A stretch of DNA of 64,000 nt from Hypanus sabinus. Its lineage: Eukaryota. Below are positions 1-64,000 of this stretch, piece after piece (position 1 is the first letter of the stretch; each line of letters starts with the position of its first letter). Where the stretch lies: assembly GCF_030144855.1 (NCBI RefSeq), contig NC_082709.1, positions 80,538,001 through 80,602,000 on the forward strand, written 5' to 3'. Both the position numbers and the translations under genes were made by a program. The notes below the pieces were generated by a model. The model was not told where the DNA came from and ran no database searches. It was given only the letters and a program-made list of their open reading frames with translations.

Positions 1-420
1 TGTCGGTGCATCCGATGGGGCTGCATGTTATCAGGGTTACCGTAACACTGCATCTGTCAGCGCTGATCTTCTCTGTTACATCCAACTGCAGTGGTGCCAT
101 ATCGCAGGGTGGTCAGTGCAGAGCGCCCGGGCCACGTCCTTCTGCTGGCGACTGTGCTCGCTATGAAGATGGTATGGTGTCTGGGTTCTTTACAGAAGAC
201 ACTTCGGCGTTTCTTTCGTCTCCGGATCGCAAGACGATTCCGATGCCTGCTCTCTCTGCGGGATAGTCTCCAGCTCAGCTTGCCGCTGGGAAGTGGCTGC
301 GCGGCAAATTCACCCGAAACGAAAGCGTCCCAGGGTAAAAGTGACGGTTCGTCCTTTCCGAAAGTGGGCGTGTTTATCAACAGGAGTGGAACGCCAATAA
401 AACTGCAGAAGCCATGACAT
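1..420 (-). other. Upstream flank paralogous to the IFN-A/IFN-C upstream region
   Basis: Colinear similarity with 9920-10410 (cagcgctgatct, gcagggtggtcagtgcaga, ttcgtc..ttccgaa, aataaaactgcag) and with 23795-24225 in reverse. Confidence 0.65.
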
Positions 421-1194
421 CTACTTCCTGATTAAGTGCTGGAGTCCTCGGAGCAGGGGGTTCTCTCTCATTCCTATGGTTTTCGTCACTATCTAGCGCG
501 GGAGTTCTCTGATATTACACTGGTTGAAGTATACATTCCCACCCCAGGCAGATGTCAAATTAACACCGGAGGGATTGAGCTCCGTGATTAACTGGCCTCC
601 CCAATGCCCTCCTCAGTATCGAAGGGCACTTCAACCAGTTTAGCGTGAAGGAGCCTCTACCGAACTACTGCCAGCATGCACCGGGAACATCCAAGGACTC
701 AACACACTCGACCACTGCGGGATGAAACAGTAAAGACACGCAGCAGACCAGCATCCCTATTTTCTTAGTTGAAGGCGATTCAAAATGTCATCGAATACTC
801 TGCCAAACTTCTGCAGATGTACAGTAGAAAGCGTTCTGGCGGGTTACATCGTGGCTTGGTGTGGAAACTCAATGCACAGGAATTCAAGAGGCTGCAGAGT
901 GTAGTACACTCGTCCAGTTTCCTCACTCTCCACACCATAAATGACATCGGCAGGAGACAGTGCCCCAGGAAAGCAACATCCATTATAAACGTTCCCACGA
1001 GGCAGAAACTAGAGGAGCCAGAAGACTCACATCTCAAAGCTCTTCAGCAGCTTCTTCCCCACCGTCTCGGGGTCCTGTTCCGACCTGAAATACCCTAACA
1101 CGACCCTGGATCAACTTGCACAACTTACTTGTGTAGTTATGTCTACTTTTCTTATTTCGTAACTTGTGTATAATTTATGTTCCTGTAAGTTTAC

Positions 1195-2075
1195 AGAACA
1201 TAGAACAGTACAGCACAGGAACAGGCCCTTCGGCCCACAATGTTGTATCGAGGCAGCTTAAAAATAATTTAAAAACGAATCCCTCTTACCTCCATCTTCC
1301 TCATATCCACGTCCATGTGCTTATCTGAACGTCTCTTTAAAAGCCTCTACTACCAAACATTCCACATTCCAGGCATTTACCACTTCCTAAGTAAAAAAAC
1401 TTACCTCTCGATTCCCCTTTGAACCTGCCCCGACCCACCTTCAATGCATGCCCTCTGGTATTAGATATTTCTACCCTGGGAGAAAAAAGATACTCCCTGT
1501 CTACTCTACCTATGCATCTCATCATCATATAACCATATAACAATCACAGCACGGAAACAGGCCATCCTGGCCCTTCTAGTCTGTGCCGAACGCTTACTCT
1601 CACCCAGTCCCACTGGCCCGCACTCAGCCCATTACCCTCCATTCCTTTCCTGTCCATATACCTATCCAATTTTACTTTAAATGACAATACCGAACCTGCC
1701 TCTACCACTTCTACTGGAAGCTCATTCCACACAGCTACCACTCTCTGAGTAAAGAATATAAAACCCAATCAGCTCTCTCTCCCACCCTATGCTGCTCCAA
1801 AGCAAGCAATCCAAATCTGTTCAGCCTCTCGTGATAGCACATGCCCTCTAAACCAGGCAACATCCTGGTAAACCTCTTCTGCACCCTCTCGAAAGCTTCA
1901 ACATCCTTCCTATAGTGGAGCGACAAGAACTATATGCAAACCACCAGAGGTGGCCTAGCAAGAGTCTATAAAGTTGCAACATAACCTCTTGACCTTTGAA
2001 CTCAATGCCACGACTGATAAAAACAAGTACTGTATCCCATAAGCCTTCTTAACCACCTTATCGACCTGTGTCCCA
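1195..2075 (-). mobile_element. CR1-type LINE 3' fragment with a nested younger CR1 tail (~1535-1755)
   Basis: Minus-strand peptides YRKDVEAFERVQKRFTRMLPGL, TRGHALKV, FFTQRVVAVWNELP are typical of the CR1 ORF2 C-terminus. Confidence 0.8.
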
Positions 2076-3839
2076 TTCTTGCCTGCACTACCTTGGAGGT
2101 CCTTCTCCTCAGCCTCTTTCCTAACTCTATATACTCACTGTACAGGACTTTGTTTTTGTAAATTACGTTTGCTAACTTCTGTTAGTAATGTTTATAATAT
2201 GCTGTGCTGTTCTTGCAAACAAAAAGCTAATTTTCATGGCATTTATAACCTGGGCACTGATGCTTCTGACAATAAACTTAAATTTAGAATTTATGATCCT
2301 CGTTTCTAAAAGCACGTCAGTTCTCAATCCCAGTCCCATTCTGACCTAACTGCAGCCTCCTCCACTGCCACAGTGAGCCCGATATTAGCAAGAAGAGCCG
2401 TACGTTACCCTCCCTGACAGTGCTACTGCATGTGGCTTCTGCTTTTACAAAATGGGCCTGTGTTACACGTTAACTTCGGATTCAACACTTCCTCATTCGA
2501 AGGGAGAATATGAGGATGAAAACCAAGAACGTAAATCCAAGTATCATACAGGGAAGATAAAAATCAAGTCAAATCACTGTGAAGTGTACTCATATGCTGA
2601 GTGTGACATTGCAGGGGATAGAATAAAGCGGGGGATGTACCTTTAATAAGATGTGAGAAGACGAAATGTTATATTCTGTGAGGAGGATCAGCGTGCACAA
2701 AATTTGTATTCCAAAAATGTGAAATATTCAGAATAATTAACATGTAGAAACATCTTCAATGATTTTTTTTATTAAATGTAGAAATATATTATCCATTGCA
2801 ATTCTCACAATAATAATAAATTAAAAGTTTTGAGATACATGTACATACTTTTAAAAATGATCAGAATAAATACAGTATAAATAAATTAAGTTAAATATAT
2901 CTTCTAACCATTGGAAGAACAATCACATTATGCTCACTGAAGGTCAGTGATGAAATCAAGAGGAATGGTTTTGCAAACCACAACCTGTGCACTAAGTGTA
3001 GGTCAGAACATTCCCAATGCATATTCCCATTGCAAAAATGACAATTAGAGGAATAATTTTTGGGAAAACGAACGGAACTTTAAACAATTTTCCTTTGAAA
3101 AGGGGCTGAAACCTACAACTCTCAGATTAAACTGATAACACTAGAGGATGCTGGACAGAAGAAATTGCAAAATTTCATGTGCATGAACTTATGAGAAAGA
3201 AAATTCCACCCAGGATTAATTTTAGGTAGGGAACTAAAATGATGTAAACCATAACAGAGATAAGATGCAGAATGGCAGATAGAGTACGAAGCTGTCCACT
3301 GTGCACCTTTTCCAGGAATGGATCATTGCATTACAGTAGCTGCCTGTCTTGATATGAATGGACAAGAATAGGATCATTCAGCAAATTCACATGTCATCAC
3401 TGAGTAATACTACAAAAATAAATTAATTAATTAATTAATTATACAATAAATTAATACAACACTGGATATGGAGAAAGACCCGGACATTATTCCTTCCACA
3501 TCACTTGCCAAATGAAAATATGTGATTCATATAGTTATATAATAAATAGTAAAAACAGAAAATACTGCAAACATGCACAGCTCCGACAACTGCTGAGAGG
3601 AGTGAACAACAGTTAGCGTTTCAAGTTTATGAGCATTGACTCGAGGAGTTAACTCAGGTTTCTTCTGCACATGCACTGATTATTTGCACCAGTTGGTGTT
3701 TCCATTAACATTTCTAGCATTTAGTTTAATTTATCTTTGAATGTAATATCAGTCTGTTCAGATATACTTTTCCTTGAAATTTATTTTAAATAAATAGTCA
3801 TAAATCTTGATCCCTCATGAAATTGACTCTGGAAAATCT

Positions 3840-6800
3840 TCAGTGATCTCTGCTGATTTTTGCCATAATGAGAAGGAGCTGTTTCAAATGCGTCATGGTC
3901 TCAGTGCGGGTTATCTCCCAGGCACAGTTGCTGAATCCCTAAAAGGGAGGAAAAAAAGGCAAATGTACTCAATAGTGAAAAATTAGATAATGAACAAGTA
4001 TCAAGTAGATAAATCAGTGTATTGGCAGGCACATGTTTAAATATCAATGTACCTTCTGTTTCAGAAACTCTCTCAATTTCTGAAAGTATTTAAGAATTGC
4101 GGCATTCTTCCTTGGTCTGGTCTCTGAGCCTGGTTTCCGGACACACACATCCAGCTCTCTGAGCTGCCGATCCAACAGAAGCCGAAGGAGTTCCACTGAG
4201 CTCTGGACCCAGCTGACTGAGCTCAGGTTCATACTGTAGATCCTGCGGAGGTGATGCAGGGTCTGATGGACAATCTGGATCCTTTCCTGGGCCTGTGCAA
4301 AACACACATGGGGACATTAGTAGGGCCGTGGTCTCACAAACGTTTAGAATTAGAACAGAGTGTTTATGAGTCTTAGTACAAGACAAAATCAAACATCAAC
4401 TTAAAATATACAGACCGCAAATGGAGGGCAACTAACAACTGTGAATTGAAGGCCACATCATTGGCAGTTTCCGTCTACAGCTAGAGATTTCAACAGGGAA
4501 TGAGCAATGAACCACACGGATGAAGAACAAGACGCTTGACTGAATGAGGGAATGGCATCGATGCCACAGGATGCTACTTACACAGAGACAAGAGTCTGCT
4601 CTCCGTTCACCAGAAATAGCGAGGGGGAGATTTTATAGAAATCGACAATCTCACAAAGAGGGGAATCAAGGAGGCGAAACAGACAGTCGTCCGAATGGGT
4701 TGTTACAAAGATTAAACAGTAATTTATAAAGACAGTGGCATAAACAGTTGCATGTTAACTTTGCAAACACGAGGAAAGCTGCAGATGCTGGAAATTCAAG
4801 CAATACACAAAAAATGCTGGTAGAACACAGCAGGCCAGGCAGCATCTATAGGGAGGAGCACTGTCGACGTTTCGGGCCGAGACCCTTTGTCAGGACCAAC
4901 TGAAAGGAAAGATAGTAAGAGATTTGAAAGTGGGAGGGGGAGGGGGAGATCCGAAATGATAGTAGAAGTCCAGAGGGGGTGGGGTGAAGCTAAGAGCTGG
5001 AAAGGTGATTGGCAAAAGGGATACAGGGCTGGAGAAGGGAAAGGATCATGGGACGGGAGGCCCAGGCAGAAAGAAAGGGGGAGGGGGGGAGCACCAGAGG
5101 GAGATGGTGAACAGGCAAAGAGTGATGGGCAGAGCCAGAAAGAAAGAGGGGGGAATAAATAAATCAAGGATGGTGTAAGAAAGGGAGGAGGGGCATTAAC
5201 GGAAGTTAGAGAAATCAATGTTCATGCCATCAGGTTGGAGGCTACCCAGCTGGTATATAATGTGTTGTTCCTCCAACCTGAGTTTGGCTTCATTTTGACA
5301 ATAGACGAGGTCATGGGTAGATTTATCAGAATGGGAATGGGACATGGAATTAAAATGTGTGGCCACAGGGAGATGCTGCTTACTCTGCACCTACACACCT
5401 ATGCTCTGTCCACCAGAGAAAGCAGGATCTCCCAGTAGCCACACATTTTAGGTGAACTGGTTAGGGGAATCGATGACAGGTGACTATGGGAATGGGAACT
5501 TTTTAGGGGTGTCTTGTAATGTGAGCTGAGGTGTCCTATGTCTGCACCCTGTGGTACCTGATGCCCAATGGCCATCACACATTTTTAAGATAAGCAGATC
5601 ATAGGCATCTTCTACACTTCAGAACTTGAGTAGAGGCAAATAAAAGTCACAGAAAAAAAGGTGCTGGGATCCTCTCAGTCCATACCACCCATCAAGCAGC
5701 CACCTAAAGAAATCTCTTTCAGAGTGATTGGGGCAGTGGTAGTAGAAGCGAGATGCAGCCTGGAGAGAAACTGCGAGGAAGGAGAGGCAGTGGAACAGCA
5801 TAAAGGCAGTCAGTTATATGGTGTGAAATATGTCTATTTTAGTACAAGTAATGTCAGGAACAAGGGTGATGAAGTTAGAGCATAGGTCAGTACATGGAAG
5901 TTCAATGTTGTGGCCATTACAGAGACTTGCCTGTCAGAAGGGCAAGAATTTTCTGTTGCATTTTCTGGGGTTTAGATTTTTCAAAAGGGACAGGGAGAGA
6001 GGGGAAATGGTGGGGGAGTGGGATTGCTAATCTGGGATGGTATCGCAGGGCATCCTTGAGGGATCGTCAACTGAGTCAGTGTTGTTGGAAGTCAGAAACA
6101 GCAAGGGAGCAGTCACTCCATTGAAAGTTTTCTGTCCATCCCCCTACAGTATCAGAGATACTGAGCTGCAGATTGGGAGGCAGATTTTGGAAAGATACAG
6201 GGTTGTGGTCATGGGTGACTTCAAGTTCTCTAATATTGATTGTCAGCTCCTCCGTGCAAAAAGTTTAGATGGGACAGAACACGTTAGGTGTGTCCTGGAA
6301 GGATTCCTGACAGTGTGCAGACAGGCCAACTAGAGGAGAGGTCACATTAAGACTGGTTCTAGCCAATGAACATGGTCAGGTGACATATCTTTTTTAGATG
6401 CGCATTTTGGAGACATTGACTACAACTCCCACAACTTTACCATAGCCTTTTAGAAGGATAGGAGCAAACAGTGTGATAAATTATTTAATTGGAGGCAGGT
6501 GAATTATGATGCTATTAGATAGGAACGAGAGCATAAATTGGGAACAGATGCACTCAGAGAAATGCACAATGGAAATGTGAAGGCTGTAGTACTTGCATGT
6601 GTTTCTGGATAGGTTTACCCTATAAAGGCAAGGAAAGGATGGTAGGGTGAAGGAATCACGGTTCACAAGAGAAGTGGAACACCTAGTTTAGAGGAAGAAA
6701 GAAACATACCTAACATTTAGTAAGACAAGATCAGACTCTTGAGAGTTACAAGGTAGGCTATAACACATAGGAGCATAATTAGACCATTTGGCCCATCTAG

Positions 6801-9475
6801 TGTAGCAGACGGAACATATTCTGTCTTGAAGTCTTCTCGCTTGTGGTGTTTGCAAAATTCTGTCCTGAGACCCTTCTCTTTGTAATATTTTTTAAAATGA
6901 CTTAGGTCAGGAAGCGGAAATGAGAGTTAGTAAATTTGCAGATAACACAAAGTTTGATGGTGTTTAGTAGAATAGAGAATTGATTTGGGTTACAATTGAA
7001 CATTCATGGAATGCAGAGCTGGGCTGGAAAATGGCAGATGGTGTTCAATTTAGAAAAGTATCAAGTTTTTCTCTTTGGAAGGTCAAAATTGAAGGCAGAA
7101 TATACAGAGTTAATGGCAGGGATCTTAAGTGGAGGAAAAGAGGGATCTTGAAGTCCATGTCCATGGATCCCTTAAAGTTGCTGTGGAAGTTGACAGGATG
7201 ATTAAGAAGACATATGGAGTTACTCATAGGATTGAGTGTAAGAGCTGTTAGGTAATGTTGCAGTTCTATGTTCTATGTTTCTATAACTCTTCTATAAAAC
7301 TCTGGTTAGACCACACTTGGAGTATTGTGCTCAGTTTTGTTCACTTCAATATAGGAAGTACATGGCTTTACAGAGGGTGCAGAGGAGACTTACCATGATG
7401 CTGATCAGATTAGAGGACATGTGTCACGAGGATAAATTGGGTTTTTCTCTTTGGAGAGAAGGAAAATGAGAGGTGACTTGATTGAGGTGTACAAGATGAT
7501 AACAGGCAAAGGTAGAGTGGGCAACAGAGACTTTTTCCCAGGATGAAAATGGCTAATACAAGGAGCATAACTTTCAGGCGTTTGGAGGAATGTATGGGCA
7601 GGCAGTGTCAGAGGTAGGTCTTTTACACAGAGAACAGTGGATGCATAGAACGTCTTGCCAGGGTGGTGGTCGAGGCAAATACATTTGGGACATTATTGGG
7701 ACTCTGAGATAGACATATGCAAGAAAGGAACACGGAGGACTATGAGGGAGGGATGGGTTAGAATGATATTAGAATAGACATTGTGCATGTACTGTGCTGC
7801 ATTGTTCTCATGCTCATTCACCATTAGCTGCTCAGTATCTTTGGCAATTGAAGCAATCATATACTCCTTAAATGTTGTGAAAATTTCTGCCCTCAATATC
7901 TTCACAGACACTGGGTTCCAAATTTCAAGCATACCCTGGAGGAACATTTTTCTAATGTCCCATCCAAACCTCTTACTTTTTTGTCTTAAATCAATGTAGA
8001 CACCTCAGCTGTGGGGAAAAATAATGCAATACATTCTAATTCCACCACACATAATTTGATGCACCTCTATTCCCCCCCCCCCCCCCCACACACACACACA
8101 CACACACAGTGCCTTCGTCTCCTTGATCCCAGTGGGCCAATTAAGCTGAACAATCATTTAACCAGGTTGGAGGGGGCACTTAATCTTGGGTGTCAGATTA
8201 TTAGGATGGTGCAGTTGATTTTATCACCCATGGTGGACACCGTTTGTCTGTTGATTCGAGGAGATTTTGAGGGGATAAGAAGATTTACAGCAGATGGTCA
8301 GAAGGGATAAATGCAGTGGGTAGTTGAAACGATCAGACAGCCTGATCAGGGGGCGCAGGGAGAAGGAGTGAGAGTAACAAGCAGAAGGTCGCAGAGAGCG
8401 GCATGTTTAGTGTTAGAGCATGTGAGATGAGGAGAGGGTGTTAGATACACAGTGTGGGCCACCAGTGAGTGGGACACAGGAGGAGATCGACAGGGTGTGA
8501 AGGCTGCAGTCAGATATATTCCCTTTGAATGTTTTCCTTAGGATCCGAGCTGGAGTGACAGAAAATGCCAATGACATGGAGAGAAAGCATTGACATTCTG
8601 TAATAGTTTATTCACCTGTTCAATTTCAAGTCAGATTCTTAGCATCACACAAATATCTCGAATAATTTACGTTAAAGTAAAATGCAGAGATTACTCACAG
8701 GAACCTCCGCCGAAAGTTTCACCAGCTCCAAGGGCTTGGTTTTCAACGACAGCCTCTCAGTCACACAGTGTCGAGGGAGGCGGCCACCCTGAGACAGAAG
8801 ATATCAACGTTACTGACAATCCCCACACACAGAAACACCGGACAACAGACTCTTTGAAATCACCTGATTGGTAACAGCAAACAGTCGGGGACTGTCAGGA
8901 CGTTAGACATTGTGCAACGTGAAACATGAAACGTTTAAGATAATTAAAGGATTTGATAGGATTGAGGCAGGAAATATGTTCCAGATGTTGGGAGAGTCCA
9001 GTACCAGAGGGCATGGATTGAGAATAAGAGGTCAGTTATTTAAAACAGAGTTGAGGAAGAGCTTCTTCTCCCAGAGAGTTGTGGAGGTGTGGAATGCACT
9101 GCCTCGGAAGACGGTGGAGGCCAATTCTCTGGATGCTTTCAAGAAGGAGCTGGATAGATATCTGATGGATATGGGAATCAAGGGATATGGGGACAAGGCA
9201 GGGACTGGGTATTGATAGTGAATGATCAGCCATGATCTCAGAATGGCGGTGCAGACTCGAGGGGCCGAATGGTCTACTTCTGCACCTATTGTCTATTGTC
9301 TATATTGTCTATTGACCGGTCTCTGGGAGCGGGTTCAACTCACCATTTCATTCAGCTCGCCCAGAGTCTCTCTGTTGAGAACTTGCAGTAACTGTAACCT
9401 CTCACAGCCCAGGGTCAGGGTCACGGTCAACAACAGCCACACACTGCAAACTCTCCAAACACGGCCCAATGCCAT
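3840..9475 (-). CDS. Type I interferon precursor, 4 exons (IFN-A), 186 aa
   Basis: Exons 9475-9344 (MALGRVWRVCSVWLLLTVTLTLGCERLQLLQVLNRETLGELNEM), 8788-8699 (GGRLPRHCVTERLSLKTKPLELVKLSAEVP), 4292-4053 (AQERIQIVHQTLHHLRRIYSMNLSSVSW...ELDVCVRK...KYFQKLREFLKQK), 3938-3840 (GFSNCAWEITRTETMTHLKQLLLIMAKISRDH*). All introns GT-AG, phase 0. Hydrophobic signal peptide, 4 mature Cys, YF..L..FL..K..S.CAWE type I IFN signature. Confidence 0.93.
4765..5450 (-). mobile_element. Penelope-like element 3' part, in IFN-A intron 2
   Basis: GIY-YIG C-terminus LPVATHFNS...LEEQHIIYQLGSLQPDGMNIDFSNFR plus a 3' terminus shared with the copies at 17.0 kb and 58.1-58.9 kb. Confidence 0.8.
5820..7790 (+). mobile_element. 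Degenerate CR1-type LINE (endonuclease and RT remnants), IFN-A intron 2
   Basis: VVVMGDF.F.NID and KFADNTK-like remnants, CR1 C-terminal similarity; many frameshifts. Confidence 0.75.
8902..9316 (+). mobile_element. 5'-truncated CR1-type LINE in IFN-A intron 1
   Basis: TRGHGLRIRG...FFSQRVVEVWNALP peptide and (CTATTGT)n tail; absent from the 140-nt paralogous introns of B and C (A intron 1 is 555 nt). Confidence 0.88.
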
Positions 9476-9654
9476 CTTCACCCGACACTGAATAAAGCAC
9501 CGATCTGAGACCAGAATCAGCTCCGAAAACGGGTCTTGTTCGCCGAATGGAACTCTCGATATGGAAATGCCACGGCTTGTGATCCGGGAGCGGACGCCGG
9601 TTCTGCCGAGACCCGTGTCTGGGGATCGTGTTCTGAGCTCTCTCTGCCATGCTG

Positions 9655-9815
9655 CCGGATTTTATATGTGAAAATCCGAAAATAGGTTTCATTCGAAAAG
9701 TGAAATGACCGGGATATTTGGGAGCCTGTCGGGAGAGAGCGGTCTCCGCTCTGAAGTAAGGAATCTTAAAGCGGGAGAGTCCAGCTGCAGCGACGGGAAA
9801 ATCCGCCACCGGGGA
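9655..9815 (-). promoter_or_regulatory. IFN-A proximal promoter (TATA, IRF element, kB-like sites)
   Basis: TATAAAA on the minus strand at 9660-9666; GAAAAGTGAAA 9695-9705; GGGAGAGTCC and GGGAAAATCC at ~9773-9805. Confidence 0.75.
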
Positions 9816-11454
9816 GAGCAACAGCGCTCAGGATATTGGTGCGTTCGTTCAGTTCGGGTTCAAAGGGCAGTGGAGGGTGGGTCAGCTTTAGCAGGGAACG
9901 ACGGACGTGACTGTTTCCGTGCCTCGGTGAGGGTTTCATTTTTATCAGGGTTACATTTACTCTGCCCCTTTCAGCGCTGATCTTTTAACCATAACAATTA
10001 CAGCACGGAAACAGGCCATCTCGGCCCTTCTATTCCTTCGGAGACACAAACAGATTTATGTTGAATTCGCACCTTGGACTCACCCAGTTCCAGTGAAACC
10101 ACATGGCAGGGTGGTCAGTGCAGAAAGCCAAGGCCATAGCGATGGGTACTCCAGTCCGTGACTGTGCCCTCTAGGCAAAGAGCGTCTTTGCAGTTGTTGC
10201 TGTAGTCTGTGTTTAAATAAGACATTTCGATTTCTCCTTTAAATCGAACCGCTGGGACACCGAGTCGGATGGCTCTTCTTTCCCCAGGAAAGACTCCGGC
10301 TCTGTTTGCAACTGCAAGAAAAGCGAAAGTAACCCCAGACAGGAAAAGGGTTTCGTCACTTCCGAAGTTGTACGTGTTTGTAAATGACCGAATAAAACTG
10401 CAGTTTGCAGGTTTTGAAACCGGGGTAATTCTCAACCCCACTCTCATTCGTGCGGCGGGGGACCTCCTCCACTGCCAGAGTGAGGTACAACGTAAACTGG
10501 AAGAACAAAGCTTGCCATCCCTCTCGTTACGATTGCAAGAGGCATCTGCTGTTCAACGGTCGCTTACTAAATGCTGGAGTAACCCAGCAGGACGTCCCTG
10601 GGAAAGAGTGAACTGTCAGGACTGGAGAAGGGGCTCGCCCCGAAATGTTAACTCTTTTCCATAGACGCTGCCTGGCCTGCTGAGTTCCTTCAGCATTTTG
10701 CACGATTTGCTTGGATTTCCAGCACCTGCAGATTTTCTCATCTTCGAGACATCTGCTGAGTACATCTTAGTCTTTGCGGCGTCTTCACTTCGGATTCAAC
10801 TCTTTCTCGTTTCAAAAGAAATATAAAGAAATAAAACCAACAGATTAGATCCGTGTAAGAACATTGGAATATAAAACTGGGACAACTCACAACAAAATGT
10901 AGGCCCTTGGCTTATTCCGGCGAGTGAAAACTACAGCGTTAAGGTACTAAAAGCGAAGTGCTCACAACGCGGAAAATGCAGAAAATCTTTAGAATCTATA
11001 TTCCATGGGGAAGAGGGTTGCATCACTTTCTGAGTCGGAATTGAAGCGTTTAAATAACAAAAAAGAACAGAAATGTATTTTAAAAGAACGCAGACATCAG
11101 AGGCACTCCGTACTTAGCGAGCACCGTCCCGGGGAAGTGTACCCCCGTACAGCGAATCTCCACAGGTTGGCTGTGACCCGGGCTCTCTGCACTGTCCCAC
11201 CCTGCGCTGTGGTGTCAGCGGAGCTGGCTGAGTGCGAGAACGGAATTAATAGGAATTCTCTCTGCGGATCCGAATATCAGCGCTGAAAGACACGGTGCTA
11301 CTCTAACCCTGATAAAATACAGCCTCCACCGAGGCACCGGCACTGTCACTTCCTCATCCCACCCTCGTCCTCTGCCAAGCCTGACCCTCCCTCCGCAACA
11401 CCTTGGAATCCTCAAGCTGACCGCATTAACTCCGGGGCCTGAGCGCTGCTGGAA

Positions 11455-11605
11455 TCGCGGATTTTCCCGTCGCTGCTGCGGGACTCTCCCGCTTTCAGAT
11501 TCCTTACTTCAGAGCGGAGACCGCTCTCTCCCGACAGGCTCCCAAATATCCCGGTCATTTCACTTTTCGAATGTCACCCGTTTTCGGATTTTCACATATA
11601 AAATC
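11455..11605 (+). promoter_or_regulatory. IFN-B proximal promoter
   Basis: GGATTTTCCC 11459-11468; GGGACTCTCC 11480-11489 (fits GGGRNNYYCC); TTTCACTTTTC 11558-11568 (IRF element, reverse); TATAAAA 11597-11603. Confidence 0.75.
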
Positions 11606-11787
11606 CGGCAGCATGGCAGAGAGAGCTCAGAACACGATCCCCAGACACGGGTCTCGGCAGCACCGGCGTCCGCTCCCGGATCACAAGCCGTGGCATTTCC
11701 ATATCGAGAGTTCCATTCGGCGAACAAGACCCGTTTTCGGAGCTGATTCTGGTCTCAGATCGGTGCTTTATTCAGTGTCGGGTGAAG

Positions 11788-14700
11788 ATGGCATTGGGCC
11801 GTGTTTGGAGAGTTTGCAGTGTGTGGCTGTTGTTGACCGTGACCCCGACCCTGGGCTGTGAGAGGTTACAGTTACTGCAAGTTCTCAACAGAGAGACTCT
11901 GGGCGAGCTGAATGAAATGGTGAGTTGAACCCGCTCCCAGAGACCGGTCCTGACAGTCCCCGGCTGTTTGCTGTTACCAATCAGGTGATTTCAAAGAGTC
12001 TGTTGTCCGGTGTTTCTGTGTGTGGGGATTGTCAGTAACGTTGATATCTTCTGTCTCAGGGTGGCCGCCTCCCTCGACACTGTGCGACTGAGAGGCTGTC
12101 GTTGAAAACCAAGCCCTTGGAGCTGGTGAAACTTTCGGCGGAGGTTCCTGTGAGTAATCTCTGCATTTTACTTTAATATTATTTATTCAAAACATTAATG
12201 TAAATATTGTGAAAAATCTGATCTGAACTCTAACCGGAGAATGGGCAACAGCAGAATATTGTTTCATTAGCTCTGTGCGCGTCACCTACTTAGAATCACT
12301 ATCACTGACTCCGAAGAGCCCATGCATACCGAAAAGATCTCACTTTAGTGATCACCCTCCTCTCATCTCTCTCTCTATCCCACTCAGGAGTAGCTCACTC
12401 TCTTGTATCTAATTCTCTTCAGTCATTTCACTTGATCTACTGGGTTTCCACGTCTAAACATATCACTGTCCATGACTCACGCTCCCTCTTTCTTGTTTCA
12501 CTCTCTCGTTATCTCAACCACCCACTGAATTTATATTTTCTGTCTCTATCCCGGAAACCCTCTCATCCCTTCAATCATGCTACCTGTGTCCAGCACAGCT
12601 GACTGCTCTTCTTGATACCTATGCTGCAGTGACAGGTTGTGAGTTTTCCCCTTTCGGAATAGTTACGTTACTCCACATCACTGCTGGTCCATTGAATCAT
12701 GGAGAAGCGGCTGAGGGCAAAAGTGATAGAGGTGTGCAATATTATACGTGGTTCTGTAAATGTAAATATAGGTAGCTGTAAACCTTTCCCCATCGCTTTG
12801 TATATAAAGCCAGCGCTCTAGGTTGAAGGCAGGGATTAACAGGTTTGAATGGAATCCAAGGAAAAAAAAACAATTCCCCTAGTTTGTAGTCAGAATTTGA
12901 AATACAATGCCTATTAGAGTGGCAGGGGCAAAAACTCTCAGAATTTTTGAAGAGTTACTTGGTATTATATAATGTGCCGAGGTAAGTTAAGCTAGTGACC
13001 AAGTTACTACTTGATGGTGCCATGGACGGAGAATGTTGAAGATTGTGTAGATGTAAAGCTGGCTTTATGACTTGCCTCCATTCAAGTTTTGAATGAGGGC
13101 CTTTGCGGGTTAATTGTCATATAGTGCACCCTTGTCAAAGGGCAGCTCTCCCCTTTATATCTCTCCCTTCCCTTAACCTAGCATCTACATTTTCTGTTGT
13201 AGCCTTGTTCTCTCTTTCGTTATGTAGCCTTGTGCCGACTTATTATGCATACTACCGTTTATACTGCTGTCTGAATATATTACGGTTCAAGCTTTTTACA
13301 CGACCCATGTTTCATCAACATTCTTTTCCTCTTCATTTGATTGCACATCTATTGAACATTTATCTTTCCCTCACCATCTCTGTCTTGAGGAGATCTGACC
13401 AAAATTCCCTGCGCTGACTGAATGGCCTTGTATCTTTGACGCTATTCTTGCAGATCAGTTCCACACTCCGTCAATGATTTTGACATTCTGTCGTACATCT
13501 GAGGTTTTACCAATAATAAGTTGACCATTCTTTGTTTAACCTGCAAACTGTGGACTGCAATTCATATAGCCATAAGTCATAGGAACATAACTAGGCCATT
13601 CAGCCCATCTAGTCTGCATCATGATTGACCCCGAATCTCACTCAACCCCATATACCTGCCTTCTCGCCATATCCTTTGATGCCCTGACCAAGCAGGAAAC
13701 TACCAATTTCTGCTTTAAATATACCCACGGACTTGGCCTCCTCCACAGTCTCTGGCAGAGCATTCCACAGAATCACTACTGTCTGGCTAAAAAATTCCCC
13801 TTACATCTGTTCTAAAAGGTCGCCCCTCAATATTAAGGCTGTACCCTCTAGTTCTGGACACCCCCGCCTTAGGATACATCCTCTCCACATCCATCTTATA
13901 TAATCCTTCCAACATTCAGTAGGTTTTGATAAGATCCCCATGCATTCTTCTAAATTCCAGTGAATACAGGCCCAAAGCTGCCAAACGTTCCTCACATGTT
14001 AACCCCTTCATTCCCAGAATTCTCGTGAACCTTCTCTGGACTCTGTCCAATGACAACCATCCTTTCTAAGATATGGAGCCCCAAACTGTTGACAATACTC
14101 GAAGTACAGCCTGATTCGTGTCTTATAAAGCCTCAACATTATCTCCTTGATTTTATATTCTATTCCCCTTGAAATAAGTGCCAACATTGCATTTGCCTTC
14201 TTAACCTGCAAATTAACCTTCTGGGAGTCTTACACAAGGACACCTAAATCCCTTTGCTCCTTTGATGTTTGAATTTTTTCCCCATTTAGATAATAGTCTG
14301 CACTTTTACAAAGCTGCATCATCATACATTTCCCAACACTGTATTCCATCTGTCACATATTTGCCCATTCTTCCAATCTGTCTAAGTCCTGCTGCAATCA
14401 CGTTGCTTCCTCAGCAGTACCGACCCCTCCACTTATCTTCATATCGTCCGCAAACCTTGCCACAATGCCATCAATTCCATTATCTAAATCATTGACAAAC
14501 AATGTGAAAAGCAGCGGTCCCAATACTGACCCCTAAGGAACACCACTGGCAGCCATCCAGAAAATGCCCCCCTGATTCCCACTCGCTGCTTCCTGCTTGT
14601 CAACCATGCCTGTCTCTTTCCTGTAACACTATTGTATCTTATCTTGTTAGGCAGACTCATGTGTGGCATCTTATTAAATGCCTTCTGAAAAATCCAAGTA

Positions 14701-15508
14701 AATTGCATCCACGGCCACTCCCTTGTCCACCCAGCTGGTTACTTCCTCGAAAAACTTTAACAGATCTGTCAGGCAAAATTTCCCTTTACAGAAGGGAGAC
14801 TTATTTTATCATTAGTTGCCAAGTACCCTGAAGCCTCATCCTTATTAATTTAGTCCAACACGTTCCCAACCACAGAGGTTAGGCTAATTGACCTTTACTT
14901 TCCTTTCTTTTGCCATGCTCAACATCTCTCTGATGGCTTATTGCTTGGGGTTGATGTTAGATAAGCATTCTGTTCTAAATCTCAACTTCACTGGAACCAC
15001 GGTCCTTCTAATGTCCCCACGTGTGTTTTGCACAGGCCCAGGACTGGATCTGGATCATCCATCAGACCCTGCATCACCTTCGCAGGATCTACAGTATGAA
15101 CCTGAGCTCAGACAGACGGGTGGAAGACTTCAAGATTCACTTGGATCGGCAGCTCAAAGCACTGGACGTTTGTGTCCGGAAACCAGGCTCAGAGTCCAGA
15201 TCAAGGAAGAATGCTGCAATTCTTAAATATTTTCACGTACTGAGAGAGTTTCTGAAACAGAAGGTGAGTTGGCCAAGATTATTCTCTGTGATTATGAACA
15301 GGTCCATGCAGCTAATTAATATCTGTTCATTAGCTAATATATTGCTTTATTGCTTTTCCTCTTTTAGCGATTCAGTGACTGTGCCTGGGAAAAAACCCAC
15401 GATGAGACCAGGAGACATTTACAACAACTCCGTTTCGTTATGGCAAAAGTCGGTAAAGTTCACCGAAGACTTTCCAGAGATAATATCAAAGAAGGCGAAG
15501 ATTGGTGA
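11788..15508 (+). CDS. Type I interferon precursor, 4 exons (IFN-B), 196 aa
   Basis: Exons 11788-11919, 12060-12149, 15036-15263 (76 codons), 15368-15508 (RFSDCAWEKTHDETRRHLQQLRFVMAKVGKVHRRLSRDNIKEGEDW*). GT-AG phase-0 introns and open frame; net 12-nt in-frame deletion in exon 3 and read-through of the paralogous stop. Confidence 0.88.
13570..14890 (-). mobile_element. CR1-type LINE fragment, IFN-B intron 2
   Basis: FQKAFNKMPH and KKANAMLALISRGIEYK..LYKT peptides. Confidence 0.8.
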
Positions 15509-17004
15509 CTATTTAATTAAAACATTTTATGTGTAAAAGGATATCCAAATGGACTAATATTACATTTTGGAAGGAAAATAAAACAAATTCCAGGGCTATT
15601 TATGAAAACAGAAGATGATGGAAATACTGAATCTGCGTGCAGAGGAAACCTGAGTTTATGTATCGGACCAAATAAAATACTGTCTTAAATGCTCATCAAT
15701 ATGAGCATTTCTTTACGCTAAAGATAACCGTTATTTGTCAAACATAACATCGAAACGTACTTTGAAACGCGTTGTTTGCATCAGCGAAAAACGCTGGGGG
15801 AGTCCGGAGGTGTCGCCGGCGGCAAAATAGCATTCTCACCACTTACTACTCGTTTGTCTTCGGAACGTATATGGAAGGAAACAGGAGTACTCAGAGAAAA
15901 TCCACACGATCATGGGGCGAACATACAAACTCCTTAGAGAGAGCGGTGGAAACGGAACCCCAATCGCTGGTGCTAAATGCTAAGCCTATGCAACCTTAAC
16001 TATTGTTCACGCCCATTCGCCACTACGTGATATGTAGAATACGGTCAGTAATTTTCTATTCTCCTCTGCCCTTGTGTGTTATGTTGAATGTTAAGGCAAT
16101 TTTCATCTGGTGAGTGATGGAGAATAGAGAATGTCTGGATCTATCTTGATATTTATGCACTGATATATTTATTGATGTATTTATTTGATCTACTGTGATG
16201 AGATTTGAATTTGGTGAATGGCCCTGTTTCTGTTCCCAGTGTAACCGATTGACAGTTACTGCAATGCAAGGTTCCATTTCCGGAGAAGCTGCTCTGCGGG
16301 CAGCATTTCACTCTCACTGCCTTTCTTGAGCTTGTTTCGTTGCGGTTGCCAGTAATTACTTCGGTTCCAGTTATTTTTGAACTAATCCAATATAGTTCTC
16401 ATATAAAATGAACTCCGCAGCAATTCATTTTCCATAGTTTTGCATAAAATAAGAATCATAATTTTTTGAGCTTGCTTTTGTAGTATCACTGAGCTCTGTT
16501 AACTTTGTTTTAAAGCAATAGGGTTCAGTATTACCACAAAAAGAATTTTCTTGCCGTGTGTGCTAGCAGGCTAATGATGCTCGACCTCTTTCCTGATCAT
16601 CAATCATGATTACTTACTTCTGTAGCTGATCAACAGCTAGCTGATCAATTCAACTCGACAATCCTGTTGTCATGTTAATGTGAAGATACTTAAATGCGGG
16701 AACAGAGCCCCAAAACGTTGCTAATTTATTGTCTATTTATTGAGAGATATATAATGAAAACTATTTCTAAAAGTGGTAAAATTTATACTGAAGATGTTGA
16801 TGTAAATAAAAGTATTATTTTGAACACTTTTGTCGTGTGATACATCATTATGCCTGCTATTCCTCCTTACCTAGGATCATTTCAAAATTCAAATTTCAAA
16901 GTAGATTTATGATCAAAGTACATATACAACCCCAAGATTCATTTTCTTGCGGGCATAGACAGTAAATTCAGAAAACATAATAGAACCAGTGAAGGACTCC
17001 GTCT

Positions 17005-17408
17005 ACATGAGGAAATCTGCAGATGCTGGAAATTCAAACAACACACACAAAATGCTGATGGAGCACAGCAGGCCAGGCAGCATCTATAGGGAGAAGCACT
17101 GTCGACGTTTCAGGCCGAGACCCTTCGTCAGGACTAACCGAAAGATAGCAAGAGATTTGAAAGTGGGAGGGGGAGGGGGAGATCCGAAATGATAGGAGAA
17201 AACCGGAGGGGATGGGGTGAAGCTAAGAATTGGAAAGGCAATAGGGATACACAGCTGGAGAAGGAAGAGGATCATGGGACAGGAGGCCTAGGGAGAAAGA
17301 AAGGGGCAGGGGAACACCAGAGGGAGATGGAGAGCAGGCAAGGAGGGATTGTAAGAGGGGCAGAGAGAGAGAAAAAAGAGAGAAAAGTAAAAGGGGATAA
17401 TAAGTACG

Positions 17409-17446
<38 letters not shown>

Positions 17447-17905
17447 CACACATACATAAATAAGGGTATGGGTAAGAAGGGGAGGAGGGGCATTAACGGA
17501 AGTTAGAGAAATCAATGTTCATGCCATCAGGTTGTAGGCTACCCAGCCGGTTTATAAGGTGTTGTTCCTCCAACCTGAGTGTGGCTTTATCTTGACAGTA
17601 GAGGAGGCCATGGATAGACATATCAGAATGGGAATGGGACATGGAATTAAAATGTGTGGCCACTGGGAGATCCTGCTTTCTCTGGTGGACCGAGCGTAGG
17701 TGCTCAGCGAAACGGTTTCCCAGCCTGCGTCGGGTCTCACCGATATATAAAAGGCCACACAGGGAGCACCAGGCGCAGTATACCACACCAGCCGACTCAC
17801 AGGTGAAGTGTCACCTCATCTGGAAGGACTGTCTGGGGCACTGAATGGTGGCGAGGGAGGAAGTGCAAGGGCAGGTGTAGCACTTGTTCCGCTTACAAAG
17901 ACTGC
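17005..17905 (-). mobile_element. Penelope-like element (GIY-YIG endonuclease fragment and 3' terminus)
   Basis: ORF 17786-17493 VYCAWCSLCGLLYIGETRRRLGNRFAEHLRS...; internal (GATA)n at 17409-17445. Confidence 0.88.
17098..17136 (-). ncRNA. Minimal type I hammerhead ribozyme motif in a Penelope terminus
   Basis: Minus strand reads TAGTC-CTGACGA-AGGGTCTCGGCCT-GAAAC-GTC-GAC: CUGANGA and GAAA cores, stem II, GUC cleavage triplet. Confidence 0.65.
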
Positions 17906-17957
17906 GTCCAACAAAATGAACAAACAAGCAATGTGCAAAATACAACAAACTGTGCGA

Positions 17958-17997
17958 ATATAATAATAATAATAACAATAACAATAACAACAACAAC

Positions 17998-18028
<31 letters not shown>
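17958..18028. repeat. Compound trinucleotide microsatellite (AAT/AAC/CAT)n
   Basis: Directly visible. Confidence 0.95.
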
Positions 18029-19089
18029 TGAGAGAGGTTTGCAGTCCCCCATCCGGCCCGATGTGGCGGATTTGGGAAAGTTCTGCGGATATGCAGGGCA
18101 AATGAAAAATAAAATACCACCTGCGGACCAAAGCAGAAACTAATCTAGCTACGTCTGTACCCAGACTGGGCCGTGCTTTGGTCAGCCTCTGCACCCCATG
18201 TTAGGGGCGGCTGAAGCCATAAGTATAAAATGCAGTCCCCTTTCATTTTAGAAAGTAGAGCTATCTACGAAATAGAGTGATACGGCCACTGACTGGGGAT
18301 CGTCAGGGCATGCCTGGAGCATGATAGTGCGCAAACCGCTAACGATGCACGGCTGAATAGGTGGGTAGGCACCGGGACATCCGAAAAAGATACTGGCAGC
18401 ATTCAAAGTAGCCCAGGAAAACCCCAGGCTGAGACTGTTGCGAATGTTTCTCAGGGGAGCTGTCCACTTACAACTGAGACCAGTCAGGCAGTTAAGAAAG
18501 ACACGGATGAAATAGTCATTAGAAGTAAACACATTCAGAATGCGTGTATATGACCGAGTTTGCCACGCTGTATGGGTCCTAATGCCCTTCCCTTGGACAA
18601 CATCGGTGGCGTGGAGAGGGGAGACTTGCAACTTGAGCAACTGCCTTTAAAAAACACCTTGCCCAGGCTTGTGCCCTGGAAACTTTCCAAGGCGCAAATC
18701 CATGGTCTATCGAGACTAACGGAGGCCTGCATACTACATATTACCGAGTAATGGAACTTGAAACTGAAATGACAGCATGCAGGGACAGATTTCATCAACA
18801 GTTATAGCGCAATAACCCTTCTTGCGGGTAAATGCACAACGAATAGTAGATCAACGTAGAGCGATAGTAAAAAAAAAATGACTTCATCCCAATCGATACG
18901 TTAAACCAAATAGAACATGAAGTTACCGAAGAGCTGGAAAGAAACCAACCTAAAGTTCTGACGAAGGGTCTCGGCCCGAATAATCGACTGTTTACTCGTT
19001 TCCATAAATGCTGCTTAGCCTAATGAGTTCCTCCAGCATTTGGTCTGTGTTGCAACCGAAAGACCAAAATAATGAAAATGCAAAGCACC

Positions 19090-20245
19090 TGTGACTCTTG
19101 CTCCGGCTAGCGACTTAATATAGGGGATGGTCCGAAACCAATCTGCAAAATTTGCAAAGAAAAATAAGAATTGAAATGTTAAATTTCAGAAAACTCTGTG
19201 TACACTCAAATGCTTAGAACAGAATGAGGAAGAGGAGTTACAAGCATTTAAAAATTACACAACAGTCAGATAAAATTTCTAAGGATATATTTTCATCAAC
19301 GAAAACACGATTGAACACTCCAGGCGAGCGTGTGCAATTCTGGTAAGGAGTACCCACCACTAAACTTAAACGAAAGCACAACCCAGGAAAAATGAAGTAA
19401 CTATCACTATTGAAGAAAACGTTAACCAAAGGAAGAGTATGACCCGGATGGAAGACCTTCCCTCGATCTGAGCATACAGGATGTTGACAAGGAAGTGTCG
19501 TAGGAGATACCTCTTCCCAGAAACAGAAGGGTACCATGTGATAATACAGGACCAGGTGGTTAACACTAAAAATAATCGAAAATACGTAATAAAAGTCTAA
19601 CAAAAGACCCAACAAACTCAAGGCGATATATCAGAAAATGCCAGTAGAAACCAGAAATAATCCAAGACATTACAAGATCCTGCAACAGTTTAACTCAATC
19701 TGATGATTTACACAGGCACAATCAGGAGGGAAATATCATTCCATCAAAATCTTGCTTTAAAATACGAACTTATAAAAAGAAACCATGCCTTAATATAAAT
19801 ACGAGCCAGATCCAGCTTTAGAGTCAGAGTCCCATAAATTATATTCCACTGAACGGTTATTGCAGATAGAATTATCCATAATAAGCGTCCAGATATAATA
19901 ATCTGCAAGAACAACTCACTTAATAGATGCAGTCATTCTAAGCACTCATAACATACAGAGATCAGTAAGTGAAAAGTGAATTAAAAGAGGAAATTGGGAG
20001 ACTTTGGAATATGAACAGATTGGACATCGTCCTGATAGTAATATCTACAACTGGCATCATCCCAAAATTACTATGGCCTACACAGTGATAGTTATGTAAG
20101 TCTCCAAAAGCCACATACTAAGCACCTCTAGAACAGTACGAAAGTTACTAGCAATTGAGAAATGAGTGTGTTTACCTATGCCCATAGCTTGAGTTTTACC
20201 AGCCTAAGCTGAGAAGAAAAGCTTAAAAATGAATAATAATAATAA
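19090..20245 (+). mobile_element. R4/Dong-like (RLE-type) non-LTR retrotransposon remnant
   Basis: Degenerate translation shows LHRHNQ..NII.QNLALKY, IHNKRPDII, LIDAVI motifs of the restriction-like endonuclease region; ends in (AAT)n. Confidence 0.6.
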
Positions 20246-22319
20246 CTTTACCCGAATAGCCTCTACAAATAGTGGCCATGGATTCAGAGCATAGGTCTGA
20301 AGTGCACCAGAACTTGAGGTTTTTCAAATACTCATACGGTGGCGGGGCCGGGTTACAATTTTTTTTACATTCGAATTATACAAAGACCACTGACTCCTCC
20401 AGGCCATAGACATTTAGGTAAGAGGTGGTGTTTTGAAAGGAGATATGTGGAAACAATGTAAACCCAGAACTTCCTACCCAGCCTCAGAAATGACCCAGAT
20501 CCGCCCCAGTTTATTTAATGCCTCAACGGGCCAACATCAGGTGTGGTCACTCTACTGTGGACCATCGGCACAACATGGACACATACTCCAGGCTGCCGTT
20601 TATCAATTAAAACTTGGGATTTCAACACAAAAACCCCGCCATGGCATGGACGGCCCCAAGCCCAACTGTGAAAGGACGGGTTTGAGGCATGAGGCAGCAA
20701 CTCTATCCCTCAAAAACCCAGTGCTACAGAAACGCCAACAGAAGCTCTAAAGGCCTCATCTGTGGGAGAGGATGGGCTACACTCGGAGACAACGTGAATG
20801 GCTGACTCGGAACAGAGGACTCTGGCGAGCTACTGTCGGTGGCCTATTCCCTCGTAGGAATGATGGGGTTAAGCATAATCTATATCATCCCATCGAAACT
20901 CATCATCAGACTTGAGGACATGGGCCTTCCTGGTCCGTAACTGCCTCCGGAATTAAATACTCGCCTTCTTCATTGTAAACTTCAATCAGTGAGGATTAGC
21001 AATAGCATCTCTCTTCGCCGATCATCAACGCAGTTACACTCGCAGGCTGCTCTATTGTCTATACACATTCACTGTGTGGCTAAGCACAGCTTCAACACTA
21101 ACTTCACATGCACCGACAACGTCACTGTTGCTGGATGAATAACAGATAGAGCTGAGTCAACTTACTGGAGAAAGTTCATCGCCCGTTTGAGTGGTATCTC
21201 AAGATCAACCATTCGCTCAACGTCAGCAAATATAAAGAGCTGTTTATTGCCTTCAGCAAGATTGAGGAGGGCAAACCTATACCACTGTACATTGGGGGAT
21301 CTACAGTGAAATTTCGTGGACGTTAACATATCGGATAACTTGCCATAGCCCAACACACGTAAAACCGGAATTTTACCGGCGTCTCTAGAGACGCGGCTCG
21401 TTAGCCCCTCGCTAACAGCCGCTGGACGCAGCGGTGAGAAAACCACTTTTCTCGAACTCCGTATGTCTAGGGTCAATATGACTTGGGTCCCAGCAAAATC
21501 GGGAGGTTGCGATATGTCGACATCCGAACCCCGATCTGTGCGAATACTGGGTAAATACCGCTCCTGTGCAATTTGCCGTGGGCAAGAAACAACAGATGGG
21601 ACATTGCATACAGTGATAAAGAAATTACATTTACAAATTGAAGCTTTATCGAACGGTTAGTAGGGGAAAGAGAAAAGGAAAAATAAAAAGGATCCATTGC
21701 ATTTAACACATTCCAAATGCGCGCAGAAGTTGGAGCTCATCTTGAAGTTGTCTTTAACTCGCGGTCAGAATGAAAGCACGCACCACGCAAATGTGGCTCG
21801 AATTCCATCTCGAACAAACGGGGTCCCCCACGGGTCCATTCTCCTTTCATCTGCACAAAGTACCTTGTGCCAGCGGCATCCGTAGCCTGGTTGGCTGACG
21901 GAACGTTCCTGGGTTGAACAACGTCTCCTCTTCTTTACCTCATACGCAAACATGCCGAAAGCAGAACAGATTGCTCTTACAGAACAGCTAACATGAAATA
22001 CCTACAACAGAGCAGCAGCAATCTTCATCAGGGCTTTACATGTCGACGTAACCGCAAGGAAGGCACGCTAGCATCTTCATTTTCTTACCAGTTTAAGAAG
22101 GTTCGGCTTGTCACCGAACAGTCTAACAGACGTGTGCGCATGTGCTGTTGAAAGCTTTCCGCTTCTTGCACCATAATGTGGTTCGGCAGAATTCGGGCGT
22201 GCAGGAGTGTAAGAATCTGTCGGGAGCAGTACCAATGCACCACGGGCACCTTCCTCCACCGCCACCACCATCGAAAATATCTACCTGAGGCATTGGTTCA
22301 AGAAGGCAGCATCAATCGT

Positions 22320-23130
22320 TAATGCTGATAAGTGTGAGGTGCTACCCTTTGGTAGGACTAATCAAAATAGGGCATACATGGTAAATGGTAGGGCATTGAG
22401 GAATGCAGTAGAACACAGTGATCTAGGAATAATGGTGCATAGTTCCCTGAAGGTGGAATCTCATGTGGATAGGGTGGTGAAGAAAACTTTTGTTATGCTG
22501 GCCTTTATAAATCAGAGCATTGAGTATAGGAGTTGGGATGTAATGTTAAAATTGTACAAGGCATTGGTAAGGCTGAATTTGGAGTATTGTGTACAGTTCT
22601 GGTCACCGAATTATAGGAAAGATGTCAACAAAATAGAGAGAGTACAGAGAAGATTTACTAAAATGTTACCTGGGTATCAGCACCGAAGTTACAGGGAAAG
22701 GTGGAACAAGTTAGGTCTTTATTCTTTAGAGCGTAGAAGGCCAAGGTGGGGGGGGGGGACTCGATAGAGGCATTCAAAATTATGAGGGATTATGAGTGTT
22801 GACGTGGATAGGCTTTTTCCATTAGTGGGAGAGATTCAAACAAGAGGACATGAGTTGAGAGTTAAGGGGCAAAAGTTTAGGGGTAGCACGAGGGGGAACT
22901 TCTTTACTCAGAGAGTGGTAGCTGTGTGGAACGAGCTTCCAGTAGAAGTGGTGGAGGCAGGTTCGATTTTGTCATTTGAAAAAAAAAATGGATAGGTATA
23001 TGGACAGGAAAGGAATGGAGGGTTATGGGCTGAGTGCAGGCAGGTGGGACTAGATGAGAGTAAGGGTTCAGCACGGACTAGAAGGGCCGAGATGGCCTGT
23101 TTCCATGCTGTAATTGTTATATGGTTATAA
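22320..23130 (+). mobile_element. CR1-type LINE 3' fragment (young)
   Basis: ORFs 22339-22767 and 22792-22995: LYKALVR.NLEYCVQFWSP.YRKD..KIERVQRRFTKM. Confidence 0.88.
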
Positions 23131-24344
23131 TCGTACAAGGTTGTCACCATCTAGACCATGATATAATTCTACACCTACTATCCAGGAAGAGGTACATAAG
23201 CTTGAAGTCCCACGCAACTAGGTTCCAGGGCAGTTGCATCCCTTCAACTATTCCGTTCCTGAATCAACATGCACAACCATAATCACTCCGGGTTAGTAAC
23301 ACTATAACATCAATATGTTGCAATAAAATGAATATTTTGCCTAATTTTATTCGTTCTTGTAAAAGCTCTGCATAATTTAAGGTTGGTTAAGTTATTGTTT
23401 TGTGAATTACTTTACTTTATTGTCACCAAACAATTGATACTAGAGCTTACAATCATCACAGTGATATTTGTTTCCGCGCTTCGCGCTCCCTGGAGTACAA
23501 ATCGAAATAAATATAATAAAAATTTAAATTATAAATCATAATTGGAAAATAGTAAAGGGAAAGTAAGGTAGTGCAAGTCAGGTCCGGATATTTGGAAGGT
23601 ACGGCCCAGATCCGGGTCAGGATCTGCTCAGCAGTCTTATCAAAGTTGGAAAGATGCTGTTCCCAATCTGGCAATGCAGGTAACATGAAGCTGTGCGCTT
23701 ACGATGCCGCGGCAAACATGCTTTTCATCGTGCCGCAGCATATACATACTTAACATATGACTATAACGAGACTTTGGCCGTGACCCGAGTTGTTTGCAAA
23801 CCCGCCCACTTTCGGATGTGACGAACAGTTACGTTCACCGGATGCTTTCGGTTTGGGTGAAAATACCGGAGAAGCGGCAGGAAAGCAAAGAGATTGGGGT
23901 AGGGTTCGTCTTCCGATCCAGCGTGGAAGAGGCTTAATTTAAAATAAAGAAAACAGAAATGTGGTCTGTGAAAAGAAACACGTACAACAAACTTTCTCTA
24001 CTCAGAGAACACAGAGACTGGCAGGTGTATCCGTGCAGAGGGTCGCCACCGATCGCTATGACCCGGGGCCTCTGCACTGACCACCCTGCAGCGTGGCTTC
24101 GCCGGAGTTGGGGGTGAGTGCAAAAGGAGATTTTAACAAAATCTGTCTGTGGATCCGAAGGTCAGCGCTGAAAGGCGCAGAGTTACTGTAAACCTGATAA
24201 AATGCAGTCCCCACCAATGCACGGCCACCGTCACGTCCGCAAAACTACTCTCGGCCCCTGGTAAACCTGACCCTCTCTTCACAACCCCGTTGATCCCCCG
24301 ATCTGAACGCACCAAGATCCTGAGCGCTGTTGCTCTCCCCGCTG

Positions 24345-24495
24345 GCGGATTTTCCCGTCGCTGCAGCTGGACTCTCCCGCTTTCGGATTCCTTACTTCAG
24401 AGCGGAGAGCGCTCTCTCCCGACAGGCTCCCAAATATTCCGGTCATTTCACTTTTCGAATGTCACCTATTTTCGGATTTTAACATATAAAATCCG
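24345..24495 (+). promoter_or_regulatory. IFN-C proximal promoter
   Basis: Same architecture as A/B: kB-like sites, TTTCACTTTTC 24446-24456, TATAAAA from 24485. Confidence 0.75.
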
Positions 24496-24675
24496 GCAGC
24501 ATGGCAGAGAGAGCTCAGAACACGATCCCCAGACACGGGTCTCGGCAGCACCAGCGTTCGCTCCCGGATCACAAGCCGTGGCATTTCCATATCGAGAGTT
24601 CCATTCGGCGAACAAGACCCGTTTTCGGAGCTGATTCTGGTCTCAGATCGGTGCTTTATTCAGTGTCGGGTGAAG

Positions 24676-26984
24676 ATGGCATTGGGCCGTGCTTGGAGAG
24701 TTTGCAGTGTGTGGCTGTTGTTGACCGTGACCCTGACCCTGGGCTGTGAGAGGTTACAGTTACTGCAAGTTCTCAACAGAGAGACTCTGGTCAAACTGAA
24801 TGAAATGGTGAGTTGAACCCGCTCCCAGAGACCGGTCCTGACAGTCCCCGGCTGTTTGCTGTTACCAATCAGGTGATTTCAAAGAGTCTGTTGTCCGGTG
24901 TTTCTGTGTGTGGGGATTGTCAGTAACGTTGATATCTTCTGTCTCAGGGTGGCCGCCTCCCTCGACACTGTGTGACTGAGAGGCTGTCGTTGAAAACCAA
25001 GCCCTTGGAGCTGGTGAAACTTTCGGCGGAGGTTCCTGTGAGTAATCCCTGCATTTTATTTCTATGTTAATCATTCGAGATATTCTTGCAGAGTAATGTT
25101 GAGAATCGTATCTGAACTTTATACAGAGAACAAAACGATGATAGAATGTCGACATTTTCTCTCCAAGTCGCTCTCTTCCTCTGTCGTTGTCGCTGATTCT
25201 AAGGAAACCATTCACAATTAATATATCTCACTTCTGTCATCACACGTCTTGGGTTCTCTATGGTGACCCGTAAAGCGCTGGGTTTCTTGGTTTTTCGAGC
25301 ACCGGTACTTACTCATTGTAACTTTACCCAGGGTCGTTAAACACGTGTGCTTTCTGTTTAATCTTGTCAAATTAATTGTGACTGTCACGGGTTTCCCTCA
25401 TTCTAAAATACTTTAAAGAGGACATTTAGCGCCGATCCCAGGGCTCTGTTGGTACTCCTCTGTATCACTGGTGCCTGGCCTCCACGTGGGAGTCCGCCAT
25501 TCTTCTGCACCTGGGTTCAGTCAGCGTCAGCGCTCACCGTGACAACTTCATTCACGTTTCCTCTCGCCCATTCACTGGTAGTTCACTCTCTGTACCTAAC
25601 ACCCACTGGCTTGCTCTACTCCCACTGAACTTGCCAATATCTATGAACTTGTATTTTCTACTCTCACGACCTCTTGTTACCTCAACTCCCCATTGAATTT
25701 ATCTCCTCTGTTAATCTGGAAATCCATTCATCCGTCTATCGTTACACAAAATGGGTTCACTCTAGGTGATTTCACCATCTACTCCGGTCTAACGATTTGA
25801 CACCTCATTGTAATATTTTTCACAGGCCCAGGAAAGGATCCAGATTGTCCATCAGACCCTGCATCACCTCCGCAGGATCTACCGTATGAACCTGAGCTCA
25901 GTCAGCTGGGTCCAGAGCTCAGTGGAACACTTCCGGCTTCTGTTGGATCGGCAGCTCAAAGAGCTGGATGTCTGTGTCCGGAAACCAGGCTCAGGATCCA
26001 GACCAAGGAAGAATGCCACAATTCTTAAATACTTCCGGAAGTTGAGAAAGTTTCTGAAAAGGAAGGTGAGTTGATATGAAAACGTGTAATTGCCAACACA
26101 TTTCTTCAGTCCTTTTATAACCACATAACCAAACAATTACAACATGGAAACAGGCCACCTCAGCCCTTCTAGTCCATGCCAAACGCTTACTCTCACCTAG
26201 TCCCACTGACTTGCACTCAGCCCATAACCCTCCATTCCTTTCCTGTCCATATACCTATACAATTGTTTTAAATGACAATATCGAACCTGCCTCTACCACC
26301 TCTACTGGAAGCTCGTTCCACACAGCTACCACTCTCTGAGTAAAGAAATTTCCCCTCGTGTTACCCTTAAACTTTTGCCCCCTAACTCTCAACTCATGTC
26401 CTCTTGTTTGAATCTCCCCTTCTCTCAATGGAAAAAGCCTATCCACATCAACTCTAACTACCCTCTCATAATTTTAAATACCTCTATCAAGTCCCCCCAC
26501 AACCTTCTCCGCTCCAAAGAATAAAGACCTAACTTGTTCAATCTTTCTCTGTAACTTAGGTGCTGAAACCCAGGTAACATTCTAGTAAATCTCCTCTGAT
26601 TTTGTTGACATCTTTCCTATAATTCAGTGACCAGAACTGTGCACAATACTCCAAATTTGGCCTCGCCAATGCCTTGTCCAATTTTAACATTACATCCCAA
26701 CTCCTATACTCAATGCTCTGATTTATAGCTAGCATACCAAAAGCTTTCTTCACCACCCTATCCACATGAGATTCCACCTTCAGAGAACTATGCACCATTA
26801 TTCCTAGATCACTCTGTTCTACTGACCACATATTTTATATGTTTTCATTATCTAATGCATTGATCTGTCATTTTCACTTCTTCAGGGATTCAGTGAATGT
26901 GCCTGGGAGATAACCCGCGTTGAGACCAGGGCACATTTACAACAACTCTTCCTCATTATGGCAAAAATTAGCAAAAATATGTGA
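24676..26984 (+). CDS. Type I interferon precursor, 4 exons (IFN-C), 186 aa
   Basis: Exons 24676-24807, 24948-25037, 25826-26065, 26886-26984 (GFSECAWEITRVETRAHLQQLFLIMAKISKNM*). GT-AG phase-0 introns, signal peptide, 4 mature Cys, CAWE motif. Confidence 0.93.
25235..25544. mobile_element. Solo LTR-like insertion in IFN-C intron 2
   Basis: TGTCA...TGACA termini flanked by the 5-bp direct repeat ACTTC (25230-25234, 25545-25549). Confidence 0.7.
26115..26825 (-). mobile_element. CR1-type LINE fragment in IFN-C intron 3
   Basis: Same family as 22320-23130; enlarges intron 3 to 820 nt versus ~95-115 nt in the paralogs. Confidence 0.88.
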
Positions 26985-28719
26985 AGATTCTGCAGAGACA
27001 ACCACATGTGTGACTGACATTAATGGCTATTTACCTAAAGTGCGTTTTATTTATGGAAAAAGATTGCAAAAGAAAAAAAGAAATTTGAACGAAAACAGAA
27101 GTTGAAGGAAATTTTACACGTGGAGGAGAAAACTGGGTTAATGACTTCGGTCAACAAAAAAGTTACATCATGAATCCCCATCAACAAGCGAACATTTTCA
27201 GTATTTTCTGACTTTACAATATATTGTGTTGTTACATTGCTGTGATTTTCAGTTGGCAAGTAAGGGAGAACAGAAGATGTCTAGATGTTTATTCACATGC
27301 CAGTGTTGACTTAATTTATTGATATTGATTTTTGTATGACTATCCTGGATTGAGATCTAAATTTGGTGAATGATCCTGAATCCGTTCCCGTTTTAAAGAC
27401 AGTCAGATCCTGCAGTGCAAAATTTCATTACTGGAGAAGATGCGTGGTGCTTCGAATTATGTTAACTACAACACTAAAGTGAGATGGATAATCACTCATT
27501 TTCCACAACATCATGTCCAAGACATGTTGCAATTTTTGCCCAGCTTCCTTTAGTGTTAGCAATTTCAGTTGGCGAGTTGTAGGGCGTTCCTCCTTTCCGA
27601 GGCTTATCTGTTTATTGCCATTCAATTTTCTGCAAATTCTCCCTGTACTTGTTGCTCTTGCGATAGGAGTACGATCGTGAATTTCTAAGCCTGCATTACG
27701 CTCTGGTAGGTGATGGTCTCTAGGACCATTGATCTTGAATTTATCCCGAACTGACAGTATTCAACATGTACTTGTTAACCCTATAGTCTTAAGATAAATT
27801 TATATTAATTTATTTATATTTATTGTGATATTAATGTGCAATTGTGACTCATTAATTTTAATTTATTACTATTCCGAGATAAGCAATGGAAATATTTTTT
27901 CTAAATTAAAAACTTTTTGTAAAGATGTGGATGTTAAGTGTTTTCAGTAATATACAATGCTAGAGGTATACTATATATATGATCTTCCTCAAGGAATATA
28001 ACTTTTGAAGTTTCTTGACACTCCCTCCACGACCCCTTGGACCCCCGATCTGAACGAACGCACCAAGAGCCTGAGCGCTGCCGCTCTCCCCGCTGGCGGA
28101 TTTTCTGCTGGACTCTCCCGCTTTCAGATTCCTTACTTCAGAGCGGAGACCGCTCTCTCCCGACAGGCTCCCAAATATCCCGCAATCATTTCGCTTTTCG
28201 AATGTCACCTATTTTCGGACTTGAACATATAAAATCCGGCAGCATGGCAGAGAGAGCTCACAACACGATCCCCAGACACGGGTCTCGGCAGCATGGCAGA
28301 GAGAGCTCACAACACGATCCCCAGACACGGGTCTCGGCAGCACCGGCGTCCGCTCTCGGATCACAAGCCGCTGCCTTCCCATGTCCAGAGTACTAGACGA
28401 CAAACAGGACCCGTTTTCGGAGTTGATTCTGGTCTCAGGTACATCATGTTTAAAGATTTGAGGAGCAGAATTAAGCCGATCGGCTATCGAGTTTAGTCCC
28501 CATTCGATCATGGCCGATTTATTTTCCCTCTCAAGCGCATTCTCATGTCTTCTTCCCACTAACTTTGACGCCCTTGCTAATTAAGCATCTATCAACATCC
28601 ACCTTCAGTATAACCCATGACTTGGCCTCTATAGCAGTCTGTGGGAGTTCATCTTAAAGACTTACACCTTCTGGTTTAAGAAATTCTACATAAACCCTGC
28701 TCTAAAAGGACACCCTTCT

Positions 28720-29965
28720 CGAGTCAAGTCGTCACTTTTATTGTCATTTCGACCATAGCTGCTGGTACAGTGCATAGTAAAAATGAGACAACGTTTTTCA
28801 GGACCATGGTGCTACATGAAACAGTACAAAAACTAGACTGAACTACGTAAAAAAACACAGAGAGAGAGAGAGAAAAAAAACTACACTAGACTACAGACCT
28901 ACACTGGACTGCACAAAGTGCACAAAACATTGCAGGCATCACAATAAATAATAAACAAGACGATAGGGCAGTAAGTTGTGTCAGTCCAGGCTCTGGGTGT
29001 TGAGGAGTCTGATAGCTTGGGGGAAGAAACTGTTACATAGTCTGGTCGTGAGAGACTGAATGCTTCGGAGCCTTTTCCCAGATGGCAGGAGGGAGAAGAG
29101 ATTGTATGAGGGGTGCGTGGGGTCCTTCATAATGCTGTTTCCTTTGCGGATACAGTGTGTAGTATAAATGTCCGTAATGGCGTGAGGAGAGACCCCGATG
29201 ATCTTCTCAGCTGACCTCACTATCCACTGCAGGGTCTTGCTATCCGAGATGGTGCAATTTCCAAACCAGGCAGTGATGCAGCTGCTCAGGATGGTCTCAA
29301 TACAACCCCTGTAGAATGTGATGAGGATGGGGGGGTGGGAGATGGACTTTCCTCAGCCTTCGCAGAAAGTAGAGACGCTGCTGGGCTTTCTTTGCTATGG
29401 AGCTGGTGTTGAGGGACCAGGTGAGATTCTCCGCCAGGTGAACACCAAGAAATTTGGTGCTCTTAACGATCTGTACCGAGCAGCCGTCGATGTTCAGCAG
29501 GGAGTGGTTGCTCCGTGCCCTCCTGAAGTCAACAACCATCTCTTTTGTTTTGTTCACATTCAGAGACAGGTTGTTGGCTCTGCACCAGTCCGTTAGCCGC
29601 TGCACCTCCTCTCTGTAAGCTGACTCGTCGTTCTTGCTGATGAGACCCACAACGGTCGTGTCATCGGTGAACTTGATGATATGGTTCGAGCTGTGTGTTG
29701 CAGCACAGTCGTGGGTCAGCAGAGTGACCAGCAGTGGACTGAGCACACAACCCTCGAGAGCCCCTTTGCTCAGTGTGATGGTGCTGGAGATGCTGCTCCC
29801 GATCCGGACTGACTGAGGTCTCCCAGTCAGGAAGTCTAGGATCCAGTTGCAGAGGGAGGAGTTCAGGCCCAATAGGCTCAGCTTTCCAATCAGTTTCTGA
29901 GGGATGATTGTGTTGAATACTGAACCGAAGTCTATGAACAGCATTCGAACGTATGTGTCTTTGCT
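28720..29965 (-). mobile_element. Rex1/L2-group LINE reverse transcriptase fragment
   Basis: ORF 29995-29297: [70 protein letters not shown]. Confidence 0.88.
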
Positions 29966-29999
29966 GCAGGAAGAAGCGAGACTGCAGGACTTCAATTCT

Positions 30000-31330
30000 G
30001 TAGGTACGCCTTCAGGTCCCTAGACTCCCCTACGATAGGAAATAACCTGTCCACATCCACTCTTTCTAGGCCTTTCAACATTCAGTCAGTTTCAAATAAA
30101 ATACTCCCTCTTTTTTCTAAACTCCAGAGAGCACAGAACCAGAGCCATCAAACACCCCTCATATGTTAATCTTTTCATTCCCGGATCATCCTCACAAGAC
30201 CCCTCTGAACGCACCCCTATACCAGTGCATCCTTTCTTAGATATGGGGCTGGAAAATGTTCATAATACTCAACTGCGGTGTGAGCAATGCCTTATAAATC
30301 CTCGGCATCACGTGCTTGCTTTAATACTCTCGTCCCCTCGAAATGTATTTGTCTTCCTTACGACAGACTCAACCTGCAAGTTAACCTTTAGGGAACCTTG
30401 TACTGGGCATCCCAAGACTCCTTTCACTTCTGATTGCAGAATTTGCCCCCTTTAGAAAATAGCCTTTATTCTTTCTACCAAGGTGTATTACCATACACTA
30501 CCCTTCACTGCATTCCATCTACCACGTCTTTGCCCATTCACCTAACCTGTCTAAGTCCTTCTGCAGCCTCGCTTCTTCCTCAGCATTACCTGCCCCTCCA
30601 CTTACCTTTGTATCACCCACAAACATGTCCTCAAAGTCATCAATTCTGTCATCCAGATCATTAACATATAATGTGAAAATTAGCAGACCCATCAATAACC
30701 TTGCGGACCATCACTCGTCACCGGCAGTAAACCAGTAAAGGCTTCCTTTAATCCAACCATTTGCCTTCTGCCAGTCAGCCAATCTTAGAACGTAGAACAT
30801 AGAATAGGACAGCACAGCAATAGGCCATTCGGCCCTCAGTATTGTTCTGAAGCAGCTAGGAAGCAACTCAAAAACACCCAAACACTAATCCTTCCTAGCT
30901 GCACAGTGGTGATATCCCTTCATCACCCTGACATCCATGTGCCCATCCAAACATCTGTTAAAAGCTTCTAATGTATTTCCCTCTACCACCACACAGAGAG
31001 TGCATTTCAGGCATCCATAACTCTCCAAGTTAAAAAACCTACCCCTCATAACCTCCTTGAGCCTACCCCCTCTGACTTTCATGCCATAAGGAAACCATGC
31101 TGCCTTTGGCCTATTCTATTGTGTGCTCCAAGTACCCCATAACCTCATCCTTAATAATAGAGACTAACATTTTGCCTACCACTGAAGTCAGGTTATCGGG
31201 CCTATGATTTCCTGTCTTTTGCCTTCCTCCCTTCTTAAAGGGTGGAGTGACATTTGCAATTTTCCAGTCCTCTGAAAGCATTCCTGACTCTAGTAATTTT
31301 TGAAAGCTCACTTCTAGTGCCCCACAATCT
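30000..31330 (-). mobile_element. CR1-type LINE fragments (nested)
   Basis: EDWKIANVTP.FKKGGRQKTGN.RP..LTSVVGKML peptide and CR1 3' tails. Confidence 0.75.
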
Positions 31331-33139
31331 CTTTAACTGCGCAAATAATATCACAACCAGCATCCACCACAGATGATTGAATGATGTAATCTACTCTAAG
31401 GAACTGACTGCAGATTACAAGGATTCCGTTTCCAAAGGGCTCTTGAGGGATCTAGACAGAGGTGTACCAAATTCTGGGTGGCATAATTAGCATGAATAGC
31501 AATAAAATTTTCCCCAAAGCAAATTACACAGATTTATGTCAAAATGTAAAAGGTGTGGATGGGATATAAGGAAAATGAAACTATTTTCTGCGAGTGTATA
31601 GTTGGAATTTGAACATGCTGTCTGAGAGGGTGGTGGAGGAAGAATCCCTCAGAACATTTAAGAAGTATCTATATGAGCTCCTCAGTTGCCAAGGCTACTG
31701 ACCAGCTATCGGTAAGTGGGATTTCTTTCAGTGGCATATTGTTGGGAGGGATGAACCAAAAAGACTTCAGGGCCTTTTTCTGTGACGTAATGGCCCCGTG
31801 GCCCTACGACTCTGTGACTTGCATTTTCTCAAGTTCTGAAGTGTAGATGTTCGTGTTCTATTGCTTTTTTTTCCAAAATATGTATTGGCCATTGTACATT
31901 GGATACCACAAGTTACTGACATAGGGAGTCTGGGCTCACATTGCAAGACTCTGCTTTTCAGTTCCTATTCCCTGAATCATGTTTCACTAACCACTTCACT
32001 TAAATTCTATTTCCTTGTGCCAACGTAGCTGATAAATAATTGTCTATGCTGTTCTTTTTATAAGTTGCTGCTGATTCTTTTAAACATTCCATTCAGACAA
32101 TTCCTTCCACCAGCGTGCTTGATCTCCCCTTCATGAGATTGCATAGGTCTATAAAATCTCCCCCTCACCATCTCTAGCTAAAACAGAACAGCCTACATTC
32201 CCTGAGTCTCTCCATATTACTGATATCCTGCTATGGATACTATGCATTCTGTCGAGTCCTGTCACTCTGTCTTTCACCTGATGCCTTACTCACAGCTATC
32301 AGCTCACACCCAGCTTGGTTACCAATTGCAGATCACATAGCTCTGAACTTCTTTCAGATCACAGAAGTCTGCAGTCCTTCTTCTGGGTGCTGATAGCTTG
32401 ATAGGGATGTTTAAGGTGCTATTCTATTCAGATACATAGCATTCTAATTTAATTCTAAAGCTTATTAGCATCATAGCCTATCTAATGCCACCATGTGTGT
32501 TTTGCACAGGCACAGGACTGGATCTGGATCATCCATCAGACCCTGCATCACCTCCGCAGGACCTACAGTATGAACCTGAGCTCAGACTGGTGGGTCCAGA
32601 GCTCAGTGGAACACTTGCAGCTTCTCTTGGATCGGCAGCTCAGAGAGCTGGATGTCTGTGTCCGGAAACCAGGCCCAGAGAAGGAAGAATGCCGCAATTC
32701 TTAAATACTTTCAACTACTGAGAGAGTTTCTGAAACAGAAGGTGAATTAACATGAAACCTTGTGATCACCAAAACATTTATTCAAACACTTTATATTGGG
32801 TTATTATATAATGTATTTCCTTTTCTCTCTTTCAGGAATTCACTGCCTGTGCCTGGGAAGTAACCTGTGCTGAGACCAGGGCACATCTACAACAGCTCCT
32901 TCGCATTATGGCAAAGATAAACTCAGGACTCTGAAAGTTTTCCAGTTATGTGGAGACATGCCATTATTTATTTTAAAAAGCTGTTTTCTGTGTTAATGGT
33001 GTCCCAAAATTTTGTTAACTTATTGTTATTTATTGAAGAATATACACTTCTAGCTGCTTTTTTATACTGTTCTTTTTAATGAAGATGAGAGTTTAAATAA
33101 ATTGTATCTAAAATCACACTGTTTACTTATGTTGGCTGA

Positions 33140-34078
33140 TTTCCCTTACTTAGATGACGGAATTGATGGCTTTGTGGCCAAGTTTGCAGATGATATGAAG
33201 GCAAGTAGAGGGGCAGGAAGTTTTGAGGAAGTAGAGAGGCTACAGCAGGATGTAGACAGATTAGGAGAAATCTAGGCAAAGAAATGGCAGATGGAGTACA
33301 GTGCAGGAAAGTGTATGTTCATGCAATTTGGTAGAAGAAATGAAAGGGTTGATTATTTTCTAAATGGAGAGAAAATACAAAAATTTGAGATGCAAAGGGA
33401 CTTGTGCAGGATTCCCTAAATGTAAACTTGCAGGTTGAGTTGGTGATGAGGAAGGAAAATGCAATGTTAGCATTGATTTTGAGAGGACTAGAACATAAAA
33501 GCAAGGATGTGATGTTAAGGCTTTATAAAGCATCAGTGAAGCCTCATTTGGAGTATTGTGAGCAGGTTTGTGCCCCTTATCTTAGAAAGAGTGTGCTGAA
33601 ATTGGAGAGGGTTCAAAAGAGGTTCGCGGAAATGATTCCAGGTTTGAACGGCTTGTCATATGAAGAGATTTTGATGGCTCTGGGCCTATATTCACTGGAA
33701 TTCACATGAATGAGATGTGACCTCAGTGAAACCTATAGAGTGGTGCAAGGCCTTGATAGAGTTGATGTGGAGAGGATGTTACCTATGATGGGGGAGTCCA
33801 AGACCTGAGGGCACCACCTCAGAATTCTCCTTTTAGAATGGAGATGAGGCAGAATTTCCTTAGCCAAAGAGTGGTGAATCTGTGGCATTCGTTGCCATAA
33901 ATGGTTGTGGAGACCAAGTCTTTGGGTATATTCAAGGCAGAGGTTGATGGATTCTTGATTGGTCAGGGCATGAGGGGATATGGGGAGAAGGCAGGAGATT
34001 AGGGCTGAGAGGAAAATTGGGTCAGCCATAATAAAATGATGGAGCAGGTCTAATTCTGCTCCTATGTCTTATGGTCTA
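33140..34078 (+). mobile_element. CR1-type LINE 3' fragment
   Basis: KFADD; LYKASVKPHLEYCEQV.APYLRK..LKLERVQKRF; tail cttatggtct. Confidence 0.85.
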
Positions 34079-37000
34079 AGATGTAAATTTCAGAGTAAAT
34101 TTTCACATATTGATATTTATCTTTGTACTATTCCCTATGATGAAATGTAAAAGGCTGGATTGAAGGAATTTGGTGAATGATCTCATTACTGCCATGTCCT
34201 CTATAGAGCAGCCGCTGCTGCAATGTAAAATTTTATGTTGGGATAAGGGGGTCTGTGGTCACCTCATGCTTCACTGTTTCACTGTGAGTAATAAGCTGTG
34301 TTACTTTACTTAATCCTTTAAAGTGAACTCAGTGACGGTTAGCCTCTCATGACTTCACACAAATGTAGCATTGCCATTTTTGTACAATATGCAAAGTCAA
34401 AGATTTCAGAAAGGAAAAGGCATCTTCAAAAATAATTGAAATTTAAGGTAGGGAGTTTTAAGGCTATTATATGTATATCAACTTTCTGTTAATCTTACAA
34501 TGTATCTGTCTTGGTTTAGTCTTGACAATTTGAACTGGAGAGGTGGAGATGATTATTCCTTTTCAAAGTCTTCATTTTCCATTTAGTTTTCTGAAGCTTC
34601 TTATTTGTATTGCTGATATTCCCACAGGATTATGCTTCAGGAATGTCCCAACCAACACTCAGCCTGTTGTTTATTTTTAGAACACTGTAGACACTTGGAA
34701 CTTAAATTTATTGACTCAGGATGTTTAACTTCATCTTTGACACACAGTAATGCTTACACATTTATTCTTTCGCTGATCAGATGTCAAATGGCCCAATTCT
34801 GTTCCTGTGCCCTAAGGTTTAGTTAATCTCTGTTTATCTTACTTCATTTTAATTCATCGCTATTATGTCTTTGGCTGTCTTGACAGAGTTAAAAGATTTT
34901 TCTTCATTTATTTTTACTTACTGAGTATTATACAATTGGGTTTGAAATGTTGATCGTAGATTATAATTTTACATTGTTGCATAGAGAGTCAGAAGCAGGT
35001 TTAATATCACCTGCATATGTTGTGAAATCTGTTGCCTTAGTGGCAGCAGTGCAACTCAATGCATAATAATAGTGAAAAAACTGGAGTTTTAAAATCAGTC
35101 ATTTCGATGGGCTCGTTAGCCGTGGTTGGCAGCTCATCAAGGAGAAGGAAAACTCTGATCTCAAACCTCTGCTGCCTTGTGGCTATACCCACACATAGGA
35201 ATGGCTTCAGGAGTAAACCACGAGAGAAAAATCCAGAGCTGGAGTTCCTGAGGCAGTCTAACATTGAGTTCAATGCTGAATGGCAGCTGTTGCTGGTACC
35301 AAACTGTACCCAACTCTGCTGTTCCTTTGGGTTCATCATTGCATGGTGAGGGGGAGCTTGCTACATGGGCAACCACTTGTTCTCCATGTTGTACTGCCCA
35401 GGCTTGGGAATCAAGACAGCTAGGACACAAAACCCACGGTCAACTCTGACTGATGGTGGCCCTCGACTCTGCCTCAGAATTGTGCAAAAATAACTTCTTA
35501 AAAAAACTGTAATGAGGATGTGTCAATGGGTACATTGTCATTCAGAAATCTAAGGGCAGAGGGAGAGAAGCTGTTCCTGAATCACTGAGTGTGTGCCTTC
35601 AGGCTCCTGTAAGTTTTTTACTCAGAAAGTTGTGGATGCCTGGATCGTGCTGCTTGGTGTGGTGATAGAGACAAATACATTAGAAGCTTTTAGGAGACAA
35701 TTGGATGGGCACATGGATGTAAGGCAGATGGAGGGATATGGACATGGTGTAGATAGGAAGGATTCGTATTTGGGTGCTTTTGATTTGCTTTTTAGCCGGT
35801 TCAGTGGAACGTTCTGTAGCCTCTCTACAGCTTGTTCTTGTGCTGTATTTTCTATGTTCTATGTTCATCTTTCTGACACTGGAAAAAGATTTTCCTTATT
35901 CAGTCAATAAACTCAATTCTCTCCTCTAAGTCATCCTAAATCTTCCACATTCCATGTCCGAGTGCAGCAAAGTTGCTCCCAATCCAGATGACCTTAAGAA
36001 TTGGCTCATCTGGAGGATCTGCTGGCTCACAGTTCCGGCAAACCAGGTTCAATCCTGAACTCAGATGCCACTTGCGTGGAATTTTACTTGTTCCTCTGGT
36101 GACCATGTGGTCTTCCCTACCCCCTTCCCCATCCCAAAACCATGGTTAATCAGCTGAAAGTTTTCCCTAGTGCATGGGGAGGTGGTAGGATCTGGATGAA
36201 GCTGATGTGAATGAGGTGAGAATAAAACGGGATTGGTGCAGGCTTAGTGTAGATGAGCATTTCTGAAGGGCCTATTTCCATACTGAATCTTTTATTCAAA
36301 TTCTGGTTTGCAATTTCAGAGGTCTGACAAGCAAAAGCCTGACACAGTTGTACATGTTTGCACATATAGAACCACTTGTAGGAAGTGTGCTGGGCCTCTC
36401 TATCACAATCTCTGGATATATAGGTAACTTGTATTTCAGGCAGGATGGATCCACCACTGGTGGTATACAGCAAAGAGGAGAGCCAATATGGTCTCAACAC
36501 TGATGTTGGACTTCACCTCAATGTCTATGGACACATTTCCTGATCATCTCCACTCCACCACCCCAGATTTTCCTATTATTTTATTTATTTTCTTAATTAC
36601 TTTTCCTTTTTGGAGGATCAATAATTGTGCTTGGAAAATAATGTGCATTGGGATCAGGAGGGTTAATTCACAACAGATATTTCTCATAATAGCAACTACC
36701 AGAAGTAGAAACTGAAAAATTTCCAGCAAATTGTTTATTGGTGACTAAAAATGATAATGGATTATCATTTTAACTTATTGATGATTATTTGATGTATTTT
36801 CCTGTGATAGAAAGCTTTAGTGGGGGAAATTTGTGGAAGATTTTATTTATCCTCCCCTTTAAAGACTGGCACCTATTACAAGAATAAGTTTCATTTCAGC
36901 TTCACTTTGTGCATCTTATCACACATGTTAAGTTTCCAGTCAGTCTCTGTTGTGGTTGTACTATTTTTGATCTTCCTTTCAAGTGAGTGAGTTCAGGGGA

Positions 37001-38574
37001 GCGTGGCCATATGGTGCACTCTCCCTGCCTTTTGTAGAACATCAGAGACACTTCCACTGACCCTGGCAACCAAGTATGCCGGAGGCATGCGTTGCTGCAG
37101 CTCCTGACTGACTGTATTGTGTGGTTCGAGTTGTCAGTGGTTTTACATCAGGGATTGCGCACTCATTGCACTAGCCACACCAAAATCATTGACTGCACAG
37201 GCAGAAAAGTGACAGCCTGCTACGAGGTGAGCGGCAGTCCAGGAGCGTAGTGCAGGAATCCCCTTTGCCCATCCTGCCTAGCACGTTCAGTACTCTTCGG
37301 GGGTAGCTTCCCAAGAGACAGTAGCAAGAGCTGAATTTTCAGTAATGTAACTGACTCTGCTACATGGAAAACAGAGGAGGAGAGTCTGGGCAAGAGAATG
37401 GGGATGGGTGACTTTGTACTGTGGGAGGAAACTGGAGCACCCAGAGGATTCCCACATGGTCATGGGCAGAACGGAAAAGTGATGGGTGACTACTAGGTGA
37501 GGAGTAGGTGCAGTCAAGTGAAAACGGGAAGACAGGAAGTTAGATCAGACGATTGCCTGGCAAAGGGTATGGAATATATGATTTTAGATATTTGGAGTTT
37601 TGGAACTGGTTTTGGAGAAGATGGAACCTGCGCAGGAAAAACAGGGTGCCCTGAACCAGAATGGGACCAACATCCTTACAGGAAGCTTTGCTCATGCTGC
37701 TAAGGAGGTTTAAGCTAATTTGCCAGGGGATTAAGGTGCAAAATTAGGTGTACGGTTGGTGGTGGGAGGTGGAGGGGTGTGCATGGTAGTACATCAGTGA
37801 GTTAAGGACAACTGAGTCTGTCCAGCAGGCAAAGCAGACATGGGCATGTAAAGGTGGGAATGAGATCTGGAATGCTACATTTGAAGGCAAGAAGCACGAG
37901 CAGTATGGAGAATGAGTGAAACTTGGATAAACGTATCTTGGTGAGCAAACTTTGCAACGTGCATTGTGATCTGCTCTTTGAATGTTCTTCCTTCCTAGAA
38001 GGAAATGCTCATCTTTGTAGTTCCAAAATGCTTAGAGTGAGTTTGGCCATTTAGCTGCAATGGACAAGAGCCAGTTCTGTGTTACACCAGGTATTGAAAG
38101 CTAGTAAATTAACATAACAAATTATTCTTAATTGCACAATACCTCGTGACCATGTGTACTTTTATTTGAAGCTAATTTCATGGGCCTTTAATACATCACT
38201 ACAACAGCTGTTGCTTAGCTGACCTAACTGACACATGATTCCCATATGGGGAATGAGTACAGTGTACTCTTCTCCAGGTTCACATTCAACAGCTACACTT
38301 ATAATAGGTAGCATAAATTAAATATTGTTCTGCATTGGTAGCTCTGTTTCCTCTAAGCCTTGTAAGGCTATTACCAGAATGGTCAACTGGTGTGCTTCCA
38401 TCTTCTTCCAAGTTACATGAGTAAGGGATTTATCATTGCATATTATTAAGAAACAATATAATTGAAGATAATAATGTGGGTGAACTGAAATACTAAAATA
38501 TGTATTGAAATAGGATATTATTTACAAAATCCATCACTGAACTACAAATTCAGGTCTGATGCCGATGAAGTCAG

Positions 38575-38835
38575 GCACCACGGTCAGGCACCACGGTAGT
38601 GCAGCAGCTCGCACGATGCTGACACAGCTCAGGGTGTTTCAGAGTTCAGAATTCAAACCTGGCACCATCCTGTAAGGAGCCTGTATGGATTTTCCAGTAT
38701 CCTCCCACAGTCCAAAGGCATACTGGATAGGTTACTTGGTCATTGTAAATTGTCACTTGATTAAGTTAAGCTGGGGCAGCACTGTTCAAAGGGCCAGAAG
38801 GACCAACTCCATGCTTCATCAATAAGTAAATAAAG
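38575..38835 (+). mobile_element. tRNA-derived V-SINE-like element
   Basis: A/B-box-like head and central TCCTCCCACAGTCCAAAG domain; related copies at ~15850-16000(-), 36020-36150(+), 40480-40610(-), 62680-62880(+). Confidence 0.6.
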
Positions 38836-39068
38836 ATCAATAAAATCTTAGGTCTGCTGCACCGTTGACACTGATATGATAACTACATACCTCTATGCTA
38901 TACAAAAATGAACTAACTTTTTCAAGTTTGGGCTGACATGTAATGACCACCCTAAATTATAAGAAATCAGCACTGGTATTCACAATGATGGATTCAGGCC
39001 ATCCTTACTCCTGAAAAATGGCCTAAAATGATAAAGTGAGCAGAATTACAACATTTCATCAATCTACC

Positions 39069-39831
39069 TGTCACAAGGGGACATGGAGACTGGACCCAAA
39101 TGCAGGACACAGGCACTGAAGTACTAGGGGCAGGACAGGAACCACTAAAGGATAGAACAAGATGGAGAGACCATGGCATACAAAGATGATCCTGGGGTTC
39201 AGAGAGTTCATGGCAAAGGCAGGACCCTGGCTAGGCTAAAGGATGGGTCTATGGGACAAGGAATGCTGGGAGGATAGCCCCCTGGGCAGGTCGCATAGCT
39301 CCTGGGCAGGGCCACCACCCAGGCAGGCACACAGGGTCCTGGGCAAGACACAGAGCACCTGGGCAGGTTGCAGGGCACAACCCATTGGAAGAGAGGGGTA
39401 GGAAAGAGTCAGAGTCCCCCACCAGGCAACAACAGTCCAGCCTGCTTACCCAACAGAGGCAAGGGATCAGAAGGGAGCTCAGTCCAGGCTGACTACAATA
39501 ACAGACTTACAGAACTAGATAATTAATGGTGGGTACACCAAACCAGGGTCAAAACAGACTAGCCAGGCAAACATCACAAACAAAGCAAAGCAGACCAGAC
39601 TAAACAGCAGGTGCAAGACATACAAAAGAACATACCAACCCCCAACTAGACTCAGTCCCAGTGCCCCTATATATACACCTGCCAGCCGATAGGTCTCAGG
39701 TGCACCTCCTTAAGCCAAGATGATCCTGTTTGGGCTTAATGGTGAAAGGAGGGACAGCTACAAGACCCAGAGTCCAGAGTCCGCGGACCAGATCAAGACC
39801 CGGAAAGAGGGCTCCGGACTGGACCATAACA
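39069..39831. mobile_element. Solo LTR-like element
   Basis: TG...CA termini, near-perfect 5-bp TSD CTACC/CTATC, internal CCTGGGCAGG repeats; ends homologous in opposite orientation to 48711-49710. Confidence 0.7.
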
Positions 39832-40699
39832 CTATCAGATGAGTTTGTCAGGCTTGACTATTGGACAAAACATTCAAATGAGGTTATCACGGCCTAATAC
39901 TTTTCCTGCAAAATATCAAAGCAATTTCTCTAATTTTTATTTTCTCTGAGTTTGTTTCTCTTTCACTACAGTGATTAGGCAAGTCACTGATCTCTGCATT
40001 GATCATTCCCAGGTGTCTGCAGGTTTCACAGTTGCTTTCAGTCTGAATATCACTTTCAACTTAATTCCACTGAATGTGGGGAGTGGGACTTTTCACTGCA
40101 GCCTCTGTGTAGGTAAGGAAGGTATCTTAAACCGCCAACGCAATCAGATGTGGGAATGCTATTGAAATTTAGGTTTTCCCTCTCAACTTTCCCAAGTATA
40201 GCAAGAAATTTTTAATATCTGGTTGTGGGAAATGTAAAATGTTACAATGGTGTGGGAGGGTATGAGATCATCAGAATTCTAGATTAATGCCCTCCGATGG
40301 CCTACGCCTCCATGCAGAACTCTCTAAATCTATACAATCCCAATTTCTGGAAAGATGGGCTACTGTGGAATTGTAGAATCTTGCAGCAGAAAAACAGGTC
40401 CTTCAGCTCATCATCCATCCTGACACCCGTTTACATCCAATCCAGAAATAATCCTGTTTTATTCTTCTTACATTGTCATCAACTAGGGGCAATTTATAGT
40501 GGCCAATGGTGCAACTTTGGGATGTGGTAGGAAAGCAGAGCATCCAGAGAAAACCCATGCAGTCACGGGGAGAATATCCGATTTCCACACAGACAGCACT
40601 CAACATCAGGGTTACCAGCTAAACCAGTGTTTATCCTTCATTGCTGCCGGCTGTTAAGGGAAAACATGCTACTTTCCAAAACTATAGCATTTCATAAGT

Positions 40700-42060
40700 A
40701 GATTAGTTTATTATGGTCAATATACAATTGTACAGTGCATGCAATCCATTCAGATCATTTCATTGCGTCAGTGCATTGAGGTAGTATAAAAGAGAAAAAA
40801 ATAACAGAGTTTAGAACAAATTATTACAGTTAAAGAGAAAATGAAGTGCAGGCAGACGATAAAGTGCAAGGCCACAACAGTTAGATTGTGAGGTCAAGAG
40901 TCTATTCTATCATACTAGGGAACTGCTTAACAGTCTTGTAACCGTGGGATAGAAGCTGTCCTTGAGCCTGATGGTGACTGATGTCAGGCTTTCGTATCTT
41001 CTGCCTGATGCAAGGGGAGGGATGTCTTTGATTATGCCAGCTGCTTTTCCAAGACAGCAAGAATTGTAGATAGAGTTCATGGAGGGATACTGGTTTCCGC
41101 AATATGCTGAGCTGTTGTCAGGGCAGGTGGTGACATTCACTTCTTCTTCTGTTCCAGATGTGAATTAAGCTCATTGCGAAGCAATGTACTGCCGTCAGTG
41201 GTGCTGTCTGACCTGTTTTGCAGCCTGTTGTCGCGTGTAAGCCCTGCCACAACCGACAGCTGGGCTGCATCCATGATAGCTTTACAAAGGTCATACCCGG
41301 ATCTCTTGCATTCCGGCCATAGTCCTGGACTTCCACAGTTCATTCACAGCTTCAGGTTTGGAAACACCTGGATTGACTCCTTTGTACACAGTACTTTATA
41401 CACTTGCTGATAAGGCCCATGACAGTGGTGAAATACTCATTTAGGTTGGCTACTGAGTCCTTGAATATGGACCATTCTACTAACTCAAAACAGTCATGAG
41501 AAGCTCCTCTATTTCCTCAGACAAGCACCGTATGACTGGATACGAGATGGCTTTGAATGCAGGGAGAAGGAACTCAGTCTGCTGGTCTGGTTTACCCAAG
41601 TGTGGGTGGGGATAGGAATCTTTAATGGCTGTATGGCAATAGTCAGGTTCCTAGGCAGAACAGGAGAAGTGCTGGTTGCGTTTTGCTAGCACATGCCTGA
41701 GGTTGGCCTGGATGAAGTCACTAGATAAGATGACGAGGGCCACAATGTCGTTGATTGCAGAGTATCGTTAATTGATTGCACGCTTCATATCCACTTGGAG
41801 TGGGATGTAGACTACCGTTAGGATAGCTGAAGTGAACTCCCATTGCACGTCACATTAGGGTCAGTTGAGCAGAAACTTACCAGGACCAACATGCCCATAC
41901 ACCATGAGGAGTTGACTAGCACGTAAGCCCCTCTGCCAGACAACAGAGTACAATCCATCCAGTGAACTGAGAAGCCCTCAGGTTGAATAATGCAGTCAGG
42001 AGAAGAAGGTGTAAGCCGCGTTTCAGCAGACAAAACACACAGCAGTTTTTTAGCTCCATT
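40700..42060 (-). mobile_element. Degenerate Rex1/L2-group LINE fragments
   Basis: LASGRRYESL....RLKDSFYP C-terminus and endonuclease remnants. Confidence 0.6.
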
Positions 42061-42109
42061 TGATCAGTCAGACTTGTTTTTATTTCATCAACTTTGTTAA
42101 TAAGATGTT

Positions 42110-43320
42110 AAGAGTAGCAACAAGAGCAAGCCATTCAGCCCCATAAACCTACTCTGGCATTTAACAGGATCATGGCTGATTAGACATTCATCAAATCCAC
42201 TCTCCTGCCCTTTGCCCATAACCTTTGATTCCCTGAACAATTTGGAATCTATTTACCTCAACCTTGAACATACATGATAAATCTCCCTATACAGCTCTCT
42301 CTGGCAAAGAGTTCCACGGGCTAACAACCCTCTGAGAGAAGAAATTCTTCCTCATCTCAGTCTTAAGTGGGCACCCCTCATTCAGAGACCTTCCTTCTGG
42401 TTCTGGATCTCCCATAAGTGTTCTCTTGGGATTTATTCTGTCTAGATCCTAAAGCATATGTTACAATAAGATCACTGTTTGTTCGTCTAAACTCCAGGGG
42501 GGATAGTGGAATGTTGTCTCTTATTTTGAGGAAATTGGAGGAAAATCCCAGCCAGTTATACTCTCCTTACAGTCAATTTCCTCTATATGTTGGATCATCC
42601 TCGTGAACCGTCTCAAATGGAATAATATTTTCCTTAAGTAGGATGGAAAACCTGTACACAGTATGTTCACAGGACACTATTCTCCAGATGTAGTCTCACT
42701 AGGTCTTTGTACAGCTACGGTAAGCCTTCTCTACTTTATACTCCAATCTCCTTGAAATAAGAGACAACATTCTATTGTCCTTCCCTGATACCTGGTGCAC
42801 TTATGTGCTACCTTTCTGTTTTCATGAACAAGAACTCCTAAATCCTTTGGCACTGCTGCTTTCTTCACTGTTTCTCCAATTATTTAATGCTCTATTCTTT
42901 TATACCTCAAAGTAAAATGAACAAATCAACATTTTCTAAGTTTACATTCCATTAGCCAATCTTTTCACCATTCAGTTAATAGTTCAATATCCCTCGAAAT
43001 AAAATTATTTATATCCTCTATGTGACTGGCGCTTCCAGCTATTTTATGCCGTCTCCAAATCTGGTTACTGTAGATTTGCTTACCCCCTGTAAATCACTAA
43101 CATATTGTAGATCGTATGGTCCTGGTAGAGATCCATGTGAGACCCCTCTGGTCACACGTTGCCAACCTGAGAATGTCCATTTATCTCTAACTAATCATCT
43201 ATCAACATCAATATTTCTTCTTCAGCATCATTGGCTCCTATTTGTGATTTAACTCTTCAAAAGAAACCTCATAGAATGCATTCTAGAAATCCAAATGCAG
43301 CATTTCCAATTGTTTTCACT
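42110..43320 (-). mobile_element. Old CR1-type LINE fragment
   Basis: Similarity to other CR1 3' ends in the window (ctctgagagaagaaattcttcctcatctc). Confidence 0.6.
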
Positions 43321-44149
43321 TGATTTCTCTTTTACCTAGTGTAGGGCAGTCCAAAACTATGGGTATAGATTTAGAGCGACAGGGAAAAGATTAAGAAGGG
43401 ACGTAAGGGGCAACTTTTTTATGCAAAGGGAGGCGCGTGTATGGAATAAGCTGTCCAAGGAAGTGGTAGAGGCAGGTACAATAGTATCATTTAAGATGCA
43501 CTCAGACAGATAATCGTCAGGGAGGGCAGCTGACAGAGATATTGGTCAAATGCAGGAATTGGGACTAACAGCATGAGCATCATGGTCAGAATGGACTTGG
43601 AGCCTGTATCTGTGATTCTATTCACTCCAGCTAAGAATCCCTCAATGAACCACTAATAAATTTGTTTTACATAATTTTTCCTCCATTATGACATGTAGTT
43701 TTGCAGGATAAGATTACAATTTTCCAAAAACGCTGGGTAACAATTAGGTCACTTGTATCAGAGACATATTCTCACAATACTTATGTGTATTTAGATACTT
43801 AATTGGAAGGATGAGTTACAACATTCACAGCTTGCACAGTCTATCCATCAAGACACAAGGTGGTCATGCTCAGATTTGTGCCTGCCCTTCGTTCTCAGTT
43901 TCCTGGGCTCAGGTTTCCTCCTTCTGAGTTTTGGCCTTTGGCCTTTGTGTGAACCCAAGTTCCCATGCTGTTCTATGTTTTGGTCAGTAGCCAAACCCTA
44001 TTTCTAGCAGCTTTAGCATTTCTGTTCCTTCTATTCTCTTCCAATGAGACCCATATTGGCTAGCTTCATCCCATTGCTTTATATCCCTTACATATCTGGT
44101 CAAGTTCCAATGACAGAGCATAAACTAGTGCCATTTAGGAGTAGATAGA

Positions 44150-45150
44150 CAAATACTTTATTGATCCTAAAGGAAATTACAGTCTCACAGTAGCATTACA
44201 AGTGCACAGATATAGAATTATTAGAAGAGAAGTAAGAAAGAATAAAAAAAATAAGTGTAACAGGAGGGGTTCATCAGTTCCCGTCTAAAGGTTGACTCAT
44301 TATAGAGCCTAATGGCTGAGGGTAAGAATGGCCTCATATAGTGCTCTTCGGGGCAGAACAGTTGTCTTAGTCTATTACTAAAAGTACTCCTCTGTTCAGC
44401 CAAGGTGGCACACAGAGGGTGGGAAACATTGTCCAGAATTGCCAGGATTTTCCATAGCGTCCTTTGTTCTACCGGAGCCTCCAGCGTGTCCAGTTTGACT
44501 CCTATAACAGAGCCAGCCTTTCTAATCAGTTTATTGAATCTGTTGGTATCACCTGTATTGATGTCATTGCCCCAGCACACCACTGCAAAGAAGATTGTAC
44601 TGGCGACAGCAGACTGGAAGAACACGTGAAGGAGAGGCCTGTATATTCAAAAGAACCAAAGTTTCCACAGGAAGTAGAGGCCTTTGTGCCAGTGCTCCAC
44701 TCAAGTCTGTCATCCAGGTGCACCTCCAGGTACTTGTTGGTCCTCACCGTATCCATGTCCTCACCATCAATAGCAACAGAGAGCATTGCAAATTGTCTTC
44801 CTAAAGTCCATCACCATCTCTTCTAACTTACTGGTGTTGAGCTGCAGATAATTCAGCTTGCACCATTTGACAAAGTTCTGCACCAGGGTCCTATATTCAT
44901 CCTCCCGTCCACCCTTTATACACCAAACTGTTGCTGAGGCATCAGAGAATTTCTGCAGATGACATGACTCAGTGTTGTATCTGAAGTCCGAGGTACACAG
45001 GGTAAACAGGAAGGGAGACAATACAGACCCCTGTGGGGCCCCAGTGCTGCTTATAGCCGTGTCTGACACACAGCTCTGAAGCTGTACAAACTGTGGTCCG
45101 CCTGTCGGGTTGTCCATTATCCAGGATACAATGGAAGTGCCAATCTACAC
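44150..45150 (-). mobile_element. Rex1/L2-group LINE RT fragment
   Basis: TGAPQGSVLSPFLFTL.TSDF...LQKFSD; KYLEVHLDDRLEW; FFQSAVASTIFFAVVCWG; FLPSAIRLYN. Confidence 0.85.
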
Positions 45151-47804
45151 TGAACAGAGCTTACGATCAAGAAGCAAAGAAATCCAGGTATAGACACAGC
45201 TGTTGAAGGATGCGGAAGATTAACGTAAAAAATAACTCTGAAATTAAAAGAGAAACTGCTGGAAATGTTCAGCACATCAGTCACCATCATCAAGAGAAAT
45301 GTGGTTTATGGTTTCAGGAATAGTTTTCAAAACCATTGTTCTTTAACTTCCTGCTCATTTCAAAATACCAGCGCTTAACTAATTTTCATTTTTATTTCAG
45401 TGAAACAATACATAGATATTATATATAATGGATTTTTATCACATAGAGAAATAAAACATGAAATCAAGCAAACATTACAGCAGGTCATTGATTTTGACTT
45501 GTCTTTTAAAGTCCCCATGAACTGGATCAGTTCCCTTCAAATGCATGTTTGTCTGCAGGTTCCCATGATTCTTAAAATCATAGCATCATAGAAAAACATT
45601 CCACTCATCACATTCACAATGGATGATTCTTTTTTCCCAGATCTCATAACCATAAGAAACATGGGATGAGGAGAGAGGGCCATTTGTCCCATCAAGTCTG
45701 TCCCACCATTCTGGACCTACCCAAGTCTTATCACTTTCCCTGTTCCAGTTATACAAGGTTCTTAATTCCCTGATCATTCAAAAAACACATCTTTTAAAAG
45801 TTCATCGATGATATAACTCCCACAGCACTCCACAAAAAGAATATTCTACACATACAGTATGAATGCCCACTTAGGGTCATAGAACTCAACAGCACAGAAA
45901 CAGGCCATTTGGTCCATCTAGTCCATACTGAACCATTTAAACTGCTTACTCCCATTGACCTGAACCAAGATCATAACTTCCATACTCCTCTCACCCATGT
46001 ACTAATCCAAACTTTTCTTAATCGTTGAAATTGAACCCACATGCACCACTTATGACACCACCCTCTGAGTGAGGAAGTTTCCTCTCCTGTTCACCTTAAA
46101 CTTTTCACTAAGGCAAGTGTTATATAAAAGCAAGGATACAATGTTGAGGCTTTATAAAGCATTGTGAGGCCTCACTTGGAGAATGGTGAGCAGGTTTAGG
46201 CACCCTGTGTTAGAAAGGATGTGCTGAAACTAATGAGTGTTCAAAGGAGGTTCATGAAACTAACTCAAGGATTGAATGATTTGTTATATGAAGACCGTTT
46301 GATGGCTCTGGGCCTGTATTCACGAAAATTCAGAAGAATGAGGGGGACCTCATTGAAACCTATCAAATGTTGAAGGGCCTTGATGGCGTTGATGTGGAGA
46401 GGATGTTTTCTATGGTGAGAGAGTCTAAGACCAGAGGACACAGCCACAGAATAGAGGGAGATCCTTTTTGAATGAAGATGGAAAGGAAATTCTTTCACCA
46501 GAGAGTGGTGAATCTGTGGAATTCTTTGCAACAGGCTGCTGTGAAGGCCAAGTCTACTGTATATTTAAAGCAGAGGTTGATAGACTCTTGATTGGTCAGG
46601 GCGTGGAGGGAGAAGGCAGGAGATTGGGGCCAAGAAGGAAAATGGATCAGCCATGATGAAATGCCAGAACAGACTCGATGGGCCAAATAGCCAAATTCTT
46701 CTATATCTTATGGTCTTATTTCAACCTTGATCCATGATCTCTAGTGCCAGTCTCACCCAAATTCAGTGGAAAAAAGCCTACTTGCATTTACACTATCTAT
46801 ACCCCTCATAATTTTGTATAACTCTATCAAATATCCCTTCAATCTTCTACATTCTAGGGAATAAAGTCTTAACTTATTCAACCTTTCCCTCTAGCTCAAG
46901 TCCTAGAGTCCCGGCAACATCTTTGTAAGTTTTCTCTGTACTCTTTCAACATTATTTACATCTTTCCTGTAGGTAGGTGACCAAAACTGGACACAGTACT
47001 CCAAATCTGGCCTCACCAACATCTTATACAACTGCAACATAATATCCAAACTCCAGTACTCAGTACGTTGACTTATGAAGGCCAATAAGCCAAACGCTTT
47101 CTTTCTGACTCTATCTACCTGTGATGCCACATTCAAAGAATTATGGGTCTGTATTCCCAGATTCCTTTGTCCTACCAGACTCCAGAGGGCCCTTTCGTTC
47201 ACTGGGTAAGATCTATCCTGGTTGGTCCTCCCAAAGTACAACACTCGCACTAGTCTGCATTAAACTCTATCCACACATACAAAATGCTGGTGGAACACAG
47301 CAGACCAGGCAGCATCTATTAGGAGAAGCACTGTCGACGTTTCAGGCCAAGACCCTTCATCAGGACTAGAATTCTACTTAAATTCTACCTGCCATTTTCA
47401 GACCATTTTTGCAGCTGGTCAAGATCCCACTGTAAGCTTTGATAGTCTTCCTTGTTGTCCAGGACACCCCCAATCTTGGTGTCATCTGAAAATGTGCTGA
47501 TCCAGTTAACTAAATTATCATCCAGATCACTGATATAGAAGATGAACAACAAAGGACCCAGTACCAATCCCTGCGGCACACCACGAGCCACAGGCCTCCA
47601 GTCAGAGAGACAACCCTCTACCAGCACTCTCGGGCTTCTCCCACAACACCAATGTCTAATCCAATTTACTACATCATCTTGAATGCCAAATGACTGAGCC
47701 TTCTTGATCAACCGCCCATGCTGGATCTTGTCCCTGAAGGCAACATCCACTGCCTTACCTTCACCAACTTTCCTTGTAACTTCCTTGAAAAACTCTATAA
47801 GATT

Positions 47805-48427
47805 TGTTATGAACTGTAACGTTTTAGAAACAAATCAGCAAGAGATTTCTCAGTGAGTCAGGTTTTAATGTTAAAACTATTATTTTTATTAGTATCTACT
47901 TGTAATATAGTAACTTGACCAAGATAAACAAAAGTTAACAGTGTTATGTGTATATATGTGTGTAAATATAGCTCCCCAAATTATCGAACTTGGGGGAACA
48001 AGGCTTAGAGTCTTGAGGTGGTAAAGTAAGAAAGTTCAGTCATCCACGTAATAAATGATGGGAGAGAGATATTTGTAATCCACATTGTAATGAAGAGAGA
48101 AGGTAAGAACAAAGTATTCCACAGGTTCCACACTGGTAAAATGAGATTACAGTCATCAAAGATCTTGTCCATCGGGTCATTCCAAATCCACATGTGAATT
48201 ATCACCAAAAACAACCTGTCACAGGAATATCATCTTCGGGTGATTACCACACAACATACCCAGGCAAAGGTTACACAAGTGATCCCACAGGGCATAGGAA
48301 AGTTCCAAGCCTCAGCTGTGACAAGCTGAAGCTACTGGCTGCCCCAGTCTCTCTCTCTCTCGTAGTCCCGCCACACTCAGGCGCTCTTAAAGAAACAGTC
48401 TCAGTAAACAACCGCAGATTTGTAACA
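47805..48427. mobile_element. Solo LTR-like insertion
   Basis: TGTTA...TAACA termini, 4-bp TSD GATT (47801-47804, 48428-48431), splits the CR1. Confidence 0.78.
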
Positions 48428-48710
48428 GATTGGCTAGACACAACCTACGATGCATAAAGCCATTTTGACTATCTTAATCAGCCCCTGCCTATCCAAATGC
48501 TTATATACCTGCTCCCTTAGAATACCTTCCAACAACTTTCCCACGACTGATGTCAAGCTCACCAGCCTATAATTTCTTGGTTTAGCCTTTTTTCAACAAG
48601 CGAACATTAGCTATCCTCCAATCTTAGCCATTATAAAGGACATTTTAGATATTTATGCTCAGGCCCCTGCAATTTCTACACAAGCCTCCCACAGGGGGTG
48701 AGGGAACACC

Positions 48711-49710
48711 TGTCGTGGTCCGGTCCGTGGATACCAGACTCCGGGTCTTCTGGCTGTCCATTGTCTCAGTTGGGCTTCATCACAAGCACCTGATTCTCAT
48801 ATTGAGGCTGGATAATAAGTGGCCCTGGGTTTGAGTGTGGTTGCTGGTTTGTCTTGTTGGTATCCTGTCCTTGTCTCTGTTAGGTAAGTCAGGCTGTCTG
48901 AGGTGTTACCCTGAGGCTGGACTGTTCCCTTCCTTCCCTCTGAAGCCTGGCCTGAAGCTTTGCCTACAACCTATGCCTGAAGCCCTGGCCCTATGTCTTG
49001 TCCCCAAGGAGGGGTCCTGGCTCTGTGATCTGTGTTCCTGTGCTCAAGTCCAAGGCTTTGGGGAGGTTGTGGCCCGCGACCAAGGCTCCGGGGAGGTTGT
49101 GGCCCGCGACCAAGGCTCTGGGGAGGTTCCGTCCCATAAGCAAGGCTCTGGGGAGGTTCCGTCCCATAAGCAAGGCTCCGGGGAGGTTCTGTCCTGTGAC
49201 CAAGGCTCCGGGGAAGTTCCAGCCCATTGTCCAAGTCCAAGTCGTAGCCTAGGCCCGGAGACCTGGTTTCATCCAGGGCTGGTGTCTGTGTCCAGTATGC
49301 CTCTCCCTGCTTCTGCTTTGCTCTCCCTCGACCTAGGCTCTGCGTTCCTGCTCTCCCTCAATCAAGACCAAGTCTGAGCTTCATGTCCTCATCCAGCCCT
49401 AGAGTCCCGCATCCTGCCCACACGTCCAGTCCTATTGCCTGGATCCGGAGTCCGAGCCCGAGTCAAGACCCAGGTTCCGGGTCCCTGTCCAGTCTCTGGC
49501 TCGGAGTCCTTGTCCAGGTTCCTAGTTCCTCATCCGGGTCCCACTTTCCTACTCTAGTCCTAGCCCATGCCCTGTCTCCTAGCCTGTGTCTTGACCAGCG
49601 TCATTTCTTCCCCACTTCCCTTGCTTTCTTGATATACCTCGTCCTCTCCCTAGTACTTCAGTGTCTGTGCCTTGCATTTGGGTCTGTTCCCCAACGCCCA
49701 CCCTATGACA
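48711..49710. mobile_element. Solo LTR-like insertion with an internal 30-bp minisatellite
   Basis: TGTC...GACA termini, 5-bp TSD ACACC; about six copies of CAAGGCTCYGGGGAGGTT... at 49051-49230. Confidence 0.78.
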
Positions 49711-50539
49711 ACACCATGTCTGGCCCTGAGGATTTATTCACCCTAATTTGCCTCAAGACAGCAAACACCACCCTGTCTGCAGTCTGTGTGGGGTCCGTGC
49801 CCTCGCTGCTGCTCTGCCTCACTTCTACAGGCTCCGTGTCTGTCTCCTGAGTAAATACAGATGCAAAGAATCCATTTCAGGTCTCGCCCATCTACTTCTG
49901 CTCCATGCACTGAATACTACTTTGATCTTCCAGAGGACCAATTTTGTGTCTTGTTATCCTCTTGCTCTTAATATATCTATAGAAGCCCTTAGGATTCTCC
50001 TTCACGTTGTCTGCTAGAGCAACCCCATGCCTTCTTTAAGCCTTCCTGATATCCTTCTTAAGTGTTCTCTTGCATTTTTATACTTCTGAAGTGCCTCATA
50101 TGTTCCTACCTGCCCATATCTGCTGTGGTTCCTTCAGGCTGTTATAACCATGGGTGGTAACCTATGCTATGCTTCCAATGGCGTGCATCTCAAATAGCCT
50201 TTGACAGCCGAGTCCCACTCCTGGCCTTCACATGGGGCTTGGCCACTAAGACTGGCAGAACTACTAAGAAAGGAGAAGGGTCACTGGTGCCATAAAACCA
50301 GCTGCTTCAGGCAGATGGGACTCATCAGCCGTGGTTGGCAGCTCCTCTAGGAGAAGGAAAACTCTGATCACAAACCTCCACCGCCTTTCAGCTACGCTTA
50401 GGGGAAAGGCTTTGGGAAGAGACCCCAGAAAAATCCGGAGCTGGAGTCCACTGGTGCCAAACTGTATCGGTCTCTGCAGTACATTTGGATTTGTAGGTGT
50501 TTACAAATAAAACAAAGTGAGGCATTTTAGAAAAGCCGT

Positions 50540-51130
50540 GGCAAGTCATTTATTAAACCCCAAAACCTGAACACATAGTGTGTGTGCTAAAGTATTCAGA
50601 CTTCACAGTTGCCAGCCCTTCTTGGTCCACCTAGACACACGGGCATTGACTGGCAGGCCAGTTGTGGAAATGTGCTGCAAGACCGCTTGTGACTGTAGTG
50701 GAGAATGTGGGCTTGGTGAGGTTTCGAAATCACCCAGCAGTTCAGTAAATTCACCTGCGCCTGACAGAGTCGTTGTGGAGAACTTACTGCGGGAGCAGGG
50801 TACCGACCTCAACTCCTTCACATCCACAAGCTGGCAGCTCTTCAGATCGGCTAACAGTCCTTGGGCACGCAAGAGATCTGCACTGAGCACTAACCACTTT
50901 AGCCAGGAGGAAGTCCCACGTGTAACATCACCCACCCTTTAGTCTGGATCTTGCTGTCGTTGGCAGCCTCCAGTGAGGTCTTATCGCTCTTTACCTTCTC
51001 ATCAATAGCTGATGCTGGCAACACACTCACTTGAGCACCCGTATCACACAGGAAGCATCAACCAAGGCAGCTGGAACCCACAGTGCTCACGGATCTCTGA
51101 TGTGCCAATGCGCTGGCACTATCGATGCTG
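50540..51130 (-). mobile_element. Gypsy-type pol remnant (protease to RT linker)
   Basis: Minus strand CDTGAQVSVLPAS (aspartic protease DTGA), ADLLRAQGLL.DLK, HISTTGLPVNAR. Confidence 0.7.
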
Positions 51131-63850: not shown

Positions 63851-64000
63851 ATTTTGACAAACAAGATCTGAAACTGTTATTTATTAGAAAACTCAGTGTC
63901 TTGTTTCCATTTGTGAGTAATGAACTGAACAGATTCCTGGCAACTGACGCATCGACGCAAAGTGGGATTCTCCGGATTTCCGTTCCGAATATCCATGCCC

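Follow-up and report, generated by a model that had tools for sequence, protein, structure and literature searches.

A promoter-to-intron 2 block of stingray type I interferon genes evolves in concert, very probably by repeated gene conversion

In the human fetal globin genes HBG1 and HBG2, a conversion tract extends from the promoter into intron 2 and the 3′ parts are divergent; the pair consists of two tandem genes in one species, and the tract boundary has been reported at a simple repeat. The ray interferon genes described here are similar in that their 5′ tract includes the promoter and first exons and ends within intron 2, with divergent 3′ parts, although no simple repeat was seen at the boundary of the ray block. 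Their closest analogue is IFIT1/IFIT1B in mammals, where gene conversion restricted to the 5′ region is recurrent (Daugherty et al. 2016, eLife; PMC4887208). Within species the 5′ part of these genes is 97–98% identical and the 3′ part ~62–63%, the breakpoint recurs in several lineages, and 5′ trees group the genes by species whereas 3′ trees give the true orthology (PMC4887208). Both cases thus involve antiviral paralogues, a recurrent breakpoint and a 5′ grouping by species against a 3′ grouping by orthologue. The IFIT1 tract, however, is contained in a coding exon and stops at a pivot between subdomains of the protein (PMC4887208), whereas the ray tract takes in the promoter, the 5′UTR and an entire intron before stopping within intron 2. 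The ray tract also involves four or more genes, on both strands, and exon 3 holds a second island alongside it.

Mammalian IFN-α genes (Gillespie & Carter 1983 and Woelk et al. 2007, as cited in PMC6640115 and PMC4887208) are, like the ray genes, clustered type I paralogues homogenised by conversion, with blurred orthology. As far as those citations describe them, they are intronless, and it is the coding sequence of closely similar genes that undergoes conversion. The ray genes, by contrast, have three introns, a defined 5′ island and tails whose orthology has lasted tens of millions of years or more. Redmond et al. (2019) presented a birth-and-death model for vertebrate type I interferons, cartilaginous fish included, in which concerted evolution and birth-and-death were weighed for whole genes; for this family the literature handles the two as alternatives (PMC6640115). 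In keeping with that model, ray lineages A–D persist across genera, D died in Hypanus and B was apparently amplified. In contrast to the whole-gene view, both processes act in rays within the same genes, each on its own segments, which makes these a segment-resolved case of concerted plus birth-and-death evolution within one gene set. A literature search found no paper dealing with gene conversion among the interferon genes of rays or sharks. The evolutionary process itself is known, and the ray block adds a new and clear case of it.

The window analysed here (64,000 nucleotides of NC_082709.1, assembly GCF_030144855.1, forward-strand positions 80,538,001 to 80,602,000; coordinates below count from its first letter) covers part of the type I interferon cluster in the genome of Hypanus sabinus, the Atlantic stingray. 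It holds the old paralogues IFN-A, IFN-B and IFN-C and the now dead IFN-D, all lineages that already existed when whiptail stingrays and manta/devil rays diverged. The IFN-A exon model matches every residue of the RefSeq protein 'interferon tau-like [Hypanus sabinus]' (P0002), which was taken as the full-length A sequence and whose precomputed Pfam match is PF00143 (Interferon). When exons were searched singly, exon 3 alone matched PF00143 above its gathering cut-off of 26.8 bits (A 29.8, B 41.3, C 40.9 and E 45.9 bits), and IFN-A exon 4 extended the profile at positions 134–154 (15 bits). Full-length relatives were found via the uninterrupted open reading frame at 15012–15533, of which the exon 3 part was scored. 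The A protein has 196 residues, and B and C have 186, within the ~180–200 residues typical of a secreted type I interferon. Cysteines matching P0002 C52, C120 and C155 are invariant in 13 ray sequences, among which C24 is found wherever exon 1 exists, and an N-terminal hydrophobic stretch, visible by eye, is a putative signal peptide. An AlphaFold2 model of P0002 (13-row alignment) had a mean pLDDT of 41, so that its helices at 25–43, 75–94, 101–121, 129–149 and 154–193 are to be read as indicative.

The genes have four exons and three phase-0 GT-AG introns, a layout also found in Mobula and Amblyraja. It differs from the five exons and four phase-0 introns of teleost and amphibian IFN genes (PMC6640115), a fish-type arrangement that the ray genes do not show; we regard this as a structural variant that does not put their interferon identity in doubt. 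On the forward strand, IFN-A comprises exon 1 (11788–11919; 44 codons for the predicted signal peptide and the start of the mature protein, phase 0, GT donor, P0002 residues 1–44), a 140-nt intron 1 (11920–12059), exon 2 (12060–12149; 30 codons, residues 45–74), exon 3 (15036–15263; 76 codons) and exon 4 (15368–15508; 46 codons plus stop). Exon 3, which measures 228–240 nt across the genes, covers Pfam positions 50–132. IFN-B lies on the reverse strand, with exons 1 and 2 at 9475–9344 and 8788–8699 and exons 3 and 4, of B type, at 4292–4053 and 3938–3840. A and B are arranged head to head, with ATGs at 11788 (+) and 9475 (−), and the ATG-to-ATG distance is conserved (2313 nt in Hypanus, 2316 nt in Mobula). 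IFN-C, on the forward strand with its ATG at 24676, has exons 1 and 2 at 24676–24807 and 24948–25037, exon 3 at 25826–26065, a long, insertion-bearing intron 3 and a C-type exon 4 at 26886–26984. The pseudogene IFN-D, also forward, has lost exons 1 and 2; it retains a promoter and 5′UTR remnant of the block (28016–28438), with a 10-nt deletion adjoining the κB-like site and a 49-nt tandem duplication, and D-type exons 3 (32510–32741, frameshifted by an 8-nt deletion) and 4 (32836–32934). Mobula D, unlike its Hypanus counterpart, is intact.

Alignment of A, B and C with MAFFT, in which counts are differences in this assembly, delimited a 720-nt block of very low divergence. In IFN-A it runs from 11457 to 12176, starting ~330 nt upstream of the ATG and comprising the proximal promoter, 5′UTR, exon 1, intron 1, exon 2 and positions +1 to +27 of intron 2; its counterparts are at 24345–25064 (+) in IFN-C and at 8672–9806 (−) in IFN-B, where a 415-nt insertion in intron 1 (9316–8902), present in this gene alone, splits it. 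Block differences number 11 (A–B), 20 (A–C) and 19 (B–C) per 720 nt, and divergence among the three genes rises to 18–32% upstream of 11457 and 33–56% past intron 2 +27; taken over both flanks, it amounts to 23–52%. Two-breakpoint max-chi-square segments were placed at 11457–12176 (A–B), 11459–12168 (A–C) and 11417–12166 (B–C), with the observed value reached in none of 1000 permutations, and the longest identical runs (177–196 nt) far exceed the permuted maxima (≤51–82). These limits fit the homogenised module that a preliminary description, made from the letters alone, had placed at 11435–12177, and its collapse of identity ~20–27 nt past the exon 2 donor is also recovered: A equals B through +27, and C diverges from +11.

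Homogenisation takes in silent and non-coding sites as well, with statistically sharp breakpoints. The 5′UTR (~163 nt) differs at 1 (A–B), 2 (A–C) and 3 (B–C) positions and intron 1 at 1, 0 and 1 of 140, near-identity that had been noted before, whereas intron 3 differs at 37–43 of 100 (Fisher p from 2e-18 to 2e-15 against intron 1). Coding exons 1 and 2 together (222 nt) carry 2 (A–B), 6 (A–C) and 4 (B–C) differences, and with per-exon codon alignments pooled, dS is 0–0.018 in exons 1 and 2 against 0.18–0.32 in exons 3 and 4, hence far from uniform along the genes. Exon 4 differs at 15/32 (A–B), 13/32 (A–C) and 9/32 (B–C) amino acids, and exon 3 at 20/76 (A–C) and 10/80 (B–C). The earlier A–B figures of about 2 nt and 15/32 residues are exact; those given for A–C (about 4 nt, 9/32 and 10/80) are in fact the B–C values, and the corrected numbers make the real A–C contrast stronger than was stated.

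Could constraint account for such identity? On this view, purifying selection by itself would have kept promoter, signal peptide and N-terminus identical without exchange; the block does hold promoter motifs and coding sequence, and at some promoter positions all 7 copies from Hypanus and Mobula agree. We nevertheless give this explanation almost no chance, given that intron 1, the 5′UTR and synonymous sites are homogenised as much as coding sites, and given the comparison with Mobula. Two genera were sampled in all, Mobula being represented by M. birostris loci L001 (source of the B gene, whose isoform P0006 has no gene-product record) and L002 and, for the C orthologue (MhC), by locus L003 of a second species, M. 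hypostoma. In IQ-TREE analyses of the upstream and intron 2 flanks, the Hypanus (Hs) genes pair with their M. birostris (Mb) or M. hypostoma orthologues (HsA with MbA, HsB with MbB at bootstrap 100, HsC with MhC at 100), and in the tree of the tail (exon 3 end through 3′UTR) each Hypanus gene pairs with its Mobula orthologue, types A–D, at bootstrap 100. Consistently, intron 2 of IFN-A past the block (12177–15005) is unconverted and orthologous to that of Mobula A, with 33/304 differences, against 121–155 per ~290 for paralogues. In the block tree, all Hypanus copies instead separate from all Mobula copies (bootstrap 100). Segment trees across related species thus flip, grouping flanks and tail by orthologue and the block by genus, which contradicts constraint without exchange.

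Distances tell the same story. The block differs by 1.5–2.8% within Hypanus, 3.7–5.4% within Mobula and 8.3–10.3% between genera for any pairing (59–73 differences between genera against 11–20 within Hypanus), and orthologous flanks differ by 8–13% between genera. Because synonymous divergence of exon 1 between genera (0.10–0.13) equals that of the flanks, the block is not unusually constrained. Moreover, ~40 or more fixed differences separate all Hypanus block copies from all Mobula copies, and constraint cannot yield genus-specific substitutions common to all paralogues of a genus.

The same data bear on the possibility that paralogue reads were mixed during consensus calling, erasing real 5′ differences. 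The 24-member cluster of P0010 indicates a B-like tandem array adjoining the window, and polishing errors occur in such settings. Cross-mapping, however, needs near-identical sequences and cannot bring 25–50% divergence down to 2%; the copies are not identical, with 11–20 differences and an insertion private to B; a block with the same 3′ limit is found in two independent Mobula assemblies; and the fixed differences between genera are beyond the power of polishing. An assembly artefact is therefore extremely improbable.

Because the block groups by genus and the flanks and tail by orthologue, the block very probably evolves in concert in both lineages, by repeated interlocus gene conversion, with flanks and tails evolving independently. 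The switch in phylogeny between segments, the contrast at silent sites and the breakpoints are direct observations, and the repeated conversion of a 5′ module proposed in the preliminary description finds strong support in the dS contrast, the comparison of introns 1 and 3 and the tree flip. In a 60-nt scan, 11460–12119 is concerted in both genera and the remainder orthologous. Intron 2 positions +16 and +27 bracket the 3′ switch in Hypanus and Mobula alike, so the same 3′ breakpoint has been reused in both lineages. The 5′ limit in Mobula lies ~35–45 nt further upstream than in Hypanus, and the promoter of dead HsD retains Hypanus-type block states; both are evidence for several separate events.

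A different route to young 5′ halves joined to old 3′ halves would be independent recent duplication or unequal crossing-over in each lineage. Unequal crossing-over is surely active in this cluster, where ~9.9 kb separate the B upstream region from the next one at the window start, and MbX in Mobula looks chimeric. Amblyraja paralogues (L004) likewise attest to duplication, being whole-unit copies 98.4% identical over 4.3 kb, and are therefore uninformative on segment-restricted conversion, for which they had been considered as a test. Yet for A, B and C the upstream flank and intron 2 are both orthologous between genera, which also have gene order and the head-to-head spacing of A and B in common. 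An internal segment has therefore been replaced with flanks and gene order undisturbed, which requires conversion or an equivalent double exchange rather than a single crossover and makes chimeric duplication very unlikely.

Under interlocus (ectopic) gene conversion, the 720-nt segment would have been overwritten again and again, paralogue to paralogue, leaving the distal promoter, most of intron 2, the exon 3 end, intron 3, exon 4 and the 3′UTR to evolve independently. The molecular event would presumably be a non-reciprocal break repair templated by a paralogue, and tract limits are most simply placed where usable homology ends. Since heteroduplexes would be unable to extend into the diverged flanks, later conversions would be confined to the same island and its edges would stay sharp. 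Base composition was considered as a further signature: a GC content of 51–60% in the block would suit GC-biased conversion, but the upstream flank, which is unconverted, is just as rich (59%) and composition is therefore non-diagnostic.

A second, weaker conversion island spans the exon 3 core (helices B–D in the Pfam register), which differs by only 1–3% among Mobula paralogues; in Hypanus it shows a patch common to A and D (15036–15113 in IFN-A) plus similarity between B and C. Most of exon 3 is hence converted too, strongly so in Mobula, and the stably paralogue-specific part is limited to the last ~33 nt (~11 codons) of exon 3, A-type specific in IFN-A, intron 3, exon 4 and the 3′UTR. The earlier suggestion that the later helices diverge accordingly stands for the exon 3 end and exon 4 but fails for the exon 3 core. 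Tail divergence is ancient and conserved between orthologues rather than ongoing diversification: 3′ exons of IFN-B (3840–4292) are orthologous to Mobula B type and those of IFN-C (25826–26984) to M. hypostoma C type, and omega between orthologues is 0.28–0.41 for B- and C-type exon 4, indicating purifying selection. The tail alone identifies the four lineages (A–D) common to Hypanus and Mobula. Whole-protein trees of ray interferons will mix species signal (exons 1–3) with orthology signal (exon 3 end and exon 4) and would be misleading, because different segments are under different processes.

Candidate regulatory motifs lie inside the island. A consensus scan matched two κB-like decamers at its 5′ edge (11459–11489, +), GGATTTTCCC at 11459–11468, conserved in 7/7 Hypanus and Mobula copies, and GGGACTCTCC at 11480–11489, the first G of which is T in B and C. 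An IRF/PRDI-like core, AAGTGAAA (11558–11565, −), again a motif match, and a TATA box (TATAAA, 11597–11602, +) ~190 nt 5′ of the ATG are identical in 7/7 copies. The genes may benefit from one common promoter, signal peptide and N-terminal cassette, and as a sub-case of repeated conversion, not an alternative to it, selection might keep the exchange going, a functional reading raised in the preliminary description. The genes would then share co-induction from one promoter as well as signal peptide, helix A and AB loop, and exon 4 would set paralogue-specific receptor behaviour. We consider this possible, if on balance unlikely. The conserved κB-like, IRF-like and TATA motifs, a 3′ limit held in two genera since before their split and the purifying selection on B- and C-type exon 4 are consistent with it; a homology-limited island, however, would persist without selection and accounts for the data equally well, and exon 2 of MbA shows drift, with 8–9 differences in 81 nt and a 9-nt deletion. 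Since the exon 3 core is also converted, the modules depart from a simple constant/variable split.

More doubtful still is the proposal that the island would be more than a passive relic of homology, namely a long-lived, actively maintained cassette that combines one virus-responsive promoter with the signal peptide, helix A and the AB loop. Either a recombination hotspot close to the promoter or selection for co-induction would have preserved its uniformity since at least the stingray–manta split, and exon 4 would embody four ancient, separately conserved identities (A–D). If the cassette reading were true, ray interferons would be naturally modular cytokines, sharing regulation and one receptor face, with the other face lineage-specific. 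A, B and C constitute a natural experiment in which proximal promoter and N-terminus are nearly alike and the C-terminal helices different, so that any contrast in activity can be traced to the tail and any contrast in expression to the distal flanks.

Omega between paralogues is 0.4–1.0 in the 3′ exons, for which we make no claim of positive selection; A-type exon 4 alone is suggestive, with 14 nonsynonymous and 0 synonymous changes (Fisher p = 0.07). In IFN-A this exon ends in a 14-codon C-terminal extension common to the Mobula A type. Intron 2 of the same gene contains repeat-like sequence at ~13570–14520.

The window is vertebrate DNA carrying a cluster of intron-containing type I interferon genes, and the start-codon region of the preliminary description occurs three times in it, at 11788 on the plus strand (IFN-A), at 9475 on the minus strand (IFN-B, head-to-head with IFN-A) and at 24676 on the plus strand (IFN-C). 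Gene models built from self-comparison and six-frame comparison of the window gave each gene four exons, with every intron in phase 0 and bounded by GT-AG: 11788-11919, 12060-12149, 15036-15263 and 15368-15508 for IFN-A (+); 9475-9344, 8788-8699, 4292-4053 and 3938-3840 for IFN-B (-); and 24676-24807, 24948-25037, 25826-26065 and 26886-26984 for IFN-C (+). In a distant copy, IFN-E, exons 3 (63162-63401) and 4 (63505-63603) are intact and differ from those of IFN-A to IFN-C at 36-38% of nucleotides; its exons 1-2 were not located in the window. A lone degenerate exon-4-like fragment lies at 54658-54792. When exons were searched individually, exon 3 of IFN-A, B, C and E matched the Pfam Interferon family (PF00143) above the gathering score. 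The IFN-A model is identical to an NCBI 'interferon tau-like' protein (P0002, 196 aa), reached by a word search with the natural open reading frame holding IFN-A exon 3, of which only the exon part was scored. The NCBI protein of the IFN-C gene (P0009, partial) does not include the canonical exon 1 and opens instead with another peptide from upstream; since the genome has this exon (24676-24807) in intact form, complete with ATG, 44 codons and GT donor, the annotation behind P0009 probably gets the first exon wrong.

Alignment of the three 5′ regions revealed a sharp-edged block of 720 nt, extending from the proximal promoter into intron 2 (IFN-A 11457-12176, IFN-B 9806-8672, IFN-C 24345-25064), in which the copies differ at 11 (A-B), 20 (A-C) and 19 (B-C) positions. 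In the same order of pairs, the differences amount to 2, 6 and 4 in exons 1 and 2 (222 nt), 1, 0 and 1 in intron 1 (140 nt), and 1, 2 and 3 in the 5′UTR (~163 nt). Directly beyond the edges, divergence climbs to 18-32% on the upstream side and 33-56% on the intron 2 side; A equals B through +27 of intron 2, and C diverges from +11. A two-breakpoint maximum chi-square scan over ~2000 alignable sites delimited 11457-12176 for A-B, 11459-12168 for A-C and 11417-12166 for B-C, and the observed value was reached in none of 1000 permutations. The homogenised 5′ module of the preliminary description is thus confirmed, and its coordinates and the collapse of identity at +20 to +27 were correct; the figures it gives as 'A vs C' (4 nt, 9/32 and 10/80), however, really belong to B-C, the A-C values being 6 nt, 13/32 and 20/76. 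The uniform dS that, according to the preliminary description, would have refuted it was not observed: synonymous divergence was far from even along the genes, with a Nei-Gojobori dS of 0-0.018 in exons 1 and 2 versus 0.18-0.32 in exons 3 and 4 for the three pairs (Fisher tests on synonymous sites, 2e-5, 9e-5 and 6e-3), and the introns behaved likewise, with 0-1 differences per 140 nt in intron 1 versus 37-43 per 100 nt in intron 3 (p 2e-18 to 2e-15). Inside the block, intron 1 of IFN-B alone carries a 415-nt insertion (9316-8902, -) that resembles other dispersed repeats of the window, for example 13570-14487, and presumably arose after that point was last converted.

A protein search recovered paralogues from Mobula whose C-termini pair one to one with the Hypanus A, B, C and D types (D being a pseudogene in Hypanus) and whose N-termini have Mobula-specific residues in common. 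We compared three Mobula loci: L001 of M. birostris, with B (-) and A (+) head-to-head at an ATG-to-ATG spacing of 2316 nt (2313 nt in Hypanus); L002 of the same species, with D and a chimeric copy, MbX; and L003 of M. hypostoma, with C. Orthologues differed by 12-13% in the upstream flank and by 8-11% in intron 2 beyond +27, and Hypanus paralogues by 23-29% and 38-52%, respectively. Within the block, any pairing between genera gave 8.3-10.3%, and paralogues differed by 1.5-2.8% in Hypanus and 3.7-5.4% in Mobula. The trees across paralogues and related species that the preliminary description had called for agreed: in IQ-TREE, both flanks grouped orthologues (HsA+MbA, HsB+MbB (100), HsC+MhC (100)) and the block grouped by genus (100). 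A 60-nt scan placed 11460-12119 as concerted in both genera and the rest of the 5′ alignment as orthologous. Constraint can be ruled out as the cause of paralogue identity, because synonymous divergence of exon 1 between genera (0.10-0.13) equals that of the neutral flanks. Consensus or polishing error in the assembly, which might likewise produce near-identical 5′ ends, is extremely improbable on indirect grounds, given that the copies are not identical and B has a private insertion, that sequences 25-50% divergent are beyond the power of polishing to homogenise, that the same island recurs in two independent Mobula assemblies, and that genus-specific substitutions are common to all copies of a genus. 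These comparisons strongly support, and refine, the earlier gene-conversion reading: an internal segment has been replaced repeatedly after the Hypanus/Mobula split, very probably by interlocus gene conversion, with both flanks undisturbed.

Homogenising the sampled copies needs at least two conversions in Hypanus and at least three in Mobula. Several features point to separate events: the common Mobula sequence begins ~35-45 nt further upstream than that of Hypanus and is A-like there; a 13-nt deletion in Mobula intron 1 is common to B and D and absent in A; Hypanus B and C have derived states in common at six sites, at three of which A keeps the Mobula state; and the dead HsD promoter has Hypanus-type states (5-6% from Hypanus copies versus 7-10% from Mobula), which implies that HsD joined the exchange before its decay. 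Scaled to between-genus divergence, the last Hypanus homogenisations fall roughly at 1/6 to 1/3 of the age of the split, which quoted fossil and clock statements place between the Late Cretaceous and about 150 Ma (PMC6485097). On the 3′ side, genus-specific sequence gives way to orthologue-specific sequence between +16 and +27 of intron 2 in Hypanus and Mobula alike, and beyond this switch intron 2 was unalignable between paralogues already in the common ancestor. The simplest account of the boundaries may be that tracts cannot enter non-homologous DNA, which would make the island self-perpetuating; the block boundary coincides with no simple repeat and no obvious element.

Within the block, motif matches conserved across the seven Hypanus and Mobula copies comprise a kappaB-like decamer at its extreme 5′ edge (11459-11468), the consensus GGGACTCTCC (11480-11489; T replaces the first G in HsB and HsC), an IRF/PRDI-like core AAGTGAAA on the minus strand (11558-11565) and TATAAA (11597-11602). 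This content is compatible with the proposal that conversion may keep the induction logic constant. The modular IFN repertoire of the preliminary description would be one possible functional reading.

The 3′ half was divided into zones by alignment and trees of the Hypanus and Mobula copies. Towards its end, intron 2 is orthologous. In Mobula, paralogues are nearly uniform across the exon 3 core (15006-15230), with 0-5 differences per ~100 nt; in Hypanus this core is a mosaic, B and C differing at 1/78 and 9/129 positions. IFN-A (15036-15113) and pseudogene D (32510-32587) alone have in common a patch, encoding DWIWII rather than ERIQIV, with 3/78 differences versus 8-10/78 to B and C; its absence from both Mobula orthologues (A and D) suggests that a live gene and a pseudogene underwent conversion in Hypanus. 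Strict orthology (A/A, B/B, C/C, D/D; bootstrap 100) holds from the last ~33 nt of exon 3 through intron 3 and exon 4 into the 3′UTR. The 3′ exons are thus not diversified evenly along their length. Read against the Pfam profile, the signal peptide, helix A and AB loop (exons 1-2) lie before position 50, helices B-D (exon 3) at 50-132 and helix E (exon 4) at 134-154; an AlphaFold2 model (pLDDT 41) was too poor for refining this register. In exon 4, an omega between orthologues of 0.41 (B) and 0.28 (C) indicates purifying selection; in the A type, 14 changes are nonsynonymous and 0 synonymous (Fisher p=0.07). A-type interferons also lack the stop codon of B, C and D (TGA there, CGA in A; window 15464-15508, L001 13602-13739) and have a basic/acidic C-terminal extension of 13-14 residues that is kept in both genera.

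The same pattern is known from mammalian IFIT1/IFIT1B, whose 5′ parts are 97-98% identical and 3′ parts about 62%, with a recurrent breakpoint (PMC4887208), and it recalls conversion among mammalian IFNA genes, as cited in passages of PMC6640115 and PMC4887208. Unlike in these systems, the ray tract takes in the promoter and a whole intron, stops inside an intron, involves at least four genes in both orientations and is accompanied by a second island in exon 3. Our literature search found no paper on this pattern for ray or shark interferons. IFN1 evolution has been argued by Redmond et al. to be birth-and-death (PMC6640115); ray interferon genes combine birth-and-death (the A-D lineages, the death of HsD, the apparent amplification of B) in some segments with concerted evolution in others.

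IFN-D retains a promoter/5′UTR remnant (28016-28438) in which 10 nt are deleted beside the kappaB-like site and 49 nt are tandemly duplicated around the presumed start site, lacks exons 1-2, and has an exon 3 (32510-32741) frameshifted by an 8-nt deletion and an exon 4 at 32836-32934. In Mobula the orthologue (L002 10001-15580, P0004) has stayed intact, so that IFN-D died in the Hypanus lineage, after sharing in the 5′ homogenisation. On the minus strand, nucleotides 1-71 of the window correspond to sequence found upstream of an interferon gene (cf. 9914-9984), ~9.9 kb from the IFN-B equivalent, which makes IFN-B the apparent last unit of a minus-strand tandem array; Mobula L001 has a single B gene. 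MbX (L002 6076-7000), whose exons 1-2 fall beyond the DNA analysed, resembles Hypanus D at the end of intron 2 and Mobula D in intron 3, and is C-like in the end of exon 4 and the 3′UTR. The interferon genes of the skate Amblyraja radiata (L004) at 9099-13400 and 18056-22361 form a pair of whole-unit tandem duplicates with 98.4% identity across 4.3 kb, introns included, and 2466-6397 is a third copy, older and partial.
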